Shown here: piece after piece, positions 1 to 64,000 of the stretch | Numbering within the stretch: position 1 is the first letter of the stretch | How the letters are laid out: every line of letters begins with the position of its first letter | DNA from: Trypanosoma brucei | Taxonomy: Eukaryota | Direction: 5' to 3' | Assembly: GCA_000002445.1 (NCBI GenBank) | Contig: CP000066.1 | Span: forward strand, 1,568,001 to 1,632,000 | Length of the DNA: 64,000 nucleotides | The notes under the pieces: model-generated | Seen by the model: only the letters and a program-made list of their open reading frames with translations | Told to the model about the DNA's origin: nothing | The model's database searches: none | Program-made: the position numbers and the translations under genes

Positions 1-423
1 GGCACGTACGTAAGATTTAGCGATACTATTAATACGAAGGGACTTACACTGTGGAATGAGCACCGTGGTCTCCCAGCGTTCCCAACCTTTATTCCTCCAG
101 AGGATGAAGATTTATCCAAGTTGGCAACAGATGAATGTCAACTAAAGAGTCCGCCACTTTATATGTACTTCCGTGATGAATTCCCGGCAACACAGTTAGT
201 ATCGCAGGCAGATGTGGAGGATGCAAAGAGCGCCAAACCGGCTACCGCTCCTCCAAAGAAAAAAGTGTACGACATGAAGAAGTACTACGAGGCGCGGAAA
301 AAGTATCGACAAAGCATGCAAAAAGCGCGGAAGTATAAGTTAATGGGGCTCCGGACGAAGGCACACGAAAAGCAAGAGGAGGCACGCCGTGCGAAAATAC
401 TGAAGTACAAACGTATGAAGTAG
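1..423 (+). CDS. 3' end of a protein-coding gene truncated by the window edge; C-terminus is a strongly basic Lys/Arg-rich tail (hypothetical protein)
   Basis: Frame 1 is open from nt 1 with no stop until TAA at 421-423. Translation ends ...KKKVYDMKKYYEARKKYRQSMQKARKYKLMGLRTKAHEKQEEARRAKILKYKRMK. The ORF-track start at 121 is TTG, not ATG. A polypyrimidine tract follows, typical of a kinetoplastid gene end. Confidence 0.45.
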   Translation, partial: GTYVRFSDTINTKGLTLWNEHRGLPAFPTFIPPEDEDLSKLATDECQLKSPPLYMYFRDEFPATQLVSQADVEDAKSAKPATAPPKKKVYDMKKYYEARKKYRQSMQKARKYKLMGLRTKAHEKQEEARRAKILKYKRMK

Positions 424-600
424 CTCCTCTTCATCACAGTTCTATCTCCGTCTTTGTGGTGTAGGTCCTTTTTAGAAGTGATACGTCACTTCTAAAAGAG
501 AGAAAAAAAAAAGAAAAATGTCATTTTTTTGTCCATTAGTGCAACCACCTAATCCTTATGCTAATTTCTTTTGAATGTGCTGCACCATTGTTACATGGTA

Positions 601-648
601 CATCCCAATCCTTTTTCCCCTTGTTGTCCTCCCCTCCTTATCGGATCT
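601..648 (+). promoter_or_regulatory. Polypyrimidine tract / probable trans-splice acceptor region upstream of the SPT16 CDS
   Basis: C/T-rich run ccttttccccttgttgtcctcccctccttatcgg about 90 nt upstream of the ATG at 735. This is the usual kinetoplastid spliced-leader addition signal. Confidence 0.4.
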
Positions 649-734
649 CACTGCCGTTCATAGAGTATTGTTGTTTTGTTGGCTTAACCAAATAAGGTGC
701 AGTAAGTGGGGGGTAAATATCAAAAAAAAAAAAA

Positions 735-3700
735 ATGTCGCGTGTTACCCTTTCCGCATCTCGCATGGAGAAAATAGTTAACGCATGGAGGAAAGTCCCT
801 GATGCAGCGGAAGGTTGTTCAGTTATGTGTTGTGTATTTGGTGCGCTTACGCCTGAGACACTTGAAAACCAACGTGGGCAGGCAATGCTGCAATACCTTT
901 TTACGTCGCTGAATACTGTGTGCAACGCTGCCTTGTTCTTTTCCTTTGATAAGCTACTGGTTGTACATTCCAACCTCAATGTTGAGCTGCCGCCCTCATC
1001 AGAGAGCTTTACCTACGCTTCTGCAACGTTGGACGAGAAGTTTGGTGAGATTCTCGCAGCATTTGTTGCTGATGCAAAAGTTGGAGTGTGTCAGAAGGAG
1101 TTGAACATACAAGAGGGTGATTTTGCACCAAAGCTAATTTCAGTCGTTCGAGAAATTGTTCCCGCTGAGCGTACGGTTGAAGTTGGACCCCTTCTGGGTG
1201 AGTTCCTTTTTGTGAAGGACGAGGCAGCACTTTCCTGTGTGGAGAAAGCGGCAGGACTTTGTAACGCTATATTCCGCCGCTCCGCCCGCGGGATGATTGA
1301 GTCGGAAATGCAAAAGAGTAATCCTAAAACGCTGAGCGCCTTGCGGGAGCAGTTAACGAAAACCCTCGAGGCACCAAACACCGTCATGGGTTTGGAAACA
1401 CTTGATGTCTCTCAGTTCTCAATTGCGTCCGGTTTGACACCATGTATTATGCACCGTGGGACTTATAACCCTCAAATTAGTGTCACAGAGGTGAGTACCC
1501 AACCGCTGCGGAGTGATGTCATCGTCGTCCGATACGGATTGAAGAATTGCGGCTACACCGCTTTCATCGCCCGTACGCTCATCGCGGAACGAAATGCCCC
1601 AAGCAACGTGAAGGACGTCTACAAGTTTGTGTACAACGTAACCGAAAAACTGTTAGAGCACCTTCGTGTGGGGACGCGTCTCAGTGCCGTGCATGAAGAA
1701 GTAATGAAGTATGCAACCACTACAGACGAAGCTCTTGCAAAGCACCTTCCCAAGTCTTTGGGTTTCTCGACTGGATTGTTGGTGCTTGAGGCACGCGGGA
1801 CAATATCTCAGAAAGGAACTGCAACAGTTGAAGACGGAATGGCTTTTGTAACTCGGGTTACTCTCGAAGGGGTGCCGGATGGTGAAGGCGGTACATTCGA
1901 CGTGGAGCTGTCCGACACAGTCACAGTAAAAGGTGGCGCTGCACAACTTAACACCAAAACATCACGTAAGCTTGAGGAAGTCCTCTACGATGACAGTGCA
2001 GAAGAGGAAACTGCATTCGAAACAAGTGCGCGGGACTTAAATAAGATAACACGGCAAGGACAGAGTAGCGTTCCACTACTCTCGCGGGAATCGGCACGAG
2101 AGGAAAAACTCAAGACGCTTTTAAGGGAACTACATGCGGAGTTGGCCGCTGCTGGTGGGAAAAAAGCCAAAACTGCCGTCTCAGAAGAGTTTCGTACGTA
2201 CGAAATTGCACGTCTTTCCTACGGCGACGTCATTCCTTACGCGAATGAAACCTCGTTCCCGGATGTGGCGCGTGGTGGTGGCATTTATGTAGACACGGAA
2301 AAGGAGGTGGCGTTCTTTCCCGTATGCGGGGGTGTGGCGGCGTTTCATGTCTCGACCATAAGTCGAGTTGACGTGAAGTTTGAAGGGAACCAAGTGGCGG
2401 GTATTTTCTCATTTCATTCGCTTCAGGAAGGAAATATCGCCTACCGTTTGAACCGCACTAAAATATTCGTCAAAGAGCTGACGTACCGTGCGCGCCGTGA
2501 CATCTTCACCGATGTGAAGATTGCCATTCAGGGTATTCAGCAACGCATCAAAAATAGAGATACGGAGCGACGCCGTGTTTCATTGAATGCTGGAGGTGCT
2601 CAGCTGCAAACAGTTCCTGATGCGATTCGGCTTCCACAGGTAAAGATTCGACCCCCAGCGACAACAGGACGTTATAACAAAGAATGCATTGGAAACTTGG
2701 AGATTCATCGGAATGGATTGCGCTTTTCATATATTGGTGGGGCACCAATTGACATGCATTTTGAAAACATCAAGCATGTTATATTCCAACCCGCTGTCAA
2801 TGCTGTTCGGGTTATTTACCACATCACCTTGAAGAAGGGTGTGGAGATTGCCCGGAAGAGTGTGGATGAGGTTCAGTTCGTTGCGGAGGTTATGGAAAGC
2901 AGCGAAACTGTTATGGCTGCGCGAAAAGGGTATGAAGAGGAAATTGCAGCGGAAGAGCGTGAACTTATGCGCATCAGTGACACAAACAAACAATTCCTGA
3001 AGTTTGCTCAGGCCGTTGAAAGGGTCAGCATGATCAAAACGCAAATACCTGCTAGCAATTTTTCCTTTGAAGGCGTTCATGCCAAGGGCTTAACAACATT
3101 CAAAGCCAATCGCGAAGTGTTATGGGCGATTATGGACCGGCCTCCGTTTACACAGCGTGTGGAGGATATCGAGGTTGTGTCGCTTGAGCGCGTTATACCT
3201 GGTGGATCCACTTTTGATGTGAACCTTATTTTCAAGGACTACAACAAACCGCCGGCGAGCATCACCACAATACCTCGTAGCAGCCTCGAGTCTCTAAAAG
3301 ACTGGTGTCTTGCAGCGCGACTTTACTACATGGAGACGAGCGTTAATCCAAACTGGAAGGTGGTACTGAAAACAATTATCGAAGACGAAGATTGGGATCC
3401 GTGGAGGCCAGGAGCCGGTTGGGCAGTACTCAATGATGATTTCGAGGGAGATGAAGAAGCCTCTGAAGACTCTGATTCAGATGATTCCACTTATGTTGAA
3501 GAAGAAGATGAAACCGATGAGACGGGGAGTTCCTTTCTTGACGATGAGGAGAGTGAACCCGAGTCCAGTGACGAAGAGGACAGTGAAAGTGTGTTGAGTT
3601 GGGACGAAATGGAGCGTCGTGCGGAGCAGCATGACCGGCAGCGCGGATACGGCTCTGATGATGATGATCGGCCTCGCAAGAGACCCCGCACGTCTTCAGG

Positions 3701-3803
3701 CGCTTCCAGCAACCGAAGGCCGCATCCGCCTCCACAACTCCCAAAAAAGCAGAGTCGGTTGCCTCCTATGGGATCAGCAGTGCCGCCACCGCGCCGGTTT
3801 TAG
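735..3803 (+). CDS. SPT16: FACT complex subunit SPT16 (histone chaperone)
   Basis: 1022 aa. Middle/C region carries the Spt16-typical block ...GSTFDVNLIFKDYNKPPASITTIPRSSLESLKDWCL. This is followed by a long acidic D/E/S-rich tail (DDEESEPESSDEEDSES...) and a basic RPRKRPR end. Length and architecture match SPT16. Confidence 0.8.
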   Translation: MSRVTLSASRMEKIVNAWRKVPDAAEGCSVMCCVFGALTPETLENQRGQAMLQYLFTSLNTVCNAALFFSFDKLLVVHSNLNVELPPSSESFTYASATLDEKFGEILAAFVADAKVGVCQKELNIQEGDFAPKLISVVREIVPAERTVEVGPLLGEFLFVKDEAALSCVEKAAGLCNAIFRRSARGMIESEMQKSNPKTLSALREQLTKTLEAPNTVMGLETLDVSQFSIASGLTPCIMHRGTYNPQISVTEVSTQPLRSDVIVVRYGLKNCGYTAFIARTLIAERNAPSNVKDVYKFVYNVTEKLLEHLRVGTRLSAVHEEVMKYATTTDEALAKHLPKSLGFSTGLLVLEARGTISQKGTATVEDGMAFVTRVTLEGVPDGEGGTFDVELSDTVTVKGGAAQLNTKTSRKLEEVLYDDSAEEETAFETSARDLNKITRQGQSSVPLLSRESAREEKLKTLLRELHAELAAAGGKKAKTAVSEEFRTYEIARLSYGDVIPYANETSFPDVARGGGIYVDTEKEVAFFPVCGGVAAFHVSTISRVDVKFEGNQVAGIFSFHSLQEGNIAYRLNRTKIFVKELTYRARRDIFTDVKIAIQGIQQRIKNRDTERRRVSLNAGGAQLQTVPDAIRLPQVKIRPPATTGRYNKECIGNLEIHRNGLRFSYIGGAPIDMHFENIKHVIFQPAVNAVRVIYHITLKKGVEIARKSVDEVQFVAEVMESSETVMAARKGYEEEIAAEERELMRISDTNKQFLKFAQAVERVSMIKTQIPASNFSFEGVHAKGLTTFKANREVLWAIMDRPPFTQRVEDIEVVSLERVIPGGSTFDVNLIFKDYNKPPASITTIPRSSLESLKDWCLAARLYYMETSVNPNWKVVLKTIIEDEDWDPWRPGAGWAVLNDDFEGDEEASEDSDSDDSTYVEEEDETDETGSSFLDDEESEPESSDEEDSESVLSWDEMERRAEQHDRQRGYGSDDDDRPRKRPRTSSGASSNRRPHPPPQLPKKQSRLPPMGSAVPPPRRF

Positions 3804-4762
3804 TTAGGGTAGAGATGAAGAGGGAAATATAGAAACAATTAAACGGGCAAGAACGAGGGGGACGAAAGCGTTTTTTTTTTGTCTTGTTAACATTACAAGA
3901 GAGAATGAAGAATGTGGTAAGTAATAGCGTTTGTGACAATCGAAACGGAAGCGGAAAGTGAAATTGAAGAGGAAATGTTCCTTTTTATCACGCCATTTCT
4001 TTCACACCTGTTGCTTGCCCTTTCGTACATCATAGAGTAAGAAACCGCTGAGGGAGCTGCCAAATGCGGTGCCTCGAAGGGGCACTTCTTTTTTTTTAAT
4101 TTTTGTCAGCTTCTCAGCTTCTTTCCGTTTTGTGGACGAACACTTCTCCTGCTGCGACACTTGTTCGGCAGCTGAAGCATCAAACGTTTTGTTTTTCTTT
4201 ATTGAGCCTTTCTCCTTTTAAACTTACTCCGGGACACTGGCACACATTTCGATTATATTTTTGCGCTTTTCTTGTGAGTACTCTCGTCCTTTTCCTTTCT
4301 TCACCTCATTCCTGTTGCGGCGGCGCATGGAGAAGCTCTTCTTTTTTCTTTTGTGGGAGCTAACAAAGTGATGGAAAGAACCTTCTCGAATTTCGAACGG
4401 AAATTGATCGGGAAAGCGTTTGGCAAAGGCAGGAAAATTGCGTTGAGGTGGTTCTATTATCACTACAATTCAATCGCCCACTTTTTTTTACCTCTTTTAA
4501 TTGGTGCGATGTGGTTATGCGCTTTCCGCTGCCACGCAAATGATGGTGTTCAACACGTCTTTGATGCAACAGAGGGGGGAAACTCCTTCTTTTTTAAACT
4601 TTTTTTTTAAAAAAAAGTTTAAACAAATTATTTTTTTTTTCGCACTTCTGGAGTGTGGTGGAGTCCGTGATGGTTTGTTTTATTTTCCTTTATTATTATT
4701 AATAATATTATTTTCTTTTTCCTTATAATATTTTACTTTCCGTAAAAGTTGTAGCGAACATA

Positions 4763-5698
4763 ATGGCTGCAACACCTTACAGGTTTCGGTTGTCTTCACA
4801 GTGCAGCCACATAAGGCGTCATGTGTGTAGACGGTTGATTACACCACAGTTATCTGTGAGGACATGTGCTACGGGAACGGAATCATCAAACGGTGCTCGT
4901 TTAATCGAGGTGATGGAATCTCCAATTGAGAATATTAAAATTCTTTCCATGAACAACGCTCCAGCGAATGTTCTATCGTCAGCCATGATAAAGGAGATGC
5001 TTAGTTCGATCAGTGAAGTATGCAACCCAGAGAAAGGATGCTGCAAGGGTATCGTGTTAACATCGTCTCTCCCTAATGTGTTTTGTAATGGACTTGATCT
5101 TCAATTATTGATCGATAAATTGCCTTACGATTCTTTTTCATCCTACTGGAAGCAACTTCAGATGCTTTACATCACTCTCAACACGCTTCCGGTTCCTGTC
5201 GTTGCAGCTATAAACGGAGATGCTACGGGTTTTGGATGTATTATGGCTCTGTCTACTGATTATAGAGTTATGGCCGAGAAAGCAGAAGAGGGGGGAGGCA
5301 AACAATTAAAAATTGGTGTTGATACGGTTCGATGTGGATTGGCAGTTCCACCTTGCTTTGGTGCGGTTGTGGCTCACACGGTTGGATATCGTGCATGTGA
5401 AATGTTTCTTCAGCGTGGTGTGATTCTTTGTGCTGCTGAGGCTGAAAATGCGGGTCTTGTAGATGAAACGGTGGAAAGGGCTGATGAGGTTCTTGTGCGT
5501 GCTTTGGATATGGCAGAAAACCTGTCCGGAGGACCCCCGTGGTCTTTTTGGTTGGTAAAAGACGCTTCACGCAAGGCGTTTATGGCCCCCCTTTGTACGC
5601 AAGCCCTTCGTGATGCCGATTGTGCAAACTTTTACGAGTTTATCAGCAACACGGAGGTGCGACGTGATATGAGAGCGTACATTGCAGGTAGTGCGTAG
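4763..5698 (+). CDS. Enoyl-CoA hydratase/isomerase (crotonase) family protein, probably a mitochondrial delta3,delta2-enoyl-CoA isomerase-like enzyme
   Basis: 311 aa. Crotonase signature VAAINGDATGFGCIMALSTDYRV and FCNGLDL. The N-terminus MAATPYRFRLSSQCSHIRRHVCRRL is Arg-rich and presequence-like. Confidence 0.8.
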   Translation: MAATPYRFRLSSQCSHIRRHVCRRLITPQLSVRTCATGTESSNGARLIEVMESPIENIKILSMNNAPANVLSSAMIKEMLSSISEVCNPEKGCCKGIVLTSSLPNVFCNGLDLQLLIDKLPYDSFSSYWKQLQMLYITLNTLPVPVVAAINGDATGFGCIMALSTDYRVMAEKAEEGGGKQLKIGVDTVRCGLAVPPCFGAVVAHTVGYRACEMFLQRGVILCAAEAENAGLVDETVERADEVLVRALDMAENLSGGPPWSFWLVKDASRKAFMAPLCTQALRDADCANFYEFISNTEVRRDMRAYIAGSA

Positions 5699-5749
5699 CG
5701 GTTGTTTTTCTTTTGTACGTGGTTAACCACAACCTACTTGTCTCACATG

Positions 5750-5752
<3 letters not shown>

Positions 5753-5782
<30 letters not shown>
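5753..5782. repeat. (AT)15 microsatellite
   Basis: A direct atat... run lying in the intergenic region downstream of the crotonase gene. Confidence 0.95.
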
Positions 5783-5785
<3 letters not shown>

Positions 5786-5985
5786 TATTTAATTATGTAT
5801 GATCTCTTATTTTCATATGTTGTGTGCCATGAAAAATACATTATTTTCCTTTTCTCACGCAAGTTTAAGCAGTTTCCCTTCTTTGCTTCGTTTCTTCGTC
5901 CCTTTCGTTTGCACCCCATGCGAACAACACAAGCCTGTAGACATCTACCGCATACGCGTTAACCATTTGTTCGACACGGCAAATA

Positions 5986-7623
5986 ATGGTGGAAATCACT
6001 GAACTCGCAAAAGACATCTCCGAGAGGTTACGAAATGGGTCTTACGAGTGCGTTATTTGCTCCAACGCGGTTTATCTACGAGATAAACTTTGGTCGTGTA
6101 CTGTCTGCTACGGTGTTGTGCACATGCCGTGCGTAAGATCTTGGGTAAAGGTTCAGGTTGAGGAGCGGGAGAAGCGTGATGCCACTGCTGGTGGTTCCTC
6201 CGCTTCTTCTATTTCCCTCAATGAGTTTCGCTGCCCTATCTGCCAAGCTCTAACACCTGTTTCGGCCGTAGCGGAGTTTAGTTGTTTCTGTGGAAAGGTG
6301 TGTAACCCAACTCCGGATCCCTTACTTGTCCCTGGTTCATGTGGCGACACATGTGGACGCCGTCGTAAGGACGAGTTGTGTCCCCACGCCTGCACGCTTA
6401 TGTGTCATCCAGGTCCTTGTACTCCATGTCAACTGACACGTACACAATCATGTTTCTGTGGAAAGACGAGCAAAACTGTGGGGTGCTCTAGTGGAATTCA
6501 TGGCTTTGAGTGTGAAGGTATTTGTGGGAAACTGCGTGAGTGTGGAAAGCATAACTGTGGTGTCCCGTGTCATGAAGGGCCTTGTCCCGTGTGCACTATT
6601 CTTTCTACAGATTCGTGTTATTGTGGTGCTACGAAGCGAACTCAGCGCTGTGGCGAAAGCGGGCCGTTTCCATGTGGAACCCCGTGCTCAAAAATTCTTG
6701 ATTGTGGCAACCACCGATGTCTTTCCAAATGTCATAAGGACGCGTGTGAGCCCTGCTTTCGGACCCCTGAGCGTATGGTATTTTGTCCTTGTGGGAAGGT
6801 GCGACTGCAGCAACTGTTGAATTCGCCCAGGAAATCGTGTTTGGATCCTATTCCCTCCTGCGGGTTGGTGTGTGAAGGTTTTTTACCATGCGGTCATACC
6901 TGCTCAGATGTGTGCCACGAAAGTCCCACATGTCCACCATGCACAAAATTAGTTTCGATGAAATGCGGTTGCGGATCGCAGAATTATCAAATCTACTGCT
7001 TTTTCACATATTTGCCACAGGGTGAATGGAAAGCCGCCGCTGAAAGGTCCGGTCTCAGTAAGGATAAAATTATTTCTCACTTTCCTCCGGTGTGCAAAAA
7101 ACCTTGTCGCAAGCATTTATCGTGTGGTAAACATACGTGCAAAGAGAACTGTTGCACCAATGAGGATCACACATGTTACAAAATCTGTACGAAACGCCTC
7201 TCTTGTGGAACGCACAGCTGCGGCCAATTATGCCATAAAGGTCTCTGTCTGCCATGTTCCGTGGCATCTTATGATCGTCTCTACTGCCGCTGCCGTCGAA
7301 CTTGGGTGGAGCCTCCGGTGCCATGTGGAACAAAACCTCCAAACTGCAGTCATGAATGCATCGTTCCCCGTCCTTGTGGGCATCCGGCCAACCACCCGTG
7401 TCATATTGAAAACGAATGTCCCGTTTGTGTTGTTCCCGTTGAGAAGAAGTGCGGCTCGCATGCCACAGTGATTCCATATTATTTACCCTGCTACAGAGAG
7501 TCGGTGTCATGTGGTAAGAAGTGTGGAAAGTTGATGAGCTGCTGTGGAAAACCGTGTGGGAAGATATGCCACATCGGGAAGTGCGAACATAAGTGTCAAA
7601 CACCATTTCCTGCACTTGAGTGA
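5986..7623 (+). CDS. NF-X1-type zinc-finger protein with N-terminal RING/PHD-like finger
   Basis: 545 aa and extremely Cys/His-rich. It has repeated C-x-H-x-C-x3-C-H-x-G-x-C units (e.g. CGKHNCGVPCHEGPCPVC, CGNHRCLSKCHKDACEPC), which are characteristic of NF-X1 fingers. The N-terminal CVICSNAV...CTVCYGVVHMPC looks like a RING-like finger. Confidence 0.75.
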   Translation: MVEITELAKDISERLRNGSYECVICSNAVYLRDKLWSCTVCYGVVHMPCVRSWVKVQVEEREKRDATAGGSSASSISLNEFRCPICQALTPVSAVAEFSCFCGKVCNPTPDPLLVPGSCGDTCGRRRKDELCPHACTLMCHPGPCTPCQLTRTQSCFCGKTSKTVGCSSGIHGFECEGICGKLRECGKHNCGVPCHEGPCPVCTILSTDSCYCGATKRTQRCGESGPFPCGTPCSKILDCGNHRCLSKCHKDACEPCFRTPERMVFCPCGKVRLQQLLNSPRKSCLDPIPSCGLVCEGFLPCGHTCSDVCHESPTCPPCTKLVSMKCGCGSQNYQIYCFFTYLPQGEWKAAAERSGLSKDKIISHFPPVCKKPCRKHLSCGKHTCKENCCTNEDHTCYKICTKRLSCGTHSCGQLCHKGLCLPCSVASYDRLYCRCRRTWVEPPVPCGTKPPNCSHECIVPRPCGHPANHPCHIENECPVCVVPVEKKCGSHATVIPYYLPCYRESVSCGKKCGKLMSCCGKPCGKICHIGKCEHKCQTPFPALE

Positions 7624-8074
7624 ATATTAACTGACCGTGAAAACTGGAAAAACACGGCAGTGGTGCGGTTGACTGTCGGTGATGGAAGCTGCAGAAGAGA
7701 AATAATGTCTGTTTTTTTCGTTGTCATCTCACTGAAACATGAATGGGGGGAGAGAGCGGTCCCAACATTTATTTGGGTTTGGTAATGGCATGTCTCTTTT
7801 TTGTCGTAACTCAACGCTAACACGTTTCAGTTGGGGCCAAAATTTTTTGAACCGTGCCAAGGTACACTGGTGACCAGCTTCTCACATCTTCACATGTGGT
7901 CGCATTATTGCTGCCCATCTTTTGTAATCTCCTTACTTATCCACCCTAATACCCTTTGTCTCCTAAATCCACTTGTCACTACACACATTAAGGCTTGAGG
8001 TTAACAAAAAAAAAAGAAAATAAAGCATACCCCATCAGTCATTTACAAATATTTCAAGAGAAAAAAGAGCTTTG

Positions 8075-10864
8075 ATGATAGAATATGCGTGTGGTTGGCT
8101 ACACGCGCCTGTCAGTAGTTTCAACAGTAGGGGGGAAACCACTTCAAGCAGTGAAGGAGCAACGTGGGGTATCGCATTGGGAAGATTCGGCCCTACCGCC
8201 AAGTGTTCTCTTGTGAGAGTACTGGCAGTGATAGTTTCAGGGTATTATTTTTTTGTTGGTTTATGTTTAGTTAGTGCCGCAAAATGCATATGTACCGACT
8301 ACTGGTCTATGATCGAGGGTTTAACAAACGTAGCGAATGTGTCCGAGCTAAGGGAAGTTACCAACCTCACTGACCAGCTTAGATATTCACTCATAGTTGT
8401 TTCATGTGTGGCTCTGTTCGTTCATCTCGCTATTTCTGTTGTCGGAGTGAGGCACATCCGTAGTTTGTTCATGCAACTCGATGCAAATGTCGAGGCGTTG
8501 CACCGTGTTGCCGATGCGTTGGCAGTGCCACTCAACGGTGATGCAACGGGTACTATTGATGTGAATCCGAAGCAGTCCTTTTCCCATGCAAAAAGTTGTA
8601 AAGGGATTCAAAACGCTGCAACACCTGAAATGGCGAATGACATGCTTATGCTTTTGCACCAACTCCGTGGGTTACTTCCCGATTCCACATTTGAAAAGGA
8701 GCTAACAGACGTCGCTGTGCGGCAGTGTAACGGTGCCAAACTTCAATGTGAAAAGGCGAATCTTCCCGTTGGTTCCAAACTTGAGGCCCACTCACCGCGT
8801 GTTATGTCTCAGTTCAGAGTTTCACGGAGAACTGCAGCGGGAATGGTTCGAAATCGGGAGATTTTGGAACACGGTGGCACTGGCACGACCTTCAGGAAAA
8901 GGAGGGTCACGGTGGTGGTTGTTTGCCTCTCCGACTTTGCGCATCAAGTTGAGGAGGATTTGGAACATTGTCTTCATTTTTCCCGACAATTTCTTTCTGT
9001 TGTAACTCAAATTGTTGAGAGGTATGGCGGTATCATTGCGAGTGTAGCACCTAACAAGGTTGTTGTGACATGGAATGCCTTTACGGATTCTCCCCGTCAC
9101 GCACAAAACGGAATGCAATGTGCCTGTGATGTACTTGTTGCGCTCCAACCATTTACACAAGGTTTGAGTGTGTCACCGTCTCTTAAGTTGTTTCCGACCA
9201 TTGTTGCTACTTCAGGGTTTGTTATGGCAGGAACGATCAGAGTTTCTGACCATGAGGACGATGTCTTAAGTGTTTACGGGAATTGTATTTCCCTGAGTGA
9301 GGAACTTCCATCACTATTAGGTGCGCTGAGAGTAAGGTGTGCGTGTGTTGGGGCGCTGGCACATTTTTGCCCAAGCAACTTTTCGTGTATTCCACGAGAC
9401 TGCGTAACAGATGCCAATAACAAAAGGCACATCATTTATGAGATGCAAGATAAGGCTCTCGCACAGCGCCGGCGTCATGTTGAGGCATTTCAAGCATTTC
9501 AGCGAGGAGAACATGGTGTCGCACACCATCTCTACACTCGAATACACGAAGAAACACGTAGTGATTGGAATGCCTTGCGTATGAGTCAGATTTGTTATTA
9601 CTTGGAAGAAAGCCACAGCGTTTACGCCCAACGCTTTCCGGAGTGGCAACTGTTCCCTGTTGAAAGAGAGCACTCATGTGTTAATGAACTTCAACTTGGT
9701 AGAAGGGCGTACGGGTTTATGAAATGCGAGGCTTCACCTGTTGAGGATCATATTCGCCGTGCCATATTAAAGCAAACAGATACACGTGCCCTTCCGCGCT
9801 CTTATGGACGAAATGAGGAGGAGTCGTACCGAACGCCTGAAGTCGCAAAATCAGATAAGTGTTTGATAGTTAAATGTAACTCGTCTTCTTTGCGGTATGT
9901 CACGGAGTTTTGCGACCGTCAAGGGTTGGTGTTTCGCATGTCTAAACAAGTATTAGGCACTGGGGCGTGTGGTGTTGCATTCTTGGGTTTGTCACAAACT
10001 GGTGCACTGGTTGCCATTAAGGAAATCGAACTTCCATTAAGGACTCGGGCACAAAACAGTAACTTAAGCGACCTAAACCGTAGGAGATTACGTCGGAAGG
10101 GAATTCAAGTGGAAAGTGCAATGGAGAAAACTTTGGATGGTATTATCAATGAAGTAAGTTTACTCTCCCGACTGCGTCATGCAAACATAATGGGTTACAT
10201 ATCGTCTGCCATTTGGGGTAACAAATTGCTGATTGTAATGGAGTTGGGTAGTGGTGGGAGTCTCTACGATCTCATACAAAAGTTTGGAAGTATAAAAGAG
10301 AGTCGTGCGAGACGATACCTCCGCGATGTATTGCAAGGACTGGAGTATTTGCATCGCAAGAATATTGTGCACCGGGACATTAAACCTCAGAATGTTCTGC
10401 TACTTGAGACCGGTTTATGTAAACTTACTGATTTTGGTACTTCACAAAACTTGCAGAAAATCGCCAACAGTTGTGCACCTGAGGGAACTCCCCCTTATAC
10501 GGCACCTGAAGCAGCGAGAGGAAAAGCGGAAAAGGCATCTGATATTTGGAGTTTTGGCATTATGATGTTGTATGTTTTAAGTGGTTCCCTCCCATGGCCA
10601 AACATGAACCAAATGACTTCTCATGCATTTTTCTACAAGGTGGGACATGTGGAAAGTTTTATGCCATGTGTAGATGATAAAATTTCTCACGATGCGAAGC
10701 AAATCGTCAAGCGTTGCTGCCAACGCGACCCGAAAGAACGGGCCACCGCACGGGAACTTTTGAATAATTCATTTTTTAACTGCACGGACACTTCTACGAG
10801 TTGCCTCGTTAAGGACTGGCCATCCTCTTGTGGGAATATCTCGAGAAGCGAATTTCATTTGTAG
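8075..10864 (+). CDS. Transmembrane Ser/Thr protein kinase (STE/MEKK-like) with a central degenerate nucleotidyl-cyclase-homology-like segment
   Basis: The first ATG is at 8075; the track start at 8072 is TTG. The N-terminal region has hydrophobic segments (VLAVIVSGYYFFVGLCLVSAA; LIVVSCVALFVHLAISVVGV). The C-terminal kinase domain has GTGACGV (Gly loop), VAIKE, HRDIKPQNVLL, DFGTS, GTPPYTAPE and DIWSFGIMM. The central block VTVVVVCLSDFAH...ERYGGIIASVAPNKVVVTWNA...LFPTIVATSGFVMAGTI...VLSVYGNCISL resembles the class III cyclase catalytic domain but has substitutions at metal-binding positions. Confidence 0.8.
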   Translation: MIEYACGWLHAPVSSFNSRGETTSSSEGATWGIALGRFGPTAKCSLVRVLAVIVSGYYFFVGLCLVSAAKCICTDYWSMIEGLTNVANVSELREVTNLTDQLRYSLIVVSCVALFVHLAISVVGVRHIRSLFMQLDANVEALHRVADALAVPLNGDATGTIDVNPKQSFSHAKSCKGIQNAATPEMANDMLMLLHQLRGLLPDSTFEKELTDVAVRQCNGAKLQCEKANLPVGSKLEAHSPRVMSQFRVSRRTAAGMVRNREILEHGGTGTTFRKRRVTVVVVCLSDFAHQVEEDLEHCLHFSRQFLSVVTQIVERYGGIIASVAPNKVVVTWNAFTDSPRHAQNGMQCACDVLVALQPFTQGLSVSPSLKLFPTIVATSGFVMAGTIRVSDHEDDVLSVYGNCISLSEELPSLLGALRVRCACVGALAHFCPSNFSCIPRDCVTDANNKRHIIYEMQDKALAQRRRHVEAFQAFQRGEHGVAHHLYTRIHEETRSDWNALRMSQICYYLEESHSVYAQRFPEWQLFPVEREHSCVNELQLGRRAYGFMKCEASPVEDHIRRAILKQTDTRALPRSYGRNEEESYRTPEVAKSDKCLIVKCNSSSLRYVTEFCDRQGLVFRMSKQVLGTGACGVAFLGLSQTGALVAIKEIELPLRTRAQNSNLSDLNRRRLRRKGIQVESAMEKTLDGIINEVSLLSRLRHANIMGYISSAIWGNKLLIVMELGSGGSLYDLIQKFGSIKESRARRYLRDVLQGLEYLHRKNIVHRDIKPQNVLLLETGLCKLTDFGTSQNLQKIANSCAPEGTPPYTAPEAARGKAEKASDIWSFGIMMLYVLSGSLPWPNMNQMTSHAFFYKVGHVESFMPCVDDKISHDAKQIVKRCCQRDPKERATARELLNNSFFNCTDTSTSCLVKDWPSSCGNISRSEFHL

Positions 10865-12493
10865 CGGTATTTAGTTAAGCTTTTTTTTTGTTTTATTTTA
10901 TTTTATTTTATTTTTTTTTGGGGGGGGGGTATCCACGAAATATGTGGAATTGGAGAGGTGCGGGAAAACGGTTGGAAAGCAGAAAAGGGGGAATGCACCG
11001 CAAAAAAAAAAAAAAAGAAAACAAAAGAGAAAGAAGAGAAAGAGAAAATAAGGAAGGAGAAAAGGTGTATGAGTGTGTGTATATTTATATTCGTTCGTTC
11101 GTTCGAGTTATGTTGATGATTTTTGTACCGAACTATTTCATGTGAAAAAAAATTAAATAAATAAATATATATATATTTATTTATTTATATTAATCCTGAG
11201 TCTTACAGCATCTTAGAGTTCACTGAACATGAAACTTGAAACAATTGGTTGTCTCCATTAGTCTTTTTCTTATTTTGTCTCTCATATTTTTCCTCTTTCT
11301 TCTTTTCCTTTTGATATTTATTCTAAACTTATCGCGATGTGTAAAAAAAAAAAAAGAAAGAAAGAAAGGAAGGAAGAAAATAAAAATGCTAGTTAGCGCC
11401 AGCGAAACGTTTAAAGATATGATTCACAATACCTCGTCTGCACTCATTACCGTCGCTGTGGGTTGTGTCATTATTGTGCTTTTATGGTTCACAGTGTGGA
11501 GTACAACACTTAAAGATGTTCCTTTCATTCATGAATTTTTTAACGCATTTACTCGACGCACGGGGTCAAAAAAAAAACCGCAAGTACGCACGAAAAAATG
11601 TACCGTCATCTTCAGGTGATTTGCAATTTTTTTTCAAAAAAAGAAAAAAGAACAAAAACAAAAAATAAATTAAAGAAAAATGAAGAAAAATGAAGGTGTC
11701 GTGACGTACAGCTCCCCCTCAGATGAGGAAGTGGAATGGGGTTTGGAGAAAGTGTGGCTAAACTTATTTCACCACTTCCTTTTTTTTTTAATATTTTGGT
11801 GTTTTTTTTTTTGTGTGTGTGTGCGTGTGTGCGTGTTTCTTATTTATTTTTATTTTTTTCTTTTTTTCTTTTTTTTTTGGGGGGGGGTGGGAGGGGGGCT
11901 ACTTACTTATATCATGAAAGAACTTTTTTAAAAAAAACAAAAATAGAAAAAAAGAGAAAAGAAAAGAAAAGAAAAAAAGAGGGCCCCTTCTTCTTCTTAT
12001 TATTATTATTTTGCTTATTAGACACATATGCTTTTTTCATGATGTCCTGAGAAAGTTTTTAAAGCATTTGGAAGGAAGGGAAGGGAAAAAAAAACCCCTC
12101 CCCCCTCCCATCACACACACACACACACACACGAAATATGTTTTACGTTTTTGTGATAATGTTCATGCAATGCAGCGATTTGAAATATTTTAAGAGTTGT
12201 TGTTTTTGTTTTGTTATTTTCATTTTTGTTTGACGTTTGCGTTTATTGAATTCCTTTCTTTGTTTTTTTTTATTTCGTTGTTGTTTTTTCGTTGTTATTG
12301 TTATTATTGTTATTATTGTTCACACTGTTTGCTCGTAATACCTTTCTCTCGTCTGTCACTGTTATATTTTGCACAGTTGCCATTGTTGTTACCCTTATGT
12401 CCTCATATCTTTGCTACGTTATTTGTGGCAATTCCTCATGTCACATGTAATATATTTAAATCTTTTTTGTTCTTGTTTTTTTTTGTTTTATTC

Positions 12494-12527
<34 letters not shown>

Positions 12528-12706
12528 GCGGTGGTATCTTTATTTCTTCCTCTTCTTTTTTGTTTAAAAAATATATATATATATATATATTTTTTTCCTT
12601 TTCTGTTCTATAGTTAAGTTTCATTGATAATCTAAACAAACTTATAGATTCCCCCCTCTCCCTCATTCATAATACACTAACGATTTGTTTTTGTAATACC
12701 CATCCA
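10865..12706. repeat. 1.8-kb microsatellite- and homopolymer-rich intergenic region
   Basis: Contains poly-T/poly-G/poly-A runs and several microsatellites: (TG)n near 11816-11836, (CA)n at 12112-12133, (GTT)12 at 12497-12531 and (TA)n at 12573-12591. ORFs here translate to poly-F/L/C/V low-complexity strings. Confidence 0.7.
11386..11619 (+). CDS. Possible small single-pass membrane protein (hypothetical, 77 aa)
   Basis: ATG at 11386. MLVSASETFKDMIHNTSSALITVAVGCVIIVLLWFTVWSTTLKD... has one clear TM helix and a basic tail. It is the only non-low-complexity ORF in the long intergenic region, and it could be spurious. Confidence 0.2.
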   Translation: MLVSASETFKDMIHNTSSALITVAVGCVIIVLLWFTVWSTTLKDVPFIHEFFNAFTRRTGSKKKPQVRTKKCTVIFR

Positions 12707-13873
12707 ATGGCAATCAAATCACGAGGAGTTAAAGTTGTAATTATAGTTTTTATTGCCGTGTATGTGTTAACAATTACAAATGTTCTCATTAGTTTACATC
12801 GTTTCCACCAAAATTCCCAAAAGGAGGTGGTTAAAATTCAACGAGATGAACCATTACCAGATTTTGAGTACACCGAAGATGACAAAATGGCGTTAGAATT
12901 TGTAACACCGCATATTATAAAGAAATGGCGGAATCATAATTATCTCGTAGCACTCGGTATTCCTTCACCAGATAATGAAGAGCGACGGCGGCGGAGACAA
13001 CTTCAACGGGACACATGTTGGAAATATCCGGGAGTTGCCACCGTAGAAAATAATTTTGAAGGAGATATGCTCGTAGCATATGTATTGGCTCGTCATCCAC
13101 AATTTGATTACAAATATTCACCTGAATTGAAGGATGAAGCAAATAAATGGCGGGATGTCATTACGCTCCCCATAAATGAAGGTCGTGTCACAACTAAAAA
13201 GAAATTAGGAGAAGTTGCGCATTGGGGAATTGATGCGGAAATTGGTATGAGTCGAAAAATATATTTGTGGTTTGAATTGGGAGCGCGCCTTCTTCCGAAA
13301 ACAAGTTATTTCTCTAAAGGTGATGATGACGCGTTTTTCCATTCACCGCAGTACATTATTGATTTGAGAACTTTACCGCGTCGTGGTGTTTATTGGGCAT
13401 TTCATTGGCGTATAAATCCAGTGAGGCCTTTTATATTTGGCCGTGGCCTCTTGTACACCATGTCGAGAGATGTTGTTAATAAATTTGTAACATATGAACC
13501 GGTACGCCGCCTTGTGCATGTGCCATTCAGTTTTGATCGGCTTCTTGAATTTAAGCAATCCATTATGGAATATGAAGATGCCATGGTCGGTCATGCACTT
13601 TCTTATCAAAATCCAGAAGAATTATTATTTGTGAATGAAAGTTGCTGCCGCTTCATCATATTGAATGGTAATGAGTGCAAGCCACCGAAAAATAACAATT
13701 TTGTAGTAGTTCATGGTATTCAAGAAGAAGAATACGCAATAATGATGGAACGCTTTAAAAATTACACAACTCCCGTTCCTGTTCAATTTATTCCCTCAAA
13801 ATATGGTTGGATGGCCAATTGCACATTACCACCAGATCCACAACGGCGGCGGGATGCGGAATGGACGGCATAA
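12707..13873 (+). CDS. Type II membrane glycosyltransferase (UDP-Gal/UDP-GlcNAc-dependent GT family expanded in trypanosomes; GT-A fold with DxD)
   Basis: 388 aa with a short cytoplasmic N-terminus. It has a signal-anchor VKVVIIVFIAVYVLTITNVLISL, a luminal domain with the DxD motif KGDDDAFFHSPQY, and several conserved Cys. The overall layout matches the trypanosome beta-1,3-N-acetylglucosaminyltransferase-like GT family. Confidence 0.65.
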   Translation: MAIKSRGVKVVIIVFIAVYVLTITNVLISLHRFHQNSQKEVVKIQRDEPLPDFEYTEDDKMALEFVTPHIIKKWRNHNYLVALGIPSPDNEERRRRRQLQRDTCWKYPGVATVENNFEGDMLVAYVLARHPQFDYKYSPELKDEANKWRDVITLPINEGRVTTKKKLGEVAHWGIDAEIGMSRKIYLWFELGARLLPKTSYFSKGDDDAFFHSPQYIIDLRTLPRRGVYWAFHWRINPVRPFIFGRGLLYTMSRDVVNKFVTYEPVRRLVHVPFSFDRLLEFKQSIMEYEDAMVGHALSYQNPEELLFVNESCCRFIILNGNECKPPKNNNFVVVHGIQEEEYAIMMERFKNYTTPVPVQFIPSKYGWMANCTLPPDPQRRRDAEWTA

Positions 13874-15403
13874 CTTAAGTGCAACAATAACTTTCATCAT
13901 CATCATTATCTCCTTATAAGTTCCTTTTCCTTATTTTCTTGTTATTGCTATTGTTGTGCCGGTTCTTCTTTGTTTTCGTTTTAGTTTTTTTTTAAAAAAA
14001 ACACTCCTCACACCTGTTTTGTCCGTATAAATGCGAATATATAAATAAAGAAGGCAATTTATCCAATTTGCATTTTTGAAACGGTGATGGTGGGCGTAAA
14101 TTCCGATTTTTTTTATGATTTCCCTCACGCACACGCACACACACACACTTCCAAAAAAAAAAATGCGTCCCTGTTACTTTAATAAATAAATATATATATA
14201 TATCCTCATTTAGAACTGTGTGGTCGAAGAACCAAAAAAAAAAAATGAAAATTTTTGATTGCTGCACTTCACTTGATTTTTTTTTAAAATAGTTTTCATT
14301 TTGAGTCTCAGTTTCTCCCTTTGGTTGATCTCAGCTAACAGTTTGTTCACTACTCTCCTTCTGAACATGTTAGGCTCAGTATGTTATTTTCTTTTTTTTT
14401 GTTTTGTACTGTAAATGCTTTTGAAAAAAAAAGGGGGTGAAGGAAATGTGTGCGTCAATTCAAGTGTCATCATTTTATATTTAAAAAAAAATGTCAATTG
14501 GAGGTGTAAAAAAAAAAACATTTTTTGTTTAGCGAGTTCATTTCCATGTATTTTCGTTCCATTCATCATCTAAATAGTTGTTTGTTATTTATTTTTCACT
14601 CTTTGCTTTGACTGAATTTTACTTAGGTTGGAAGTGTGTTGTAGTTTTTAGTTTACAGTTTTGTTGCTGCCGTTTTTTAATTTTTTTTCTATAAAAAAAA
14701 GGAGCTTTGAGAAGAAAGGGAAACGGCGCATTTAATTTTCACACACTTTTCTCTTTCAGTCCTGAAAGTTGAGAAGTGGATGGGCACATGTTAACGGTAT
14801 TTAACATTGATATGATTTGCAGGTGGATGTCGTTTGGAAATTAGAGGGAGAGGAACTGGAAATATAATCGAGTGATGATGCGCAGCAGGAAATGCGTGCC
14901 ACAAATTTGAAATTAAGAAATGATATCAGTTGTTGAAACATGGAGGCGAACAGGAGAAAATATGAAATAACGAATATGACAAGAAGTAAGCGTTACTCGC
15001 ATAAACAACCCGCTGCGCAGCAGAACAGAGAAAGCGAGAGAGGAAGAAGATGATGGTTTAATTATAGCAGAGAAACTAATATTTGGATGACTCCAAACTA
15101 AATTGCTGAAATGTTGGGAATGATGACATTAAACACGTTTTTTTTAATACTTGCCGTTTTGGTGGATTGCAAAATTTCGAAGATATTTATATTTGGTTGA
15201 TGAATGTAATGCTTACGTAGTGAAGGGTACATGTTCTAATAGAGGAGACGCGCGCCTGAATCAAATGTTTATTATAACGCTGTCATCGAGCGCAGGTTAA
15301 TTGACAAACTCTACATGTAGAATATATACATTTCTATACCATTGTGTCTTTTCCGTACTTTTTATCCAAAAAAAAATACATAGACATAACAGGTGTTTAC
15401 ACG

Positions 15404-16075
15404 ATGGCTAAGGTTGATACGCTGCTTGTATCAATTTTATTGCTCTTTTTGTGGCTATCAGTGGGTGTTTATGCAAACCAGCAGGACGGTTCAGCGGTTC
15501 CTATACCAAGCTGTGGTGAACGAGAGGAAGTTGACAATATTTTAAAATCTCTTGATAGAATTAAGCGCCTCAATTATGCGAAGGCAAACTGTACACTCGA
15601 GCGGTACGCCCCAAAAAATTTACATAAAGGGGGTAACTGTACGTTATGTGTCGACGGATTTTGGTGCGTAGACAAGCATATTTGCGTGGTTGATACTCTA
15701 CTGGTTTTTTTGGGTGTGCGTCCACCGCAGGCAGTTGAAGAAAAGAAAGAAAAGTTGGATCCGGATGACAGTTCCGCACCGAATGGAAACGATGAAAATC
15801 CCCTTCCCGCAAGTGATGCCCCCGCAGCCCCCAGCGGGCCCAAACAAAAGCAGCCGGATGATGCGATTAAAACACCAGGGGGAAATGTTAAGGACTCGTC
15901 ACCGGATGTTGTGCAGCATCAGATTTCAACAAAAGGAACTTCTAACACTAAAATTAACAGAAAAAATGAAGTTGCGGACACGGAACAACCTACGGACCAG
16001 CAAAGAAGCATATCTCGACGCCCTTTCACACTCATTCGTTCAATGGATGCAATACTTTTTTTTGTTGTTGTCTAG
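15404..16075 (+). CDS. Small secreted/surface Cys-containing protein (hypothetical) with signal peptide and C-terminal hydrophobic tail
   Basis: ATG at 15404; the track start at 15344 is GTG. Signal peptide MAKVDTLLVSILLLFLWLSVGVYA. The body has a Cys cluster CTLCVDGFWCVDKHIC and a low-complexity P/S/D-rich region. The C-terminus ...RRPFTLIRSMDAILFFVVV looks like a GPI signal. Confidence 0.45.
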   Translation: MAKVDTLLVSILLLFLWLSVGVYANQQDGSAVPIPSCGEREEVDNILKSLDRIKRLNYAKANCTLERYAPKNLHKGGNCTLCVDGFWCVDKHICVVDTLLVFLGVRPPQAVEEKKEKLDPDDSSAPNGNDENPLPASDAPAAPSGPKQKQPDDAIKTPGGNVKDSSPDVVQHQISTKGTSNTKINRKNEVADTEQPTDQQRSISRRPFTLIRSMDAILFFVVV

Positions 16076-17999
16076 AACTACGGTTTTGACTACTAAGTTT
16101 TTTTTAAAAGGTGAATGTTTTTAAACAGGTCAATTGTGGAATTTGAAAATATGCAGAAGCGGTTCATGGGTATTTGAAAGCATTATGTTGCTATGTTTTT
16201 TTTTCCCGCGCCGCACGCAATTTATGAACAAAGGGCGGCAGGTAAATATTGTGATATGCGGTGTGTAGCAAACTGTACCAATAATGGAATGTATGTACTC
16301 GTTTACGCGTCAAAAGGGGGAAAATGTTTGGCTTGAGGGTGTAAATTAATGATTGGAACAAACTCATTAACACAGAGAGAAACTTAAGAGCAGCAAAATA
16401 CAACACAGTCTTCCGTGAAATAGCAATAGGGAAAAGGGGAAAACTGCACTTCCAACAAACCGGATCGGGGAAGAATAGAGATAATATAAAAGTTGGGGAT
16501 CCCGCCAATCAAATTGGTTGTGTTCAACAAATTCAACAACAGATGTCCATTCGAGCAACTGAAGGGATTAAGAGGATGCAACCGGCTTCTCAATTTAAAC
16601 ATGTGGAGAGCGTTTGGGGAAACCCTGAATCCATCGGGGCTCTCAAAATTCCACACGGAGCTCAAAACTGAACTAACTGAAGAGGGTTAGTCAACATCAG
16701 TAAAGGTTTGATGTAAGCATTGAAGAAAGGAGGAGGAGGAGGAGAAGGGAAAAGTGTCATAAATTCACGTCTCATATTCCATTTCCCTCTTTATATCTTT
16801 GTTGTTTGTTACAATTGAATATCTGGGGCTCTTTCACTCGGCATGCCTTTCTCGTATTGCATCCCGTGGTATATATTTTTGGAAATATTATGCCTCAAGT
16901 AAATAAAGCGCACGCGTGTGTCACCGTTCAAAGCAATGTTTACGTGTCATTTGTTAAAGCACTGGTCTCACTTACGTCCCCTCGGCCCATAATTTTCTCT
17001 GCTCTGAATTTAAAGAGGATGCATTTATGACCTGGTAGGGTGGAAGAAACAAAAGAATTTAAAAAGGGGGAACAGTAAAAATAAGGTAACGATGAGTTAA
17101 GAGGGCGCTGCTTGAATATTGCTAATGCGGCACCTTTGTAACATCGCAACATTTTGGTGTAAGAAGGTTTTCTTTGTCAGCATGTGGTATGATATATTGC
17201 ATAATTATGCCTTTGGTGGATAAGGTTTACCGTGTCTGTATGCTGGATTTTTATAATGAAGATTACTCCACAAATGTAAAGTAAAAAAGGGGGAGTAATT
17301 TATAAACGATAATTCTGATTCGCGATAATTTCGGTAGAAATGGTATTATTTGTTTGATTTGGGTTGAACAGTCGAAACGTGTCACATTTTTCATAGGTTG
17401 TGGGGCGTTTAAAACTGTGATTATGGTCGGGTAGATTGTGTTATATATGTGAGACTGTGAAGCCACCAGGTGGATTATAAGAGGGATTTGATAAATTGGG
17501 AAACATAAATTCGTATAACTTTCGGTTGTTGACATAATTGAGTTTGCTTTTTTTTTTGATAATGGTTACAAGAGCGTGATGGAACTGTATCCGAGCAAAT
17601 ATGTCGGGATATCACCCGGAAATTTCAGAGGAATGGACTCTGATAGAATGTTAAGTTTAAATGAGCTGAAAGTGAGCGCTGCGTGCACTGTGCCCCCAGA
17701 AAATGTATCGAGCAGGGATTCCAGTCCCTTCCCTGCGGTCTCTGGAATCTGCGTCGTGCGAATATCAGAAGTGCACGTTTTCTGCAGAAGGTTGCGGAAA
17801 ATAAGAAACAGAGGTTGCGTTTTTGTAATTGAATTGTGTGACTAGTGTGGTCACCAAAATATGCGCATGTGACATGTTATGCCCGAAATGAAGCGCATAT
17901 GATTCTTTCAAGATTCATATCTTGGTGGTACTCTATTATTATTTTTTTTAATTGAAGCTTGAAAATTCTCAAAGGTGAGTAAGGCTGGGTAAAGGGAAT

Positions 18000-19472
18000 A
18001 TGCGCATTGGGAAGTATTGCGTCGTTTTTCTGCTAGTGTGGACGCAAGCAACCAAGAGAAGCGTGGGAAAACCCACAAATATTATAAATCAGGAAGAATT
18101 TAAAGCATTATGTGCTTTCGTGAATTTGGCGAATGAATCGGTAGACTACGCAGGTCTCGAAGCCGAAATCAGGGACGCGGCAGCAGATATCGGGGCTATT
18201 TTTCTTGCGTCGCAGCAAGAAAGCATTTCGAAATTGAGGGAGCAAATTGAGATCTGGCGCGAGGTTGAAGCAACCAATAACGGAGGGAACAACCGAGGCA
18301 TTAAAAAGTGGAGTGTTTGGGAGGAAGCGAGAAGAAAGCTAATAGATGAAGGCGGAACAAAATATGTGCAATGGGTTGAATTGGGCTTGAGTGATGCTGA
18401 GAAGCAGAAGATAGAGGAAGCTATGGATGAGACAGTCAAATGCATGGCGGAGGAGAACGGCTTGTGGGACACTTTGCGGGAAATGCCAGTAAAAGGAAGT
18501 ATAACAAAAGCAATATTCGGATCCAGGGAAAGGCAAGTGCAGATTATGAAAGGACGCGGTAGCCGCGAAACCGCTTGTGGCAGGGGATTATTCCCTGGAG
18601 ACTGGGCGGGCACGGCATTGAGCGCTGACTTACTGTGCCTGTGCGCCGCTACGGAACGCAGGGCCGCCACCAACGAGGGTTGCTGCACAGGATGCGAGAC
18701 AGGGGGAAATGGCGTTGCTTGGGATCCAAGGGTGCATAGTGAGGAGAGGTGGAATTTGCTTAGAAGTAAATGTGAAAAGGTCAGCAGCGGTACTCCCCTT
18801 TCAAGTCGAGCGCTGTCGGTTGCGGAGAGTACATTTTTCAACCAACTGAAGATCTCAAAAGGGTCAACATCAGGAAGACCAACGCTACTGGGTAAATTTG
18901 GAACTAGCTTTTCCGTGGGTTGTACCGGGGAAATCACCGAGAAAGAGGGACGTTGCGTTCGGTATAGCCACAGCCATGTTGACAGAAATAATCCAGCGCT
19001 ACCCTGGCTTACAAACTTAAGGGAGGCGGCAAATGCAGTAGATCAGTTGAATGCAGTTGATACAAAGCTCAAACATCTACGCGTTGGTATAGCCACCTTC
19101 CACACGAAGCATGTTGATTTTAAATCGCGTGAAAAAGGAAACGGCGGCGACCCTATTCTGGGAAGCGGTGGCGTAGAGGGTGAAGTTAACACCAATGAGT
19201 CAACGAAGGCGAACACAAACGATGGTAGAGCAAAAAAGGCTGGTGAAAGCAAAAGAACACCTGTCGACAACATTTCACATAAATGCGAAGGTTATAGGCA
19301 GGGAAAAACATGCAAAAGTCGAAAAGTGGAAACGGAATGTGACTGGGAGGAGGGTACATGCGTTGGCTCTGCCAGTGAGCCAGTCACTTCGCCTCTGAGG
19401 CAAAGACCACCTACTTCAGGGAAGGTAAACTCCATTAGATGCTCACTGAGTTTGTTTTTAATACTATTATAG
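18000..19472 (+). CDS. VSG-related (variant-surface-glycoprotein-like) protein
   Basis: 490 aa, with an N-terminal hydrophobic signal. The N-domain is helical and rich in A/E/L, and carries a ...SADLLCLCAATE... motif. The C-terminal block CEGYRQGKTCKSRKVETECDWEEGTC is Cys-rich and ends in the hydrophobic tail SIRCSLSLFLILL, consistent with a VSG C-terminal domain plus GPI signal. Length and layout fit a T. brucei VSG. Confidence 0.5.
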   Translation: MRIGKYCVVFLLVWTQATKRSVGKPTNIINQEEFKALCAFVNLANESVDYAGLEAEIRDAAADIGAIFLASQQESISKLREQIEIWREVEATNNGGNNRGIKKWSVWEEARRKLIDEGGTKYVQWVELGLSDAEKQKIEEAMDETVKCMAEENGLWDTLREMPVKGSITKAIFGSRERQVQIMKGRGSRETACGRGLFPGDWAGTALSADLLCLCAATERRAATNEGCCTGCETGGNGVAWDPRVHSEERWNLLRSKCEKVSSGTPLSSRALSVAESTFFNQLKISKGSTSGRPTLLGKFGTSFSVGCTGEITEKEGRCVRYSHSHVDRNNPALPWLTNLREAANAVDQLNAVDTKLKHLRVGIATFHTKHVDFKSREKGNGGDPILGSGGVEGEVNTNESTKANTNDGRAKKAGESKRTPVDNISHKCEGYRQGKTCKSRKVETECDWEEGTCVGSASEPVTSPLRQRPPTSGKVNSIRCSLSLFLILL

Positions 19473-22400
19473 TCATCGTGAGCGAAACCATTATTAAGAA
19501 TGGTTTAGGTTATAAAATGGTTTAGCTAACTATTTTATTCGATCTACAGGGGGAGATATGTGTTCTTACTTTATTATGTAGGACTGCTTTTGGTGGTTAT
19601 CATGATTATGTTCTTTCAGTATGTAGGCTGCCGCTGGAACCCACACATTTAAGCTGATCATGCCTCCTATGGAAGGTTTTATGGGGGTAAAATACAGGGT
19701 GTTGTGGACTAGTTTTACCTCGAAAGGGGAATGTACATCAAGAATCCGGGGGCTGTCCTTCATATCTATTTGCTCCCTGTGTGCAACTCGTTTGCTGTGA
19801 AGAAGAGTGGGGCGTTTATTCACTATTTTGTTTTTTTCTTTGCGACAACGTACTCCGAGTACTAAGGATGGACATCCACTGAGAAGTTATACGCTGGCTG
19901 GTATATGCTTTTGGTGGAGTCTATGTATACCTTGGCGCATAGAGATGGCGAAGTTGGGAAGGTGAGCGCGTTGTGTTGTCTTTGGTAAGCTAGTATACTG
20001 CTGTAAAGCGAGTTTTAATGACGGGGGAGTATTTACGGTGCGGGTATTATGTTGCTTGGATTGCATTCTTAGGAAAATTTGGACGGAGAAGTGTTCAGTT
20101 GGGAAGATTATTACCACGAAATGGAGTGGCATTCGCGAGTGTGTGCAGGAAAATATATCCTCGTAGAAAGTGTGCTGATGGGACAGTACATTTTCGTGGG
20201 GAATATAAGGCTCTTTACCACAGTATTTTTGTTGCGGGGATAACTGGTTACTCACTGGCACCAAGTGCCGCCAATCTCAAGCTCATGTCGTTGTTGGTGT
20301 TGCCTCTTTCAGTGAGAGGCAACGGCACAGACGAAGGTACATCAGCGGGTAGTGTTGCACAGCGCATAGGTTAAGGGGAATTCATTTCGGTAAGGAATTC
20401 CGCTAAACACCGGCAGCTCGAAAATTACGCACCGCTAAAGTGATAGTTGAAGCTTCAACCGCCTAAAGTTACCGTTGGAAAACAAAAATGCAATATGTGC
20501 AACAGAGGTCTTGTTTGCACATGGAAATGGGCCTGTCTTACCGTTGAACTTTCCGGCGATTTTGGAGTCACACGGCTGCCAGCCCGTCAGGTGTGCAACC
20601 AAAAGGCAACCTCACTCTGAAGAATCCCACTGCCGCATTTGCAGGTGGTAAAACTGCAATGGATAGCGGTACGGAACCGACTTCAGAAGAACGAACTGCG
20701 AGGCATAACAGCGGGGGAACGGGCACCAAGGGAGAAAGAAGCAAGGTGGTTTTCCGTGCCGCAGGGTATGTCGCTCCAGGGAAACAGGTATCTAGTTCGA
20801 CTCCTGCAAACTCTCTTAACAGCGGCGCTTGTTCCTCGCCCCATATCACCACTGACCGAGGAGCAAGCATTTTCCACTCCTCATCATACCCAATCTATCA
20901 TACAACGAATCCGATTGTTATGTCCTTTTTATACCATATAAATATATCTTCTCTTTCAAAGCAGTAAAGTGCTGGAGGAGGTCAATACGGAAACATTTAT
21001 AATTATAAAAATTGTTTCTACGAATCATTTTTCTAGAGGAAGTGCATAGAGATGCCAAATTACCCTAACCCGAACCAATTGAAGAATGTTTGAATGTGCT
21101 GAAGCACTCTCTCAAAAGATGGAAGAGGAGGTACGACATTGCCCAAATAATACAACTCCGTGTTGAAAGTAGTGAATTGAAGTACAGGCACGGATCAACA
21201 TTAGCTCGCATCAGTTTTCACGCTACAAACTAAGTCTTTTAATTGGGTTAGTGCAGCAGCCGAGATAAGCGCTGAGGTTATCAACTTGATGGAAGTAGTG
21301 TCTGTCACAAACAAACCTTCGAGGTGCGGAGCAGAGGTCTTATCGGCACGTATATTACAAATTTCGGGGAGAAAGGCTTAGGGAAAAGTAAGATTATCGT
21401 ACAAACACCCGTCAGTTGGGGGTTCGTCAAGAAAATATAAGTCAGATAGATTATAAATTAGGAATCGGGATGTATACATTTTTTTACATGATAAATTTTG
21501 GAGCAGCGGAAGTAAAGGTTTCCATGGGTAGAAGATGGGGATGTGCACGGCTAAGGTGTTGGTGTTTTTGATACTGGCATCCAGGTAGCAAGTGTAAAGG
21601 GTGCTAATTGTGATGAGTTGAAGATTCTTCGTGGTTTCCTGAGGCCTGTTTGGGGGTATTTAAATGTGGTTGACGAAGGAAGCAAGGAACGCGTTACAGG
21701 CACTTGAAACCAAGGAATCGAGTCCTTACTGGGGCGATATCCCATGGCACCGATAGGTTGTAGAACAGAAAGCACACATTCAATCAGCGACGAATGCAGC
21801 ATTTGTTCCGTGTGCGAGGAAAAAGTGAGCAACGTACTTAAAATAAACCCCGAAAACCCTTTGTCAACACCCAGGACAAAGCAAAGCGACTTGAGCAACC
21901 ACAAAGAATTGACGAATTTGGTCGAACAAGCCTCTGAGCTGTACATGAAAAACTCACTGAAAGTCAGAGTGACGGCAGAAGATTTTCAAAAGGATGCAGA
22001 GGAAATACTCTACGGTATAGAAGACAAAAAAAAGTCCAAAAGGTATGGAACTAAGAAGGGAGCAGGCTTGCGGTAAAGAAGTATCAAGCTGAAACAACTA
22101 CTTTCGGCGTGCGCTAACTATAGACCTGATGTGCTTGTGCTTTCCCCCAGAACTACCTTTAGCTGCCGCGTTGTGTTGCGATAGGTGCAACATGGAACCA
22201 AACACCGCGACCTGGGACGTAGAAACCTCCACCAAGATAACCGATTTTATGATCGAAAAATGTGGAGATTGCCCGCTTCCATAAGTGAGTTTTGTGAAAA
22301 CTATGAAGAAAAACTTCGTGAAGCTAAATGATCTCGGAAAGTTTAGGAAGAAATCCAGAGGAAAGGCTTTCTGTGCTGTAGGTTGGGACAATAGGGAAGA

Positions 22401-24951
22401 TATGCAGAGTTGCTCGGGAAGAACAAAGTCGGCAACCTGTGCGCAGTACAACACAAGCGAAGGAGGTCTTGCCTGGGGAGAGGTGTCTTAGCTAAAAAAA
22501 AAAACTAATGAAGTTACAAAATCAATTGCGAGATTTAAGACAATATGGAACTCAACGGAAAATGCAAGAGGCAACAACTAAACTGGAAAGGCAGATTGAT
22601 ACTTTTTCGAACAGGGAGGTTGACGAGGAACTGGAGCACATTCAACTGGTACAAAAACATGAGCCACCCGCAAAGCATCAGCATCCGTCTCCACGCGTGG
22701 AAGCAACGGAAGGTAATGACAAACAAGTCATGACCGAAAACTTAAACAGCAAGCCTAACGATAGAGTTAGGGCACATGCTGCGGAAGGAAACTCGGGGAA
22801 TCCTGTCTTGCAACAGGGAAATGAGTCCAAAGAAATCCCACATCAGCCACAGCGACCAAAAAGCGGCACCCAAATTGTTCCGCCTCTTAAGGTTCTTTTG
22901 CTTTTCCTGTAGAACAATACACAGGTTTTTATGTTCATAGTGATAACAGTTTGAACAACCAAATTCTCTACGGAATTCCGGAAGCTGACTTTCGATTGGA
23001 ACCACTATCCTATTTCCCCTTTCTGGAAAAGAACTACTGGTAACGAACAGAGCACACTCAGGCTCTACAGGATCAAACTCACTGGGAAAACTATTGTCAC
23101 TAAGGGTGAAAAAAAAAAATCGTGGAGCACCATCAGTGTACCTAATGGTTTCATTTGAGTGGCAAATAAATAAAATCAAAACATGAAGGAATGGGAAAGT
23201 AGTTCATTTCGGCGGAGTACGCAGAAGGTGCGAGGCTGTTGCGCTGTTAAAATAATATCTGAAACTCCACCAGAGTAGGCAACACTCGTCTTGAGAGAAA
23301 AATAACGGACATGTCACAAAAACAAATGAAAATTTCAGTCTATTGCCTATTAATCTTTTTATGATGGGTTGAATGTGAAACTACCGTAGATTTTTTCGTT
23401 CTGACTGACTGTAGGAGACAAAAGCACTTCAAATGCGCTCTCCGGCAATAACGGCCAGCGACGAGGTGAAGTGGAAGCTACAGTGAGTGACAGGTGCGTG
23501 AGAAGCGTTAACGTAAATGCCTTCGTTCACCTGTGTACAAAATGTTAAAACGTGACAAAGGAAGCGACCTCAGAAAAATACGTAAAAGTCGCGAGAACAT
23601 ATGGATCGACAAGGCAAAAAAAAACAATCGCTCAAATCCGAGATGGTGGAGGAGAGATCGAGTATTATATCGATAAAAACCACATCAGCGGTGCACACCA
23701 AAATAACGAGTGAAAGGCACACGTGAGCACAAAAGTGCGCGAGATCTAACCTAATTTAGCGGATAACCGCAGTGCTACTGCGAAAAGTAAAAGGGGACAC
23801 CTCACACCAAGAAAACAACTGTGTGTTTCGTGCAAGTTTAGAAGGGAAAATGGTAAGACCGTGACACAAAGGATCAGAGAAGTTTTCACAGTATTTTTAA
23901 AAATATGCACTCACAAAAGCTGCCGCACAAATCAGTGAGTTGCACCATAAAACCTCAAAAATATCCGCCGATAACACAACCGTGCGGTTAACCACCCGTA
24001 AGAAACAATGGACTGTGTCGCACCGGCGAAAAGGAGGTAAACAAGTTCAGAAATATGAAAAAAAAAAAGTGTATGTGACGTGCGACTGTTACATCCCTTA
24101 CAGAAGAATCAATACCCGTGACTACATTATGAACCCGGAAGTTGTATTAAGCGTCAGCCGGACGACTAAACCAGGGTGTGGCATGCATCACTAACCACAC
24201 ACGCATAAACACAAAGGGAAAGATTGCAAAATTATATCACAAGCCCCAAGGAAACACTCGAATACCATTGATCAACCAAAAACGAAGGAATGTCTAATAA
24301 CATGCAGACAGCCTTCACCAGATGGGATGTTGAATGCAGAGAGCGTTGGTTGGGAGTATATGGCATGAAAATCGTACGGACGAGAAGCAATCAAAAGTTA
24401 AATGTCACCCTTGGTGGTTCGGACAAACAGTAGTTAAGAAGTGGTAACAAGCACAAAGCGCAAAGAACAAAAGGAAGGGAGAATGATGCCAAAAAGTGAA
24501 GATGACGACCGCCGCTGAAGAGCGTGTGTATGTGACCTACAACCGGAGAAAAAAAAGGAGTCTAGCAAAAAAAAAAACGCAGCAGAGGATGCCGAGTCGA
24601 GCTAAGTTAAGGAGGGGGAAATAAAACTTGAAGCCAAAAGTACAAACCCGGAGAAGAGTAAATGTTCCCACACACTACCGGGTGATCGATCCGGAGTTAG
24701 CACCTAATTTCCGCTAACTCTTTCTCAAGTTATTACCATATTTTTACGAATATCGTTGTTTTAGCTTGCGAAAATTGTCCCGAAAGTCATCACTAGAACA
24801 AGAGTATTTTCCAGCTGCAACACCCCAAACTGTTGAGAAAAAAAAAGTTGCACCGTCTCACTTATAATAAAAAAATATCAAAAAATATATTGGAATTCAA
24901 TCAAGAACACCACTTTTCTTCTATTTATGTTTCCTTTTAAGAAGAGGAGCG

Positions 24952-25944
24952 ATGGAGAACAAATATTTAGTGTGGTGCATGTTTTTTTGTTTAACGGTTG
25001 TGGGGGGCAAAGCTAATGCAGTGAAAACAACGCTAAAGAAAGAAACGAATTGCCACACAACTGTTAAAGCACTGTTCAACAAACGTGAAAACTGTCATGA
25101 TCTGGCCTCCGATGCAACGAAAATAAATGAGGATGTTGACATCGGAACAGATGCAGATAGATGGACTGCTTGCACATGGTTAGAATATGATAAGAGGCGT
25201 ACGGAGACACAATGCATATTGAGGTTTAACAACACATATGGAGAGAAATTAGTATGCACCTACGAAACAAAGGGCAATCGCCAAGACCTAAGTTGCAAAC
25301 CAGAGGGTCGTTGCGAAGACGCTCGCGAGCGGTACCTTTTAGGGGAAGAAGGATGTCCGAAGCCTGCACCACGTGAAGAACCAAAAAGAAACAAAACCGA
25401 AAGGTGTCTTGATGAGGTTTATGGGTCATTCAGCGGTGACCAGGAGTGTGCGAAACTTAAAATAGGAAGCGAGGTCGCCGAGCAAATTATATTCAGGGAG
25501 AACGGAGATGACAAAACACCAGAATGTATAGAAGCAAGTGGCCCCCCAGAGTCGAAAGTGGTTGGAGAAGCATGCGTAATAAAGTTGCGAACCGAGCCAC
25601 ACCCATCAGAATATATTTGCAAAATGGAGGGTTCTGGTGAGGAAAGGAAAATAAAATGCACAAGAGAAACATCGAAAACAGTTCCTCAACCTACGACCAC
25701 AAGGAAGAGACGAGGCAGTACTGGATCCATGCGCAAAAGAAGTGACGACGGTGGTAACACTGAGGTCACCCTGAAAGAAGATAAAGACAAAACACAAGAT
25801 GAGGATGAAGGCCAAAAAGAAGAAAGAAAAGAAGAAAGCGGTGAAGAAACTGGTACAGCAAAAGCTCGAATCAAAAGCAAAACTTATTGGAAATCAAATA
25901 ATCCTATTATCATGCTTTTAACACTTTCGTTATTGTTGCTTTAA
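24952..25944 (+). CDS. Diverged leading member of the tandem surface-protein family (signal peptide, Cys-rich ectodomain, K/E-rich stalk, GPI-signal-like tail)
   Basis: 330 aa. It shares Cys spacing and motifs with the array genes (TQCILRFNN..CTYET, GEAC.IKLRT, ERKIKCT, WKSNNPIIMLLTLSLLLL), but the ectodomain is only about 40-50% identical. Its 3' flank is nearly identical to the flanks in the array. Confidence 0.7.
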   Translation: MENKYLVWCMFFCLTVVGGKANAVKTTLKKETNCHTTVKALFNKRENCHDLASDATKINEDVDIGTDADRWTACTWLEYDKRRTETQCILRFNNTYGEKLVCTYETKGNRQDLSCKPEGRCEDARERYLLGEEGCPKPAPREEPKRNKTERCLDEVYGSFSGDQECAKLKIGSEVAEQIIFRENGDDKTPECIEASGPPESKVVGEACVIKLRTEPHPSEYICKMEGSGEERKIKCTRETSKTVPQPTTTRKRRGSTGSMRKRSDDGGNTEVTLKEDKDKTQDEDEGQKEERKEESGEETGTAKARIKSKTYWKSNNPIIMLLTLSLLLL

Positions 25945-26389
25945 TACTGTTTAATAATAAACGGTAATGTAAACTGTTTGGAAGAAAGTATGCTTTTAAC
26001 GGAGAAGGGAAGTGAGTGTATCAAAACATTTTTCTTGTAAGACATACATTAAGGGAACATTTTTATGTTTTTTTTTTGTCACGCGTCACTGCTGTAAAAA
26101 AAACTTCTTGCGCTCAAGTTGTATCGAAAGTATTGAATTTTCAACGATGTTGTTCGGTGGGGAAGGTAAGGGGAATAGGATATATAGTTGTGTCGGGGAC
26201 GGCGTTCTGTTTGTTGAAAGGGGTAAAGAGAGGAAAAAACCCTACACCGGGTGAAAGTAACTGACTGATGAAGTTCGTTTGGATCGATAGACAAGTGGAA
26301 CTCGCCGCAAAAAGGTTGTAACAGCATTTAACCGGCACATGCGGCTTAGCGTTTTAGGTTGAGAAATGCACGTATAAAGGCACGGATGC

Positions 26390-26700
26390 TCAGGAAATAC
26401 CCTTATTTCTGATAACATAATTGGACGCTAAGCTAGAGAAGGCACAACACCAGATTCGAGAATACAACAGAAAAATGACGGGCGATGGCACCGACGAAGA
26501 GGAACAATTGAAGCGGGTCGCTGAAATCGATAACATCAATGCCCACGGCAGCCTCCTCTCGACGCGCGGACAAAACAAGAAAAAAAAATGCAGCTTCAGA
26601 AAAAAAAAAAAATGTTTCTTTGGGAAACCACTTGAAACTGTTGAGGAAAAGAGGGTTTGCCACGCCCAGCCGCTAATGATAATGTGAAATGGAAATTTAC
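26390..26700 (+). promoter_or_regulatory. Conserved ~300-nt intergenic element, a putative 3'UTR/processing regulatory element. It recurs after every array gene: 28268-28578, 30146-30390 (shortened) and 31961-32290
   Basis: The block starts about 450 nt after each stop codon and is near-identical between units. It contains an 88-codon ORF (MDAKLEKAQHQIREYNRK...) that is intact in three copies. In the copy before gene 3 the ORF is broken by a deletion, so selection is probably acting at RNA/DNA level rather than on a peptide. Confidence 0.3.
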
Positions 26701-26730
26701 AGTATCCATTTAACCTACAATATCATGATT

Positions 26731-26757
26731 CCTACACCTTTATCATTCTTCCTTTAG
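26731..26757 (+). promoter_or_regulatory. Polypyrimidine tract plus AG: probable trans-splice acceptor 11 nt upstream of the array-gene ATG. Equivalent sites are at 28609-28635, 30421-30447 and 32301-32327
   Basis: cctacacctttatcattcttcctttAG lies immediately before gcgaaaacaaaATG in every unit. This implies a very short 5'UTR. Confidence 0.45.
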
Positions 26758-26767
26758 CGAAAACAAA

Positions 26768-27829
26768 ATGAGGAAACAACATGTCATATACTACGTATTT
26801 TTCTGCTTAGGAGCCATAGGAAGCAGAGGAGAGACAGAACCAATAACAATACAAAAAGGAACGGAGTGCCACAAAGCATTGGAAACAGCGTTCACCACGC
26901 CCAAAAACTGTGAGAATGTAAGCACAGCGATAAGCGAAATGCCTGAAAATGTTAGCATTGAAACATTCCCGGGGGCATGGACCGTGTGTCAATTCATGGA
27001 AAACGAAAAAGAAAGCACAGTCACGCAATGCATTTTGAAGTTCGAAAACGCAGAGGGAAATCGAATAGCGTGCACCTACGAAACCGAGGGCGGACAAGGA
27101 AACGTAAGCTGCACACAGGAAGTGGATGCTCCGGTGGCTTATCATCCATACTGTGAGGGAGCCGAATACGATTATACTTATCATGACGAAAGCCACGGTC
27201 ATGGGAGCGGGGGCTATGAGCGGCGTTGTCCCGAGCCGGGTCCACGTCCTGCGCCACTGAATGAAGAAGCTCACAGGTGTGTTGCCGACGTCCTTGTTGC
27301 ATTTGGTGGTCACCATGAATGTGCAAAACTCTACGGCACAGATCCGGCACTCGATCCTGAAGATGTCATCTTCGGCGAGAAAGGAGATGACAAACCAAAA
27401 TGCACGGAGGCAGATCGACCCGAGGTGTCCACATTGGTTGGAGAAGCATGCGAGGTAAAATTGCGGACCAAACCAGAACCAGACGAATACTTGTGTAAGG
27501 TAGAAACCTCTAACGGTAAAAGAAAAATAAAGTGTACCCCCAAAACACCAAAAACAATTCCTCAACAAGCGGACACAGTAAAGAAACCAGATACCACTGA
27601 ATCCATGCAGAAAAAAGCTGACGATGGTGGTAAAACTGAGGTAACACCAGAAGTAAAAGATGGGCAAAAAGATGAAAAGGGTGGGAAAGAAAGGCAAGAA
27701 AAGCAAAAAATGGAAAATAATACTGGAAAAAGCAATGAAGCAGCGACAAACACTAAAACGCAGGCTTCTTCTTGGAAATCAAATAATCCTATTATCATGT
27801 TTTTAACACTTTCTTTATTGTTGCTTTAG
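26768..27829 (+). CDS. Tandem-array surface protein copy 2 (signal peptide, Cys-rich domain, K/E/T-rich stalk, GPI-signal-like C-terminus)
   Basis: 353 aa. Signal peptide MRKQHVIYYVFFCLGAIGSRG, more than 14 conserved Cys, and a stalk KKPDTTESMQKKADDGGKTEVTPEVKDGQKDEKGGKERQEKQ. The tail SSWKSNNPIIMFLTLSLLLL is a small-residue omega site followed by a hydrophobic segment. Confidence 0.75.
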   Translation: MRKQHVIYYVFFCLGAIGSRGETEPITIQKGTECHKALETAFTTPKNCENVSTAISEMPENVSIETFPGAWTVCQFMENEKESTVTQCILKFENAEGNRIACTYETEGGQGNVSCTQEVDAPVAYHPYCEGAEYDYTYHDESHGHGSGGYERRCPEPGPRPAPLNEEAHRCVADVLVAFGGHHECAKLYGTDPALDPEDVIFGEKGDDKPKCTEADRPEVSTLVGEACEVKLRTKPEPDEYLCKVETSNGKRKIKCTPKTPKTIPQQADTVKKPDTTESMQKKADDGGKTEVTPEVKDGQKDEKGGKERQEKQKMENNTGKSNEAATNTKTQASSWKSNNPIIMFLTLSLLLL

Positions 27830-28645
27830 TATCATTTAATAAACGGTAATGTAGACTGTTTTGAAGAAAGTATGCTTTTAACGGAGAAGGGAAGTGAGTG
27901 TATCAAAACATTTTTCTTGACAGACGTACATTAAGGGAACATTTTTATTGTTTACTTGCCATATTGCACTGCTAAAAAACTTCTCGTGCTGGAGTTGCGT
28001 GCGAAGTATTAGATTTCTTCACCGATTCTTTTTTGTAGCGAAGGTAAGGGGAATAGGATATGTAGTTGTGTCGGGGACGGCGTTCTGTTTGTTGAAAGGG
28101 ATAGCAGGAAGAGAAAACTCTACCCCGGGTGAAAGCAACTGACTTGTGCAGTTCGTTCGGATCGATAGACAGGTGGAAATCGCCGCAAAAAGGTTGTAAC
28201 AGCATTTGATCGGCACATGTGGTGTAGCGTTTTGGGTTGAGAAATGCACGCATAAAGGCACGGATGCTCAGGAAATACCCTTATTTCTGATAACATAATT
28301 GGACGCTAAGCTAGAGAAGGCACAACACCAGATTCGAGAATACAACAGAAAAATGACGGGCGATGGCACCGACGAAGAGGAACAATTGAAGCGGGTCGCT
28401 GAAATCGATAACATCAATGCCCACGGCAGCCTCCTCTCGACGCGCGGACAAAACAAGAAAAAAAAATGCAGCTTCAGAAAAAAAAAAAAATGTTTCTTTG
28501 GGAAACCACTTGAAACTGTTGAGGAAAAGAGGGTTTGCCACGCCCAGCCGCTAATGATAATGTGAAATGGAAATTTACAGTATCCATTTAACCTACAATA
28601 TCATGATTCCTACACCTTTATCATTCTTCCTTTAGCGAAAACAAA

Positions 28646-29707
28646 ATGAGGAAACAACATGTCATATACTACGTATTTTTCTGCTTAGGAGCCATAGGAA
28701 GCAGAGGAGAGACAGAACCAATAACAATACAAAAAGGAACGGAGTGCCACAAAGCATTGGAAACAGCGTTCACCACGCCCAAAAACTGTGAGAATGTAAG
28801 CACAGCGATAAGCGAAATGCCTGAAAATGTTAGCATTGAAACATTCCCGGGGGCATGGACCGTGTGCCAATTCATGGAAAACGAAAAAGAAAGCACAGTC
28901 ACGCAATGCATTTTGAAGTTCGAAAACGCAGAGGGAAATCGAATAGCGTGCACCTACGAAACCGAGGGCGGACAAGGAAACGTAAGCTGCACACAGGAAG
29001 TGGATGCTCCGGTGGCTTATCATCCATACTGTGAGGGAGCCGAATACGATTATACTTATCATGACGAAAGCCACGGTCATGGGAGCGGGGGCTATGAGCG
29101 GCGTTGTCCCGAGCCGGGTCCACGTCCTGCGCCACTGAATGAAGAAGCTCACAGGTGTGTTGCCGACGTCCTTGTTGCATTTGGTGGTCACCATGAATGT
29201 GCAAAACTCTACGGCACAGATCCGGCACTCGATCCTGAAGATGTCATCTTCGGCGAGAAAGGAGATGACAAACCAAAATGCACGGAGGCAGATCGACCCG
29301 AGGTGTCCACATTGGTTGGAGAAGCATGCGAGGTAAAATTGCGGACCAAACCAGAACCAGACGAATACTTGTGTAAGGTAGAAACCTCTAACGGTAAAAG
29401 AAAAATAAAGTGTACCCCCAAAACACCAAAAACAATTCCTCAACAAGCGGACACAGTAAAGAAACCAGATACCACTGAATCCATGCAGAAAAAAGCTGAC
29501 GATGGTGGTAAAACTGAGGTAACACCAGAAGTAAAAGATGGGCAAAAAGATGAAAAGGGTGGGAAAGAAAGGCAAGAAAAGCAAAAAATGGAAAATAATA
29601 CTGGAAAAAGCAATGAAGCAGCGACAAACACTAAAACGCAGGCTTCTTCTTGGAAATCAAATAATCCTATTATCATGTTTTTAACACTTTCTTTATTGTT
29701 GCTTTAG
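28646..29707 (+). CDS. Tandem-array surface protein copy 3 of the family (near-identical to copy at 26768)
   Basis: 353 aa. Differs from copy 2 by a single conservative change (T to A in ...HELT/AHGP on the antisense track, equivalent). The sense protein is identical on the track. Confidence 0.75.
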   Translation: MRKQHVIYYVFFCLGAIGSRGETEPITIQKGTECHKALETAFTTPKNCENVSTAISEMPENVSIETFPGAWTVCQFMENEKESTVTQCILKFENAEGNRIACTYETEGGQGNVSCTQEVDAPVAYHPYCEGAEYDYTYHDESHGHGSGGYERRCPEPGPRPAPLNEEAHRCVADVLVAFGGHHECAKLYGTDPALDPEDVIFGEKGDDKPKCTEADRPEVSTLVGEACEVKLRTKPEPDEYLCKVETSNGKRKIKCTPKTPKTIPQQADTVKKPDTTESMQKKADDGGKTEVTPEVKDGQKDEKGGKERQEKQKMENNTGKSNEAATNTKTQASSWKSNNPIIMFLTLSLLLL

Positions 29708-30457
29708 TATCATTTAATAAACGGTAATGTAGACTGTTTTGAAGAAAGTATGCTTTTAACGGAGAAGGGAAGTGAGTGTATCAAAACATTTTTCTTGACA
29801 GACGTACATTAAGGGAACATTTTTATTGTTTACTTGCCATATTGCACTGCTAAAAAACTTCTCGTGCTGGAGTTGCGTGCGAAGTATTAGATTTCTTCAC
29901 CGATTCTTTTTTGTAGCGAAGGTAAGGGGAATAGGATATGTAGTTGTGTCGGGGACGGCGTTCTGTTTGTTGAAAGGGATAGCAGGAAGAGAAAACTCTA
30001 CCCCGGGTGAAAGCAACTGACTTGTGCAGTTCGTTCGGATCGATAGACAGGTGGAAATCGCCGCAAAAAGGTTGTAACAGCATTTGATCGGCACATGTGG
30101 TGTAGCGTTTTGGGTTGAGAAATGCACGCATAAAGGCACGGATGCTCAGGAAATACCCTTATTTCTGATAACATAATTGTACGCTAAGCTAGAGAAGGCA
30201 CAACACCAGATTCGAGAATACAACAGAAAAGTGAAGACGGGTGATTTAAGCGGGTCACTGAAATCAAGATCATTAATACAGACGGCAGCATCAGTGGAGG
30301 GGGAAATATTTTTTTTAATACTTGAAACTGTTGAGGAAAAGAGGGTTTGCCACGCCCAGCCGCTAATGATAATGTGAAATGGAAATTTACAGTATCCATT
30401 TAACCTACAATATCATGATTCCTACACCTTTATCATTCTTCCTTTAGCGAAAACAAA

Positions 30458-31522
30458 ATGAGGAAACAACATGTCATATACTACGTATTTTTCTGCTTAG
30501 GAGCCATAGGAAGCAGAGGAGAGACAGAACCAATAACAATACAAAAAGGAACGGAGTGCCACAAAGCATTGGAAACAGCGTTCACCACGCCCAAAAACTG
30601 TGAGAATGTAAGCACAGCGATAAGCGAAATGCCTGAAAATGTTAGCATTGAAACATTCCCGGGGGCATGGACCGTGTGTCAATTCATGGAAAACGAAAAA
30701 GAAAGCACAGTCACGCAATGCATTTTGAAGTTCGAAAACGCAGAGGGAAATCGAATAGCGTGCACCTACGAAACCGAGGGCGGACAAGGAAACGTAAGCT
30801 GCACACAGGAAGTGGATGCTCCGGTGGCTTATCACCCACACTGTGGGGAACATGGAAGTGACCATGGTTATGATAACGGCTATGATGGTTATAATGGCGT
30901 GGCGTATGGTGAACTGGGTTGTCCCGAGCCTGGTCCACCTCCTGCCCAACCGAACGATGAAGCTCACAGGTGCATTGCCGACGTTTTCGCTGCATTTAGT
31001 GGCCACCTTCCATGTGCAAAATTCTACGGCACAGATCAGGCATTCGGTCCTAAGGAAGTCGTCTTCGGCGAGAACGGAAATGAAAAACCAGAATGTGCAG
31101 AAGGAAGCGAACCCCCGGAATCCAAGGTGGTTGGGGAAACATGTGAAGTAAAATTGCGGACAAAAAAACAACCAGAAGAATATGTATGTAAGGTAGAAAC
31201 CTCTAACGGTAAAAGAAAAATAAAGTGTACCCCCAAAACACCAAAAACAATTCCTCAACAAGCGGACACAGTAAAGAAACCAGATACCACTGAATCCATG
31301 CAGAAAAAAGCTGACGATGGTGGTAAAACTGAGGTAACACCAGAAGTAAAAGATGGGCAAAAAGATGAAAAGGGTGGGAAAGAAAGGCAAGAAAAGCAAA
31401 AAATGGAAAATAATACTGGAAAAAGCAATGAAGCAGCGACAAACACTAAAACGCAGGCTTCTTCTTGGAAATCAAATAATCCTATTATCATGTTTTTAAC
31501 ACTTTCTTTATTGTTGCTTTAG
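30458..31522 (+). CDS. Tandem-array surface protein, mosaic copy (central ~120 codons replaced)
   Basis: 354 aa. The first ~124 and last ~110 residues are identical to the other copies. The central segment (nt ~30828-31190; ...YHPHCGEHGSDHGYDNGYDGYNGVAYGELGCPEPGPPPAQPNDEAHRCIADVFAAF...EGSEPPESKVVGETCEVKLRTKKQPEEYVCKV) is divergent. It shares PPESKVVGE with the leading diverged gene at 24952. Confidence 0.75.
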   Translation: MRKQHVIYYVFFCLGAIGSRGETEPITIQKGTECHKALETAFTTPKNCENVSTAISEMPENVSIETFPGAWTVCQFMENEKESTVTQCILKFENAEGNRIACTYETEGGQGNVSCTQEVDAPVAYHPHCGEHGSDHGYDNGYDGYNGVAYGELGCPEPGPPPAQPNDEAHRCIADVFAAFSGHLPCAKFYGTDQAFGPKEVVFGENGNEKPECAEGSEPPESKVVGETCEVKLRTKKQPEEYVCKVETSNGKRKIKCTPKTPKTIPQQADTVKKPDTTESMQKKADDGGKTEVTPEVKDGQKDEKGGKERQEKQKMENNTGKSNEAATNTKTQASSWKSNNPIIMFLTLSLLLL

Positions 31523-32337
31523 TATCATTTAATAAACGGTAATGTAAACTGTTTGGAAGAAAGCATGCTTTTAACGGAGAAGGGAAGTGAGTGTATCAAA
31601 ACATTTTTCTTGACAGACGTACATTAAGGGAACATTTTTATTGTTTACTTGCCATATTGCACTGCTAAAAAACTTCTCGTGCTGGAGTTGCGTGCGAAGT
31701 ATTAGATTTCTTCACCGATTCTTTTTTGTAGCGAAGGTAAGGGGAATAGGATATGTAGTTGTGTCGGGGACGGCGTTCTGTTTGTTGAAAGGGATAGCAG
31801 GAAGAGAAAACTCTACCCCGGGTGAAAGCAACTGACTTGTGCAGTTCGTTCGGATCGATAGACAGGTGGAAATCGCCGCAAAAAGGTTGTAACAGCATTT
31901 GATCGGCACATGTGGTGTAGCGTTTTGGGTTGAGAAATGCACGCATAAAGGCACGGATGCTCAGGAAATACCCTTATTTCTGATAACATAATTGGACGCT
32001 AAGCTAGAGAAGGCACAACACCAGATTCGAGAATACAACAGAAAAATGACGGGCGATGGCACCGACGAAGAGGAACAATTGAAGCGGGTCGCTGAAATCG
32101 ATAACATCAATGCCCACGGCAGCCTCCTCTCGACGCGCGGACAAAACAAGAAAAAAAAATGCAGCTTCAGAAAAAAAAAAAATGTTTCTTTGGGAAACCA
32201 CTTGAAACTGTTGAGGAAAAGAGGGTTTGCCACGCCCAGCCGCTAATGATAATGTGAAATGGAAATTTACAGTATCCATTTAACCTACAATATCATGATT
32301 CCTACACCTTTATCATTCTTCCTTTAGCGAAAACAAA

Positions 32338-33399
32338 ATGAGGAAACAACATGTCATATACTACGTATTTTTCTGCTTAGGAGCCATAGGAAGCAGAGGA
32401 GAGACAGAACCAATAACAATACAAAAAGGAACGGAGTGCCACAAAGCATTGGAAACAGCGTTCACCACGCCCAAAAACTGTGAGAATGTAAGCACAGCGA
32501 TAAGCGAAATGCCTGAAAATGTTAGCATTGAAACATTCCCGGGGGCATGGACCGTGTGCCAATTCATGGAAAACGAAAAAGAAAGCACAGTCACGCAATG
32601 CATTTTGAAGTTCGAAAACGCAGAGGGAAATCGAATAGCGTGCACCTACGAAACCGAGGGCGGACAAGGAAACGTAAGCTGCACACAGGAAGTGGATGCT
32701 CCGGTGGCTTATCATCCATACTGTGAGGGAGCCGAATACGATTATACTTATCATGACGAAAGCCACGGTCATGGGAGCGGGGGCTATGAGCGGCGTTGTC
32801 CCGAGCCGGGTCCACGTCCTGCGCCACTGAATGAAGAAGCTCACAGGTGTGTTGCCGACGTCCTTGTTGCATTTGGTGGTCACCATGAATGTGCAAAACT
32901 CTACGGCACAGATCCGGCACTCGATCCTGAAGATGTCATCTTCGGCGAGAAAGGAGATGACAAACCAAAATGCACGGAGGCAGATCGACCCGAGGTGTCC
33001 ACATTGGTTGGAGAAGCATGCGAGGTAAAATTGCGGACCAAACCAGAACCAGACGAATACTTGTGTAAGGTAGAAACCTCTAACGGTAAAAGAAAAATAA
33101 AGTGTACCCCCAAAACACCAAAAACAATTCCTCAACAAGCGGACACAGTAAAGAAACCAGATACCACTGAATCCATGCAGAAAAAAGCTGACGATGGTGG
33201 TAAAACTGAGGTAACACCAGAAGTAAAAGATGGGCAAAAAGATGAAAAGGGTGGGAAAGAAAGGCAAGAAAAGCAAAAAATGGAAAATAATACTGGAAAA
33301 AGCAATGAAGCAGCGACAAACACTAAAACGCAGGCTTCTTCTTGGAAATCAAATAATCCTATTATCATGTTTTTAACACTTTCTTTATTGTTGCTTTAG
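32338..33399 (+). CDS. Tandem-array surface protein, last copy
   Basis: 353 aa, identical in translation to the copy at 28646. Confidence 0.75.
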   Translation: MRKQHVIYYVFFCLGAIGSRGETEPITIQKGTECHKALETAFTTPKNCENVSTAISEMPENVSIETFPGAWTVCQFMENEKESTVTQCILKFENAEGNRIACTYETEGGQGNVSCTQEVDAPVAYHPYCEGAEYDYTYHDESHGHGSGGYERRCPEPGPRPAPLNEEAHRCVADVLVAFGGHHECAKLYGTDPALDPEDVIFGEKGDDKPKCTEADRPEVSTLVGEACEVKLRTKPEPDEYLCKVETSNGKRKIKCTPKTPKTIPQQADTVKKPDTTESMQKKADDGGKTEVTPEVKDGQKDEKGGKERQEKQKMENNTGKSNEAATNTKTQASSWKSNNPIIMFLTLSLLLL

Positions 33400-33939
33400 T
33401 ATCATTTAATAAACGGTAATGTAAACTGTTTGGAAGAAAGCATGCTTTTAACGGAGAAGGGAAGTGAGTGTATCAAAACATTTTTCTTGACAGACGTACA
33501 TTAAGGGAACATTTTTATTGTTTACTTGCCATATTGCACTGCTAAAAAACTTCTCGTGCTGGAGTTGCGTGCGAAGTATTAGATTTCTTCACCGATTCTT
33601 TTTTGTAGCGAAGGTAAGGGGAATAGGATATGTAGTTGTGTCGGGGACGGCGTTCTGTTTGCTGGAAGTGGCAAAGGGAGGAAAAAACAAACAAACTTGT
33701 CAGATGGGAGTGGCTTTCAGGAAAACCTGTACAGTTGAAACTGGGGAAGGGAAAGTTACGGAAGGATAAAACAAATTGTGTAATCGAATTCGTCGCTGAT
33801 GATAAAACAAACGAACGGAGTTCACCACCCTGAAACCGTAGCTGCGTCTTCCTCCGTCACATACGACACAACAATGTAAGCCTAATGTTGCTGGTATAAG
33901 GAAACGCATTGTTGCGCAGGAGACGCCCACGGCCATGGC

Positions 33940-34130
33940 AGTTTAATTGGACGCTAAGCCAGCGAAAGAACTATGCCAAACTCGAGAGCACGACAGTGAT
34001 GGCTGGTGGCGCTCACGAAAATGTGTGATGGCAGGAACTCGCTGAGTTCAAGATCGTCAATGCCAACGGCAGCATTCCCTCGACACACGGAAGAAATAAG
34101 CAAAAAAAGAGATGCTGTACACAAGCTATA
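33940..34130 (+). repeat. Diverged relic of the conserved intergenic element, downstream of the array end
   Basis: ttaattggacgctaagccagcgaaag...atcgtcaatgccaacggcagcattccctcgacacacgg aligns at about 70% with taattggacgctaagctagagaagg...atcaacatcaatgcccacggcagcctcctctcgacgcgcgg from the array units. No CDS follows it. Confidence 0.5.
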
Positions 34131-35663
34131 TGCCAAAGCCGAACTCAGCCATTGTTGTCATGACGCCAAGCGGGAAAGAGAGCCAACGGCAACTTGCAAA
34201 TGCAGCGAAATAAGGATCGTTGAGAAACGACTTGGTGTGGACACCATGGGCGAAAGTTCACAGGCGCAGGAAATACCGGCGGTATATTCGGTGACGAGGC
34301 CTATGGTAAAAACCGTCACGCTATCCTAGCGCAGGTATTGGGGTGATTACGACGCGGGTGAGGGAAATGGGAAGAGGTGCAAAATGTCAGGAAATTCTTG
34401 AGAGCGTGCGAATTCTGCAAAGGTAAAAAGGACAGCAGTCGTTGACATCGGGAACAGAAGGAAGACGCAGCTTTTAACAGAATGCCGGAAGGCGCGAGCA
34501 CAGCCAAACAAATGGCAAGACGAGCTGAGAAGGCTACTGGCCACACTCTGAAATGGAAAGCCGCAGCGAGGGTGGGGGGAAACGCGCAGGTTCAGAGAGT
34601 TTTACCGGAAGAAGTCGAAAAGATGGCGAAACCTTCAGGAGTTAAAAATGTTTGGAAAAGGACAAAGCGGAGAAAATATCAGTAGTCGCCGGGAGAAAAT
34701 GCAGTGGCTGTCTTCGGACTGGTTTAGTTCGCGTCGCGACAACGACACCTCATATATAAAATTTCCTGAAAATAATGACGATGACGGCGAAAAACTCTTT
34801 TAAAACTCTTTTTTTCACAATTCCCCATTATTTTCATCTATTCCACATAACCTGTAGACGACCATGACTTGAGGTGAAAACCAGTTACACATGGGACGTT
34901 CTCGCGTCATTCCTCGTACCGGTTATTTCCATCATGTACCGCGAGGGCCATTGCACAGCGCATCATCTTCCGTTGACAGATGTTGTAGTTGGATTCCGTG
35001 TCCGGCTGTTTTGAAACGTTACGTCGGCCACCGTATGCCAGATTCCTCCTTTGTTATTGTTTTCGTTTGTGTAAAAACGCCGATACAGATGCAATTAGCA
35101 GCTCCAGTGTGACAATTGGAACAACCGATCGTATTTCGTACTTGCTTGTTTGTTTTTTCTGCGAACCTTTCAACGCATCAATCCCATCCTTTGCCAATCT
35201 CCACGCTTATGGACCCTTAAGGGGTCGTGCTATATCAATCTTCCAACACCCGGTCATCACTGTGGATTCCGCCTCCGCCTCTGATGATAACGTTCCGTGC
35301 AAAATGTGGCATTTACCCTTTTCTCGCGCAGTTATTTGCTTAGGTGATCCTTTTCGGCCGGTAGAGTTCCCCGGAATTCCGCTGCGACTCACCTGAGATC
35401 AGACCTGTATTCTGCTTAACACCACCGATCTCAACATTGAGAGCGCTCTAAAGATACCGAAAGAATCATGTTCGCACGTGCGTGGAGGATCACACCGATG
35501 TTTCCCACCATCCTGAAAACCGACGGTTTCGCCGCTTTCCCTTCTCCCCCGGGCAGGCCGTTACTGTCCGACTGCCGCAATCCTTAAGACGGGATGCGCG
35601 CGAACATTTAATCTCCCCGGCTCTCGAAGATGCACCGGATTCAAACATCGCAATGAGGTGTGT

Positions 35664-36330
35664 TCAACACTCTGCCATGGGAGTTTGCTCATTAAACGAA
35701 CTGGTCAGAGTGCTTCCCCAATTCACAGACAACTCGGATAAATGCACAGTTTCATTAAACGTGTAGCAGAAAAAATGACTAATGCTTGGCATGCTTCCGT
35801 CCAGCATGAAAGCTGCGTACCTTCTATCTCCCTTGATCATGCCGAAGGGTCCGTCAGTTGGTTTCAAATATTAGCACTGCCATGCCGCAGAAATACGCAA
35901 CAATAGGCAACTCTTCCACATCACAATGCAATAACTTGTAGAGGATGAAAGAGCCAAAATTCTGAGATTTGCCAAACCCCGGGTTACCAATGGTAAGGTA
36001 TGCTCGTGGAAAATAAGGACATTCCGGTATAACACGTTGTGTACGCCATAACTCAATTCCACTTCTTACAACATTCCATACGCGGAACTCTTCTCTACGG
36101 ATGAATATGTTTTTGTTACTTCCGTCGGTAAACTTGGCTTATTATCACCTCATTTGAGATGTTAGAACCAATGCTTCAGCTTCTTCCATGCGCTCTGGTT
36201 TCTTCTCAACAGCTTCCTCAATTTAAGGGACAACATTAAGTTCTTCATTCTTCCACATTACATTGCCACCACGCGTTCCATCAACAAACTCCATCCCGAG
36301 CAGTTGAGTTTTGTTGTCCATTATAATGTG
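35664..36330 (-). pseudogene. Fragmented P-loop NTPase-like pseudogene (possibly retrotransposon-hot-spot-protein-like)
   Basis: The minus-strand translation is broken across at least 3 frames. One frame reads ...PRAYLTIGNPGFGKSQNFGSFILYKLLHCDVEELPIVAYFCG, which contains a Walker-A GxxGxGKS followed by a hydrophobic stretch and an acidic residue. The adjacent ORFs 35871-36062(-) and 35664-35867(-) continue in shifted frames. Confidence 0.25.
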
Positions 36331-39300
36331 ACTTCACTTTGCATTGCATACGGAGCCATATAAACTGAAAACATTATCACCTCTTGCTTCACGGTCTCTC
36401 AGACGCTTTTCTCCCAGAATAAGTGTTTTTTTGTCCTGAAGCAAAATGTTGAATATTGTTCTTGATTAAAATATCTGCTTTACTTTTATAACTGATTCGG
36501 CTTCTTAGTGTTTCTTTGTAAAGGATACAGAAGCTTTATTACAAATGGATTCCTGTACTAAAGCACACACATGGTTACTCAGATAGAACAGTTATAAATC
36601 TCAAATAATTTTAATAAGCTTTCCTCACACATTTTTCTATCCAATGAAATTATTTCCACACTGCTCTACTGCAGCATTTTGTGGCCATTAAACAAAAAAA
36701 AATAGTTTTGGCGCTGCCTCAGGTATTCGCTGACATTTCCCCTCTTTTCAACGCATGTTGATAAACGCATGCCTCAACACTGTCACGCCTTAGTGTTATT
36801 AAATCAATTCTCATGCCTCTAAGGAATGCACGGCATGAGATCCTATTTTCAAATATATTAATTGATGCACGACATTTGGTATTTTATTCATTTCATTTGG
36901 TCGTCGCTTTCCCCCATTCTCTGAGTTCGCAAACACCACTGAGCTAATTCCGTGCAAATGTACACATGTAACTTCAAGGTAATATATGTTTATCACTGTT
37001 GTGTTCTTTCGTATTTCTTTTGTTGACTGCTGGTGCCCAGTAAGTTCCTATCATAAAATATGTATCATCTTACAAGACACAACAATAATGGTCATGATAA
37101 AGGTTCTGAATTCCCTGTATTTAATGTTGGACGCTGATGTGAGGAATGGATTCAAAAACAAACAAATAAACAAACTGAAGCCTCCTGTTCGTAAATGAAG
37201 GGTTTGTGTTCACATCGTTGGAGAGTGTCAGCACCCGGAGATATACTTTTCTCGCTTTGCAGTGTATGTTTCACTACAGTTTCCGTTCGTTCCGCCATAT
37301 GGGAAAATAAATTGTTTTGGATATTTGAGTCTGCGCCGCCTTCCCCACTCAAAGTAACTTGCATAATGAGTATTATTGTGGTAAATTTTGAGTTCTCATG
37401 AGGATTTCACACTTCACACGCGCAAAAAAATTGTTACGACGACTCGCTTACTGTTGCACACATGGAAATGGTGGCTGCGATGGAAGCTTCCCTTAATTTG
37501 TCTCATTTTCGTGAGAGTTGAGTTTTAAGCAACATTGTGCCTCCTAAACCTCGATACGCTTTTGAAAAATGAGGTTAGAAAACAGACTCACTATTTGATA
37601 CAGCAAGTAAGAGAACTTGGCATTTAATAATTATTATTACTGAACACACATTCATATGTTAATTTTTTTCTATCACCATTAGGAACGTAACCATCGCACG
37701 TTAAAGAACCACCAATACGCAAATATTTCCATACGCCACTTCACTGCCTTCAAAGCGCTGTCCAAATGGTTTTGAATATAAGTGCAATACAAAAATGGCA
37801 TTTCCCTCTTGATTCTGGCAGTTTCAAAGTGATAGCTGTGCCTTGCACCACGTTTAGGAGTGGCAAAGCAACCACCTGTGGTACCCTCCGGAAGAACTGT
37901 GTTGAAGCGGAAAAAAAAAAAGCATCGCTTTACAGTGTTGTACACAATACATCCGCCATCGGCCAACTACTGCCATCATAGCAATCCCATGTACGCATCG
38001 CTTTGGATTCCGCAGAAATATCTCCGTTTTTTTTTTCGGTGGGAAACAGTAACATCCAATAACAAGGTTACTGACAAAAGTAAACCTTTAAAAATATATA
38101 TACCACCCAAAGTAAGTCTATTTCACCATTTCCTTACCTGCGTCTTGTCGTTGGAAACCACTTGTCAGAAGAACAACGTGTATACCTTGTCAATTTTGAG
38201 GAACGGACGAACACCACGCAGGACTAAAGAGTTCAAAGGGGGAAAACTATCACATGGCAATGTAAGTTCCACCGCGATTCAGTCACTTTCTCTCCAACAC
38301 CATCAAACACCGAAATCCACAAATGCTGCGCCGGAGCTGCTTTTTAAAGGAAAGCGAAGTATTTCCTCTCACCGCTAACACGATGATCACTAAAAACTGA
38401 CCACCCTAAAAGCAGATAATGGGTTTAAACTTCCACATGAAGAAAAAAACAATATTCAATTCCTGTTTTCTATGACAACCAAGCACTGTTGGAACAAGAA
38501 GGGATACAGTTAACCCCGGAAATAAATAACAGATCATAGCATATTTTCCACTTCCCCCTTAATTCAGTCGCATAACTACTGTTATCATACTTCCCGCTTA
38601 AAAACACGGGAGTTTTAACATCGTTTTCAGAAGTTATCCGTTTATGCTTTAATCAAATGGGGTTCGTTTATATGGTTGAAAAAATAAATAAGCATAGAAA
38701 ATACACACATATGTGTCCTTTTTAATAAGTTGCGTTAGCTTCATAAGTCAGACCACCGTCGGAATATCGCTCTGACAGCTCCTTTCTTCGCAATTGCCTG
38801 GCTATGATTCTTTTCTCCGTTCAATTTTAGGTTATCCACAAATATATATTTTTTGGTTTTCATTTCACTCAATCATTAATTCATCAGTATCAAAATCATT
38901 TATATTATTTTGCGCTCTTCGCACCCAGCTAAATATATATATATTTGTTACCGATAATATACCACACTTCGTTGTTGAAAAACTTAGTCTCTTCCCCATA
39001 TTTTAAGCTTCAGATTTCGTTAGGTGTCTTTGCAATATCTTTCACACGCGTGCGATACAGTCATTGTTATAACTTTAAAAAGGACAGGAGGAAATGACTC
39101 ATCCGCTACAGTTTGTTCAGTAGCATTGAGGTTAAGTTTCATCGCCTCCCTTATAATCGATTCTTCAATACCTTTTACTGTTTCTTGTCCCGTATATGTT
39201 TATTTTTTAATGTTGATGCTTTCTGCTTCATACGCTTGGCAATTCTGATTCGGTTTTTATGTATTCCAATTGTTCCCTTAACTTTTTGTAAGTTCTTTAT

Positions 39301-39473
39301 TACTGGATTTAAGCCCTTCGATCATATTATCGTATGTCGTTTCGGTTATCCATGTACACTGTCACTGACAAAGGCAGTTACAGGTTGGTTAATGTTTCCC
39401 AGTCAAACCCACTGCGCGTAGTAACCACCTAATTCGATAGTTGTAGGCTAATATATGCTTGTGAATAATAGTG

Positions 39474-40361
39474 TTAGCAGAAGATGAATGTAAGAAGTGC
39501 GGGGTACAGCGTTGCATGTCTTCTCTGATCGACGCCATTGCCCTTTTGTGTACTTCCCCCCGAAGAGGAACCTTCATCCGCATCGGTTGTTATCACCTCC
39601 GAGGGCCTGCTCACTTCAGGTTTGGGAGCTCCGCCCCGCATGGCCGACGCTACGTAGTCATCATCCCGTCCTGACACTTGCCGCCGCGAAATCCCATCTT
39701 CATTCTCATCCATCGAATGTTTCCCCACAGCTTTCACTCCTTCCCCCCTTTCTCCCCCAGCAACTGAAGGCGCACTCTGTTGCTCCGTTGCGTGACGGCC
39801 GTCGTGTTGTGTCGCTAGCTCGACTGACATTCCCTTTCTCTTTTCCGCATCCCTGTTTTGCTCTTCCCCTACACGTGCGGGTCCTTGTGCTGTTTCACCT
39901 GACCGCACGTCGTCAACACTTCGTGACGGCGCTTGTCCAGAAAAATTTGGAGCATTGGTGGACGACCCTCTGTTGCTGCTTTGCGTCGTGCCGCCGCCTG
40001 TGTTATCAGCTCGTCGTACCCCGCCACCACGAGAATCGCTGCTAGGAAGCATGGGTTTGTGAGAGGAAGAACTTGAACTGGCAACTTCGGTCGGATGTGT
40101 TGGCCGACTTGTTCCCCTGGCTGCGGCAACCGTTTTCGCTTGGTTCTGCTCAGAGGTAGAAGGTGAAGCTGCGGATGTCACTCCACTTGCCGTGGGGCGA
40201 ACCTGTGAATCAACCGATTTACAATCGTCATATCCAGGAGGAGCGAAATACGTGTTGCACCTGCTGCGTCCCATCGAAACCTGCACTTCACTCGATAATA
40301 TAGTATAGGGCGTACTTGCTCTTAGGGTTAAAAGTAATGTTACCGCAATTTTGAGAGTCAT
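39474..40361 (-). CDS. Low-complexity S/G/T/R-rich putative secreted/surface (mucin-like) protein with signal peptide and hydrophobic C-terminus
   Basis: ATG at 40359-40361. Signal peptide MTLKIAVTLLLTLRASTP. The body is 295 aa of S/G/T/A/R/E-rich sequence ending ...HATLYPALLTFIFC. The segment is GC-rich and the opposite strand is also open, so coding status is uncertain. It has a paralog on the + strand at 53238. Confidence 0.4.
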   Translation of the reverse strand: MTLKIAVTLLLTLRASTPYTILSSEVQVSMGRSRCNTYFAPPGYDDCKSVDSQVRPTASGVTSAASPSTSEQNQAKTVAAARGTSRPTHPTEVASSSSSSHKPMLPSSDSRGGGVRRADNTGGGTTQSSNRGSSTNAPNFSGQAPSRSVDDVRSGETAQGPARVGEEQNRDAEKRKGMSVELATQHDGRHATEQQSAPSVAGGERGEGVKAVGKHSMDENEDGISRRQVSGRDDDYVASAMRGGAPKPEVSRPSEVITTDADEGSSSGGSTQKGNGVDQRRHATLYPALLTFIFC

Positions 40362-43300
40362 TTACCTTCTTGTTGCTATTGCCTCCCACAAAGACACTAA
40401 ACACAAATAAAAACGAAAAAATAGTTTCAGGGGAAGAAAGTACATAAATCCAAAAACTCTTCTATATTGTTTTTCCAAACGGAAACTTGGATCTACCGGC
40501 ATCGATAAATAGACTTCTTAGGCCTTTCTGGTAAATAAAGAAACGGACAATACATAAAAAAACATTATTCTTGCACGCAACTACAGTTCTAACAATAAAA
40601 CAAACGCAACGACATACCCCACTATCACATATAGCAATCATAACAATATTATAGGGTGGCTCTTCTTTCGCTGTATCAAAGCCCTCTAACCTTTTTGTAA
40701 AAGCCGTTTCAAGCGCACAGAGGGAAAGGAGACACATTATGGAGCCAAAAATGCTAAGCCTAACGTAAATAAATTATGACTAAATAAGATCTCATATTTT
40801 TTTATGATACAAAGTTGAAGCTGGAGGACAAACACACCGCAATCTGTGTTTCTTAGCTGTTTCAAACATGAAATACACTCGCATCGGTAATTCTTGTTTT
40901 ACTTTTCCGTTAATTGGGTTCTGATTCAGCAAGTGCAGTCCCGCCATCGTATTCAACAAATAGTTTTCACTGAATGAATCCCATGTATTAATAATCAATG
41001 GTGCTTCTCACCACCGCCCTTCATTCCTTTTTCTTCTTGGCTGGTGCTCAGTTCTCTGGCTTTGGCACCGCAGCCACCATGTCAATAAACTCATCTAACG
41101 GCACCTTTCTGAACGTTACACAGACCGACGACTGTTTTGTTAGCATCTCTTTGTGTTATTCTCAGTGAATGATGTTTCCGGCTTACTATCATCCCAGGTT
41201 TTATCTGCGTCAAAGGGGAGATGGTGTACTTGTCTGTTTAGTCCAAACTCCTTTTGTTGAGGAGCCGACCCATAATATGTGCAGTGGCACTGCGATGCGG
41301 TAATTCCATCATTGCAACACCTTCGACATCACGGACAGCTTATATCATTTTCAAAACATGAACCATAGAAGCTGATTGGACCACTTCCTTCCACAGTCCA
41401 ATCTCTTTAGCCCGGTGTAACGTGGCCGGCCCGTGACCAGCTGAATCACTGAGAAAACCACTCCGTTGATGAACACTTAAAAGAAAAAAAAGATTCTAAT
41501 GCCTGGGATACTCTCTGATCCCTTTCACACATGTCCTGTGATAATACCGGCGATGAGAGTGACAACGGTCTCTGGAGCACCATCTGCGTCACTTTCGCAC
41601 TATTAGCTGCGGCACAATTCACCTTCACTAGAGTTTTCCCTCCAACAAGAAGCTATCTAGTTGAGTTAATCCTGGGTCAACGGTGGCGCCTTCAGAACGA
41701 GGGTGATGCGTTCACGACTCACAAAAGCAAATACTCACAAACAATCCGCTAGCGCCACTTCTGCACGGGCAGGCATTCATTCGAGTTGGTGCAAACCACT
41801 GCGTGCTCGAAAGAGCTGACGGCGAATATCCACACGGGGAAATACAACCGTTGCGCACCGGCTCGCTCAAGCACGCGTTCTCCCCCTCCGGCGACTACTC
41901 TTTCCACGGGTTTCTATGTTCCCTCGGCCGCAGCAAAAGGTTAACAAAATTCGATACTCTTAGTCGATTTGTCTAGGGAATGAAAAAGCAGTTTTCCTTC
42001 AGTGAAAGCATTTTTCAGCAGTCTTCTCTGGACGAAGTTCATCGATTACGAAAATAAATCAGCTTTCGCGCAGCAACCTTGCTTATCTCCTTCCGCTTTC
42101 TGAACCAAGCCTCACCCCCATCGGTGGGCGAGAAGTTCCCTCGACACTTCTGTCAACTCAGGGTGCGCAAACGGTTAAAACATGCAGTCCTCGGCTCCTG
42201 GAATATTCACTGGCTGGCCTGTCCGTGTGCTTTGGATCCCTTTCTCTACATATCCGTTAAGTGTCGCATCCGCAGGTGCTTCGACATCAGCCCGCCCATG
42301 CGCAGCCCATGTTGAGGTTGGCGATTGACGCGGTGCAACAAATAACTTCGAAAGAGTTTTTTTTTCTGGCCACAACAAGCGGCACCCTAGGTTTCTCTAT
42401 TTACATTCGCCAAACAGTCTCAAGAAATACCCACCGCCCGTCCTCTCTTTACAAAGTTTGCATCCGTTTACTTTATTTTCAGCCGTGATCAGTCCTCCGT
42501 TTTTTGCGGGCAGTGCGATATCTTTGTTTTCAGCAGCATCTTGGACATCCCCGTGTTACGAACGGCAAGTGTATTGGCGCCCTTGGACTCATCCGCTCCC
42601 TTACTCAGGCTTTTTAAAAGCTCCCGACGGTGTTCAGGTGACATGTTGTTTCCGAAAACTCAGCCGATCCACCACTTTTCCCCACAAAACCCAGGAGGAA
42701 CGAAACTCATAGTGCGCAGAGCCTTCCATGTTGCCCCGTACCGCCGTACCGGATGCGATCCGACGTTTGAATGCTGCTGGAGGTCTTCACCGTTTTCGAG
42801 TGGATCGCACCGCGTCCTTTAAAGTCGGTAATGACGGGGAGGAGGCGCTGACTTCCAATTAATGCGTCGGTTTTGGGTTCTGTGACTTGCAAACTGCAGA
42901 GCCACGCTCATGTTACAAAAGTGCGATTTCAGGTTCTCAACCTTAACCCTTTGGTACGCAGAAGCCCTGTTTACGTTATTGTGAATACTCATCTGCCCTA
43001 ATAGCTGTTGGGCACTCGCTCTTGTTCACTTGCCCCCAACCTTCCCGTGCTTGTGTCAGGGGTTGTCCAAAGCATCCAGAGGCCACTGAGGGTCCGTCGC
43101 CGCTTGCAGGCACCAATGTAGCGGTCGTGTCCTCCAAAGGTTTCGCCGCCTTCTGACCCCCGAATATTTCCGTGCTGTGCTGAACGAGCGTCGACACTCT
43201 GTGAACTTTCATTTTAGGACAGACCAAGTTAACGATTGGCGTTCTCTTTTGCTCCGGGGCACCGCCCAAGGTTAGGAGTGGCCACAGGGCGGGTTTCCTT

Positions 43301-46300
43301 CGGTGTCCCAGTTAAGTGATGGGGCGATTCACAAGATGTCACACGCGGATCAGCATTTGTACACGCATAGGCATCAGCGCGAAAAATATTCTTCACTGAT
43401 ACTTGCCTGTAAACTGGCGGGTACGCAGCGCACAATTTCTCTTGCTTTTCGCCGCACTAAGAGTTGCGTGCTGGGACTGTGGTGAAATTTTCGGAACCGC
43501 CAGTTGGATCTGTTAGTTTATATCCGAGAGTTTGCGTTTTTCGGCAATATCCCTCTTGCGATGTATTGAGTCCGTCGTTTTGCGACCAGATATACTGTTG
43601 TTTCAATGATTATTCTGATACATCTTTTTGTTTTCTATTTGCGATGCCCCCTACTGTCACAATACTAGATAACATTCTGCTGCTTCAATGCGTATTGCAT
43701 GTTCTGTGTGCATATTTTCGTGTCCCAATCCTCTCTGTTAGAGGGAGTTGGAAGCGGCGAGAATAAGACATCTTCGGTGATCTCAATGTTCTGTTTTTTA
43801 CTTGGATCTGCATATGGGTGGTTGGAGGTTTGTATGTAGCGCTGCGTGATGGCCGTACTGCTACGGCAACGGTGTGTGTGTGTGCAGATGAAAGTGGCGG
43901 ATAACCCCTTGCATAAGTACATGTGAGTAGGTGGATATTCATATTTGTGGTAGCAAAAAGGCGCGGCGCGTGCGGAGGGAGGGAAGACACAGAAAGGCAT
44001 GGGGTCAATAAATCAAACAACTGCAGTGGGTGCGGGGCGAAAGGGCTATAAGAAAGAATGCTTAAAAACAACCAATAGCGACGGCGTGAACACTGCAGTG
44101 CTTGTACGCTTATGAAGGATGGCTTGCATTTATTCATTTTTTTTGCCACTGTAGAGCAGAGGACAAACTAATTCAAAAAGTAAGGAGACGGCGTCCACTT
44201 ATCTGTGTCTGCTTCTTTTAAGTGAAGAAGCTATCATCGAAATGAGTCGAGCAATCGTACAATCTGCTGTTTTAATAGTGCGACCAGTTGTTATCACGGA
44301 GAAATACCCAACTTCTTCTATAAATCCGAATGATGCGTGCTTCATCTCGACAAAAAGGTGCGGGTGAACTCTCAGAGAGGCAGTAGTAAATATCGTTTAG
44401 TTGTACTGTGACCAGACTTCCTTTGCCATCGGCCACATCCCTTTCGACCGCTGTAGTATTCGCACAACCCCAATTGGCTGCCCGAGCTTTGTAAAACTTC
44501 CACCATGCTCATTTACGATATGAAGATGGGGCACGTTTGCTTTGCTCAAACTTCGTTTCCACACGAACACACGATGAAGGACTCCCATACCGAGCGGAAA
44601 TTGGGGCCTTCGTGCGATGTTGAATTGGTGTGGAAAGCTCCTGGCGGACGCTAACGTGAAGGCCAAATGTATCAAGAGTGATCCCCTCCAGCGTGCATAG
44701 AGTCAAGGTGAAGTGCGTAATATAGGAAATAGGGAAGCTACATAAATGCAGTTAACGTTATAACCCTCATTTTTGTTGGTAGAATACTTTTGATGTGACT
44801 CACATTTATGTTTTAACTGATGTGATTACCCTACCGAATTGCATTTAATTCTGCAGACGCTTTGGACACCCTGAAACACATTATGGTCTGCTATTTCGGA
44901 TTTATTAATCGCCATTATTTTCAGGAGCCAGTATTTATTCCCATTCCGCGTTACCTCATCACAAATGTACATCGTGGCACTACCCTTTACGCTTTTCTAT
45001 CTTCGTATGTTCACCCTGTTAAAAAAAATTTTCTCATGGTGGGTTTGAACCACCCACTGTAATCGATTTGGGTGCCATTAATGAAGTGCGTGGTGCACCA
45101 TGACTAACTGACCCTCTATCTCTGTTAGCATTTTGCGGTTTAGTTTGTATGATGTTGGGTGATAGCATGCACACTTTGGTAATACTGCTTCTCCCCCATA
45201 TCTTCTTATCTTTCTTACGAACGGAAGAAAAGGATGGTTAGTATTACTATTTGGTTTGATGAAAACATGTTCTATCCATCGCTAGCCCCAACGTGTACTT
45301 AGCATTTGACGCGCATCTAAAATTGCACTTTAATGTGCCTGTGCCGTGGGTGCATATGCTCGGCGCCCTCCATGTTCGTTTTGTCAGTCACGTATATGCA
45401 CGTTGCTGTGTGATTACTTTGTTCTTTTACTGCGATGTGGTATTCACAAATGGAAGAGGTATAGATGCTGTTTCGTCCGTTATCGACATTTTGATTTCAT
45501 TGAAATGGGTCGTTAGTGTTTTAATGACTGTTATGGTTGCTTTCCAACTCTGTATAATTGCCAAGAGAATCTGTCAGGCAGTGTTACATGGCCCAACTCA
45601 ATGAATTTATGCCGTTCGTTGGATGACCTGACGAACTCTCGCAGGCGCAGTGCATGGTGTTCCGATCATCACATGCTGCTTCCACTAGTTATTTTGTGGA
45701 AACTGCTTTGTGTAAGCCAACATGAAACAATACTAAGAGTTGTAGCTGTTGAAAAACGTTGGAGGTGTACTTGGACTTCATGCTGTCTTGACGTGATGGC
45801 CTGAAGTAGTTTCTCTGGGCACGCAAACTGTTTCTTTCAGCCAAATGGCATACGTGAAACATCCAAGGGGGAATATACCCAGGGTATGGATCTCTAATGT
45901 TGCTTTGCTCAACATGAGATTTACATCACTTTATGTAAGCGAATAACAATGGGATAGGCATGCCTATAGGTTTTGTAAGTGTGTCTTTGTGTGTGTATTA
46001 AAGGTTAAATCTAATTGACCACAGTAATGGTCAATGCATTTAAATACTTTTTGACCAATGTTGCCTAGTTGACGAACACCCTATACCTTTGTGTGGGACA
46101 CATTTATATTTTGTTTTTGTTTTTGTTAAACTTCCTTAATGCAAAAGTACGTGAAGAATTTTTAGAATCATAATGCTCTATCATTGTTTTCACTAGCATT
46201 CTCATCGTTATCATTGCTTACGCATGTATCCTCACGAGTAAAGTGAAAGTTCACGAAAACAACGTCTTTAAATCTTATAGTGCCTCCTTTCTTTTAATCG

Positions 46301-49300
46301 GGCTACTCGGAGGGTGTGTTCTTAGAACATGAGTAAATCATGCAATCAACCTCAAGTAACTGAGAAGTGAAAATCATATGCGTCATACGCTTCTTGGTTT
46401 ACTGTTCTTGGTTTCCTGCTGAGGAGTTGGGTTTATTAATGAATTTGCCGATGGAAAAAAATAAAAATAGGATCTTACTCTTTATCCTACTTTTTCTATT
46501 TTTTTTTTTTTAACGCACGAAGTAGGTTGATGATGTCGGTTAAAAATTCCTAGAGGACTTCATTCTGTGCACAGAGATGTGCAAGAGCTGTGTGATAGGA
46601 TGTACGACATGGCTTCATCAGCTGCAGAAAATATGAACGTTTGGGATTTCTAAATATTCGGGGGAGCGGATGGAGTGTGGTGAACACATTTTGTGGGGCA
46701 TTTGTATACGGGCTCTCTATTCTCACCTGCATTGTGCACAGTGTTGCCCTGCATATATATTCCCTGAAAGGCAGCTGTATTGGTGTAGCGTAATGCGAAA
46801 TGTGATCCCGTACCCTGATGACCTGGTTGGTGAGCACTTAAAGATGTTAAATTTTAATGAGGATAATCCAGCCACGGTAAAGCTGTAGCATTATAGAAAC
46901 TTCTGAGATACAAGTTGCTATGTGTGGAAGCGAAGCGTTTCTTAAAAGATGCTGAGACTGAAATGACTGAAAGATCCTGCAACGGATGAAGCTGATGTTA
47001 TCAGGCTTGATCATTGTGCGACCAGAGAAAGGTACAAACAGAGTGTAACGTGAAGGTTTATGACAGTTGTCGATGCTCTCAGGTCAGAAAACATCAGGTG
47101 CAAATTATCTCTTAGAAAAGAACATGTTCTATACACAATAGCAACAGCAAAATCCACCACAGTATTCTGAATAGTACCCTAGGCATATGGAGGAAATCCA
47201 GGGGGGGGGGTGGTGATGCATAAGCTTGCGAATTATTTTCCCAATCCACATCTTCCCAAAAGATATAAAGGGTGAAAAACCGTGCGTGGCTAATCCCGGA
47301 GGAACGTGGGGGAAACATCAAGGTTGATTGAGCAAGTATGCTGCAATACATTAATATCTTCTGCCACAGACAACATAGAATTGATTGCATGTGTACCTTA
47401 ACACCAAAGGCACATAGATTTCTTTGCACGTTGCTCATTAGCAGCTGTAATGACAGTTATGTGGATGGAACGGAAAGCCGTTGACAGCGTAAAACAGTGT
47501 GAAAGGGAAAGTTGTAAGGACCAGTTGAGCTAATACCAGAAGACCATTCGCGACTTTGCAAGTGGAAATGATGCATGGTATCAAATACGCGATGACCCCG
47601 TAGCACATATGGTAGAGAAAAATGTGGTTGAAGCGCGATTTCGTACACAAAAAAAAAGTGATGTGTTGCACCGAGTTTATCTGAATGACAGGCAGAAAAG
47701 AGTGGTTTGTAGCAACCGGAATAGAGAGACATAGTATGAAATTGTAAGGTAGCTGTGGCGACTCAAACGTCAACGAGCCTGTGGTCACGAATAACTGATC
47801 GCTTCTGCAGGTGCCACCGTACAACTTCGCACTGTTCCACGACGGAGCTAAAACAACAACAACAACGAGACGCTTCTGGAAAATTTATCCATAAACAGGT
47901 CTCACTACAAAAGCGAATACAACTTATTATGGAGGCAATAAAGGATACATTCTGAATGGGATACTTCTTCAAGGATATTCCTGATTTTAGGGTTTGGTGG
48001 CAACCACATGGAGGAGAGGATAGGAACCCTGAGGTATTGCCTGTTATCGTGTTACTGTGGAAGGGATCCTGAAGACACATAATGGGCATGAGAAATGTTG
48101 CAAGCGCATGACTACCACATCCTTCATTGGGCTACCAGCGTTAGTGAGCGACAAGCAAAAATCCGCTTCAAGCATATCACTTTGCGCTTATACCTCACAC
48201 TGTCATATGCAAAATTGAGATGTGGTACTATGAGGCGAAAATAAAAGAGCAAGAGTCACAGCAAGGGTGCAAGGTAGAGCGTGTCGTATTCTGTCTGGAA
48301 CTCTCAGCTGATTCATGGTATTTACAATAACAAATCACTTAGTCACATGAAATCCGGGACACAACTGGTGGTGGCACCTAAACTACTGCCTAAGCGACTC
48401 TCCAAAATACTGTACATATAACAATATCAGTTGACCGTGCACAAATTAGAAGGGAGATGCATATGATACTGCTAAATGCCACTATGGACCACACGAGGAG
48501 GTGAACACAGAGAGGCAGAGAAGAAGAAAAAACAATAATATCTTTGCAGAATCATCAATTTGTACGATGTGCGGCATTGCGCCTAAAATTGCTTGTGGAA
48601 TTACTTCAGATTATACTGTGGTGGCACACACTAGTAAAATTGAGGTACGATTCCCCTCAAATCGATGCTACTGATAATCATGGAGAAGACGCGAATAAAT
48701 GTAGAATTTGTGCATTTATATTGTGCGAAAGAGGGTAGGCCTCGTAATACATTGTGGACCAACACACTGATGTAAACCATTGCTTGTGCTCACAGCGCAA
48801 CAAAGTCAAATGGGTATGTTGGTTCAATGCGAAGCACAGTATTATGGAACTAACGGAAAAATGTGTGCAGTTGCGCAGTAAAATAGAGGATCGGTGGTTT
48901 CACATTGAGGTCAGAAGAATTTCTAGCGATATAGCGGGAGTTGACACACGGCGGTACGCTGCTCCCAAGACCCGCTAACAACGTTAAAGGAATGTGCAAA
49001 ATCAGTGAAAAGACAAGTAATGGAATACGAAGATGCTGGAACAACGACATGTTCAACTCTCCCAGGAAATGAGAGGAATACAGTGTCGTGTTCACTACAA
49101 CGCATACGCTGTAGCTTCTTAAAAGAATTGTTGGGAGAGTTATATTCCCGCGTAAGGGCCCGATGTTACGGAAAAAAAACTACCAAGAGCAGCACTGGTG
49201 GCGACGACAAGCACTTTCGGTTAGTCACAGAGGGATAAAGGAATATCGATTGTGACTCCAGTTATCTTTGATGAACGGAGCATACGGTGCTCTTCGTGTC

Positions 49301-52300
49301 GCTACAAATATGCATCGGAAAGCGGAAAGTCAGCCCAATTCAAGAAAACAGGCATTGCGGGCCTTTTCACAAAATGTCGAAACTCGACAACATCGTTCTG
49401 GAGGTTCACACTTATGTGTTGAGCCGGCGTTTTGTGTACCCAGGATGTGGCAGGGAGTGCCTTTCGGTAGAAAACATTTCCACGGGTAAGGGTGCTCCGC
49501 ATGGAACACATGTGACCGAGGAAAGTGCCCACCCTGGTGAGTGGGAAGAGAATTCGTATAATAAGCTAATGTGCCAGACCTTGAAGAGTCTCCACTGTTA
49601 CTGTTGGCTCAGGGCAAGCGACGTTAAAAGATTGTATTCAAAAGATAGCTTATTTTCTACTTGCGGTAGAGCAAATTCTCACCTGCACAAGGGTCTCCTT
49701 CGTGCGCGAAAAACGTAAACACTTGAAGACATGCAAGTGTATCACGTAGAGCCGCATTTTCGAGTTTGGTTCTTATAAAGGTACGTCGGATCACCTTCAC
49801 TAAATTCCACCTGGCTCGCAACCGCGAAAGGTATCTGGGAATTTCCACAAACTCGGCAACGTGGTAGCGAATGTTGTATGATTGGATAGGTGTTCGCATT
49901 TACACCCCTGTTGTTAATGATTGTGTTCAGCGTATACGTGCAGCAATTTATTAATGGCATACCCTCTACAGTACACAGTTTAATAGAAGAAAAAACCCAC
50001 TCATGGAGCACAATATTGGTAAGGAGTTTCGACCCCATCAGTTTACAATACCCGTAATAAAAATAGAATTATCAGAGTATAAAATTTACTGAGCGTCTTT
50101 CGCATACGAATTTTGGTGCGGGTGAAAAAAATAGGACTTGCGACGTATTTCTCACATGAATTTATCTTATGTAATTGGATGACTAAAGTGGAGGAAATAA
50201 AAATGTGGATGAAACCAGTTAGATTTATGGTGGAGGTGGCTTTGATGACGACGAGTGTTTCCTATTGCGGAGTGAATCGTAGTTAATTGATAGAAGTTTG
50301 AAATACTGTGTGGCCTTGTTGGTTTGGCAGAGCGAACAAATTCGTCGCCGGACGATATGAAAGACACAAACATATCCTCTCCAAAGGAAAAGTCATATAA
50401 GTAATGTTCGGGGCGACCGCTGATGATGTGAGCAAGGTGGGTTCGGGAGGGGGGGGGGGCTCACCAAGAACTGGATTGCAAACGGGGCAGTGGAGTCCAG
50501 ACTTTCGAAGCGGAAAGACACTTGTGAAACATCTTGTTTGCTTGTGTAAAGGAAAGAAGCAACATCGACTGCAGAGAAGCGGGGACATTTGTTGTGCGGG
50601 AAACAACGAGCAGCTATCTACCCACCAGTTGGTATCACCAAAAAAATATGACAAGACGTCAGAGACTTACAAACTAGGTGTGAGGCAGGACATGGAAAAG
50701 GTTTACCAACGGAAGGTGAATGCCACGAAGAGAAAAAACAATCCAAGACAGTATGAAAAAGCACAGTCTCAAAGGAACACACCCACTATACCTAGGGGGT
50801 ATGAAGAGTATGGGCTGTGCGCTTGTAATGGATTCATAATGGATCACGACGGTATTTGCGTATTGCATCAAGAGGATCTGATAGGGACAATGCGAGTGGC
50901 ATCAGGTGGCTTGGCAGTCTCGGAGATCTAGTGAGAGGTTAAAACCATGGTTGAAGGAGTAAATAGCAACACAAATCCAAAAACCAAGGAAAATCTGCAA
51001 AACAATAAATCAAACGGATCAACACCAAGTGAAAAATCAAAGAAGGAAATACCTGTCAAATCAGCCAGATCAAGTCCAAGTGGAAAATCAGGCACCCAAC
51101 CAACTACCAGTACAGACACATCCGACACTACTACAAGATCGCCAGAAAAGCTGGGGAGTTCCACAAAAGTTATTTCACAACCTTCAAGGACGCTTCTACT
51201 GCTACCCATGTAGGGCGGAGTAAAATTCATATTCCTTTTTCATTTTTTGTGTTCCTGTCGAAAAACTAAAAACGGATTTTCACGAGAAAGCACAGAAAAA
51301 CAAAATGGAAAGAGGGGGAACGCGAGTATGCGTGCATTCCACTCATTCGTGTTTCTGTTCAAAGCGACTAGTTAGGATGTCCGAAACAAATAAAGGAAAA
51401 AGAAGTGCGTCAAGGGAAGGCGTTGACAAGGGAGTTTAAGGCCATTTGAGATCGAACAGGCAGGGACGTTGGGGCAGTTATTGTAAAATCCGAAACGTGA
51501 GGGGGTGAAATGAACTGAAGCACCCGAGCAAGTAGGGTATACTGCCAATACCCGGCTCATACTTTTGAACTGCGAGAGGGCGACACGTTGGATTGCTGTT
51601 TTGGGGTTTGTCCGGGGGGTTTGAGGAAAACAAAAAAATAGCTGTGGAGTGTGAGAGCCGCCAGGGCAGCACACAAATAACAACAGGCTGGAGCGGTGGA
51701 AGGGGCCACCGGCTGATAATGGCACAACAAAGGTATTAACCGCGTCTGGGTCTGGTTATAATTGAAGGGAAAGGCGCTAACTATGCGCTCTCATTAAATT
51801 GGTGGGACAGTGGGGCGAAAAAAGGACCAAAAGGTAAGAACAAATATAAGTTTTTGACGTTTGGAGCCTCGGGGACATTGAAAGATGAGGAATCATATGA
51901 AGCACCTGAGGGGTCATTAGATAAACATGATGAGAGAGGTATTCACGCTCATCAGCGCGCAGAAATGAAGTTTAGCGGAAGGATGTTAAAGGTAAATGCC
52001 AGTGACAAAAGAGATCCTCATAGCTCTTTGAACTAGTGCTCTTCGTGGAAAAAATGATAAACGAAATGACAGTCGACGCATGCGTCTGTTTGCAGGCACT
52101 ATAATTCCAAATTCGGTTACAATTATATAAGCTGTGGACAGGGCATATGTTTCAGCAGAGTTTCGTTTCTGGAAACGTCTGCGTACGCTACATTAATTTT
52201 CTTTTAATCTCCACCAGGTTTTTAGGTGATATTTTTCTGCGACGCCATTAATTTCAACTGTTTATATCTCTTTAAGTGTCTCAAACTTTCTTAGAGCGGA

Positions 52301-53237
52301 GACTCCACACATCAAACCCACTATTCTTACAAAGATAATGAGCGAAGCAATAACACGAGGGGAAAATTTGAATGCGGTTTATCACAACTGGTTCCTGCCC
52401 TTAGTTGGTGAGGGTTGGATAAATATGTCGGAAGAGGTTTCTTTCATGCAAGATAAGCATCTTATGCTAATTACTGCTACTAATCGCACGAGAATGACAA
52501 ATGTTAACGAGTGACGACAAGAAAGTGTGCAGCTTTTTGGACGACACGTGAATGGAGAGCATGCGAAATGTAAAAGCGAAACAGGATGGAATGTGAACTG
52601 AAGGAAGGGGAAGTGAGCACCGCACAAAGCACCAAAAGTTAACACAAGGTAGATCATGTTGTGAGAGAATTGGACGAGTCACGGTTTCAATATTTGGATA
52701 TAGCGGTATTCGTTAGATGATTTATTGTTGTCATTTCTATCACAGATTTTGTAACTTCCCTCTATCTTCTCTTCAATAAAGCTTCTGCACCTGATCTCTG
52801 TATCTTTTTTTTTTTTTTACAAAATTCGTTATTCATTGGCGGGTGACATTGTTTTTTCCGTGTTTACTCTTAATGCATAATTGGGAAAATTATAGTTACT
52901 GTTTGTGTTGTTAAAGTTATTAAATCTCGTGATTATCAAAGTTTTTCTTGATAATAGTTTGTACTTAAAGTCCAAAAGTACCTAATATAGTAAAATTTAA
53001 AGAAGTGACGAAAAAGGAGAACGTGGCAAACGCGGATGCTGAGTCTCAATTGATTTATACGAAGTGATTTGGAGATTAATGCTTGCCACAGTTAATCAAA
53101 TTACCCCGGACAACCTAGGTGAACTCATCATGTATATGCATGTGTATCTTCCTATTTCGAAACTTCTCTCAAATTTTAAATTTTCCAAAGCGGAATCTTC
53201 TTTATTTTTGAGGAGTAAAAACTCAAGGAAAAGGGTA

Positions 53238-54149
53238 ATGTTCGAAGTGTCAGTGGCACTTTTGTTGACACTGAGATCGTGTATGGTGCCTGTTGAGTCA
53301 AAAAGTGCTTCTGTGACAGGATGGAGAACGGGAGTAACGTTTTCGTCTGAGAACAGCGGGTGCGATCAATTTTGGTCCCCCAAGGAGGGGAAGTTGGTAT
53401 GCGGATCCCCAGTCGTAAACCAGGGCAATTCCGGCTCGAAGGCACCTTCCACCGGTCCGGCTTCAATGGGGAAAGCACAAAACACGATACGGGGTGACAG
53501 AGCAGCCAATATTATACATCAAAGAACGCAGGAAAATCCAGCTCCGAGGTCAGGGGATTATAATCAATCGGGATCTGCCGCTTCGAGTGTCTTTCCAAAG
53601 GATGAACGACAAGCCGACAGTGTAAGTGGTGCTGTAAGTCAGGGTCACCACGAGAAGTCGTCTGAAGACTAATCAAATTTGAAACAGTCAGGAGCCACAG
53701 CTACCGGAGGCGAGGAAATGCCAGAAAGTAAACGAAAAAGCCTTGGGAGAAGCGACTATGCGATCCAGTCCAAGGGGTTGGCTGTGGCAGCACCAGGGGA
53801 AGCAAAGGGTGGTAAAGGTCATGTGCCGCAGCTGGCACCGCAGGGTGAGGTTTCGGGGCCCGAGCGAGTAAGTACCGTGGAAATGGAGTCTGTAAGGGGC
53901 CAGCAAACTGAAAACGAGGGAGAGGGTATTTCAGAAGGGCAAGTAACAGGGCACAACAAAAAGCACACAGCACGCGTGCAAGAAAGGAGTACAGCCTCTG
54001 GACCTGAGCGAAAAAATACACTGGAGGTGACGACAGGTAATATGGATGAGCAGGAGTCTGGAGAAAGCAGTGTGCAAGGGGAGAGAAGCACAGCGCGCAA
54101 AAAGCATGTAGTGATACTTTCCGCAGTATTAGGCCTCATCTGCTTCTGA
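53238..54149 (+). pseudogene. Paralog of the 39474-40361(-) gene, interrupted by a single in-frame TAA at 53670-53672. Either a pseudogene or a read-through/sequencing-variant gene
   Basis: ATG at 53238 gives MFEVSVALLLTLRSCMVPVES..., which matches the signal peptide MTLKIAVTLLLTLRAS of the minus-strand gene. The body is S/G/Q/E-rich. The frame reopens immediately after the TAA (track ORFs 53064-53672 and 53679-54149 share one frame) and ends ...KKHVVILSAVLGLICF, a hydrophobic tail like ...LYPALLTFIFC. Confidence 0.35.
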
Positions 54150-57100
54150 AACTCATTGCCGCAAATCTGTGCATGAGCGTGAAAACGTTTAATAAGGCCA
54201 ACGCCGTGCGAAGTGGACACAGATGAGAATCGGTAACTAACCCCCAACTGATTTCTGCAGAGAACGTGTGTGTGTAGTGCTGTAACGAGGTATGCTAAGG
54301 TGATCGAGCAGCTCCAATTTGGTAATAACGAGCGTGCAAAAACTGAAGGGAGGGTTGGAAGAGAGGAAAAGTAATTTGATGTTATTGGCTGTACAAGGCG
54401 AATAGAGTCAACATGAAAGACAGCACAGATGCAGAGCAATAAATAACAGTATCGAAAAATTGATTATACATGAAGAGACTTAGCTTCAACACTATTGGAG
54501 AAGCCGTGGTGGATTTTTTTTGCTTTTACAATTGGGACATTGAGAACCGGTTGACACGCAGGGGGAAACAGATAACAAAAGGGACTTCGCGGAGTCGGTG
54601 AGTTAAAATGTGGGAATATGACTAGGCATTTCCACGACCAAGTTTGAGGTGATATCGATAACATTAAAATACGTTTAAATAAAGCGAATTAACGGAACCG
54701 ATAAAGAATTTAAACGACAGGTAATCAGCGAGTAAGCTAATTTCACAAGGCAGATATACGTGAAGCACTTAAACTATGTGAGAGTATGCCACAAAAACGA
54801 GTGAATTGAACGAGGAAATTGATGATTGAAAGCGACACCTCACAGATATTATGTTAATTGGCAAACGTAACTTATTTACAAGGGCATCCTTGCGTTTGTT
54901 TTCTTTTGATTGTTTTTGCACCTTTATCGCCGCAACACGCTCAGTTAAACCAGAATCGCACATTGTAGAAGCTGTTAAAGCCCGCGTCCTTCTAAATTCA
55001 AAAAAATGAAGCTGCAATGAGGAAACGCTGGTAACTGCACTGCAAAGCTTTTTTATTTTTAACTATGCGATATACATAATCACCCAGATGTGTGTTGGCA
55101 TCACGGACCTGAAAACCGATGTTATCCCCTCTGTTTTACTTCTGAAATACCAAGCTTTGAATTTTTTACCGTTTATCTTTTTCGTCATGTGCTGATGTAG
55201 TGTTGCCTAGCTTTGGTAATAAGGCGACTGTGAAGGGTAAATGTATTACTTGAAGCAAGTTCCTAATATCGGCAACTGGTGCTTCTGGTGAGGGTGAAGT
55301 GTGTTGTCATACATCGTGTGAAACCTTAATGCCGGATAGAAAAAGCGCAACAATGAGACTTGTCGAGGACGTTTAAATAAACTGTATAATTCGGGAGAAT
55401 GCCATATCCACAGGATCCAGCTGATGCAATGAGTCAGACCATGTCGAGTCTACAGTAACATGACGGAATTAGGGATGGAGCTGTTTGCTGTGCATGGCAC
55501 TGGAGACGGTAAAGGCGGAGAGGCACTGCAAAACGTGTTAGGTATAAACCAGGAGTATTTCCAATGGGGGTTGTTCACAAATGTTAAACGCGAATACGAA
55601 CCGAAAATTTTCAGCGATGTGAAAGAAAATTGGAAAATGCCGAAGGGAGCAGTTGATGTAATTCAGATGCAGATGCTGAACGTGAGGGTCACGTGCGTGG
55701 AAGGTTGTGGTCCTCAACCTCCATTGCAGATGGTAGAAACAACAAACCTTCCGAAGCGGGCTAGCTCGCCTGGCAAGCTGACCGAAATATCTGTGCGGAG
55801 GTTTCTGCTGAGGATAGGGAATGTACTTGCTTTGGCTTGGTGGCGGTCAGTTAACCAGATATTGTGGAATGCTGAAAGAAGACAAGTGAAATGGACACGG
55901 TAATGCATCCAGGCCTCGCCGTGTAGCCCATATTGAGCGCACCGGAACATGCCCGAGAGGTATATAAAACTGTGAGACGGAGACAAGTGGAACTACAGGC
56001 GGTATCATCACCGGGGTAAGGACAAGCAGAGAAGCATTAAGAGCATTCTGCTTGGGATTGGTGTTCGCACGGGTGTGCCGCACAGCAGGGACATGCTGGC
56101 TCTCAGTCCCCCCAAATGATAAAGACACGACAAACATAGGAAGTCAGTAGTCAAGCATCGTGACAGGAGTGATGGTTGAATGAGAAAGGAGACACACGGT
56201 GAAGGAGGCGCAGCTGACCACATTTGGCAATGTTGCACACAAGCGCGCAATAAAATGCTATTTCACCCTCAGAGCCAAGGGCAGGATGTTCCGAGGGATA
56301 GCCGGTAGACCGAACTCCCCAATGCAACCTATGCGTAAACATTTTGATGTGTTGGGTTTGTAGCATGGACGGATGTAGCCACACGCTGAGAGCAAACAAA
56401 TCATCGTTAGTGGTGCCAGGTGCCAATCGTGGCAACAGTTTCCCCAACCATGGTTCTCTGAAAGCCAGTGGGCCCAAGAAGGGGGAAACGTGCGGTAAAA
56501 AGTGTTGCCATTTGGGACGCTGCGCGCCGTCACATCCGGACTGAGGGTCCCAACAAGAAAGATTTATCATGTTGATCTCTGCTGTTGACCAGCCGCCTTC
56601 AATACTTCTAGCCGTTCTGTCCAGCATCACCCTTTTCTACTCAGGTTTCAACCATATCCATGGAAACTGCACTTCGCCGCTGCTCGACACGAATAGCATT
56701 GATACTGCGAACAGTACAAATTCTACTATCTAACAAATACATTCATAAATATTTCCCCTGTTCTATAAAAAATCAAATAGATTTATGGGTGCAAACTCGC
56801 ATGCTTTTCAACTGATAATTTCTTTATCTGGAGTGTCCCTGTCTTGGTTATCTTAATTGTGAGTGGTAGTGACCGTGGTTGTCGCTCCATCATTTGTGTT
56901 GTAGGGTAGTGGGGTGCGTTAATTCTTTCTGCATGTGAAGTAAGGAAGAAATATTTGGTTTTGTGCTCACAAGAGTAGTTTTGTTGCCATTTATTTTTGG
57001 TTATGCAAAGTACTGGTGTGCAGTGAAGATAAATGAGAATTCATTGAAAGGATGAGCGGTTACGTATGTAACATCCGTTTTTTTCTACCAGCGTATCTCT

Positions 57101-57933
57101 AAGGATGGTGACTGGTGGGTGTGGCAAATGATCTAAATGGAGGTAATAACAGGGAGGGTCACTCGTTATTTTGGAACTGTTCTATTTTTTGGTGTGTTGG
57201 TGGCTAACATAATATCCCATCATGTCACCATATAATCAGGGGCTTCAGTAATGAGCATAATTGTTTGAGACGGTATTTTGAAAATACAACTTTTGTCTTT
57301 TCTAGTGTATGGCTTAAGAAAATGGAAGTCGATAGGTTGTAAATGCTCACGAATAGTGGGCTAAAGAGTATTGTTAATACGTGTTTGAGAAGAGGAGGAT
57401 ATGCTAAATGAGGCTCAGCAGCAGGATTGTGTGCATTGGATAAGAGCAACACATGTGTGCAAATCAAGCGCGTAATGTGCTAACCAAAAAAGCCATAAAG
57501 TTACAGCTGAAGCCGATGGAACCGAGGGAGGATGTGGAAAAACACAACATGAATGTGCAAGTACTCAGTAAGAGGATGGACAAGCTTGTTGAGTAAATAA
57601 AGAAATTTCAAGGAAAAGCCAGTTGGAAGTGTAATAACCTTGTATGGTTATTAGTAAAGTGGAGTCATTGGATGCATAAATTAGGGAGAGTGAGGTAACC
57701 AGTGGGAAAACAGCTGTAAGGGAGCTTAATGTTTATGTCCAGCTTGAAAGAATACACTCATCTAACTGTATGTATTGGGATGTGCTTCCTGCTTTGTTGG
57801 ATGCTGCTGTAATTGGTTTGTGTCAGGCACTTATTAATTTCGATACATTGATGTATATGTCTGTTGAATATGTCTGCTAATATCAGTAATGACTGTGATG
57901 ATAAGTTTTTTTCCCTCTTTGACTAATTAATGT

Positions 57934-59306
57934 ATGGGAAAAATCACTAAGAGGCACGAAACAGTGTTTGTCATTGGATTGTTTTGCGACTTTTATCTCC
58001 TTCCTTTCAAGGTGATATGCGGTCGTTCGAATGGAGGACTGATATGGTTGAGTGGAGCTAAATTACGGACTACATCGATGACGACTACAAGTACCATAAC
58101 GTCGGTGAACTCGGGACACTTTGCAAGATTTACAGAATTACGCAGGCAGAAGCTCCACAACCTTCCTTTGAGAATCGTGAGAAGGAAGGAGAGATTCTGA
58201 ATAAGTTGGAGGAAATGGTCAAACAGACGGCGGCTGGTGGTAGTAAAGGTTCAAGTAAGTTGGGTAAAAGAACGACGGCATATCAGGAGATAAAGATACT
58301 TCTTGAGAAGGCGAAAAAGCTGAAGGAAGAAATAGAAGTGAATAGGACAAAAGCTTTGAATGCAAGTCGTTCCGCTAAAGATAGTATGTTGAGAGCTGTG
58401 TATGGCGACGCTGTGGATGTGGCAAGAAATGAGAATAAAACTCTAGAGCAAGCCATGAGAGGAAACAAATCACTACTGTTCAACAGTGTTGATCATGCAA
58501 ATATGAGTTGTGGTTCTTACAGAGACAAACTGGTTGGAAAGACACTGATCAATGACTTTTTCTGCCTATGTGTGGGAGAGGCGACAGATTTACAAATAAG
58601 AAGCAATAAGTATTATGCACTCGACTTAAGTTCGAATTACCACCCTGTGTATAATGGGTTCAACTGTCCCTACAAGGATGAAATAAGGAGGCCCAAAAAT
58701 GGAAGTTGGACTATGATGGCTGATTATTGCCCAAGCAACTATAATACTTGCGACCCTAGAAAGGTAAAATACAACCATACTGAGGCATGGGATGTGATTA
58801 GTAAAGCTTGCGTGTACAAAAATGTTGCATCGAATGTGAAAACTCTGAAGAGTGCACTAGCTCAGTTTGATGCGTTGGTGAATTTAGAGCAGGATAATTA
58901 TCAAATGAAGGGTATTCTTGGGTACGCGGATGTTTCAGAAAACACAAATCGCGTCTGCAACGGTCATACTGCTGGATTCACGTGTGTCAGTTACAATTAC
59001 ACACTTGAAAATGGTGGAATTCCATGGTACAATCACCTTACTAACGCTACTGAGCAACTGCAAGAAATGGCGAAGTATGCCAAAGAAGCTGACAGTCATC
59101 TTTACGAATTGGAAGAGTACCAACATGAGGCAGAGGAAATATATCTTGAAGTGAAACTTGGTGGTGATGCAGAGCTATGGAAGAGTAGCCGAGGTAAGGG
59201 TGATGAAGGTGATGATACTAGGGTAGATTATGATGGAATTACTCATTTGAATATGGAAACTGGGGGTTTTACATTATTAGTTTTCTCTCTTATTCTTATC
59301 TTTTAG
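57934..59306 (+). pseudogene. VSG/ESAG-like surface glycoprotein gene, apparently frameshifted near its 5' end
   Basis: The 366-aa ORF at 58206-59306 has a TTG track start (first ATG at 58215). It lacks a signal peptide but has ...NDFFCLCVGEATD... (compare LLCLCAATE in the gene at 18000), many N-x-S/T sites and a hydrophobic GPI-like end GGFTLLVFSLILIF. A hydrophobic signal-like segment VFVIGLFCDFYLLPFKVICG sits in the preceding ORF 57934-58200, in a different frame. Confidence 0.35.
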
Positions 59307-59487
59307 TTTAATATTACATTACCAAATATGTTATGTTATGTTTTCTTTTGTTTTTTTCGCTTCTTTGTTGCTGCGTGTATGTGGTATAATATATATGTGT
59401 ATTTGTGTTGATGTGTTTGTTAATTTCTCGTGAGATGTAAATGTTTTAAATTATCCCATATAAACTTGTTTTGTTTCTAGATAAATA

Positions 59488-60605
59488 ATGAAGGTGGTAT
59501 CACTTTTTCTTGCAGCGTGTCTGGTAATATTCGGTGCTGTCAGTAAGGCAGTGACGGAGTAGCCTTCCGGTAAGGCCATGACACTCAAGGGAGCTGAAAC
59601 ATTATGTAACTTCAGTCATACCTTGAGGCCTGTGGGTGCTAAGACTCAGGACAAACAAAAAATGCGACAGAAACGGTGGATAAGTTTCTGGGGTGGAGAC
59701 ATCGGCATGGTGTAAAGGGAAGGACATGGAAGGCAATAGTGCAGGGTTTGGAGAAGATAGGAGTTGTTAATGGAAGTGATATGGAAATTATGAAGAAAAC
59801 ATATGCGGAAATGGAAAAGGTAATGAACAATACAGACAAGGCTCTGCAGGTAATGGATACTAGTTTTTTAGACATTGTGAGAGTTTCCTATCATGTTGTG
59901 AATGCATCACTGTCAATAGGGCAAGTGTTGAGGGACTTGGTGGTGATGTTTGAGAAAACTAAGGGAAGTGGAAACAGTTGGTGCTGTTTGGTGAAGGAGA
60001 AAACTGCCTCTTCACGAAATGGATGTGGAAGTGGGAGCGGTAGTGGAAGTGATGGTAAACACGAGTTGGCTAGTGCTCCAGAAGAGTGTAATATGTCTGT
60101 TACAAAGGATATGTCAGATGATGGTGTACTGGTTACGCTAGATAAATATAAAACTGACCAGAGAGTTGAACTTACAGACAATAACGACACAAAATGCTGG
60201 ATCATGGGCACGGAAGATGTTGCAAATGGAGGGGCTGGATCCTTCATAGTTGGAACTACTGGAGGGTTCGTTACCTATAGCCAAGGTTCTGCCGTTATCC
60301 TGAAATCTAGCAACATGGTGCTCAAACTCATCAGCGATTACACTTCAATCAGAGACGGATATGAAAGTGTTACAAAACAGTACCGTGATGTAGAGCCAAC
60401 TCTTACTTCCTTTTCTGAGCATGAAAATAAACTAAAAAAATTGTCAACTCAGAGTCCGATGGTGCGTAGGTATTTCAAGGAGAGTGGAAGGAAACACAAA
60501 GGAACTGTCGATGACGATGATGTTATAGATGAAGAGGGGTTCACAATGAGGAAGCAACGTACCCTAATGGGTTTAATGGCTTTTGCAGCAGTTTTGGTTA
60601 TGTGA
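59488..60605 (+). pseudogene. ESAG/VSG-related-like surface protein pseudogene: a signal-peptide ORF with an in-frame TAG (59560-59562) and a frameshift near 59715 before the main ORF
   Basis: ATG at 59488 gives the classic signal peptide MKVVSLFLAACLVIFGAVSKAVTE, then a stop. The same frame continues ...AMTLKGAETLCNFSHTLRPV...GGDIGMV and stops. The 309-aa ORF at 59676 (GTG track start) continues in another frame and ends with the hydrophobic tail RTLMGLMAFAAVLVM. Confidence 0.4.
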
Positions 60606-60734
60606 TTCAATGTTATATTTTACGCTACGGTTCTGTTATTGGTATTGACCGTTTGTGATACCCGCTGCTTTTTTGTGTAATGGAGGGTATGTGTTTTTCT
60701 CTTTTATATCTTTCGTCACATGTGATTGTAGGTA

Positions 60735-61709
60735 ATGAAAGTTGAAATTGTGGAATTGGCTATTTTGTTATCTTTTATAATTTGCGTTGACGGAGAAAAT
60801 GTGGAGCATAACTGCAAAACGGTAGATGATTATTATTTTAGAAATATAAATGAATCCGTATGTTATCTCAGTTGCCTTTCAAATGCATTAAATAAATTAT
60901 ACAGCGATGGTGAAAAGAGGCTGTTTGTGAATGAGGAAGCATACGCAAATGCTTCTCGTATATTGGATGATATGGAAGGAAAAACGGGTGAAAGCACGAA
61001 GTATTTGAGTGTCATTAGCAGTGTAATGGAAGGGGAACATGATAAATTGGAAAAGCTTATATCTTATGGAAATCAAATGGGAGACCTTGCGGCTAAGGCG
61101 GGTGGATTATTTGTTGAAGTTAATGAAAGCGTAAGAGCAGTGAGGAAGGAAATACGTGACGCTCTTATACAAGCAAACAAATATTATACGGCTGTTGCGG
61201 AAATTGCAGGAACGGTGTGGGCTTTTGATGGACAAAAAGTGGTTGAAGGTGATCACAAGTGTGACCTTGAAGCAAGTAAAAAAACCGTAGAGTTTCAATC
61301 TAAGTGCAGCGCCCACACGTGTCCGCTAAGAAACGGAGTGAATAAGAGCACCCTTCAACAATACAAGAATGGCTGCCTCGAAATAAGTGTTATGCACAGC
61401 CATATTGTGGACTTCTGCCACCAATCGCCTAGGAATGTCCTCTATGTTAGTGGCGCTGTAAAAGACTCAGGTAATGCACTGAAATGGAAACCCGGTCATG
61501 CTTTCTTCCTCACTATTGAAGTAAAGGGTATCTTCAGCTCCCTCATCGCTTCCTTTACTGCTGGTCATCCACCTCCCGTACTTCTTGCAATGGTGTCCAA
61601 TATGACTTTACTTTACTCGCTTTTCAGTGAGACTTACAGCAATTTCACTTCGTTGTTGCTCGGCACAAGTATCACCGATAATTTGAATAGTACTGATTCT
61701 ACCACTTGA
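60735..61709 (+). CDS. Secreted N-glycosylated Cys-containing protein (ESAG-like/hypothetical)
   Basis: 324 aa. N-terminal hydrophobic signal MKVEIVELAILLSFIICVDG. It has multiple NxS/T sites and 10 or more Cys. The C-terminus is hydrophilic (NLNSTDSTT), so it is predicted soluble/secreted rather than GPI-anchored. Confidence 0.45.
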   Translation: MKVEIVELAILLSFIICVDGENVEHNCKTVDDYYFRNINESVCYLSCLSNALNKLYSDGEKRLFVNEEAYANASRILDDMEGKTGESTKYLSVISSVMEGEHDKLEKLISYGNQMGDLAAKAGGLFVEVNESVRAVRKEIRDALIQANKYYTAVAEIAGTVWAFDGQKVVEGDHKCDLEASKKTVEFQSKCSAHTCPLRNGVNKSTLQQYKNGCLEISVMHSHIVDFCHQSPRNVLYVSGAVKDSGNALKWKPGHAFFLTIEVKGIFSSLIASFTAGHPPPVLLAMVSNMTLLYSLFSETYSNFTSLLLGTSITDNLNSTDSTT

Positions 61710-64000
61710 AAAATATGTTCATATACGTTTCCACTCATACACATATGTGTTTACATACATTCTTTTGTGCGAGTTTGCACGCGATTATGTTCTTAGCGAT
61801 TTTCTTTTTCTATTGACATGTTTTGCTTCCCTGGAAAAAACTAAACCTTCTGCGGTGATAATGCTATAATGCCCCAAATACTTGTATGCATAGTTTGCGT
61901 GAATGAAGCAAAGTTCTTTCTGGTACGTTACCTTTCAGAGCTTTTCTTTTATTAGGATTTGCAAAACTCTGTAGGGCATGAAAGTTAACCGTTGATGGGG
62001 ATAGTGGCTTCTCAGTTGCTGCGTTGCATTGTTTTCTCTGCAGTCATAGCGTGGATGTGATTTGCAGATTGGGACCATTCCATGAGAAAGGCGGTATACA
62101 AATGGCTTTCATCTTCGTTTACGTTTCCGACGCCATTCTTGGTTGTTTTTAGGGGACGCTTATTGCAGAAGTGGCACCTCTCAGTTTGATTATCTAAATG
62201 TGTTGATGGTGGAACGTAGGTGTGGTGACCGTAAGGGAGGGCCGAGGACGATGGATGAGGTGCGTGATGAGGGGTTGGAGTGCCTTCTGAGTAAGAAAAT
62301 GGCGACAGGGGATCTGGCGCTTAGTGTGGGTAAGTGAATCGAAATCCGTTTGAGGGGAGAGATGTGCTCGGTTTCTTTCCTGAGGTGAAAGTTTTTAAAA
62401 ATAAAAAAGGAACTATTTATGTATATATACTATGCGTGTTTCTTTACATTTTCTTTGATAGCAAGGTGTTTTGTTATTTTTACTATGATTGAGGGATGAC
62501 ACTTGAGGGGTGATACCGTCAGGTATGTGTGAGAACGGTGTCAAACGCTGGGGGACCTGACCAACGGATAAAACGAGTGTGACATTTGGCTATCTTCGAC
62601 ACGATGCATGTGGGTAGTTCGGGGGAGTGCGGGGTTGTATTATTACTCAGACCCTTGTAGCAACGCTTTGTCAGTGTGTTGCGTCGTGGCGTCTGTGCCG
62701 GCAACGGAATCAGCCTGTTGGTCCGAGGTTGGTGCCACTGTTGCAGATCCTTTGCTGATTCCTTCTTCCCCCAGACATCACTTGTGCAGCAAAAACGCAA
62801 GTTGTGCTAACTATAGTGGATTATACTGCGGTATAACCATAATAATGGCGTTTTATTCAACACGCTTAATCAGCAGAACTGTTAATAATTTAAACCCAGT
62901 TTTTTCTTGCGGTGCTACACGCACCACATGTCTTTTCTAGAATTTTAATTACACTGCGCGTACTAATTCCCCGCGCTCACCGCTTTCATCATTTAGTACC
63001 GGGTGAATATTGTCCTAGATCTCCGCGGAATAATGCATTGTCGTTTGAATTTATCCTAGTCGTAGAATCATTTCAAATCATGGCTATAATAACATCCTTT
63101 TATGTTTCTTCCACAGTGTTAAAAATCAGAACTTTCTAAAATAATGTTTGAAGAAGACCACAAGGTTGCAATCACCGACATGTAATTTCCCTTACGTTAA
63201 CATACTCCCAGTTCCAGTATAAAACGAAAGTCAGTTTCCACCGTTGCACCACACCGAGTGTTTGTATGATAATCAACGGCTGCTAACAGCACCCATTTTC
63301 TAAGCGAGTGAAATCGTGAATCTACCACGCCAAATGAGCGATACACCTCCCCTTCCAAGGCAATATGAAAAGGCACCTTGTTCCCCACAAGTGTCTGTGT
63401 ATTTTATTCGAGTCAAAGTAACCTTTTTTTAGCATCGTTCTCTGTAGGTGGCCTGCCATCAGTTTGTTACTATCGAAGTCAGAGCGTGCCATATTTGCTT
63501 CCCGAAGGATTATTGTATGTTATGTCCGAACCAGTTATGCGTGACGTTGCAAACGTTCAGCTTTTAGTCCTCGGTCTTCAGTAATGGCGAAAACAGCTCA
63601 CTTGAGAGTGAAAGGCTTCTGCCTTTTTTTTGAGCCAAACGTAGGAGAGCATAGTGGAGTTTACAATTTTCATTCAGAGGAGTGGGCGGCATTTTGTGTA
63701 GTCTATTCTCCTTTATAGGGGTGTTCCTCTCGAATGAAGAAAGTACATGTTGGAAGAGAATGAGGGGTTTCTCAATTTCTAGGAGGAATTGTGCAAGGTT
63801 CTTGGTGAACACTATCTTCTGCATATTTTCGCCCTCAAGCCCGAAGTAACTACGGAGCACTTTAAGCTTGAGCGCACGAAGTATGTGGGTGGGATTCCCT
63901 TCGCATTCGTTGGAGTGTGTATGTTTCCTTTCAACGCAGATTTCATGTTTTTGATGGCGATGTATAGATGAACTTGATGTTGAGTGGGACATCTTATTTC

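What the first reader, a model, noticed from the sequence alone, without database searches (positions are those of the whole stretch)
8075..10864. Membrane protein kinase carrying a degenerate cyclase-homology-like domain (reverse of the receptor-guanylyl-cyclase layout)
Between the N-terminal hydrophobic segments and a canonical Ser/Thr kinase domain lies ~170 aa that aligns motif-by-motif with class III adenylyl/guanylyl cyclase catalytic domains:
- VTVVVVCLSDFAH versus V[ST]ILFADIVGFT;
- ERYGGIIASVAPNKVVV versus the Φ..K..GD block;
- LFPTIVATSGFVMAGTI versus ΦRΦGIHSGxVΦxGΦΦG;
- VLSVYGNCISL versus ΦDVWGxxVNxA.

It lacks the second metal-binding Asp and the transition-state Arg. This would be a TM - pseudo-cyclase - kinase architecture, the inverse order of metazoan receptor guanylyl cyclases (kinase-homology then cyclase). 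It could be a dimerisation/regulatory module or a partner for active receptor cyclases.
Basis: partly seen in the sequence, partly recalled or inferred. Interest (0 to 1): 0.6.

Follow-up and report, generated by a model that had tools for sequence, protein, structure and literature searches.

The report
Membrane kinase with dead cyclase domain
This Trypanosoma brucei gene encodes a two-pass membrane protein kinase that really does carry a catalytically dead adenylyl/guanylyl-cyclase-type domain in front of its kinase domain, but that domain was already reported for this gene in 2021.

Summary
The ORF at 8075..10864 (+) encodes a 929-aa, 103.6-kDa protein. Its length, mass and transmembrane segments (47-69, 103-125) match T. 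brucei Tb927.3.5650.

The homology is real, although Pfam PF00211 gives no hit even at E<=10:
- A single-sequence phmmer search of 1.84 billion proteins reaches bona fide PF00211 cyclases at E 3e-6 to 1e-3.
- A profile built only from kinase-linked relatives hits solved cyclases (Cya2 2W01, E 1e-11).
- hhalign gives 99.85% probability.
- An AlphaFold model (core pLDDT 83-97) superposes on class III cyclases (Foldseek E 2e-12, target TM 0.75-0.81).

The domain (aa 270-459) has lost all five canonical catalytic residues examined: both metal Asp (C284, N327), the substrate Lys/Glu (S323), and the transition-state Asn and Arg (S406, E410). None of 14 aligned kinase-linked relatives keeps the first Asp. 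The domain is nevertheless 42-43% conserved among Trypanosoma orthologues, against 7-20% in the linkers. The kinase domain has every catalytic motif.

The TM - pseudo-cyclase - active kinase architecture is therefore supported. Jensen et al. 2021 (PMC8519429) already list a "nucleotide cyclase-like domain" in Tb927.3.5650, so the finding is known. A dimerisation or transducer role is inferred, not shown.

The parts
8075..10864 (+). Complete ORF (929 aa plus stop) of a two-pass membrane STE-type Ser/Thr kinase, equal to T. brucei Tb927.3.5650
   Evidence: Searches give 929 aa and 103.6 kDa. It is 99% identical to a T. brucei equiperdum kinase. Length, mass and TMD positions match the entry for Tb927.3.5650 in Jensen 2021, S2 Table.
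8213..8281 (+). Transmembrane segment 1 (aa 47-69)
   Evidence: Kyte-Doolittle 19-aa windows score above 1.6 over aa 44-70. Published TMHMM prediction is 47-69. Helical in the full-length AF2 model.
8381..8449 (+). Transmembrane segment 2 (aa 103-125). In the model it continues as a helix to about aa 149.
   Evidence: Hydropathy up to 2.62 over aa 101-128. Published TMHMM prediction is 103-125. AF2 helix 92-149, pLDDT 61-73.
8627..8719 (+). Conserved juxtamembrane helix-break-helix with the motif LRGLLP (aa 197-202). It resembles the FxRY(L/V)P cyclase-transducer-element motif of the related true cyclases. Assignment is tentative.
   Evidence: R198 and P202 are invariant in 8 kinase-linked relatives. 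Identity here is 19-32%, against 4-19% in the following insert. The motif appears in true cyclases in the alignment, and the FGRY CTE motif is described in PMC5995499. An HMM of the cyclase CTE region did not score this segment significantly, and AF2 confidence here is below 50.
8882..9451 (+). Degenerate class III cyclase homology domain (aa 270-459). Catalytic positions are C284, S323, N327, S406 and E410.
   Evidence: phmmer reaches PF00211 cyclases. hhalign 99.85% over 188 columns. Profile against PDB hits Cya2 2W01 at E 1.1e-11. AF2 core pLDDT 83-97. Foldseek against PDB returns only class III cyclases in the top 50, TM 0.75-0.81.
9467..9613 (+). Conserved three-helix extension after the cyclase-like domain (aa 465-513), TPR-like in appearance
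   Evidence: AF2 helices at 465-476, 480-493 and 498-513, with pLDDT about 85-96 in the domain model and 76-89 in the full-length model. 42-51% identity among Trypanosoma orthologues. F472 and R502 are invariant and W524 (just past this segment) is nearly invariant. TPR hits in PDB have only E 0.2-0.9 and are not significant.
9944..10777 (+). Protein kinase catalytic domain (aa 624-901) with all catalytic motifs
   Evidence: Pfam PF00069 E 8.7e-58. Best solved relatives are PAK1/2, MAP3K5 (ASK1) and MST/STK24-26 at E about 1e-32. Motifs: GTGACGVA 628-635, VAIK 646-649, HRDIKPQN 766-773, DFG 786-788, APE 810-812.

Best explanation
The gene encodes T. brucei Tb927.3.5650. Its layout is: short N-terminus, TM1, a roughly 33-aa loop, TM2, a helical juxtamembrane linker, a diverged class III cyclase homology domain (aa 270-459), a three-helix extension, a disordered linker, and a catalytically competent STE-type Ser/Thr kinase.

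Shown here:
- The middle domain is a true homologue of adenylyl/guanylyl cyclase catalytic domains and is predicted to keep their fold, including the long beta4-beta5 hairpin.
- It lacks both metal-binding Asp, the substrate-specifying Lys/Glu, and the transition-state Asn and Arg, so it cannot make cAMP or cGMP by the canonical two-metal mechanism.
- It is nevertheless conserved among orthologues well above the flanking linkers.
- The same dead-cyclase-plus-kinase cassette occurs behind different membrane modules in related proteins, most of them from unnamed metagenome or transcriptome contigs (named ones: Trypanosoma species and Angomonas).

Inferred:
- Class III cyclase domains work as head-to-tail dimers driven by an N-terminal helical transducer.
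- The pseudo-cyclase is therefore most likely retained as a dimerising, conformation-transmitting scaffold. It would couple the membrane or juxtamembrane helices to the kinase, bringing two kinase domains together or re-orienting them for trans-autophosphorylation.
- This would be the functional mirror image of metazoan receptor guanylyl cyclases, where a pseudokinase regulates an active cyclase.
For: Identity.

Homology to cyclases:
- Single-sequence phmmer hits to proteins that Pfam scores as Guanylate_cyc.
- hhalign 99.85%, E 6.6e-31.
- A profile of kinase-linked members only hits PDB cyclases; the top 24 are all class III cyclases, best E 1.1e-11.

Fold: AF2 core pLDDT 83-97. The Foldseek PDB top 50 are all class III cyclases, with E down to 2e-12 and target TM 0.75-0.81.

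Loss of catalytic residues: (MAFFT columns), independently (HMMER alignment to Cya2). 0 of 14 aligned kinase-linked relatives keep the first metal Asp.

Purifying selection: the CHD is 42-43% identical among T. brucei, T. congolense, T. vivax and T. cruzi, against 7-20% in adjacent linkers.

Active kinase motifs.

Variable membrane modules in paralogues.

Literature: Jensen 2021 reports the domain and an ER signal for the overexpressed, C-terminally tagged protein.
Against: - Pfam PF00211 does not hit this protein even at E<=10, nor the nine kinase-linked relatives scanned at E<=0.01.
- Nothing here tests dimerisation. No multimer prediction was available.
- The linker between TM2 and the CHD (aa 141-271) is predicted with pLDDT below 50. 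It contains a poorly conserved insert of about 55 aa, which argues against a rigid coiled-coil transmission like that of true membrane cyclases.
- The transducer-element resemblance is not statistically supported.
- No functional phenotype is known for this gene (Table 1 of Jensen 2021: function 'nd').
Confidence: 0.6

Rival explanations
1. The degenerate pocket at the CHD dimer interface has become an allosteric ligand-binding site for a nucleotide or other small molecule. The kinase would then be regulated by ligand binding rather than by the membrane module. Comparable cases are the forskolin site of mammalian adenylyl cyclases and the non-catalytic site of soluble guanylyl cyclase.
For: The fold and the cleft-forming strands are conserved while the chemistry is lost. 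Several residues are invariant across the family without being catalytic: G319, N334, H342, G381 and G402. The extracytoplasmic loop is only about 33 aa, which leaves little room for an external ligand-binding domain. Degenerate sites in heterodimeric cyclases are known to bind regulators (established knowledge).
Against: No conserved polar constellation replacing the catalytic residues is evident. The catalytic positions vary freely among relatives (Me1 = C/S/N/T/R/V/Y; TS-Arg = E/A/D/R/L/T), which is not what a conserved ligand pocket predicts. There are no binding data.
Confidence: 0.2
2. The pseudo-cyclase heterodimerises with the catalytic domains of the trypanosome receptor-type adenylyl cyclases (ESAG4/GRESAG4). 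It would act as a dominant-negative or scaffolding partner that links cAMP signalling to a kinase.
For: Class III domains dimerise head-to-tail, and heterodimers with one degenerate partner exist (established knowledge). T. brucei has many receptor cyclases (PMC8519429).
Against: The domain lacks both half-sites, so a heterodimer would have no complete active site and could only inhibit. Its nearest true cyclases are alveolate-type (for example a dinoflagellate sequence), not the trypanosome receptor cyclases, which did not appear among the 51 hits. The tagged protein localised to the ER, whereas the receptor cyclases are flagellar.
Confidence: 0.07
3. The domain is still an active nucleotidyl cyclase, or another nucleotide-transforming enzyme, that uses non-canonical residues.
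For: D287 lies three residues after the lost first Asp, and acidic residues (E408, E409, E410) cluster near the lost Arg. A source annotation calls a paralogue 'serine/threonine protein kinase/class 3 adenylate cyclase'.
Against: All five canonical catalytic positions examined are substituted, and they are not conserved among orthologues. Replacing the transition-state Arg with Glu reverses the charge needed to stabilise the pentavalent phosphate. No kinase-linked relative retains the first metal Asp.
Confidence: 0.03
4. The resemblance is chance motif matching, and the region is an unrelated alpha/beta domain.
For: Pfam PF00211 gives no hit at E<=10. Single-sequence phmmer against PDB gives nothing at E<=10.
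Against: all show significant, full-length, co-linear similarity in sequence and predicted structure.
Confidence: 0.01

Closest known systems
[quoted passage not shown] 2021, PLoS One (PMC8519429)
   Same: Same gene. The 929 aa length, 104 kDa mass and TMDs at 47-69 and 103-125 all match, as does the 'nucleotide cyclase domain' followed by a C-terminal ePK domain. The paralogues share the CHD-like-plus-kinase cassette.
   Different: In the sections read and keyword hits, the paper records the domain from database annotation or HHpred and does not discuss catalytic residues.
Class III adenylyl/guanylyl cyclases with membrane anchor plus transducer helix plus CHD, for example Synechocystis Cya2 (PDB 2W01) and OaPAC/bPAC (4YUS, 5M27)
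   Same: Same fold, and co-linear sequence similarity from beta1 to the last strand. There is a membrane anchor followed by a helical linker, and an R-x-x-L-P motif resembling the FGRY transducer motif.
   Different: No catalytic residues remain. A poorly conserved insert of about 55 aa lies between the transducer-like motif and beta1. The output is a fused protein kinase, not cyclic nucleotide synthesis.
Metazoan receptor guanylyl cyclases (GC-A/NPR1 type)
   Same: A membrane protein that combines a kinase-fold domain and a cyclase-fold domain in one chain, one active and one a pseudoenzyme.
   Different: The domain order is reversed, and the active and dead roles are swapped: here the cyclase is dead and the kinase is active. 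It has two TM segments with a tiny loop instead of a large extracellular ligand-binding domain. Parsons et al. 2005 found no RGC-group kinases in trypanosomatids. This is an analogy, not membership.

Membership tests
Class III nucleotidyl cyclase catalytic domain (CHD; Pfam PF00211 Guanylate_cyc) | Match to the Pfam PF00211 profile | tested here: not met
   No PF00211 hit at E<=10 on the full protein, on aa 1-620 or on aa 251-470. No hit at E<=0.01 in the nine kinase-linked relatives scanned (P0002-P0005, P0007-P0010; P0013, P0017).
Class III nucleotidyl cyclase catalytic domain (CHD; Pfam PF00211 Guanylate_cyc) | Significant, co-linear sequence homology to bona fide members | tested here: met
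   phmmer E 2.8e-6 to 1e-3 in a 1.84e9-protein library, to proteins with PF00211 at E 1e-20 to 1e-27. hhalign 99.85%, E 6.6e-31, 188 columns. The family profile hits PDB cyclases at E 1.1e-11.
Class III nucleotidyl cyclase catalytic domain (CHD; Pfam PF00211 Guanylate_cyc) | Cyclase core fold (beta-alpha-beta-beta-alpha-beta with the beta4-beta5 hairpin) | tested here: met
   AF2 model core pLDDT 83-97. The Foldseek PDB top 50 are all class III cyclases, E 2e-12 to 2e-9, target TM 0.75-0.81. This is a predicted structure, not an experimental one.
Class III nucleotidyl cyclase catalytic domain (CHD; Pfam PF00211 Guanylate_cyc) | Two metal-binding aspartates | tested here: not met
   C284 and N327 occupy these columns.
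Class III nucleotidyl cyclase catalytic domain (CHD; Pfam PF00211 Guanylate_cyc) | Substrate-specifying Lys/Glu and transition-state Asn and Arg | tested here: not met
   S323, S406 and E410 occupy these columns.
Class III nucleotidyl cyclase catalytic domain (CHD; Pfam PF00211 Guanylate_cyc) | Head-to-tail dimer; cAMP/cGMP synthesis | not testable with these tools
   No multimer prediction or biochemistry was available.
Eukaryotic protein kinase, STE group | Pkinase profile match and the catalytic motifs (Gly loop, VAIK Lys, HRD, DFG, APE) | tested here: met
   PF00069 E 8.7e-58. GTGACGVA, VAIK649, HRDIKPQN766-773, DFG786-788 and APE810-812 are present. The best PDB relatives are the STE kinases PAK1/2, MAP3K5 and MST. 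Orthologues are named 'STE group serine/threonine-protein kinase' by sources.
Tb927.3.5650 (Jensen et al. 2021) | Length, mass, TMD positions, species | tested here: met
   929 aa, 103.6 kDa, hydrophobic segments at 44-70 and 101-128, against 104 kDa and TMDs at 47-69 and 103-125, the smallest of the set at 929 aa. 99% identical to a T. brucei equiperdum protein. The neighbours SPT16, ECH and NF-X1 and the downstream VSG/ESAG1 genes fit a T. brucei chromosome end. The gene ID itself could not be looked up directly.
Metazoan receptor guanylyl cyclase | Order ECD - TM - pseudokinase - coiled coil - active cyclase | tested here: not met
   The order here is TM - TM - linker - dead cyclase - active kinase.
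Cyclase transducer element (CTE) | Conserved FGRY-type helix-turn-helix immediately N-terminal to the CHD | tested here: inconclusive
   The LRGLLP motif has invariant R198 and P202 in the family, and paralogues have YRKFLP or FRKYLP, like FxRY(L/V)P of the true cyclases (alignment). However, an HMM of the cyclase CTE region scores this protein no better than shuffled decoys, the motif lies about 75 aa upstream of beta1, and AF2 confidence there is below 50.

The most novel reading that the evidence does not exclude
The dead-cyclase-plus-kinase cassette may be a receptor-kinase design in kinetoplastids and related protists in which a pseudo-cyclase, inherited with its helical transducer from a membrane cyclase, acts as the obligatory dimerising signal converter for a MAP3K-like kinase. 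That would be an independent, mirror-image solution to the pseudokinase-to-cyclase logic of animal receptor guanylyl cyclases. The published description of these kinases (Jensen 2021, in the sections read and keyword hits) records only a 'cyclase-like domain'. It does not state the universal loss of catalytic residues or propose a mechanism.
Probability: 0.4. Interest if true: 0.5.

Novelty: already known. Interest (0 to 1): 0.25.

Why it matters
Trypanosomes have almost no conventional receptors, so their ten transmembrane kinases are prime candidates for environmental sensing. Showing that the cyclase-like domain of this one is a conserved pseudoenzyme narrows its role to structure or regulation: dimerisation, signal transmission or ligand binding. 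It also gives a concrete hypothesis for how these unusual multi-pass kinases are switched. The existence of the domain is already in the literature and in database annotation, so the gain is refinement rather than discovery.

Tried and rejected
1. Pfam scans of the whole protein, aa 1-620 and aa 251-470 at E<=10 gave no PF00211 hit. Only chance-level AA_synth and ATG11 hits appeared.
2. Single-sequence phmmer of aa 231-480 against PDB sequences at E<=10 gave nothing.
3. The word-indexed homologue search returned only the T. brucei protein itself. The exhaustive HMMER search was needed.
4. An HMM built from the about 50 residues upstream of beta1 in 29 true cyclases (the CTE region) did not find the LRGLLP segment of this protein. 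Its score of 1.5 compares with shuffled decoys of up to 12.3. In two paralogues it picked the right place, but not significantly. The CTE assignment is therefore left as inconclusive.
5. The TPR-like reading of aa 465-513 rests only on PDB hits at E 0.2-0.9 and helix geometry. It is not claimed.
6. The full-length AF2 model has pLDDT 57.5 and pTM 0.36, so inter-domain packing was not interpreted.
7. Literature searches for the L. major and T. cruzi orthologue IDs, and for 'pseudo-cyclase' with kinetoplastid kinases, found nothing.
8. The column I first labelled 'Sub2' is the residue three before the transition-state Asn, not the canonical substrate-specifying residue seven before it (S399 here). 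It is not used in the argument.
9. A role as donor of half an active site to a partner cyclase was rejected, because both half-sites are missing.
Full report
**What is at the coordinates.** A single ORF runs from the ATG at 8075 to the stop ending at 10864 on the + strand. It encodes 929 aa with a calculated mass of 103.6 kDa.
- Two hydrophobic stretches lie at aa 44-70 and 101-128.
- Pfam finds a C-terminal protein kinase domain at aa 624-901 (PF00069, E 8.7e-58).
- The best solved relatives are the STE-group kinases PAK1/2, MAP3K5 and MST3/4 (E about 1e-32).
- The Gly loop, VAIK lysine, HRD, DFG and APE motifs are all present, so the kinase looks catalytically competent.
- The protein is 99% identical to a T. 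brucei equiperdum kinase.
- Neighbouring ORFs encode SPT16, an enoyl-CoA hydratase and an NF-X1 zinc-finger protein upstream. VSG-domain and ESAG1 genes lie downstream. This is a T. brucei chromosome core running into VSG/ESAG territory.

**Identity with a published gene.** Jensen et al. 2021 (PLoS One, PMC8519429) catalogue the ten T. brucei kinases with predicted TM domains. Their entry for Tb927.3.5650 reads 104 kDa, TMDs at 47-69 and 103-125, 'nucleotide cyclase domain'. The smallest protein in the 929-1678 aa range they give is 929 aa. These values match the window protein exactly.
- The paper states that three kinases (Tb927.3.5650, Tb927.9.12400, Tb927.10.1910) bear nucleotide cyclase-like domains. 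It also says RDK1 has an HHpred-detected adenylyl/guanylyl cyclase-like region.
- The over-expressed, C-terminally tagged Tb927.3.5650 co-localised with BiP in the ER, and its function is listed as not determined.
- In the sections I read and in keyword hits for 'cyclase', the paper says nothing about the catalytic residues of these domains.

**Check of the observation.** In a MAFFT alignment with proteins that Pfam scores as Guanylate_cyc, they pair with the beta1 F(S/T)D motif, the GGxVxxxxGD hairpin, the RIGxHTGxVxxGxxG strand and the GDxVNxASR helix.

**Is it more than chance?** A direct Pfam scan is negative. There is no PF00211 hit at E<=10 on the whole protein or on the isolated region, and a single-sequence search of PDB is empty. 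Four other lines of evidence are decisive.
1. An exhaustive phmmer search of aa 1-620 against 1.84 billion representatives gave 51 hits at E<=1e-3, all over aa ~220-570 (core ~270-450). Besides kinase-linked relatives, they include many proteins with strong PF00211 domains at the matching position. For example, P0012 matches query 274-442 to 283-450, where Pfam places PF00211 at 285-463 with E 1e-25.
2. A profile made only from 14 kinase-linked sequences (A1) hits solved cyclases: Cya2 2W01 at E 1.1e-11, OaPAC at 3e-9, bPAC at 1e-6, RhGC at 6e-5 and CyaC at 4e-4. All 24 top hits are class III cyclases.
3. hhalign of the kinase-linked set against the true-cyclase set gives 99.85% probability and E 6.6e-31 over 188 columns, from before beta1 to the last strand. 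The cyclase set was chosen by similarity to the query, so this number is somewhat circular. Lines 2 and 4 are not.
4. An AlphaFold2 model of aa 260-600 has pLDDT 83-97 over most of the domain. By Foldseek it matches only class III cyclase catalytic domains in the top 50 PDB hits (E 2e-12 to 2e-9, target-normalised TM 0.75-0.81, about 195 aligned columns).

The domain spans aa 270-459.

**Catalytic residues.** I read the canonical columns from the MAFFT alignment and, independently, from the HMMER alignment to Cya2.

| Canonical residue | In this protein |
|---|---|
| First metal Asp | C284 |
| Substrate-specifying Lys/Glu | S323 |
| Second metal Asp | N327 |
| Transition-state Asn | S406 |
| Transition-state Arg | E410 |

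- The orthologues in T. congolense, T. vivax and T. cruzi (names) are equally degenerate, and they carry different residues at these positions.
- None of the 14 aligned kinase-linked relatives retains the first Asp. Three keep the Arg and two keep the Asn.
- The true cyclases in the same alignment almost all show D/D/N/R.
- The domain cannot therefore catalyse the two-metal cyclase reaction, and it cannot donate either half-site to a partner.

**Is the dead domain maintained?** Identity between the T. brucei protein and its three Trypanosoma orthologues varies by region.

| Region | Identity to orthologues |
|---|---|
| Cyclase-like domain | 42-43% |
| Following helical segment (aa 460-530) | 42-51% |
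| Kinase domain | 63-74% |
| Linkers on either side | 7-33% |

This pattern argues for purifying selection on a non-catalytic function.

**Family context.** The kinase-linked relatives combine the same dead-CHD-plus-kinase cassette with different membrane parts.
- The orthologues have two TM segments with a short loop.
- P0005, P0007, P0008 and P0010 have TM - about 380 aa extracytoplasmic region - TM.
- P0013 and P0017 have four to six TM segments, as does P0025, in which no kinase motif was detected.

Upstream of the CHD, R198 and P202 of an LRGLLP motif are invariant in the family. Paralogues read YRKFLP or FRKYLP, close to the FxRY(L/V)P motif in front of the related true cyclases (alignment). 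That motif corresponds to the FGRY cyclase-transducer-element described for Cya2 and others (PMC5995499). An HMM of that region did not score the T. brucei segment above shuffled controls, and the full-length AF2 model is unreliable there (pLDDT below 50 for aa 141-271). I therefore record this as a lead only.

**How it most likely works.**
- Shown: a two-pass membrane protein with a conserved, catalytically dead cyclase-fold domain directly upstream of an intact STE-type kinase.
- Inferred from established knowledge of class III cyclases, which are obligate head-to-tail dimers driven by N-terminal helical transducers: the pseudo-cyclase is retained as a dimerising and conformation-transmitting module that controls juxtaposition or orientation of the two kinase domains. 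I put this at about 0.6.
- Alternative, about 0.2: the degenerate cleft is an allosteric ligand site. The free variation of the former catalytic positions among relatives weakens this.
- Alternative, about 0.07: inhibitory heterodimerisation with receptor cyclases. This is disfavoured by the ER localisation and by the absence of trypanosome receptor cyclases among the hits.
- Alternative, about 0.03: residual non-canonical catalysis.
- Chance resemblance is excluded.

**Comparison with known systems and novelty.** The protein is a member of the ePK STE group. It is a structural homologue, but not a functional member, of the class III cyclase family, because the defining catalytic features were tested and not met. 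It is only analogous to metazoan receptor guanylyl cyclases, with reversed order and swapped active and dead roles. Parsons et al. 2005 found no RGC-group proteins in trypanosomatids.

Three things added here appear not to be spelled out in that paper: the complete loss of the canonical catalytic residues examined in this protein, with the first metal Asp missing from every kinase-linked relative aligned; the selective conservation of the dead domain; and the conserved three-helix extension. These are refinements, so interest is low to moderate (0.25).

Noticed in passing
window 26768-33399 (+), and 24952-25944 (+): There is a tandem array of four ORFs of 353-354 aa with a period of about 1.88 kb. 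Three are 100% identical in protein and the fourth shares 299 of 353 residues. A fifth, diverged copy (330 aa, about 40% identity) lies upstream. They have an N-terminal signal-like and a C-terminal hydrophobic segment, are Cys-rich, and have a Lys/Glu/Thr-rich tail. Pfam finds nothing. They look like a surface-protein gene family. The region has a strongly positive AT skew (0.2-0.29).
   Followed up: partly
window 18000-19472 (+), 58206-59306 (+), 60735-61709 (+): Two ORFs carry the trypanosomal VSG_B domain (E 3.6e-71 and 1.3e-21) and one is an ESAG1 ORF (E 4.6e-105). They lie downstream of housekeeping genes, so the kinase sits at the edge of the conserved chromosome core next to VSG/ESAG-type genes.
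   Followed up: no
window 735-7623 (+): The upstream neighbours on the same strand are SPT16 (FACT subunit, 1022 aa), an enoyl-CoA hydratase/isomerase (311 aa) and an NF-X1-type zinc-finger protein (545-aa ORF).
   Followed up: no
window ~34000-44000: GC skew changes sign, from positive before about 34 kb to negative at 34-44 kb and positive again after. The only long ORF there is on the minus strand (39474-40361, no Pfam hit). This may be a strand-switch region or an inverted segment.
   Followed up: no
relatives P0005, P0007, P0008, P0010, P0013, P0017 (kinase-linked) and P0025 (no kinase motif found) (not in window): The dead-cyclase module sits behind very different membrane modules. Some have TM - about 380 aa extracytoplasmic domain - TM, and others have 4-6 TM segments. 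P0025 has the degenerate CHD but no kinase HRD motif was detected in it. P0010 also has a degenerate kinase HRD motif (CHQALDSSN), so it may be a double pseudoenzyme.
   Followed up: partly
relatives P0012, P0014, P0019-P0021 etc. (not in window): The closest true cyclases to the trypanosome pseudo-cyclase are not trypanosome receptor adenylyl cyclases. They form a group with Glu at the substrate-specifying position and a WNTP motif. One of them is from the dinoflagellate Gymnodinium smaydae. Some also carry a similar helical A-x-x-A-(Y/F) segment after the CHD.
   Followed up: no
Jensen 2021 S2 Table: The same L. major ID (LmjF.21.0130 / 'Lm.21.0130') is listed as orthologue of both Tb927.3.5650 and Tb927.10.1910. 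Herpetomonas is reported to lack an orthologue of Tb927.3.5650. The short two-TM form may therefore be restricted to Trypanosoma.
   Followed up: no

What the first reader, a model, noticed from the sequence alone, without database searches (positions are those of the whole stretch)
18000..19472. Intact VSG-like gene sitting ~4 kb from housekeeping genes in a chromosome-internal context
This is a 490-aa ORF with a signal peptide, a helical A/E/L-rich N-domain, a Cys-rich C-domain and a hydrophobic GPI-signal-like tail. It lies on the same strand as, and a few kb downstream of, SPT16, NF-X1, a kinase and a glycosyltransferase.

VSG-related genes in internal positions are transcribed by pol II and are not used for antigenic switching, so their functions are largely unknown. 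The CLC motif it shares with the downstream pseudogene at 58206 suggests a local VSG-related subfamily.
Basis: partly seen in the sequence, partly recalled or inferred. Interest (0 to 1): 0.5.

Follow-up and report, generated by a model that had tools for sequence, protein, structure and literature searches.

The report
Annotated VSG-related gene Tb927.3.5680
The 490-codon ORF is real, but it is the already annotated Trypanosoma brucei chromosome 3 gene for a 'VSG-related' protein, an invariant relative of the parasite's variable coat protein, so the finding is correct but not new.

Summary
The ORF at 18000..19472 (+) exists exactly as described. Its product is identical to XP_844158.1/AAZ10599.1 of T. 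brucei TREU927 and to a T. equiperdum protein, both annotated 'variant surface glycoprotein (VSG)-related, putative'. Gene order points to Tb927.3.5680, an inference because no tool returned a locus tag.

- **Not a canonical VSG:** No 70-bp repeats and no VSG 3'UTR 16-mer were found. The C-terminal domain falls below the Pfam threshold. The gene lies in a same-strand cluster with SPT16, NF-X1, a kinase and a glycosyltransferase.
- **Clade:** It groups with six other VR-type proteins encoded on other chromosomes, apart from 50 canonical b-type VSGs (197/200 bootstraps). All seven share a short GPI-signal-like tail.
- **'Local subfamily' idea fails:** CLC is a family-wide VSG_B motif. The 58206 pseudogene is not significantly similar to this gene and resembles canonical VSGs instead.
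- **Published expression:** Microarray data list Tb927.3.5680 as 6.1-fold higher in bloodstream forms than procyclic forms.

The most likely role is a low-abundance, invariant, GPI-anchored bloodstream-form surface glycoprotein. Its ligand or function is still unknown. Already known; low interest.

The parts
18000..19472 (+). Complete coding sequence (490 codons plus stop) of the VSG-related (VR) gene, identified as Tb927.3.5680 of T. brucei TREU927 chromosome 3
   Evidence: ORF listing. The product is identical to XP_844158.1/AAZ10599.1/SCU73053.1, annotated 'VSG-related, putative'. The gene-order assignment rests on Tb927.3.5660 (GT) upstream and the Tb927.3.5690-.5730 five-copy array downstream.
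18000..18068 (+). Predicted signal peptide (about residues 1-23: MRIGKYCVVFLLVWTQATKRSVG)
   Evidence: Basic n-region and a hydrophobic core at residues 7-15 by Kyte-Doolittle hydropathy. Helix 3-17 in the AF2 model. The cleavage site was not predicted with a dedicated tool, so the extent is inferred.
18036..19082 (+). Type-B VSG N-terminal domain (residues 13-361)
19140..19268 (+). Low-complexity G/N/E/T/K-rich linker (residues 381-423) carrying one N-glycosylation sequon (N399); N424 follows at the start of the next module
   Evidence: Composition and sequons. pLDDT below 50 for residues 397-422.
19269..19370 (+). Diverged VSG-type C-terminal 4-Cys module (residues 424-457: C429, C438, C447, W449, C454)
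   Evidence: Pfam Trypan_glycop_C reaches only 12.6 bits, E=0.19, below the 21.4-bit cut-off. The only PDB sequence hits for the C-terminal part are VSG C-termini: the ILTat1.24 CTD (E=2) with all four Cys and the Trp aligned, and VSGsur residues 431-490 (E=1.7) with the four Cys aligned but Leu opposite the Trp. The AF2 model shows a small folded unit with pLDDT 80-89. Homology is therefore suggestive but not statistically established.
19416..19469 (+). GPI-addition-signal-like tail (residues 473-490, GKVNSIRCSLSLFLILL-type; candidate omega site S472)
   Evidence: It is the only strongly hydrophobic C-terminal segment. In the alignment of the seven VR-clade tails, a Ser/Asn sits 15-17 residues from the C-terminus and is followed by ..PLxLFLLL. 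The tail aligns with the GPI signal of VSGsur. No GPI predictor was available, so this is inferred.
17932..17957 (+). Polypyrimidine-rich tract (ctctattattatttttttt) followed by an AG at 17956-17957: candidate spliced-leader acceptor giving a 5'UTR of about 42 nt
   Evidence: Read directly from the sequence. Inference only, because no RNA data were available here.

Best explanation
This is the known gene Tb927.3.5680 of Trypanosoma brucei TREU927 chromosome 3, a member of the 'VSG-related' (VR) class.

**Shown**
- It encodes a 490-aa protein with a class-B VSG N-terminal fold, a diverged single 4-Cys C-terminal module and a short hydrophobic tail.
- It lacks the DNA elements that let canonical VSGs take part in antigenic switching and high-level expression (upstream 70-bp repeats, 3'UTR 16-mer).
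- It lies on the same strand as housekeeping genes in a unidirectional gene cluster.
- It belongs to a well-separated clade of VR proteins scattered over several chromosomes.

**From the literature**
- Its mRNA is about 6-fold more abundant in cultured bloodstream forms than in procyclic forms, at a modest signal.
- Some VR proteins are detected in bloodstream-form surface preparations.

**Inferred mechanism**
- The gene is transcribed as part of the surrounding polycistronic unit, most likely by Pol II.
- The mRNA is trans-spliced at the AG about 42 nt upstream of the ATG and stabilised preferentially in bloodstream forms.
- The protein enters the ER via its signal peptide, is N-glycosylated, and receives a GPI anchor at about Ser472.
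- It then sits as a low-abundance, non-variant component among the VSG coat or in the flagellar pocket. It has the same fold and a similar predicted domain layout to VSG, which may help shield it from antibody.
- Its specific ligand or role is unknown. The best guess is a host-facing binding or auxiliary coat function, by analogy with other VSG-derived invariant proteins.
For: **Identity**
- 100% identity over 490 aa to XP_844158.1/AAZ10599.1 (TREU927) and SCU73053.1 (T. equiperdum), named 'VSG-related, putative'; the longest contig is 1,653,225 bp.
- Gene order fits Tb927.3.5660 (GT), then .5680 (VR), then the .5690-.5730 five-copy array. Tb927.3.5680 is listed as VSG-related in PMC2771046.

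**Fold**
- VSG_B E=3.6e-71; PDB sequence hit to mVSG1954 at 1.3e-17.
- AF2 mean pLDDT 79.7.

**Not canonical**
- No 16-mer within 3 mismatches near the gene.
- No tandem repeat of about 70 bp anywhere in the window and no 70-bp core motif.
- Trypan_glycop_C is below threshold here, while 27 of 57 b-type relatives hit it at E of 0.01 or better.

**Clade**
- NJ tree: the query plus P0002, P0003, P0004, P0005, P0011 and P0042 split from 50 canonical b-type VSG representatives in 197 of 200 bootstraps.
- Four of the six carry 'VSG-related' names, and the six are encoded on several different chromosomes or contigs.
- The C-terminal tail with a candidate omega Ser/Asn is conserved across the clade.

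**Constraint**
- There are 0 nucleotide differences in the 1,473-bp CDS between the window and the T. equiperdum contig. The 1.3 kb upstream has 31 differences and the 2.7 kb downstream has 9.

**Expression and surface association**
- 6.1-fold up in cultured bloodstream forms versus log-phase procyclics, signal 1903.
- VR proteins are enriched in a bloodstream-form surface proteome. One VR, Tb927.7.180, responds to surface-protein turnover perturbations.
Against: - No protein-level, localisation or GPI evidence exists for this particular VR. It was not found in the held supplementary text of the surface-proteome paper.
- The GPI signal and signal peptide are judged by eye and hydropathy only. 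The residue at omega+2 (Lys) is atypical.
- The literature states that the polymerase transcribing VR genes is unknown.
- No 50-99% identical protein from T. b. gambiense DAL972, the Lister 427 or EATRO1125 VSG sets, or T. b. equiperdum IVM-t1 is in the 5.8-billion-protein collection, although orthologues of its paralogues from those sources are. The gene may be strain-variable and dispensable.
- The microarray signal is low.
- Decayed VSG_B relics lie nearby, which suggests this neighbourhood is a birth-and-death zone.
- The locus-tag assignment rests on gene order and literature, not on a direct database look-up of the tag.
Confidence: 0.85

Rival explanations
1. It is a transcribed but functionally dispensable remnant. 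On this view a VSG copy was stranded in the last core gene cluster, still has an open frame, is expressed only because polycistronic transcription runs through it, and is on its way to becoming a pseudogene like its neighbours.
For: - Three decayed VSG_B-like elements lie on the same strand in the same window: 21855-22461, about 50.2-51.25 kb, and 58176-59150.
- No near-identical protein is present from DAL972, Lister 427, EATRO1125 or IVM-t1 in the collection, while orthologues of the paralogues are.
- The microarray signal is low, 1903.
- VSG/ESAG islands are described as among the more dynamic core features.
Against: - The 490-codon frame is intact and all family-conserved cysteines are retained.
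- The CDS has zero nucleotide differences from T. equiperdum, while both flanks differ.
- The tail motif is conserved among paralogues that are 38% identical or less.
- The mRNA is stage-regulated, 6.1-fold up in bloodstream forms.
- The VR clade as a whole is old and retained across subspecies.
Confidence: 0.2
2. It is a canonical silent VSG that was imported into the chromosome core and serves as an archive donor for antigenic variation by gene conversion.
For: - It has a full-length b-type N-domain, a 4-Cys C-terminal module and a hydrophobic tail.
- The closest paralogue, P0002, is annotated simply 'VSG, putative'.
- Core 'islands' can contain imported canonical VSGs.
Against: - There are no 70-bp repeats upstream and no 16-mer downstream.
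- The C-terminal domain is below the Pfam threshold.
- It falls in the VR clade, separated from 50 canonical b-type VSGs in 197/200 bootstraps.
- It lies on the same strand within a housekeeping gene cluster.
- The literature describes VR genes as lacking 70-bp repeats and as not subject to monoallelic expression.
Confidence: 0.03
3. It belongs to a different trypanosome surface family with a three-helix-bundle fold (ESAG6/7 transferrin receptor, ISG65/75, HpHbR/GARP) rather than to the VSG family.
Against: - The Pfam scan returns only VSG_B and a weak VSG C-terminal hit.
- No class-A VSG or TfR structure appears among the significant hits.
Confidence: 0.01

Closest known systems
VSG-related (VR) genes of T. 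brucei (class defined by Marcello & Barry 2007, as cited in PMC2771046 and PMC2854126). Nearest members: XP_827084.1 (P0002, 38% id), XP_951521.1 (P0003, chr 2, 36%), the Tb927.3.2500 group (P0004, 35%), XP_829333.1 (P0005, chr 11, 30%)
   Same: - b-type VSG N-domain and a core-chromosome location.
- No 70-bp repeats.
- Shared short C-terminal tail (..S..(15-17 aa)..PLxLFLLL).
- Clade separated from canonical b-type VSGs.
- The identical protein is already annotated as VR.
   Different: Nothing categorical; it is a member. It is among the longer VRs (490 aa) and keeps a recognisable 4-Cys module, which some clade members (P0042, P0011) have lost or altered. Unlike several paralogues, no orthologue from other strains' protein sets was found.
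Canonical class-B (b-type) VSGs, e.g. metacyclic VSG1954 (PDB 8B3W), VSG3 (6ELC), VSG11 (8OK4), VSG615 (8OK8)
   Same: - Conserved cysteines, including the DLLCLC motif.
- Overall architecture: signal peptide, N-domain, linker, Cys module, hydrophobic tail.
   Different: - Only 17-20% identity to the solved structures.
- No 70-bp repeats and no 3'UTR 16-mer.
- The C-terminal domain is not recognised by the Pfam model.
- It is not located in a subtelomeric array, expression site or minichromosome.
- It does not vary between the two genomes that carry it.
Other non-variant proteins derived from b-type VSGs: Fam1 (Tb927.6.1310 array) and ESAG2
   Same: These are T. brucei-specific derivatives of b-type VSG with a signal peptide and predicted GPI anchor. 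They are expressed mainly in bloodstream forms from non-VSG contexts. Fam1 localises to the flagellar pocket; ESAG2 is a surface GPI protein.
   Different: Fam1 proteins are 347 aa and lack the VSG C-terminal domain, whereas this protein keeps a linker and a 4-Cys module. Its relationship to Fam1 and ESAG2 was not tested directly here. The short VR-like remnant at 50.2-51.25 kb in the window is closer to the 330-345-aa VR type.
VSG-derived receptors and resistance proteins built on the a-type fold: ESAG6/7 transferrin receptor, SRA, TgsGP (named from established knowledge; TfR is described as VSG-related in PMC11298655)
   Same: The concept is the same: a VSG fold recruited to an invariant, host-facing function with GPI anchorage and low abundance.
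   Different: These use the class-A fold and have known ligands or roles. No class-A or TfR structure scored among the significant hits. No ligand is known for this VR.

Membership tests
VSG-related (VR) genes of T. brucei | N-terminal domain homologous to b-type VSG | tested here: met
   [not shown]
VSG-related (VR) genes of T. brucei | Located in the chromosome core rather than in expression sites or subtelomeric arrays, and lacking upstream 70-bp repeats (definition as given in PMC2771046) | tested here: met
   It is on the same strand as SPT16, ECH, NF-X1, a kinase and a GT within 17 kb upstream. No tandem array of about 70 bp exists in the 64 kb and there is no match to the 70-bp core motif (the motif was recalled from memory). 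Caveat: the gene probably lies near the right end of the chromosome 3 core, judged from gene numbering only.
VSG-related (VR) genes of T. brucei | [quoted passage not shown] | tested here: met
   A seven-member clade is separated from 50 b-type VSG representatives in 197/200 NJ bootstraps. Four of the six other clade members are annotated VR. This is a simple distance tree on cluster representatives.
VSG-related (VR) genes of T. brucei | Expression not tied to the single active expression site (non-monoallelic, detectable outside it) | not testable with these tools
   Literature only. Tb927.3.5680 mRNA is 6.1-fold higher in cultured bloodstream forms than procyclics. VRs are described as not subject to monoallelic transcription.
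Canonical VSG (antigenic-variation repertoire) | Type A or B N-terminal domain | tested here: met
   VSG_B.
Canonical VSG (antigenic-variation repertoire) | Recognisable VSG C-terminal domain (Pfam Trypan_glycop_C; 4 or 8 Cys) | tested here: inconclusive
   12.6 bits, E=0.19, against a cut-off of 21.4. A 4-Cys module is present. Its only PDB sequence hits are VSG C-termini, at non-significant E values of 2 and 1.7. 27 of 57 b-type relatives pass at E of 0.01 or better.
Canonical VSG (antigenic-variation repertoire) | Upstream 70-bp repeats that mediate gene conversion into expression sites | tested here: not met
   none in the window.
Canonical VSG (antigenic-variation repertoire) | Conserved 16-mer (TGATATATTTTAACAC) in the 3'UTR | tested here: not met
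   Only one 3-mismatch match in 64 kb, at 12181, which is the chance level. None lies downstream of 19472. The motif was recalled from memory.
Canonical VSG (antigenic-variation repertoire) | C-terminal GPI-addition signal | tested here: inconclusive
   A hydrophobic tail is present and a Ser/Asn is conserved 15-17 aa from the end across the VR clade. No GPI predictor or experiment was available, and the omega+2 residue is atypical.
ESAG6/7 transferrin receptor, ISG and HpHbR three-helix-bundle families | Profile or fold assignment to these families in preference to VSG | tested here: not met
   [not shown]

The most novel reading that the evidence does not exclude
Tb927.3.5680 could be a strain-variable, invariant receptor or host-factor-binding protein built on the class-B VSG fold. 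That would make it a b-type counterpart of the a-type-derived transferrin receptor, SRA and TgsGP. Its presence or absence between T. brucei strains and subspecies would then contribute to differences in host range or virulence. My evidence does not exclude this. The fold is intact, the CDS is invariant between two genomes, the mRNA is enriched in bloodstream forms, the tail looks like a GPI signal, and no orthologous protein appears in several other strains' sets.
Probability: 0.1. Interest if true: 0.6.

Novelty: already known. Interest (0 to 1): 0.12.

Why it matters
The VR class matters because its function is still unknown, more than 15 years after it was described. VR proteins are invariant yet VSG-shaped, and at least some are exposed on bloodstream-form parasites, so they could in principle act as receptors or be vaccine-relevant antigens. 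This particular observation adds nothing to that question. The gene is already annotated as VR, listed in expression studies, and fits the class definition.

The modest additions from this work are:
- A structural assignment to class B, closest to metacyclic VSG1954.
- Evidence that the VR clade keeps a diverged VSG C-terminal module and a conserved tail.
- A hint that this member may be missing from other strains.
- Detection of decayed VSG_B relics next to it.

Tried and rejected
- **Word-index protein searches:** two searches, full length and N-domain only, returned only the self cluster. They were useless for finding paralogues. They were informative only in that no 50-99% identical protein exists in the collection.
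- **Structure libraries:** the AFDB50 fold library was not available.
- **Primary paper:** Marcello & Barry 2007, the primary description of VRs, is not held. The class definition was taken from papers that cite it.
- **Surface proteome:** the held supplementary text of the surface-proteome paper has no occurrence of Tb927.3.5680. This is uninformative, because the files may be truncated or use other identifiers.
- **Exact-protein look-ups:** look-ups for the neighbouring ORFs 39474-40361(-), 60735-61709 and 12707-13873 found nothing on record.
- **Bacterial-type scans:** the promoter and terminator scan gave chance-level counts and is irrelevant to a trypanosome. There are no tRNA genes in the window.
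- **Position on the chromosome:** a literature search of higher gene numbers, meant to place the gene along chromosome 3, was confounded by three-digit IDs. It suggests only that few genes lie beyond about Tb927.3.5770.
- **Local CLC subfamily:** rejected.
- **Canonical archive VSG:** rejected.
- **ESAG6/7 or ISG fold:** rejected.
- **Tree building:** the first attempt timed out and the second hit numerical errors. Both were redone with a faster distance calculation.
Full report
**Observation**

The window contains an ATG-initiated ORF at 18000..19472 on the + strand, encoding 490 aa. The protein matches Pfam VSG_B (PF13206) at E=3.6e-71 over residues 13-361. Its only other hit is a sub-threshold match to the VSG C-terminal domain model (12.6 bits, E=0.19, cut-off 21.4).

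Hydropathy and composition support the described architecture:
- A basic-then-hydrophobic N-terminus (core at residues 7-15).
- A largely helical N-domain rich in E, A, G and L.
- A G/N-rich linker (381-423).
- A 4-Cys module (C429, C438, C447, C454).
- A terminal hydrophobic stretch, SLSLFLILL.
- Three N-glycosylation sequons (N45, N399, N424).

Pfam confirms the upstream same-strand neighbours: SPT16 (735-3803), an enoyl-CoA hydratase (4763-5698), an NF-X1 zinc-finger protein (5986-7623) and a protein kinase (8072-10864). By gene order it corresponds to Tb927.3.5660, an annotated and highly divergent UDP-Gal/GlcNAc-dependent glycosyltransferase.

**Identity**

The protein sequence is identical over its whole length to XP_844158.1/AAZ10599.1 of T. 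brucei brucei TREU927 and to SCU73053.1 of T. equiperdum. Both are annotated 'variant surface glycoprotein (VSG)-related, putative'. The longest contig carrying it is 1,653,225 bp, which I take, from memory, to be about the size of TREU927 chromosome 3.

The window differs by about 2% from the T. equiperdum contig around the gene. It is therefore most likely TREU927 itself.

The five-copy tandem array downstream (24952-33399) consists of one divergent copy and four near-identical ones. It matches the published TREU927-specific duplication Tb927.3.5690-.5730. With the glycosyltransferase as .5660, the 490-aa gene is Tb927.3.5680. A 2009 microarray study lists that identifier as 'VSG-related' and as 6.1-fold up-regulated in cultured bloodstream forms relative to log-phase procyclics, at a modest signal of 1903. 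The locus tag comes from gene order and the literature, not from a direct look-up.

**Fold and family**

An AlphaFold2 model built on 57 b-type sequences has mean pLDDT 79.7. The N-domain is mostly above 85, the small C-terminal module is at 80-89, and the linker and pre-tail segments are disordered.

| Search | Class-B VSGs | Other trypanosome surface proteins |
|---|---|---|
| Foldseek vs PDB | mVSG1954 E 7.9e-13; all 27 significant hits are class-B VSGs (VSG11, VSG3, VSG615) | ISG65 E 3e-3; HpHbR not significant |

**Why it is not a canonical VSG**

- The conserved 3'UTR 16-mer is absent. The single 3-mismatch match in 64 kb lies elsewhere and is at the chance level.
- No tandem repeat with a period near 70 bp exists in the window, and a 70-bp-repeat core motif has no match. 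Both motifs were recalled from memory.
- The C-terminal domain fails the Pfam cut-off, whereas 27 of 57 b-type relatives pass at E of 0.01 or better.

The C-terminus still looks like a diverged VSG C-terminus. The only PDB sequence hit for the last 110 residues is the ILTat1.24 VSG C-terminal domain, with all four Cys and the Trp aligned (E=2). A three-sequence profile of the VR module plus tail hits only the C-terminus of VSGsur (E=1.7); its four Cys and its GPI signal align, though Leu sits opposite the Trp. These hits are not significant individually. I treat the homology as suggestive.

**Relatives**

A full HMMER scan of 1.84 billion cluster representatives found 126 proteins at E of 1e-3 or better, which is a small family. 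Every hit whose name was looked up is from Trypanosoma brucei or T. equiperdum.

The closest relatives are:
- P0002: XP_827084.1, 38% identity, full length.
- P0003: XP_951521.1, a VR on a 1.19-Mb chromosome.
- P0004: the Tb927.3.2500 group.
- P0005: XP_829333.1, a VR on a 5.26-Mb chromosome.

Beyond these there is a continuum of canonical b-type VSGs at about 25% identity.

A neighbour-joining tree places the query with P0002-P0005, P0011 and P0042 (a VR on a 1.06-Mb chromosome). This group separates from 50 canonical b-type representatives in 197 of 200 bootstraps.

The seven share a characteristic tail. A Ser or Asn lies 15-17 residues from the C-terminus and is followed by ..PLxLFLLL. I interpret this as an omega site plus a short VSG-type GPI signal. 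This is an inference, because no GPI predictor was available.

**The 'local subfamily' claim**

- The CLC motif is nearly invariant across the b-type alignment; C213 and C215 are conserved in at least 90% of sequences.
- BLASTP between the 490-aa protein and the 58206-59306 ORF is not significant. The best HSP has E 0.054 and the CLC segment E 0.15.
- The 58206 element is a VSG_B pseudogene (Pfam E=1.3e-21 for the C-terminal half of the domain). Its best matches are canonical VSGs, namely Lister 427 VSG 608 and VSG 1116.

The motif therefore reflects family membership, not a local subfamily.

A decayed VSG_B-like relic lies at 21855-22461, only 2.4 kb downstream of the intact gene. It has stop codons and a frameshift but keeps recognisable IDLMCLC and CCDRC motifs. 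A further short-VR-like remnant lies at about 50.2-51.25 kb.

**Context**

- All ORFs of 200 aa or more from 735 to 33399 are on the + strand, apart from shadow ORFs. The gene therefore sits inside a unidirectional cluster downstream of housekeeping genes. This fits read-through Pol II transcription, although the literature states that the polymerase for VR genes is unknown.
- A pyrimidine-rich tract and an AG at 17956-17957 could serve as the spliced-leader acceptor (inference).
- Downstream of the array the window becomes gene-poor and GC skew reverses between about 34 and 44 kb. After that come VSG_B pseudogenes and an ESAG1-family ORF (60735-61709, Pfam E=4.6e-105).
- This arrangement resembles the published 'VSG/ESAG islands' of core chromosomes.
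- From the gene numbering the locus is probably close to the right-hand end of the chromosome 3 core. I could not verify that.

**Constraint and distribution**

Between the window and the T. equiperdum contig there are no nucleotide differences in the 1,473-bp CDS. The 1.3 kb upstream has 31 differences and the 2.7 kb downstream has 9. This is modest evidence of constraint, given how closely related these taxa are.

Against that, two word-index searches of 5.8 billion proteins found no 50-99% identical protein. The same collection does hold orthologues of the paralogues from T. b. gambiense DAL972, the Lister 427 and EATRO1125 VSG sets, and T. b. equiperdum IVM-t1. This member may therefore be missing or disrupted in other strains. 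That is absence from protein sets, not proof of absence from genomes.

**Mechanism**

*Shown here:*
- A class-B VSG fold with a secretory-type N-terminus.
- A diverged Cys module and a hydrophobic tail.
- No recombination or expression elements of canonical VSGs.
- A position within a same-strand gene cluster.
- Membership of the VR clade.

*From the literature:*
- The mRNA is enriched in bloodstream forms.
- Several VR proteins are enriched in a bloodstream-form surface proteome.
- One VR, Tb927.7.180, behaves like a GPI surface protein in turnover studies.
- VRs are described as poorly understood and not monoallelically expressed.

*Inferred:*
- Polycistronic, probably Pol II, transcription.
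- Post-transcriptional up-regulation in bloodstream forms.
- ER import, N-glycosylation and GPI anchoring at about Ser472.
- Residence as a low-abundance invariant protein within the VSG coat or the flagellar pocket.

The specific role is not known. A host-facing binding function is the most attractive guess, by analogy with other VSG-derived invariant proteins. A dispensable remnant remains a serious alternative at about 20%.

**Verdict**

The one original suggestion, a local CLC subfamily, is wrong. Novelty: already known. Interest is low.

Noticed in passing
window 21855-22461 (+), possibly from about 21530: A decayed VSG_B/VR-like pseudogene lies 2.4 kb downstream of the intact VR gene. 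Its conceptual translation keeps 'IDLMCLC', 'CCDRC..W' and 'C.QY' motifs, and an upstream signal-peptide-like 'MGMCTAKVLVFLILA'. It has several stop codons and a frameshift near 22040 (HMM iE 1.7e-8; tblastn E about 1e-7). This suggests an old local duplication or a second insertion that has since died.
   Followed up: partly
window 24952-33399 (+): A five-copy tandem array (330, 353, 353, 354 and 353 aa) has a first copy only about 46% identical to the other four, which are near-identical. It matches the published TREU927-specific duplication Tb927.3.5690-.5730, which is absent from T. b. gambiense DAL972 and T. evansi STIB805. The product has a signal-peptide-like N-terminus, many conserved Cys, a K/E/T-rich stalk and a hydrophobic tail (..NNPIIMFLTLSLLLL). 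It has no Pfam hit. It looks like an uncharacterised GPI-type surface protein family.
   Followed up: partly
window about 50203-51250 (+): A fragmented element is similar (tblastn E 1e-17) to the short 330-345-aa VSG-related proteins, e.g. XP_844699.1 and the T. b. gambiense VR CBH10871.1. Only a 175-aa ORF (50404-50931) remains open, so it is probably a pseudogene.
   Followed up: partly
window 58176-59150 (+) (ORF 58206-59306): This VSG_B pseudogene lacks the N-terminal part of the domain. Its best matches are canonical b-type VSGs (Lister 427 VSG 608 and VSG 1116), not the VR clade. TRF found no 70-bp repeats upstream of it.
   Followed up: yes
window 60735-61709 (+), with the adjacent ORF 59676-60605 (+): An apparently intact ESAG1-family ORF (Pfam ESAG1 E=4.6e-105, full profile coverage) is preceded by a 309-aa ORF with no Pfam hit. 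Together with the VSG_B pseudogene they form a VSG/ESAG 'island'. No gene with exactly this ESAG1-family product is on record in the exact-match index.
   Followed up: partly
window about 34000-46000: This is a gene-poor stretch in which GC skew turns negative (36-42 kb). The only ORF of 200 aa or more is on the minus strand (39474-40361, 295 aa; no Pfam hit and not on record). It may be a strand-switch region separating the housekeeping cluster from the VSG/ESAG island. It contains no tRNA genes.
   Followed up: partly
protein collection, relative to window 18000-19472: No protein 50-99% identical to this VR was found from DAL972, Lister 427, EATRO1125 or T. b. equiperdum IVM-t1, although orthologues of its paralogues from those sources are present. 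The gene may be strain-variable.
   Followed up: partly
window 10881-12528: The long intergenic region between the kinase and the glycosyltransferase ORFs is packed with poly(A), poly(T) and (TGT)n low-complexity tracts (TRF rows). These are typical of trypanosome UTR and intergenic sequence and are of no special note.
   Followed up: no

What the first reader, a model, noticed from the sequence alone, without database searches (positions are those of the whole stretch)
24952..33661. Five-gene tandem array of a Cys-rich, GPI-signal-bearing surface-protein family
Five head-to-tail genes, with units of ~1.8-1.9 kb. Each encodes a signal peptide, a ~230-aa Cys-rich ectodomain (≥14 conserved Cys), a K/E/T-rich stalk, and a C-terminal omega-site-like SSW followed by the hydrophobic tail KSNNPIIMFLTLSLLLL. 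Three copies are identical, one is mosaic, and the leading copy is diverged.

By eye I could not match the family to the standard VSG, ISG, procyclin or BARP architectures. The stalk and GPI-tail organisation suggests an invariant or stage-specific coat protein. Arrays this homogeneous usually mean high expression demand or ongoing gene conversion.
Basis: seen in the sequence. Interest (0 to 1): 0.65.

Follow-up and report, generated by a model that had tools for sequence, protein, structure and literature searches.

The report
Catalogued trypanosome surface-protein gene array

Summary
Five head-to-tail + strand genes (330, 353, 353, 354 and 353 aa; units 1.81-1.88 kb) encode a signal peptide, 14 conserved Cys, a K/E/T-rich stalk and a C-terminal GPI-type tail.

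The window is T. b. brucei TREU927 chromosome 3 and the genes are Tb927.3.5690-.5730. They are already published as tandem array 20 (Jackson 2007) and as T. brucei-specific "Fam6" of the cell-surface phylome (Jackson 2013: SignalP yes, FragAnchor GPI yes, 0 TM helices, bloodstream-enriched microarray signal). No functional study was found.

New here:
- The ectodomain is an internal duplication of a ~90-aa six-Cys module.
- The family is a strict orphan: an HMM scan of 1.84 billion proteins found only itself.
- Copy 1 and copies 2-5 are anciently split (dS ~1.1), whereas copies 2, 3 and 5 are a recent amplification.
- Copy 4 is a gene-conversion mosaic.
- T. b. gambiense keeps one frameshifted copy-1-type gene joined directly to the post-array flank.

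The fold could not be resolved (AF2 pLDDT 41-45). The best reading is a dispensable, receptor-level (not coat-level), GPI-anchored glycoprotein of mammalian-stage parasites.

The parts
24952..25944 (+). Copy 1, Tb927.3.5690 (330 aa), the diverged 'type 1' gene. It is the only type kept in T. b. gambiense.
   Evidence: ORF. It is 46% identical in protein to copies 2-5, with dS ~1.1. It is >=90% identical to the DAL972 protein P0004. Gene ID.
26768..27829 (+). Copy 2, Tb927.3.5700 (353 aa), 'type 2'. Sub-parts: signal peptide 26768-26833, six-Cys module D1 26849-27121, two-Cys H/Y/G/D-rich linker 27122-27259, six-Cys module D2 27260-27541, K/E/T-rich stalk 27542-27766, GPI-type signal 27767-27826.
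   Evidence: It is 100% identical to XP_844160.
28646..29707 (+). Copy 3, Tb927.3.5710 (353 aa). The protein is identical to copies 2 and 5.
30458..31522 (+). Copy 4, Tb927.3.5720 (354 aa), the mosaic copy.
   Evidence: It matches XP_844162 / Q57VH1.
30795..31212 (+). Diverged patch of copy 4 covering the linker and most of module D2. dS is 0.38-0.45 against copy 2, while the rest of the CDS has dS = 0.
   Evidence: Sliding identity; Nei-Gojobori estimates by region.
32338..33399 (+). Copy 5, Tb927.3.5730 (353 aa). Its CDS is 100% identical to copy 3.
25889..26071 (+). Conserved 3' block: the last ~55 nt of the CDS (GPI signal) plus the first ~125 nt of the 3'UTR. It is 94-95% identical in all five copies and in T. 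b. gambiense. Equivalent blocks lie at about 27774-27953, 29652-29831, 31467-31646 and 33344-33523.
   Evidence: searches (family D8; GPI-signal dS 0.09), alignment.
26232..26245 (+). Proximal breakpoint of the indel relative to T. b. gambiense. Up to here DAL972 follows the copy-1 3' flank.
33687..33700 (+). End of the array, where repeat homology stops. From here DAL972 follows the post-array flank.
   Evidence: (D9)
26716..26757 (+). Pyrimidine-rich tract and AG 10-11 nt upstream of the ATG, a putative trans-splice acceptor. It is identical upstream of copies 2-5. Copy 1 has its own at about 24905-24944.
   Evidence: Sequence. An assembled Tb927.3.5690 transcript starts about 15 nt upstream of the ATG if the window starts at chr3:1,568,001 (the offset is inferred).

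Best explanation
The region is the T. brucei brucei TREU927 chromosome 3 array Tb927.3.5690-.5730, which is cell-surface phylome family Fam6.

How it most likely works. Each gene sits in the + strand Pol II polycistron. Its mRNA is trans-spliced about 10 nt upstream of the ATG, and abundance is set after transcription, higher in bloodstream forms and metacyclics than in procyclic or other tsetse forms. The protein enters the ER through an N-terminal signal peptide. It forms seven disulfides (three in each of two homologous ~90-aa six-Cys modules and one in the linker) and is N-glycosylated. Its C-terminal ~18-20 residues are replaced by a GPI anchor at a small residue just upstream of WKSNNP. 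A disordered K/E/T-rich stalk of ~75 aa holds the two-module head away from the membrane, in the flagellar pocket or within the VSG coat. There it probably acts as a low-abundance, non-essential binding protein of the mammalian stage.

Evolution. An old duplication produced type 1 (5690) and type 2. Type 2 was then amplified recently by unequal crossover or conversion. Copy 4 keeps an older linker+D2 allele. T. b. gambiense lost type 2 by recombination within the conserved 3' block.

Shown: gene identity, architecture, internal duplication, orphan status, divergence pattern, the gambiense structure, and published RNA profiles.
Inferred: GPI attachment, disulfides, localisation, binding function, and the direction of the indel.
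For: Identity: the 353-aa protein is 100% identical to a TREU927 protein on a 1,653,225-bp contig. Gene IDs come, and the synteny is SPT16 ... VSG-related Tb927.3.5680.

Targeting signals: published SignalP, FragAnchor and TMHMM results are SP yes, GPI yes, TMH 0. SignalP D = 0.59 and HMM P = 0.89. The 12-residue hydrophobic tail ends at the C-terminus.

Expression: microarray values are cBF 6280, slender 8311, stumpy 9500, procyclic log 2404 and procyclic stationary 582. Tsetse-stage values are 0.3-2.7. Tb927.3.5690 is about 2.4-fold higher in metacyclics than in epimastigotes. A Tb927.3.5690 transcript has been assembled.

Module duplication: Cys spacing is 14/26/14/14/13 in D1 and 14/27/16/15/13 in D2. 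Shuffle z-scores are 4.0 and 7.0. hhalign covers 85 columns at E = 0.023. MAFFT keeps all six Cys invariant. AF2 predicts the same helix-plus-four-strand pattern in both modules.

Selection: dN/dS is 0.39 between types, and all 14 Cys are conserved.

Evolution.
Against: No protein-level evidence was found. The genes are absent from the held supplements of the Gadelha 2015 bloodstream surface proteome, and the other proteome supplements were not available. In copy 1 the omega site is unclear (KSKTYWKSNNP), and no GPI predictor could be run here. The fold is unresolved, so a 'binding head' is speculation. The one T. b. gambiense gene is frameshifted, which argues against an important conserved function. 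The metacyclic enrichment is not significant (FDR 0.82 and 0.058). Published expression values for identical copies suffer from cross-hybridisation and multi-mapping.
Confidence: 0.7

Rival explanations
1. The protein is GPI-anchored or secreted but not displayed on the cell body. As a low-valence GPI protein it would be confined to the flagellar pocket and endosomes, quickly degraded in the lysosome, or shed.
For: It is absent from the held surface-proteome supplements. RNA levels are moderate. From my own knowledge, not tested here, GPI valence controls surface retention in bloodstream T. brucei.
Against: That proteome also recovered flagellar-pocket proteins such as ESAG6 (text), so residence in the pocket alone would not explain the absence. 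The oligomeric state is unknown.
Confidence: 0.2
2. The family is decaying and functionally dispensable: it is transcribed as part of the polycistron but contributes little or no functional protein.
For: The only DAL972 gene carries -1 and -4 nt deletions that put the GPI tail out of frame. The type-2 copies are absent from DAL972 and reported absent from T. evansi STIB805. There is no proteomic evidence. The locus lies at the core/subtelomere boundary among pseudogenes.
Against: All five TREU927 ORFs are intact. Long-term dN/dS is 0.39, with all 14 Cys, the signal peptide and the GPI tail conserved across dS ~1.1. RNA abundance is regulated by stage.
Confidence: 0.1
3. The C-terminal hydrophobic segment is a transmembrane anchor, not a GPI signal.
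For: No direct evidence exists for GPI addition, and the omega site in copy 1 is ambiguous.
Against: There are only 12 hydrophobic residues and none after them. TMHMM finds 0 helices and FragAnchor is positive.
Confidence: 0.04
4. The family is a highly diverged member of a known trypanosome surface superfamily (VSG-like, ISG or ESAG) or of the apicomplexan-type 6-Cys/SRS fold.
For: It shares the generic SP + Cys-rich + GPI layout and has tandem six-Cys modules.
Against: There is no Pfam hit at E <= 1 for the full proteins or at E <= 10 for the modules, beyond noise. There is no PDB sequence hit. The exhaustive scan found no relatives. The predicted secondary structure has an N-terminal helix in each module, unlike all-beta SRS and s48/45 domains. 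The Foldseek best E-value is 0.37.
Confidence: 0.04

Closest known systems
Cell-surface phylome Fam6 / tandem array 20 (Tb927.3.5690-.5730), Jackson 2007 and Jackson et al. 2013
   Same: These are the same genes. The published description matches: five T. brucei copies, none in T. congolense or T. vivax, SP+, GPI+, 0 TMH, bloodstream-enriched.
   Different: Nothing differs. The publications list the family without domain analysis. The six-Cys module duplication, the type 1/type 2 age gap and the details of the gambiense junction are additions made here.
T. brucei GPI-anchored bloodstream receptors (ESAG6/7 transferrin receptor, haptoglobin-haemoglobin receptor)
   Same: They share a signal peptide plus GPI anchor. 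The stage profile and microarray level are close to the ESAG6/7 row of the same table (6263/8251/9526/1987/1592 against 6280/8311/9500/2404/582).
   Different: From my own knowledge, those receptors are VSG-like helical bundles. Fam6 has no VSG Pfam hit and is predicted to be mostly beta with one helix per module. No ligand is known.
Invariant surface glycoproteins ISG65 and ISG75 (Fam49)
   Same: Both are invariant, bloodstream/metacyclic-biased, multi-copy tandem surface genes.
   Different: In Table S1, ISGs have one TM helix and no GPI anchor. Fam6 has no TM helix and no cytoplasmic tail, and there is no sequence similarity.
Apicomplexan SRS (SAG1) and 6-Cys (s48/45) GPI-anchored proteins
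   Same: The architecture is analogous: signal peptide, tandem six-Cys modules, GPI anchor.
   Different: There is no Pfam SAG or s48_45 hit. The Fam6 modules are ~90 aa with a predicted N-terminal helix, whereas those domains are, from memory, ~120-130 aa all-beta sandwiches. The lineages are unrelated. This is an analogy only.
Other T. brucei-specific SP+GPI tandem families (Fam1 Tb927.6.1310-1390; ESAG9/Fam2)
   Same: They are species-specific, predicted to be GPI-anchored, and vary in copy number between subspecies.
   Different: The exhaustive search detected no homology with them. ESAG9 peaks strongly in stumpy forms (43669), whereas Fam6 is roughly flat across the bloodstream stages.

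Membership tests
Cell-surface phylome Fam6 (Jackson et al. 2013) | Genes Tb927.3.5690-.5730 (example Tb927.3.5700): five paralogues in T. brucei 927 | tested here: met
   The proteins are 100% identical to TREU927 proteins on the 1.65-Mb chromosome. Five copies are present.
Cell-surface phylome Fam6 (Jackson et al. 2013) | No homologues in T. congolense or T. vivax (T. brucei-specific) | tested here: met
   A profile HMM scan of 1.84 billion representatives returned only the TREU927 and DAL972 proteins.
GPI-anchored secretory protein (generic) | Cleavable N-terminal signal peptide | tested here: met
   The N-terminus has a hydrophobic core (mean KD 1.9-2.2). Published SignalP results are positive. 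Cleavage itself was not tested.
GPI-anchored secretory protein (generic) | C-terminal signal: a small omega residue, a polar spacer, and a hydrophobic tail that ends the protein | tested here: met
   The sequence is ...QASS-WKSNNP-IIMFLTLSLLLL*. FragAnchor is positive and TMHMM finds 0 helices. The omega site in copy 1 is ambiguous.
GPI-anchored secretory protein (generic) | Covalent GPI attachment | not testable with these tools
   This needs GPI-PLC release or metabolic labelling.
VSG superfamily (VSG, VSG-related, ESAG6/7, ESAG2) | VSG N-terminal domain (Pfam VSG_B or Trypan_glycop) | tested here: not met
   No hit at E <= 1. As a positive control, the neighbouring ORF at 18000-19472 hits VSG_B at 3.6e-71.
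Invariant surface glycoproteins (ISG, Fam49) | Type I transmembrane helix plus cytoplasmic tail | tested here: not met
   The protein ends with the 12-residue hydrophobic run, and TMH = 0.
Procyclin / BARP | EP or GPEET repeats, or an Ala-rich helical-bundle domain | tested here: not met
   The sequence has no such repeats. TRF finds none in the array. The composition is K/T/E-rich. There is no Pfam hit.
Apicomplexan 6-Cys (s48/45) / SRS domain | Sequence match to the Pfam s48_45 or SAG domain | tested here: not met
   Searches show no hit.
Apicomplexan 6-Cys (s48/45) / SRS domain | Beta-sandwich fold with a 1-2, 3-6, 4-5 disulfide pattern | tested here: inconclusive
   The AF2 models are low-confidence (pLDDT 41.5 and 45.0). 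Foldseek gives no significant PDB match. A predicted helix at the start of each module argues against this fold.

The most novel reading that the evidence does not exclude
The ~90-aa six-Cys module could be a new, T. brucei-restricted fold. The two-module head, with its hypervariable His/Tyr/Gly/Asp-rich disulfide-closed loop, could be a previously unrecognised GPI-anchored receptor for a host ligand such as a metal, haem or a serum protein. Its presence/absence polymorphism (four extra type-2 genes in T. b. brucei TREU927, but a single frameshifted type-1 gene in T. b. gambiense and no duplication in T. evansi) could then contribute to differences in host range or virulence between subspecies.
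Probability: 0.08. Interest if true: 0.6.

Novelty: already known. Interest (0 to 1): 0.28.

Why it matters
Invariant surface proteins of bloodstream trypanosomes are candidate receptors, drug-entry routes and vaccine or diagnostic targets, and most T. brucei-specific families still have no known function. Fam6 is one of these. The new details give concrete handles for experiments: a duplicated orphan six-Cys module, an old type 1/type 2 split, a retained divergent linker+D2 allele, and loss or pseudogenisation in T. b. gambiense. The evidence also points to a dispensable, strain-variable gene family, so the expected biological pay-off is modest.

Tried and rejected
- Pfam on the full proteins and on single modules gave only noise.
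- PDB sequence searches with the ectodomain and module profiles gave nothing, or E = 0.6 noise.
- The word-indexed protein search found only the TREU927 paralogues. With the module profile it did not even recover the family itself, so that result is uninformative.
- The exhaustive HMM scan found only the family itself.
- AF2 on the full-length protein with a 4-sequence alignment (pLDDT 41.5) and on a single module with merged D1/D2 (pLDDT 45.0) were both too poor for fold assignment.
- Foldseek against PDB gave a best E of 0.37. The afdb50 library was unavailable.
- Exact-protein contig look-ups for copies 1, 2 and 4 were not on record, so other strains could not be surveyed.
- The idea that the 'absence' in gambiense is an assembly-end artefact was rejected, because the post-array flank is contiguous in DAL972.
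- The idea that the conserved 3'UTR block is a structured RNA element is not supported: z-scores were -0.1 to -2.1 and inconsistent, and Rfam found nothing in the window.
- Positive selection on the mosaic patch is not supported: dN/dS is 0.49-0.75.
- Surface and whole-cell proteome supplements either had no occurrences or were not held.
- Literature searches for 'Fam6' and for the gene IDs found only catalogue-type mentions.
Full report
OBSERVATION. The array is real. One search lists five + strand ORFs at 24952-25944 (330 aa), 26768-27829, 28646-29707 and 32338-33399 (353 aa each), and 30458-31522 (354 aa). Start-to-start spacing is 1816, 1878, 1812 and 1880 bp. Copies 2, 3 and 5 encode identical proteins. 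CDS 3 equals CDS 5, and CDS 2 differs by one synonymous base. Copy 4 is 91.1% identical to them at the nucleotide level, and copy 1 is 62% identical in nucleotides and 46% in protein. The spacers are repeated as well, reaching 100% identity between units 3 and 5. All copies keep 14 Cys in the mature part, a hydrophobic N-terminus, a K/T/E-rich low-complexity stretch, and the C-terminal WKSNNPIIM[F/L]LTLSLLLL. Two small corrections apply: 'SSW' occurs only in copies 2-5, and repeat homology ends near 33690-33700.

IDENTITY. The 353-aa protein is 100% identical to a 'hypothetical protein, conserved' of T. brucei brucei TREU927 on a 1,653,225-bp contig, which is chromosome 3. Upstream + strand neighbours are SPT16, an enoyl-CoA hydratase, an NF-X1 zinc-finger protein, a protein kinase and a VSG-related gene. 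Downstream lie a VSG_B fragment and ESAG1. The literature names the array directly. 'Tandem duplications on chromosome 3 (Tb927.3.5690-.5730)' are reported absent from T. evansi STIB805 and T. b. gambiense DAL972 (PMC4288722). It is array 20 in Jackson's 2007 survey of tandem arrays, found in T. brucei only (PMC1855330). The VSG-related neighbour is Tb927.3.5680 (PMC2771046). In the cell-surface phylome (PMC3605285, Table S1) it is the T. brucei-specific family 6: example Tb927.3.5700, SP yes, GPI yes, TMH 0, five copies in T. brucei and none in T. congolense or T. vivax. Those calls were made with SignalP, FragAnchor and TMHMM. TriTrypDB SignalP values quoted in PMC5176191 are D = 0.59 and HMM P = 0.89. 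No paper in the searchable library discusses the family beyond listing it.

EXPRESSION.
- Microarray values in Table S1 are cultured bloodstream 6280, slender 8311, stumpy 9500, procyclic log 2404 and procyclic stationary 582. That is 3- to 16-fold enrichment in bloodstream forms.
- The level is nearly the same as the ESAG6/7 transferrin-receptor row of that table, and well below the VSG rows.
- In tsetse-derived parasites Tb927.3.5710 and .5720 have values of only 0.3-2.7, where neighbouring rows of the same table read 12-440.
- In salivary-gland single-cell data Tb927.3.5690 rises from 65 in epimastigotes to about 156 in metacyclics, the same direction as the ISGs, but this is not significant (FDR 0.82 and 0.058).
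- A StringTie transcript for Tb927.3.5690 at chr3:1,592,937-1,594,018 (PMC8483307) maps to window 24937-26018 if the window begins at chr3:1,568,001, which is my inference. It would start just before an AG that follows a pyrimidine-rich tract. Copies 2-5 have an identical tract plus AG 10-11 nt upstream of the ATG.
- No protein-level evidence was found.

ANATOMY OF THE PROTEIN (new here). The ectodomain is not one ~230-aa domain. It is an internal duplication of a ~90-aa six-Cys module.
- Cys spacings are 14/26/14/14/13 in D1 (aa ~28-118 of copy 2) and 14/27/16/15/13 in D2 (aa ~165-258) in all paralogues.
- hhalign aligns the two modules end to end: 85 columns, 24% identity, E = 0.023 for a single comparison.
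- Global alignment scores exceed composition-preserving shuffles, with z = 4.0 for copy 2 and z = 7.0 (0 of 2000 shuffles) for copy-1 D1 against copy-2 D2. Within copies 1 and 4 the signal is weaker, at z = 1.8-2.1.
- MAFFT of five modules keeps all six Cys, one Phe and one Glu invariant.
- The linker holds the remaining two Cys. They close a loop of 13 residues in type 1 and 24-25 residues in type 2, and in type 2 the loop is rich in His, Tyr, Gly and Asp.
- Both AF2 runs were low-confidence (pLDDT 41.5 and 45.0). They agree on one N-terminal helix followed by a four-stranded beta meander in each module.
- Foldseek against PDB gave nothing (best E = 0.37).

ORPHAN STATUS. Pfam, PDB sequence searches and an exhaustive profile scan of 1.84 billion representative proteins found only the family itself.

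EVOLUTION (new here).
- Between copy 1 and copies 2-5, dS is about 1.1 (saturated) and dN/dS is 0.39. The two types are therefore old and have been under purifying selection.
- The GPI-signal codons and the first ~125 nt of the 3'UTR are 94-95% identical in all copies. This block shows no consistent excess of RNA structure. A conversion tract or a linear regulatory motif both remain possible.
- Copy 4 is identical to copies 2, 3 and 5 except for CDS nt ~30795-31212 (linker plus D2; dS 0.38-0.45, dN/dS 0.49-0.75) and a spacer patch at 30203-30318. It is a conversion mosaic that preserves a third, older allele. There is no sign of positive selection.
- The DAL972 locus (L001, FN554966.1) matches window 21883-26237 at 93.6% identity and then continues directly into window 33338-35359 at 90.7%. 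The switch lies about 290 nt after the stop codon.
- T. b. gambiense therefore truly has one type-1 gene followed by the post-array flank. This is not an assembly-end artefact.
- Given dS ~1.1, type 2 cannot be a TREU927-specific invention. The simplest reading is loss in gambiense (and in T. evansi) by recombination within the conserved 3' block, or an old presence/absence haplotype.
- The gambiense gene also carries -1 and -4 nt deletions that put the GPI tail out of frame. That fits its 'LOW QUALITY PROTEIN' label.

MECHANISM. The best-supported model is a secretory, disulfide-rich, N-glycosylated, GPI-anchored two-module protein on a ~75-aa disordered stalk. It would be made mainly in mammal-infective stages at receptor-like rather than coat-like levels, with copy number raised by recent unequal crossover. 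In trypanosomes, where genes have no individual promoters, copy number is the usual way to raise dosage (the premise of PMC1855330). The architecture, signals, RNA profile and evolutionary pattern are shown. GPI attachment, disulfide pairing, localisation and any binding function are inferred. The rivals are pocket/endosomal or shed protein, a decaying dispensable family, a transmembrane anchor, and a hidden member of a known fold. Each is listed with its evidence.

COMPARISON AND VERDICT. In functional terms the closest analogues are the low-abundance GPI-anchored bloodstream receptors. In architecture the family resembles apicomplexan SRS and 6-Cys proteins, but only by analogy. Membership in VSG, ISG, procyclin/BARP and s48/45/SRS was tested by sequence and was not met. 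Membership in Fam6 is met because these are the same genes. The finding is therefore a correct rediscovery of an already catalogued, functionally uncharacterised family. Its interest is modest: the orphan six-Cys module and the subspecies presence/absence pattern are worth noting, but the evidence points to a dispensable gene family.

Noticed in passing
window 18137-21883 (includes ORF 18000-19472, Tb927.3.5680): About 3.7 kb has no counterpart at the syntenic T. b. gambiense DAL972 locus, which has only ~250 nt there (L001 6691-6942). The missing stretch carries nearly all of the VSG-related gene (Pfam VSG_B, 3.6e-71). This is a second presence/absence difference right next to the array.
   Followed up: partly
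window 11396-35359 vs L001 1-12941: TREU927 and DAL972 are only 90.7-95.6% identical across this locus. From memory, the genome-wide coding average is about 99%. This suggests deep haplotypes or fast evolution at the core/subtelomere boundary.
   Followed up: no
window 26807-27706, 28685-29584, 30497-31399, 32377-33276 (minus strand): Antisense ORFs of 299-300 aa lie inside copies 2-5. The sense strand is purine-rich (A 36%, T 19%) and all neighbouring genes are on the + strand, so these are most likely non-coding artefacts of composition.
   Followed up: partly
window 25889-26071 and equivalents after each copy: The last ~55 nt of the CDS plus ~125 nt of the 3'UTR are 94-95% identical between gene types that otherwise show dS ~1.1, and the block is also conserved in T. 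b. gambiense. RNA-fold z-scores are inconsistent (-0.1 to -2.1). Whether this is a conversion tract or a regulatory motif is unresolved.
   Followed up: partly
window 34006-34329 and 34989-35396 (+ strand); L001 11589-11912 and 12571-12882: Two short ORFs (107 and 135 aa) just downstream of the array are kept as ORFs in T. b. gambiense. The second overlaps a transcript labelled Tb927.3.5740 in a published GTF, if the window offset is as inferred. Neither has a Pfam hit.
   Followed up: partly
window 36000-64000: This stretch is gene-poor and degenerate, with no Pfam hits for ten ORFs. GC skew changes sign at about 36-44 kb, and a VSG_B fragment (58206-59306) and ESAG1 (60735-61709) follow. The organisation is subtelomere-like, and a published table lists an RHS pseudogene (Tb927.3.5750) right after the array.
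   Followed up: partly
window 10881-12528: A cluster of A-rich and T-rich low-complexity tandem repeats and a (TGT)n run lies in the spacer between the kinase gene and the next ORF (12707-13873). Given the gene order seen in a published table, that ORF is probably TbGnTI, Tb927.3.5660.
   Followed up: no

What the first reader, a model, noticed from the sequence alone, without database searches (positions are those of the whole stretch)
24952..26260. Leading array copy has a fast-diverged ectodomain but conserved tail and flanks
Gene 1 (330 aa) is only about 40-50% identical to the other copies across the Cys-rich domain. Its last ~20 codons (YWKSNNPIIMLLTLSLLLL) and the entire ~800-bp downstream intergenic region are nearly identical to those of the other units.

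Either the ectodomain is under diversifying selection while flanks are homogenised by conversion, or gene 1 is an older paralog whose 3' end was overwritten. Its upstream region (24700-24950) is unrelated to the intra-array splice-acceptor region, so it may be differently regulated.
Basis: seen in the sequence. Interest (0 to 1): 0.5.

Follow-up and report, generated by a model that had tools for sequence, protein, structure and literature searches.

The report
Old paralogue with converted 3' end
The first gene of a published five-gene surface-protein array in Trypanosoma brucei is an old, selectively constrained paralogue whose last 18 codons and 3' flank were later overwritten by recombination with its neighbours, which is an ordinary edge effect in a tandem array.

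Summary
The window is T. brucei brucei TREU927 chromosome 3. The array is Tb927.3.5690-.5730, family "Fam6": bloodstream-biased, GPI-anchored, Cys-rich orphan proteins.

- Gene 1 is 44-46% identical in protein to genes 2-5.
- At window base 25887 (codon W313) nucleotide mismatch drops from 40% to 14% (maximum chi-square 80; permutation maximum 18.6).

"Fast-diverged" is not supported.
- Synonymous sites between gene 1 and the others are near saturation (pS 0.55-0.66), with dN/dS about 0.3-0.5.
- Gene 1 against its T. b. gambiense orthologue gives pS 0.053 and dN/dS 0.36.
- Gene 1 is therefore an old paralogue under purifying selection.

The 355-bp tail plus 3' UTR block was homogenised later. 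This happened before the 927/gambiense split (27 informative sites to 0).

The spacer between genes is about 67% identical to sequence downstream of the array. Its last part faintly resembles gene 1's proximal upstream. That is the junction signature of an ancient tandem duplication in place.

The locus is already published (Jackson 2007, 2010, 2013; Carnes 2015). My one addition: the "T. b. brucei-specific" copies look ancient and were probably lost elsewhere, not recently gained. Low interest.

The parts
24952..25944 (+). Gene 1 (Tb927.3.5690; AAZ10600/XP_844159), 330 aa. Signal peptide, two Cys-rich halves, a charged stalk and a C-terminal GPI-type hydrophobic signal.
   Evidence: ORF. It is 100% identical to the TREU927 protein P0004. 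The gene number is inferred from gene order: TbGT11 (Tb927.3.5660) lies at 12.7 kb and VSG-related Tb927.3.5680 at 18.0 kb, and PMC4288722 gives the range .5690-.5730.
24952..25887 (+). The part of gene 1 that lies outside the array's homogenisation domain. It diverged long ago from genes 2-5.
   Evidence: About 57-60% nucleotide identity and 45% amino-acid identity. pS 0.55-0.66 and dN/dS 0.22-0.57. 23 of 54 four-fold sites differ.
25886..25944 (+). 'T': the W313-L330 GPI-signal tail plus the stop codon. This is the start of the homogenised tract.
   Evidence: 49/51 nt and 17/18 aa identical to genes 2-5. The maximum chi-square breakpoint falls after 25887.
25945..26240 (+). 'R1': a 3' UTR-like block present after all five genes, including after gene 5. 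T plus R1 together form a 355-bp direct repeat.
   Evidence: Repeat families D8 and D9. 84.6-85% identical to the four other copies. 48 of 346 aligned positions mismatch against gene 2's copy. Alignment shown.
26241..26767 (+). 'R2': spacer between genes and 5' flank of gene 2. It is absent at high identity after gene 5. It looks like a fusion of downstream-type sequence (26249-26601) and upstream-type sequence (26596-26755).
   Evidence: 83-98% identical to the other spacers from 26241 to 26414 (successive ~50-base windows) and 100% from 26415 on. 26249-26601 aligns to 33764-34124 with score 158 against a shuffle mean of 46 +/- 7. 26596-26755 aligns faintly to 24790-24937.
24790..24937 (+). 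Proximal upstream region of gene 1, with faint colinear similarity to the 3' end of the array spacer. It includes AAACTGTTGAG and a terminal pyrimidine tract plus AG.
   Evidence: Score 53 against 31.5 +/- 5.2, with 0 of 500 shuffles reaching it and controls at most 41. Sequence. The evidence is weak: in a wider search the score is only 1.4 sd above the shuffle mean.
26768..33399 (+). Genes 2-5 (Tb927.3.5700-.5730), with units of 1812-1880 bp. Genes 2, 3 and 5 differ at no more than one nucleotide.
30835..31190 (+). Central variant tract of gene 4. It is a third sequence type embedded in flanks that are 100% identical to the other copies (a mosaic).
   Evidence: 97 differences from gene 2, confined to alignment columns 377-734. 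pS 0.28-0.44 and dN/dS 0.54-0.59. It is not derived from gene 1: 30 sites favour each grouping.
33342..33688 (+). T plus R1 copy after gene 5. This is the right edge of the homogenised domain.
33764..34124 (+). 'D': sequence downstream of the array that is an old homologue (about 67% identical) of spacer segment 26249-26601. It is conserved directly after the single gene in T. b. gambiense.
   Evidence: The gambiense locus L001 10924-12941 matches window 33338-35359.

Best explanation
Gene 1 is the left-edge copy of an old tandem duplication that arose in place. It is not a rapidly evolving copy.

**Proposed history**
1. A segment of about 1.9 kb duplicated. It ran from about 160 nt upstream of the start codon to about 430 nt beyond the R1 block. 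This created a spacer made of downstream-type plus upstream-type sequence.
2. The two genes then diverged for a long time under moderate purifying selection.
3. Later, but before the TREU927 and gambiense haplotypes separated, a gene conversion or unequal crossover homogenised a short tract. It begins inside codon W313 and runs through the GPI signal, the stop codon and about 300 bp of 3' UTR (T plus R1, 355 bp). In the spacer after gene 1 it continues for roughly 140 bp more.
4. That 355-bp direct repeat then served as the recombination substrate. It amplified the second gene type to four near-identical copies in TREU927.
5. The same repeat probably deleted those copies in T. b. gambiense DAL972 and T. 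evansi STIB805, leaving gene 1 joined directly to the sequence downstream of the array.

**Shown:** the breakpoint, the levels of divergence, the orthology of gene 1 and its 3' flank with gambiense, and the homology between the spacer and the downstream sequence.

**Inferred:** the order of events, which side donated in the conversion, and loss rather than gain in gambiense and evansi.
For: **Identity of the locus**
- Proteins are 100% identical to TREU927 chromosome 3 proteins.

**Old divergence with constraint**
- pS 0.55-0.66 and dN/dS 0.22-0.57 per domain.
- 23 of 54 four-fold sites differ at identical residues.
- The orthologue pair gives pS 0.053, pN 0.019 and a ratio of 0.36.

**Recombination breakpoint**
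- Chi-square 80.1 at base 25887, against a null maximum of 18.6.

**The 3' block is not conserved by constraint**
- Between 927 and gambiense, R1 differs by 8.7-9.1%.
- Neighbouring non-coding DNA differs by 6.5-7.4%, and synonymous sites by 5.3%.

**The homogenisation predates the subspecies split**
- 27 sites group (gene 1, gambiense) against (gene 2, gene 5). None conflict with that grouping.

**Junction signature of a duplication in place**
- Spacer 26249-26601 is homologous to 33764-34124 (score 158 against 46 +/- 7).
- Spacer 26596-26755 aligns faintly with gene 1's upstream 24790-24937.
- The two homologies abut within a few bases of each other.

**Single-gene state elsewhere**
- In gambiense, the gene 1 orthologue is followed directly by the sequence found after gene 5.
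- Published: the extra copies are absent from the gambiense reads (PMC2854126) and the duplication is absent from T. evansi (PMC4288722).

**General precedent**
- In T. brucei arrays, coding regions often vary more than UTRs, and conversion tracts span stop codons (PMC1855330).
Against: - Only two haplotypes were available (TREU927 and DAL972). The gambiense sequence here is flagged low quality and carries many private differences.
- With no outgroup, neither the direction of the conversion nor loss versus gain can be polarised.
- The similarity between gene 1's upstream region and the spacer is weak. It is not significant when a wider upstream region is searched.
- Evidence that the gambiense R1 end is of the gene 5 type rests on only 2 sites.
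- Synonymous divergence could be inflated if alignment in the variable regions is imperfect. However, the four-fold-site estimate at identical residues is still 0.43 uncorrected.
Confidence: 0.7

Rival explanations
1. Recent duplication specific to T. b. brucei, followed by very rapid adaptive divergence of the ectodomain. The flanks stay alike because they are young or homogenised. 2010.
For: [quoted passage not shown]
- The family has no homologue outside T. brucei.
- The proteins are predicted surface proteins, where host-driven selection is plausible.
Against: - Synonymous and four-fold sites between gene 1 and the array type are near saturation. That is at least 10 times the 927/gambiense synonymous divergence.
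- dN/dS is below 0.6 in every domain.
- The non-coding spacer and its downstream homologue are only about 67% identical.
- Rapid adaptive change would not saturate silent and non-coding sites.
Confidence: 0.08
2. No recombination took place. The GPI signal and the 3' UTR are alike because purifying selection on anchoring and on mRNA regulatory elements kept them unchanged while the rest drifted.
For: - GPI signals and 3' UTR elements are functional in trypanosomes (established knowledge).
- The family shows bloodstream-biased transcript levels (PMC3605285 Table S1).
Against: - Silent positions in the tail are also identical (49/51 nt).
- R1 is the fastest-diverging segment between 927 and gambiense: 8.7-9.1%, against 6.5-7.4% in flanking non-coding DNA.
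- The change in identity is a step, not a gradient.
- High identity continues into the spacer beyond any plausible UTR element, reaching 100% from 26415.
Confidence: 0.05
3. The single gene 1 is the ancestral state. An already divergent paralogue from another locus (for example a subtelomere) was inserted downstream of gene 1 by ectopic recombination through the shared T plus R1 block, and was then amplified in the TREU927 lineage.
For: - The single-gene state is seen in two other Trypanozoon genomes.
- The array lies at the boundary between core and subtelomere-like DNA. ESAG1 and VSG-type fragments lie at 58-62 kb.
- The neighbouring VSG-related gene is also present in one genome and absent in the other.
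Against: - No other family member or relic was found in the window, in the TREU927 protein set or in 1.84 billion representative proteins.
- The spacer is built from sequence homologous to this locus's own downstream region and, faintly, its own upstream region. That is the junction expected from a duplication in place.
- Ectopic conversion was found to be rare for T. brucei arrays (PMC1855330).
Confidence: 0.12

Closest known systems
Tb927.3.5690-.5730 array, 'Fam6' of the African-trypanosome cell-surface phylome. Array 20 in Jackson 2007; Table 1, the accompanying text and a supplementary figure in Jackson et al. 2010.
   Same: It is the same locus. There are five tandem genes for Cys-rich proteins with a signal peptide and a GPI signal. 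They are specific to T. brucei, lie next to a strand-switch region and show bloodstream-biased transcripts. The first gene is the orthologue of the single gene Tbg972.3.6170.
   Different: The published account treats the extra copies as a recent T. b. brucei-specific gain with rapid divergence. The silent-site and spacer comparisons here point to an old paralogue pair and later loss elsewhere. The text of the papers read here does not describe the exact breakpoint (25887), the 355-bp T plus R1 repeat or the fused origin of the spacer. The supplementary figure itself could not be viewed.
Concerted evolution and allelic gene conversion in T. brucei tandem arrays (Jackson 2007). Examples are BARP, where the coding sequence is more divergent than the UTRs, and the PGK array with its chimaeric middle copy.
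   Same: Coding regions are more divergent than the flanking UTRs. Coding sequence and UTRs have different histories. Conversion tracts span the stop codon. Copies are mosaics. Gene 4 here is such a mosaic.
   Different: Here the contrast is extreme: near-saturated silent sites against 86-100% identical flanks. It affects only the left-edge copy.
Edge effect in tandem arrays evolving by unequal crossing-over (classical concerted-evolution theory, from general knowledge).
   Same: The terminal repeat escapes homogenisation. Only the part of gene 1 that lies inside the recombining domain (25887 onward) resembles the array.
   Different: This was not tested at population level here. Only one array haplotype is available.

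Membership tests
Fam6 / Tb927.3.5690-.5730 (T. brucei cell-surface phylome) | Sequence identity to the TREU927 chromosome 3 proteins AAZ10600-AAZ10604 | tested here: met
   Gene 1 is 100% identical to P0004. The gene 2/3/5 type matches P0003 and gene 4 matches P0002; these two matches were judged by reading the sequences against each other, not with a tool.
Fam6 / Tb927.3.5690-.5730 (T. brucei cell-surface phylome) | N-terminal signal peptide, C-terminal GPI-type hydrophobic signal and no internal transmembrane helix | tested here: inconclusive
   Hydrophobic N- and C-termini are visible in the sequence, and the phylome table scores both signal peptide and GPI as 'y'. No dedicated predictor was available here.
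Fam6 / Tb927.3.5690-.5730 (T. brucei cell-surface phylome) | Five tandem copies adjacent to a strand-switch region | tested here: met
   There are five + strand genes. A - strand ORF follows at 39474-40361 and GC skew changes sign after about 34 kb. The strand switch itself is inferred from these two observations.
Fam6 / Tb927.3.5690-.5730 (T. brucei cell-surface phylome) | Restricted to T. brucei | tested here: met
   Only T. brucei proteins were found among 5.8 billion clusters and 1.84 billion representatives with a profile search. There is no Pfam family.
Gene-conversion / unequal-crossover mosaic in a tandem array | A statistically supported breakpoint with different divergence on the two sides | tested here: met
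   Maximum chi-square 80.1 at base 25887, against a permutation maximum of 18.6.
Gene-conversion / unequal-crossover mosaic in a tandem array | Similarity of the tract is not explained by selective constraint | tested here: met
   Silent sites are identical in the tail. R1 diverges between orthologues at or above the rate of the neutral flanks.
Gene-conversion / unequal-crossover mosaic in a tandem array | Donor and recipient identified (direction of transfer) | not testable with these tools
   No outgroup or additional strain assemblies could be reached.
Positively (diversifying) selected surface antigen | dN/dS above 1 in the exposed domain | tested here: not met
   dN/dS is 0.22-0.57 between paralogues, 0.36 between orthologues and 0.54-0.59 in the gene 4 variant tract. 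Pairwise averages cannot exclude a few selected sites.
Known structural families of trypanosome surface proteins (VSG, ISG, three-helix-bundle types) or 6-Cys-type domains | Sequence-profile or fold match | tested here: inconclusive
   There is no Pfam match. The AlphaFold2 model has mean pLDDT 40.6, so no fold search was attempted. The similarity between the two halves of the protein is weak (E = 0.035).

The most novel reading that the evidence does not exclude
The array-type genes (Tb927.3.5700-.5730) are not a recent T. b. brucei invention. They are an ancient second member of the family, kept as a presence/absence polymorphism in Trypanozoon. The 355-bp tail-plus-UTR repeat repeatedly deletes or amplifies them, so some lineages (DAL972, STIB805) carry only gene 1. 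If the two protein types have different host-facing functions, the repeat would act as a built-in switch for surface-protein repertoire between strains.
Probability: 0.45. Interest if true: 0.35.

Novelty: already known. Interest (0 to 1): 0.2.

Why it matters
Fam6 is one of the few T. brucei-specific, bloodstream-biased predicted surface families, and its function is unknown. It matters whether its 'subspecies-specific' copies are new adaptive inventions or old genes that are differentially lost. That choice changes how these loci are used to explain differences in host range and virulence between T. b. brucei, T. b. gambiense and T. evansi. The locus is also a clean worked example of an array-edge copy escaping concerted evolution. 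Neither point opens a new kind of biology.

Tried and rejected
- **First unit alignment.** I used overlapping segments and the alignment came out off-register. I discarded it and redid the analysis per segment.
- **Pfam scan of the three protein types.** Only sub-threshold noise.
- **AlphaFold2 on the 5-sequence alignment.** Mean pLDDT 40.6 and pTM 0.25. This is too poor for a fold search, so none was run.
- **Internal-repeat test of the two Cys-rich halves.** E = 0.035. Suggestive only.
- **Bacterial promoter/terminator scan.** Counts equalled the shuffles, and the scan is irrelevant for a trypanosome.
- **tRNA and Rfam scans of the window.** Nothing found.
- **Literature searches by UniProt/RefSeq accession and by Tb927.3.5710-5730 or Tb427 identifiers, and for 'Fam6'.** No further functional work was found.
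- **Is the gene 4 variant tract a conversion from gene 1?** Rejected. 30 sites favour each grouping. There is only a small local excess near 31091-31127.
- **Search for relic family members elsewhere in the window.** None found.
- **Other T. brucei strains.** They could not be reached. The protein clusters hold only TREU927 and DAL972 entries.

Full report
**What is there**

The window carries five + strand genes:
- gene 1 at 24952-25944 (330 aa);
- gene 2 at 26768-27829;
- gene 3 at 28646-29707;
- gene 4 at 30458-31522;
- gene 5 at 32338-33399 (genes 2-5 are 353-354 aa).

Units repeat every 1812-1880 bp. Each protein has a hydrophobic N-terminus, two Cys-rich halves, a charged Lys/Glu-rich stalk and a C-terminal hydrophobic tail of GPI-signal type.

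**Identity of the locus**

- Gene 1 is 100% identical to TREU927 protein AAZ10600/XP_844159.
- The other two protein types match AAZ10601-10604, on a 1,653,225-bp contig. This was judged by reading the sequences against each other.
- The window is therefore T. brucei brucei TREU927 chromosome 3.
- Upstream neighbours are SPT16, an enoyl-CoA hydratase, an NF-X1 zinc-finger protein, a protein kinase, TbGT11 (Tb927.3.5660) and the VSG-related gene Tb927.3.5680.
- The array is Tb927.3.5690-.5730 (PMC4288722).
- It is 'Fam6' of the cell-surface phylome: signal peptide yes, GPI yes, five copies in T. brucei and none in T. congolense or T. vivax. Transcript values are higher in bloodstream forms (6280, 8311 and 9500) than in procyclic forms (2404 and 582) (PMC3605285 Table S1).
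- A profile of the five proteins found nothing else among 1.84 billion representative proteins.
- Pfam has no match.

**Check of the observation**

- Gene 1 is 44-46% identical to the other copies overall, and 45% (95/213) across the Cys-rich ectodomain.
- From codon W313 to the end, 17 of 18 residues and 49 of 51 nucleotides are identical.
- A maximum chi-square scan of gene 1 against gene 2, over the coding sequence plus 3' flank, puts the breakpoint after base 25887. Mismatch is 0.402 on the left and 0.137 on the right. Chi-square is 80.1, against a highest value of 18.6 in 1000 permutations.
- The downstream spacer is 92.6% identical overall to the other spacers, but in layers:
  - about 86% over 25945-26240;
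  - 83-98% in successive ~50-base windows over 26241-26414;
  - 100% over 26415-26767.
- After gene 5 the high-identity similarity stops at 33688.

'Entire spacer nearly identical' is somewhat overstated.

**Fast divergence or old divergence?**

- Nei-Gojobori estimates for gene 1 against gene 2 give pS 0.55-0.66 in the signal peptide and Cys-rich domains, and 0.50 in the stalk. dN/dS is 0.22-0.57 in every domain.
- At four-fold sites within codons for identical residues, 23 of 54 differ. The random expectation is 0.73.
- The tail has pS 0.086.
- The T. b. gambiense orthologue was fetched with its locus L001. It differs from gene 1 at 11 synonymous and 15 non-synonymous sites: pS 0.053, pN 0.019, ratio 0.36.
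- The split between gene 1 and the array type is therefore at least ten times older than the 927/gambiense haplotype split.
- Both comparisons show moderate purifying selection.
- There is no sign of omega above 1. Pairwise averages cannot exclude a few selected sites.

**Why the 3' end is alike**

Constraint does not explain it.
- Silent sites in the tail are identical.
- Between 927 and gambiense, R1 differs by 8.7-9.1%. Neighbouring non-coding DNA differs by 6.5% upstream and 7.4% downstream. Synonymous sites differ by 5.3%.
- The step-like boundary is what a conversion or crossover tract looks like.

The event is not recent.
- Within T plus R1, 27 informative sites group gene 1 with gambiense against genes 2 and 5. 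No site supports a conflicting grouping.
- Gene 1's 3' flank is therefore orthologous to the gambiense flank, and the homogenisation predates that split.
- Gene 1 and gene 2 differ at 13.9% of positions in this block.

**Origin of the array**

- The spacer segment 26249-26601 is homologous, at about 67% identity, to sequence downstream of the array at 33764-34124. BLAST gives E = 5e-15 for the 170-nt core. The local alignment score is 158, against 46 +/- 7 for shuffles.
- The rest of the spacer, 26596-26755, aligns colinearly but faintly with gene 1's proximal upstream region 24790-24937.
  - The score is 53 against 31.5 +/- 5.2 in a 250-nt comparison, with 0 of 500 shuffles reaching it.
  - Eleven control upstream regions scored at most 41.
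  - The match is not significant in a wider search.
- The two homologies abut within a few bases of each other.
- A spacer made of downstream sequence joined to upstream sequence is the expected junction of a tandem duplication that arose in place.
- Its level of divergence matches the silent-site divergence of the genes.
- Both upstream regions end in a pyrimidine tract and an AG about 10 nt before the ATG. The trans-splicing layout therefore looks alike; this is an inference.

**The single-gene state elsewhere**

- In DAL972, the gene 1 orthologue (Tbg972.3.6170) with a gene 1-type T plus R1 is followed directly by the sequence that follows gene 5 in TREU927.
- Jackson et al. 2010 report this locus explicitly. 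They describe one gene in gambiense and five in T. b. brucei. They say the first array gene is the orthologue, that the others are absent from the gambiense reads, and that identity is '55.1%'. They read this as recent multiplication with rapid divergence (PMC2854126).
- Carnes et al. 2015 report the same single-copy state in T. evansi STIB805.
- Given the silent-site data, I think loss is more likely than recent gain. The mechanism would be recombination between the T plus R1 copy after gene 1 and the one after gene 5.
- Two sites near the end of R1 (26217 and 26221) tie gambiense to gene 5 rather than to gene 1, as that model predicts. Two sites are thin evidence.

**Layers inside the array**

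- Genes 2, 3 and 5 differ by no more than one nucleotide.
- Gene 4 carries a roughly 360-bp central tract of a third type, with pS 0.28-0.44, inside flanks that are 100% identical.
- That tract is not derived from gene 1: 30 sites favour each grouping.
- The same process, homogenised flanks around an unhomogenised core, is therefore at work within the array.
- Jackson 2007 described this as a general property of T. brucei arrays. Examples are BARP, with coding-sequence distance 0.335 against UTR distances 0.073 and 0.038, and conversion tracts that span stop codons.
- That paper lists this array as number 20, with average Ds 0.41 and Dn 0.22.

**Verdict**

- Diversifying selection is not supported.
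- The locus and its main feature are already in the literature.
- My modest additions are the exact breakpoint, the 355-bp repeat as a probable recombination substrate, the fused origin of the spacer, and the argument that the extra copies are old rather than new.
- Protein function remains unknown. The structure model was too poor to use.

Noticed in passing
L001 10001-10962 (T. b. gambiense DAL972, FN554966.1), equivalent to window 25124 and 25820-25823: The gambiense orthologue of gene 1 has a 1-nt and a 4-nt deletion relative to TREU927. The second shifts the frame, so the annotated protein loses the GPI-signal tail. NCBI flags it as a low-quality protein. It may be a real pseudogene or a sequencing error.
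   Followed up: partly
window 18138-21882: This 3.7-kb segment holds most of the VSG-related gene Tb927.3.5680 (ORF 18000-19472, Pfam VSG_B). In the gambiense locus it is replaced by about 250 bp. This is a second presence/absence difference right next to the array.
   Followed up: partly
window 11396-35359 against L001: Non-coding divergence between TREU927 and DAL972 is unusually high around the array, at 6.5-9%. The TbGT11 coding sequence about 11 kb upstream differs at only 6 of 1167 bases. This could be deep haplotype divergence near the chromosome-core boundary, or poor sequence quality at the end of the gambiense chromosome assembly.
   Followed up: partly
window 30835-31190 (gene 4, Tb927.3.5720): Gene 4 is a mosaic. 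A central tract of a third sequence type (97 differences from gene 2) sits inside flanks identical to the other copies. The motif PPESKVVGE near 31091-31127 is shared with gene 1.
   Followed up: yes
window 29708-30457: The spacer between genes 3 and 4 is 750 bp rather than about 816 bp. It has about 66 bp of gaps, and the 26465-26664-equivalent region is more divergent.
   Followed up: no
window 26807-27706, 28685-29584, 30497-31399, 32377-33276 (- strand): Each of genes 2-5 carries a 299-300-aa open frame on the antisense strand. Gene 1 has none of 100 aa or more. This is probably a by-product of the purine-rich coding strand (AT skew +0.2 to +0.29) rather than a gene.
   Followed up: no
window 39474-40361 (- strand): A 295-aa ORF with hydrophobic N- and C-termini and a Ser/Gly-rich body lies on the opposite strand, beyond the convergent strand switch. 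It has no Pfam match. It may be another predicted surface protein.
   Followed up: no
window 58206-61709: A partial VSG_B-domain ORF (58206-59306) and an ESAG1-family ORF (60735-61709) show that the window runs into subtelomere-like sequence. The gambiense chromosome 3 assembly ends about 2 kb after the gene 1 orthologue.
   Followed up: no
gene 1 residues ~33-118 and ~151-238: The two Cys-rich halves share cysteine spacing and a predicted helix-then-strands pattern, which suggests an internal duplication of a six-Cys module. The sequence support is weak (E = 0.035) and the structure model is of low confidence.
   Followed up: partly

What the first reader, a model, noticed from the sequence alone, without database searches (positions are those of the whole stretch)
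30146..31190. Mosaic array member: patchwork conversion tracts inside an otherwise homogenised unit
Copy 3 (30458-31522) is base-identical to its neighbours for the first ~370 nt and the last ~330 nt of the CDS. Its central ~360 nt (30828-31190) encodes a different sequence that retains the Cys positions but changes the surface loops: a G/Y/D-rich insert HGSDHGYDNGYDGYNGVAYG replaces EGAEYDYTYHDESHGHGSGGYERR. It also shares the PPESKVVGE motif with the diverged leading gene.

The upstream conserved element of this same unit (30146-30390) carries a private ~70-bp deletion. This looks like segmental gene conversion between lineages. That is the kind of mosaicism seen in antigen families, here occurring in a small chromosome-internal array.
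Basis: seen in the sequence. Interest (0 to 1): 0.65.

Follow-up and report, generated by a model that had tools for sequence, protein, structure and literature searches.

The report
Chimeric copy in trypanosome surface-gene array
One of five tandem copies of a Trypanosoma brucei-only surface-protein gene is a real patchwork: it is identical to its neighbours except for two short blocks from an old sister lineage, an ordinary by-product of tandem copies overwriting each other.

Summary
The window is T. b. brucei TREU927 chromosome 3. The array is Tb927.3.5690-.5730, called "Fam6": a T. brucei-specific, predicted GPI-anchored, Cys-rich family transcribed mainly in bloodstream forms.

Unit 3 (CDS 30458-31522) is base-identical to the other A-type units except in two sharply bounded islands:
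- 30180-30319, in the spacer: 33 substitutions and a net loss of 66 bp.
- 30835-31186, in the CDS: 94 substitutions plus 3 nt, 73% identity.

Polarising each island with an outgroup splits the differences evenly between the two lineages (30 vs 29 in the CDS, 9 vs 7 in the spacer). The islands therefore belong to an old sister lineage "B" (dS about 0.5), not to local hypermutation. They were not copied from the leading gene either: the shared PPESKVVGE motif differs at 5 synonymous sites.

The likeliest mechanism is partial gene conversion during concerted evolution, with the islands as relics of a resident B paralogue. Import from an unseen ectopic donor is not excluded. The "antigen-family" reading is not supported: the family has only five genes, dN/dS is 0.55, and there is a single chimera.

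The array is not deep inside the chromosome. It ends a transcription unit at the core/subtelomere edge. The array and its two isoforms are already published, and chimeric tandem copies are well known in T. brucei. Interest is low to moderate.

The parts
24952..25944 (+). U0, the diverged leading gene (XP_844159). Inferred to be Tb927.3.5690. It is the only copy with an orthologue in T. b. gambiense.
   Evidence: It is about 59% nt and 40-44% aa identical to the A copies.
25883..26373 (+). Older homogenisation stratum. The GPI-signal end of U0 and its 3' flank are 77-94% identical to the A units, against 55-70% in the rest of the CDS. Identity is 100% from 26374 onward.
   Evidence: Sliding-window identity; difference list.
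26768..27829 (+). U1, an A-type copy (353 aa). Inferred to be Tb927.3.5700.
28646..29707 (+). U2, an A-type copy (353 aa). Inferred to be Tb927.3.5710.
30180..30319 (+). Island 1: a B-lineage block in the spacer upstream of U3. It has 33 substitutions and deletions of 19, 43 and 4 nt relative to the A spacers. The dense part is 30231-30319.
   Evidence: Outgroup polarisation gives 9 U3-derived against 7 A-derived changes, and shows the deletions arose on the U3 lineage.
30320..30834 (+). Homogenised segment between the islands: the end of the spacer, the signal peptide and Cys module 1. It is 100% identical to U1, including the T at 30679.
30427..30447 (+). The only strong polypyrimidine tract in the spacer, followed by an AG dinucleotide 11 nt before the ATG. 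This is the likely trans-splice acceptor (inferred).
30458..31522 (+). U3, the chimeric copy (354 aa, XP_844162). Inferred to be Tb927.3.5720.
30835..31186 (+). Island 2: a B-lineage block in the CDS (codons 126-243). It covers the Cys129-Cys155 Y/D/G/H-rich loop and Cys module 2 up to the codon before its fifth Cys. It is 73% identical to A and 60% to U0. The six Cys codons inside the block are all kept.
31547..31564 (+). Three SNPs in the flank after U3. They match the flank after U4 and differ from the flanks after U1 and U2.
32338..33399 (+). U4, an A-type copy and the last unit. Inferred to be Tb927.3.5730.
33400..33668 (+). Terminal partial spacer, 98% identical to the internal spacers. 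The repeat ends here. In T. b. gambiense, the flank downstream of the U0 orthologue continues straight into the sequence beyond this point.
33944..34108 (+). Old, diverged copy of the spacer element, 69% identical to 28296-28465. Used as the outgroup for island 1.

Best explanation
Unit 3 is a real chimeric gene in the Fam6 tandem array of T. b. brucei TREU927. The array is evolving in concert: homologous recombination between neighbouring units (gene conversion or unequal exchange) keeps rewriting them to one sequence, the A type.

Unit 3 descends from an old sister paralogue, the B type, which split from A at a synonymous divergence of about 0.5. A-type sequence copied from its neighbours has overwritten most of it, in at least two events with different donors. 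The 5' part matches U1. The 3' part and its flank match U4.

Two patches escaped: an indel-rich block in the spacer, and the block encoding the inter-module loop plus most of Cys module 2. The likely reason is that 24-27% mismatch and indels block heteroduplex formation, so conversion tracts stop at their edges.

The result is a second protein isoform. It has the same signal peptide, module 1, stalk and GPI signal, but a different loop and module 2. The upstream gene probably also gets an altered distal 3'UTR.

What is shown: the chimera, the sharp boundaries, the age and independence of the B lineage, and exchange among units. What is inferred: the direction (relic rather than import), the mismatch barrier, and the UTR assignment.
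For: - All differences fall in two islands, and the longest identical run is 472 nt against a permutation maximum of 145.
- U0-versus-A divergence is roughly uniform along the CDS (59-67%). Uneven constraint therefore cannot explain the 100/73/100% pattern.
- In island 2, polarised by U0, 77 sites are shared by A and U3, 30 are private to U3 and 29 are private to A. The branch-specific counts are 9 synonymous and 21 non-synonymous changes on the U3 branch, against 10 and 19 on the A branch.
- In island 1, polarised by the distal copy at 33944-34108, 9 changes are U3-derived and 7 are A-derived. Both islands therefore come from one old, independently evolving lineage. That lineage stayed under purifying selection: all six Cys codons inside island 2 are kept, the frame is open, and dN/dS is 0.55.
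- Both islands lie colinear within a single duplication unit, with similar divergence (24% and 27%).
- Exchange among units is visible directly. The CDS SNP (T, C, T, C in U1-U4) and the flank SNPs (GTT, GTT, AGC, AGC) occur in all four combinations.
- An earlier partial overwrite of a diverged neighbour is preserved at 25883-26373.
- No B-type donor was found in the 64-kb window or among annotated proteins.
- The literature reports chimeric copies in 21 of 47 T. brucei tandem arrays (PMC1855330).
Against: - The direction is not proven. No full-length B gene has been seen anywhere, so 'relic' and 'import' both rest on an unseen ancestor or donor.
- The relic model needs at least three overwritten segments. 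An import model needs two tracts, or one long tract with a restored middle.
- Unannotated or unassembled subtelomeric copies, and the homologous chromosome, could not be searched.
- The mismatch-barrier step rests on general knowledge of homologous recombination in T. brucei. It was not tested here.
- Read-level confirmation of the assembly was not possible.
Confidence: 0.55

Rival explanations
1. Ectopic or allelic import. Unit 3 was an ordinary, recently amplified A copy. It then received B-type sequence from a donor outside the window, such as a subtelomeric pseudogene or the homologous chromosome. This happened either as two short conversion tracts, or as one tract of about 1 kb (30180-31186) whose middle 515 nt was later restored.
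For: - The array sits at the core/subtelomere edge, among VSG-related and ESAG sequences. From established knowledge, ectopic conversion is common in such regions.
- This model needs fewer events than erosion from both sides.
- Ectopic conversion into a tandem array has been documented in T. brucei (array Tb105a in PMC1855330).
- The A copies are so uniform that a very recent amplification is plausible.
Against: - No donor was found in the window.
- No B-type protein exists in a 5.8-billion-sequence collection or among 1.84 billion representative proteins.
- Two independent imports landing in the same unit, colinear and equally diverged, would be a coincidence.
- The A-type parts of unit 3 match two different neighbours. 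The recipient would then already have been a recombinant.
Confidence: 0.25
2. Selection-maintained second isoform. The B-type loop and module 2 persist because an array carrying two ectodomain variants is advantageous, for ligand range or immune evasion. Conversions that erase the B island are removed by selection.
For: - Island 2 runs from just before the C129-C155 loop to the codon before the fifth Cys of module 2.
- The B lineage stayed under purifying selection with all Cys codons intact.
- Jackson 2013 Table S1 reports the family as predicted surface-exposed and more abundantly transcribed in bloodstream forms (PMC3605285).
Against: - A non-coding island of similar divergence persists alongside it. 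Selection on the protein cannot explain that.
- dN/dS is 0.55, and 0.58 in the loop, which gives no sign of diversifying selection.
- The whole A/B block is absent from T. b. gambiense and T. evansi, and the gambiense U0 orthologue is frameshifted. The family looks dispensable (PMC2854126; PMC4288722).
Confidence: 0.1
3. Assembly artefact. The consensus for a collapsed or mis-ordered 1.88-kb repeat was stitched together from reads of different copies or haplotypes, producing a chimera that does not exist in the genome.
For: - The units are 100% identical over hundreds of bases, and copy number in such arrays can be arbitrary in Sanger-era assemblies, as PMC2854126 states.
- No independent assembly or reads could be examined.
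Against: - From general knowledge, each island (140 and 352 nt) is shorter than a Sanger read, so single reads should span both junctions.
- Reads that are 27% diverged would not co-assemble with A-type reads.
- The chimeric CDS is a clean open frame with all Cys kept.
- Jackson et al. 2010 counted two brucei-unique isoforms in this array and state that variation among duplicates can be assessed accurately (PMC2854126).
Confidence: 0.05
4. In-situ accelerated divergence. Unit 3 diverged locally from an A copy, through relaxed constraint or error-prone repair, with no second lineage involved.
For: The differences cluster in a surface-loop region and in a non-coding block.
Against: - Outgroup polarisation puts half of the differences on the A branch: 29 against 30 in the CDS and 7 against 9 in the spacer. 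That is impossible if U3 had recently diverged from an A template.
- dS of 0.52 next to segments with zero differences is incompatible with any local mutation rate.
Confidence: 0.02

Closest known systems
Chimeric gene copies from partial ('allelic') gene conversion in T. brucei tandem arrays (Jackson 2007, BMC Evol Biol 7:54, PMC1855330)
   Same: - Same genome and the same class of polycistronic tandem array.
- The same signature: segments of one copy identical to neighbours, next to segments with a different history. Tracts often span UTRs as well as CDS.
- Edge copies are more diverged than internal ones.
   Different: - That survey listed this array (no. 20, Tb927.3.5690, 5 copies) but recorded no conversion event for it.
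- A likely reason is that the second parent (B) is missing. The tree ((A,U3),U0) never changes topology, and only branch lengths change, so triplet and topology tests would be blind to it. That is my inference.
Fam1 array, Tb927.6.1310-.1390, on chromosome 6 (Jackson 2010 and 2013; PMC2854126, PMC3605285)
   Same: - A T. brucei-specific array of five predicted GPI-anchored genes beside a strand-switch region.
- A divergent 5'-most copy that is the only one present in T. b. gambiense.
- The extra copies are also absent from T. evansi (PMC4288722).
   Different: - Fam1 is derived from b-type VSG. Fam6 has no detectable relatives at all.
- Fam1 copies differ by 0.1-3.2%. Fam6 shows an all-or-nothing 0% / 27% mosaic.
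Segmental gene conversion that builds mosaic VSGs (from established knowledge)
   Same: Short conversion tracts between diverged paralogues create new combinations in the ectodomain of a GPI-anchored surface protein, in the same organism and close to subtelomeric DNA.
   Different: - Mosaic VSGs are assembled somatically during infection, from an archive of hundreds to thousands of donors, into an expression site, under strong immune selection.
- Here there are five germline genes, one fixed chimera, no donor archive and dN/dS of 0.55.
Islands of divergence in duplicated genes undergoing conversion (for example human RHD/RHCE and the opsin genes; theory by Teshima and Innan; recalled from general knowledge, not checked here)
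   Same: Paralogues are homogenised along most of their length, while sharply bounded diverged blocks persist.
   Different: In those cases the island is usually attributed to selection on a functional difference. Here a non-coding island persists as well, which points to a heterology barrier or to recency.

Membership tests
Fam6 of the African-trypanosome cell-surface phylome (Tb927.3.5690-.5730) | Identity with the published locus: five tandem genes on TREU927 chromosome 3, downstream of SPT16, the glycosyltransferase and the VSG-related gene. | tested here: met
   - The proteins are 100% identical to XP_844159-XP_844163 on a 1,653,225-bp record.
- The neighbours match published gene identities: Tb927.3.5660 is a glycosyltransferase and Tb927.3.5680 is VSG-related (PMC2771046).
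- The array is named in PMC4288722 and in PMC3605285 Table S1.
- The mapping of individual units to gene IDs is inferred from gene order.
Fam6 of the African-trypanosome cell-surface phylome (Tb927.3.5690-.5730) | Specific to T. brucei, with no similarity to known proteins. | tested here: met
   - No Pfam family was matched.
- An exhaustive profile search of 1.84 billion representative proteins returned only the two clusters of this array.
Fam6 of the African-trypanosome cell-surface phylome (Tb927.3.5690-.5730) | Signal peptide plus GPI-anchor signal. | tested here: inconclusive
   - The hydrophobic N terminus (VIYYVFFCLGAIG) and C terminus (NPIIMFLTLSLLLL) are visible in the translations.
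- No predictor was run here. Jackson 2013 Table S1 scores both SP and GPI as 'y'.
Fam6 of the African-trypanosome cell-surface phylome (Tb927.3.5690-.5730) | Adjacent to a strand-switch region. | tested here: inconclusive
   - GC skew reverses from about 34 kb.
- The next annotated protein gene found is on the minus strand (39474-40361, ESAG-like).
- No transcription data were examined.
Chimeric tandem duplicate produced by partial gene conversion | Adjacent segments of one copy have significantly different histories, with sharp breakpoints. | tested here: met
   0% divergence next to 24-27% divergence, with a permutation test and outgroup polarisation.
Chimeric tandem duplicate produced by partial gene conversion | Both parental sequences can be identified. 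| tested here: not met
   The A parent is the set of neighbouring units. No B parent was found in the window or in protein databases.
Chimeric tandem duplicate produced by partial gene conversion | Single reads span the breakpoints, excluding mis-assembly. | not testable with these tools
   No read data are available. Exact-protein look-ups in other assemblies returned nothing.
Antigenic-variation-type mosaic gene family (VSG-like) | A large archive of diverged donor copies. | tested here: not met
   There are five genes, with no further copies in the window or in any database searched.
Antigenic-variation-type mosaic gene family (VSG-like) | Diversifying selection on the exchanged segments. 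| tested here: not met
   dN/dS is 0.55 across the island and 0.58 in the loop.
Antigenic-variation-type mosaic gene family (VSG-like) | Many different mosaics among members or strains. | tested here: inconclusive
   - One chimera among four units in this strain.
- T. b. gambiense lacks the A/B units altogether (PMC2854126), and so does T. evansi (PMC4288722).
- The annotated T. equiperdum proteome contributed no Fam6 match.
- Other T. b. brucei strains could not be examined.

The most novel reading that the evidence does not exclude
The B-type loop and module 2 may be a functionally distinct ectodomain variant that selection protects from homogenisation. T. b. brucei TREU927 would then express two Fam6 isoforms on a common scaffold in bloodstream forms. 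The A/B genes would be ancient paralogues (dS 0.5-1.1) that were lost from T. b. gambiense and T. evansi, rather than recent brucei-specific duplications. That would make their presence or absence a candidate host-range or virulence polymorphism.
Probability: 0.1. Interest if true: 0.55.

Novelty: new member of a known kind. Interest (0 to 1): 0.25.

Why it matters
It is a clean, well-bounded example of concerted evolution caught halfway in a parasite surface-gene array: 0% divergence directly next to 27% divergence.

It shows why standard recombination scans can miss such cases. When one parent is missing the tree topology never changes, so only branch lengths give the chimera away.

It also qualifies a published reading. 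The extra copies are not fast-evolving products of a very recent duplication. They are old lineages with high synonymous divergence, so their absence from T. b. gambiense and T. evansi more likely reflects loss or a presence/absence polymorphism.

Beyond that it is an ordinary instance of a well-documented process, in a family of unknown function.

Tried and rejected
- **Pfam scan of U0, UA and U3.** Nothing scored above threshold.
- **Homologue searches.** The word-indexed search and the exhaustive profile search found only the array's own proteins and the gambiense orthologue.
- **Structure prediction.** AlphaFold2 on the three-sequence alignment gave a mean pLDDT of 36 and pTM of 0.21. The model is unusable, so no fold search was run. 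Whether the variable segment forms 'surface loops' remains untested.
- **Exact-protein look-ups in other assemblies.** UA, U3 and U0 are not on record.
- **T. equiperdum locus.** It was reached through the ESAG-like neighbour. It is colinear with window 49810-33539 at 88% identity, but it breaks at the end of the repeat and holds no Fam6 gene. It gave no comparative information on the chimera.
- **Search for a B donor in the window.** blastn and tblastn found none.
- **Conversion from U0 as the source of the island.** Rejected: 60% identity, and synonymous differences inside the shared motif.
- **Uneven selective constraint as the cause of the 100/73/100% pattern.** Rejected, because U0-versus-A divergence is roughly uniform along the CDS.
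- **The 88-aa TTG-initiated ORF in each spacer.** Not treated as a gene. It is broken in unit 3 and frameshifted in unit 4.
- **Tandem Repeats Finder.** It does not list the array, because the 1.88-kb period exceeds its 500-nt limit.
- **tRNA and Rfam scans.** Both were empty.
- **Surface proteome paper PMC4587319.** It does not mention these genes in its text or in the supplements held.
Full report
**Where we are.** The three protein types encoded in the array are 100% identical to "hypothetical protein, conserved" entries XP_844159-XP_844163 of Trypanosoma brucei brucei TREU927. They lie on a 1,653,225-bp record, which I identify from memory as chromosome 3.

The gene order in the window is as follows:
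- SPT16 (735-3803)
- enoyl-CoA hydratase
- an NF-X1 zinc-finger protein
- a protein kinase
- a 388-aa ORF with no Pfam match (12707-13873), inferred from gene order to be the glycosyltransferase Tb927.3.5660 (PMC2771046)
- a VSG-related gene (18000-19472)
- the five-gene array (24952-33399)
- a GC-skew reversal
- an ESAG-like gene on the minus strand (39474-40361)
- a VSG fragment (58206-59306)
- ESAG1 (60735-61709)

The literature names the array Tb927.3.5690-.5730 (PMC4288722). Three earlier papers describe it:
- Jackson 2007 lists it as array no. 20 (PMC1855330).
[quoted passage not shown] It gives 5 copies, a 1803-bp unit and 2 brucei-unique isoforms (PMC2854126).
- The cell-surface phylome calls it Fam6. 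It scores the family as signal peptide yes, GPI yes, 5 copies in T. brucei and none in T. congolense or T. vivax. Transcript signals are 6280, 8311 and 9500 in bloodstream forms against 2404 and 582 in procyclic forms (PMC3605285 Table S1).

**Checking the observation.** I aligned the units and then U2 against U3 pairwise. Units U1 (CDS 26768-27829), U2 (28646-29707) and U4 (32338-33399) are essentially identical. U3 (30458-31522) differs from them only in these places:
- Island 1, 30180-30319: 33 substitutions and 66 gap columns (deletions of 19, 43 and 4 nt). The dense part is 30231-30319.
- Island 2, 30835-31186: 94 substitutions and a 3-nt insertion, 26.9% divergence.
- One synonymous SNP at 30679, shared with U1.

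Between the islands lie 515 identical bases. After island 2, the last 336 nt of the CDS are identical. The longest identical run is 472 nt, against a mean of 73 and a maximum of 145 in 2000 permutations. The repeat finder independently gives 79% identity for 30910-31209 and 100% for the other copies. The peptide statements in the finding are all correct. The one correction is that the "private deletion" is really a second diverged island.

**What the islands are.** I compared three sequences: U0, the A type (U1) and U3.
- In the 5' and 3' parts of the CDS, U3 is identical to A. Both are 59-67% identical to U0.
- In island 2, U3 is 73.2% identical to A, U3 is 59.8% identical to U0, and A is 60.1% identical to U0.
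- Polarised by U0, 77 variable sites are shared by A and U3, 30 are private to U3 and 29 are private to A.
- The branch-specific changes are 9 synonymous and 21 non-synonymous on the U3 branch, against 10 and 19 on the A branch.

The island is therefore a sister lineage of A, which I call B. It has evolved for the same length of time and under the same regime as A. Across the island, dS is 0.52, dN is 0.29 and dN/dS is 0.55. All six Cys codons inside the island are kept.

This rules out in-situ hypermutation of a recent A copy. It also rules out U0 as the donor. The shared PPESKVVGE motif is encoded as CCC CCA GAG TCG AAA GTG GTT GGA GAA in U0 and as CCC CCG GAA TCC AAG GTG GTT GGG GAA in U3. 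That is five synonymous differences in 27 nt. The motif is an ancestral state that the A lineage changed.

U0-versus-A divergence is roughly uniform along the CDS. Uneven constraint therefore cannot produce the 100/73/100% profile.

For island 1 I found a natural outgroup. An old copy of the same spacer element lies downstream of the array, at 33944-34108, and is 69% identical to 28296-28465. It retains the sequence that U3 lacks, so the deletions arose on the U3 lineage. Substitutions split 9 U3-derived against 7 A-derived. Both islands thus have the same character and similar divergence (24% and 27%). They lie colinear within one duplication unit.

**Evidence that units exchange sequence.**
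- The synonymous CDS SNP (26989, 28867, 30679, 32559) reads T, C, T, C in U1-U4.
- Three SNPs just after the stop codons read GTT, GTT, AGC, AGC.

All four combinations occur. That requires recombination or conversion between the two sites, which are about 870 nt apart. The A-type 5' part of U3 matches U1, and its 3' part and flank match U4.

There is also an older stratum. From about 25883 (the GPI-signal end of U0) to 26373, U0's unit is 77-94% identical to the A units, against 55-70% in the rest of the CDS and about 35-40% upstream. From 26374 onward identity is 100%. Partial overwriting of a diverged neighbour has therefore happened at this locus more than once.

**Comparison with other Trypanozoon genomes.**
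- *T. b. gambiense DAL972* (locus L001). It has only the U0 orthologue (Tbg972.3.6170). This is 97.3% identical, but it carries 1-bp and 4-bp deletions that break the frame. Its U0-type 3' flank then runs directly into the sequence found distal to U4 (window 33668 onward). Jackson et al. report that the extra copies are also absent from the gambiense read library (PMC2854126).
- *T. evansi STIB805.* It lacks them as well (PMC4288722).
- *T. equiperdum.* A segment is colinear with window 49810-33539 at 88% identity. It ends at the repeat boundary without a Fam6 gene.

dS is about 1.1 between U0 and A and about 0.5 between A and B. The U0 orthologues differ by only 2.7%. The A and B lineages are therefore far older than the subspecies. 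Their absence elsewhere is better read as loss or a presence/absence polymorphism than as a very recent brucei-specific duplication followed by rapid divergence.

**The protein.** The family has no Pfam match. It has no relative among 1.84 billion representative proteins beyond its own two clusters. AlphaFold2 on the three available sequences failed, with pLDDT 36.

The 14 Cys of the ectodomain are invariant. Their spacing suggests two six-Cys modules, with gaps of 14, 26, 14, 14, 13 and of 14, 27, 16, 15, 13 residues. The modules are joined by a Cys129-Cys155 loop. A profile-profile alignment puts all six Cys in register, but only weakly (E = 0.012), so this is suggestive and not shown.

Island 2 covers the loop and module 2 up to the codon before its fifth Cys. 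The loop is 24 aa long in A, 25 in B and 13 in U0, and is rich in Y, D, G and H.

**Likely consequence of island 1.** The only strong polypyrimidine tract in each spacer sits 12-31 nt before the ATG and is followed by an AG (30427-30447). From what is known of coupled trans-splicing and polyadenylation in trypanosomes, the upstream gene's poly(A) site should fall roughly 100-150 nt further upstream. That is at or near island 1. The island therefore probably alters the distal 3'UTR of U2, not the expression signals of U3. This is inference. No transcript data were examined.

**Mechanism and direction.** The class of mechanism is homologous recombination between tandem units during concerted evolution, which produces a chimeric copy. 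It is well supported, and I put it at about 0.85 regardless of direction.

On direction, I favour the islands being relics of a resident B paralogue that its A neighbours have overwritten (0.55). The reasons are:
- The donors for the A parts are present, and exchange among them is demonstrable.
- The two A parts of U3 come from different neighbours.
- The same kind of partial overwrite is preserved at the U0/A border.
- The two islands are colinear and equally diverged.
- No B donor exists in anything I could search.

High mismatch and indels would make exactly these segments refractory to heteroduplex formation. That accounts for a non-coding island surviving alongside a coding one without invoking selection.

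Import from an unseen subtelomeric or allelic donor remains possible (0.25). An assembly chimera is unlikely but untested (0.05).

**Relation to what is known.** Jackson (2007) found chimeric copies in 21 of 47 T. brucei arrays, but recorded no event for this one. A probable reason is that the tree ((A,U3),U0) never changes topology because the B parent is missing.

The resemblance to antigen-family mosaicism is superficial. The family has five genes, one fixed chimera, no donor archive and no diversifying selection. The array is not deep in the chromosome core. It lies at the end of a transcription unit on the core/subtelomere boundary.

**Verdict.** This is a real and neatly resolved chimera in an already catalogued array. 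It is a new instance of a known process, of low-to-moderate interest.

Noticed in passing
window 18137-21883: A 3.7-kb segment holding most of the VSG-related gene (ORF 18000-19472, Pfam VSG_B, E = 4e-71) has no counterpart in T. b. gambiense DAL972. There, about 250 bp of other sequence takes its place.
   Followed up: partly
window 11396-35359 versus L001: Identity to T. b. gambiense falls stepwise towards the array: 95.6%, 94.1%, 93.6%, then 90.7%. From memory, this is much lower than the roughly 99% usually quoted between the subspecies. The gambiense chromosome-3 record ends at window position 35359 or so.
   Followed up: no
L001 10001-10962 (Tbg972.3.6170): The only Fam6 gene in T. b. 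gambiense carries a 1-bp and a 4-bp deletion relative to U0. It reads as a frameshifted pseudogene, and NCBI labels it 'LOW QUALITY PROTEIN'. This could be real decay or sequencing error.
   Followed up: partly
window 25883-26373: There is an older homogenisation stratum between the leading gene's unit and the A units. Identity jumps from 55-70% to 77-94% at the GPI-signal codons and through the 3' flank, then reaches 100% at 26374.
   Followed up: yes
window 33944-34108: A degenerate copy of the spacer element (69% identical to 28296-28465) lies about 550 nt beyond the last unit, with no recognisable CDS after it. It may be a remnant of how the repeat unit was first formed.
   Followed up: partly
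window 26807-27706, 28685-29584, 30497-31399 and 32377-33276 (minus strand): Antisense ORFs of 299-300 aa, aligned codon-for-codon with the sense frame, run through each A/B copy, including the diverged island. U0 has nothing comparable. Given the Leu and Ser codon content, the chance of this is about 0.01. It is probably a composition effect of the purine-rich sense strand.
   Followed up: partly
window 26421-26687, 28299-28565 and 31992-32246: An 84-88-aa TTG-initiated ORF sits in the spacers. It is destroyed by island 1 in unit 3 and frameshifted by a 1-nt change in an A-run (32170) in unit 4, so it is not a gene.
   Followed up: yes
window 33539-49810 versus L002 (T. equiperdum CM010674.1): The 16 kb downstream of the array, including an ESAG-like gene (39474-40361, minus strand), is colinear at only 88% identity with a segment near the end of a T. 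equiperdum chromosome-3 scaffold. Homology stops exactly at the repeat boundary, which suggests a recombination-prone junction.
   Followed up: partly
window 10881-12528: A cluster of A-rich and T-rich low-complexity repeats and a (TGT)n run lies in the intergenic region after the kinase gene. The region has a low GC content of 0.355-0.371.
   Followed up: no
window 30458-31522 (protein residues 34-257): The Cys spacing suggests that the ectodomain is an internal duplication of a six-Cys module. The hhalign alignment puts all six Cys in register, with E = 0.012 and 24% identity.
   Followed up: partly
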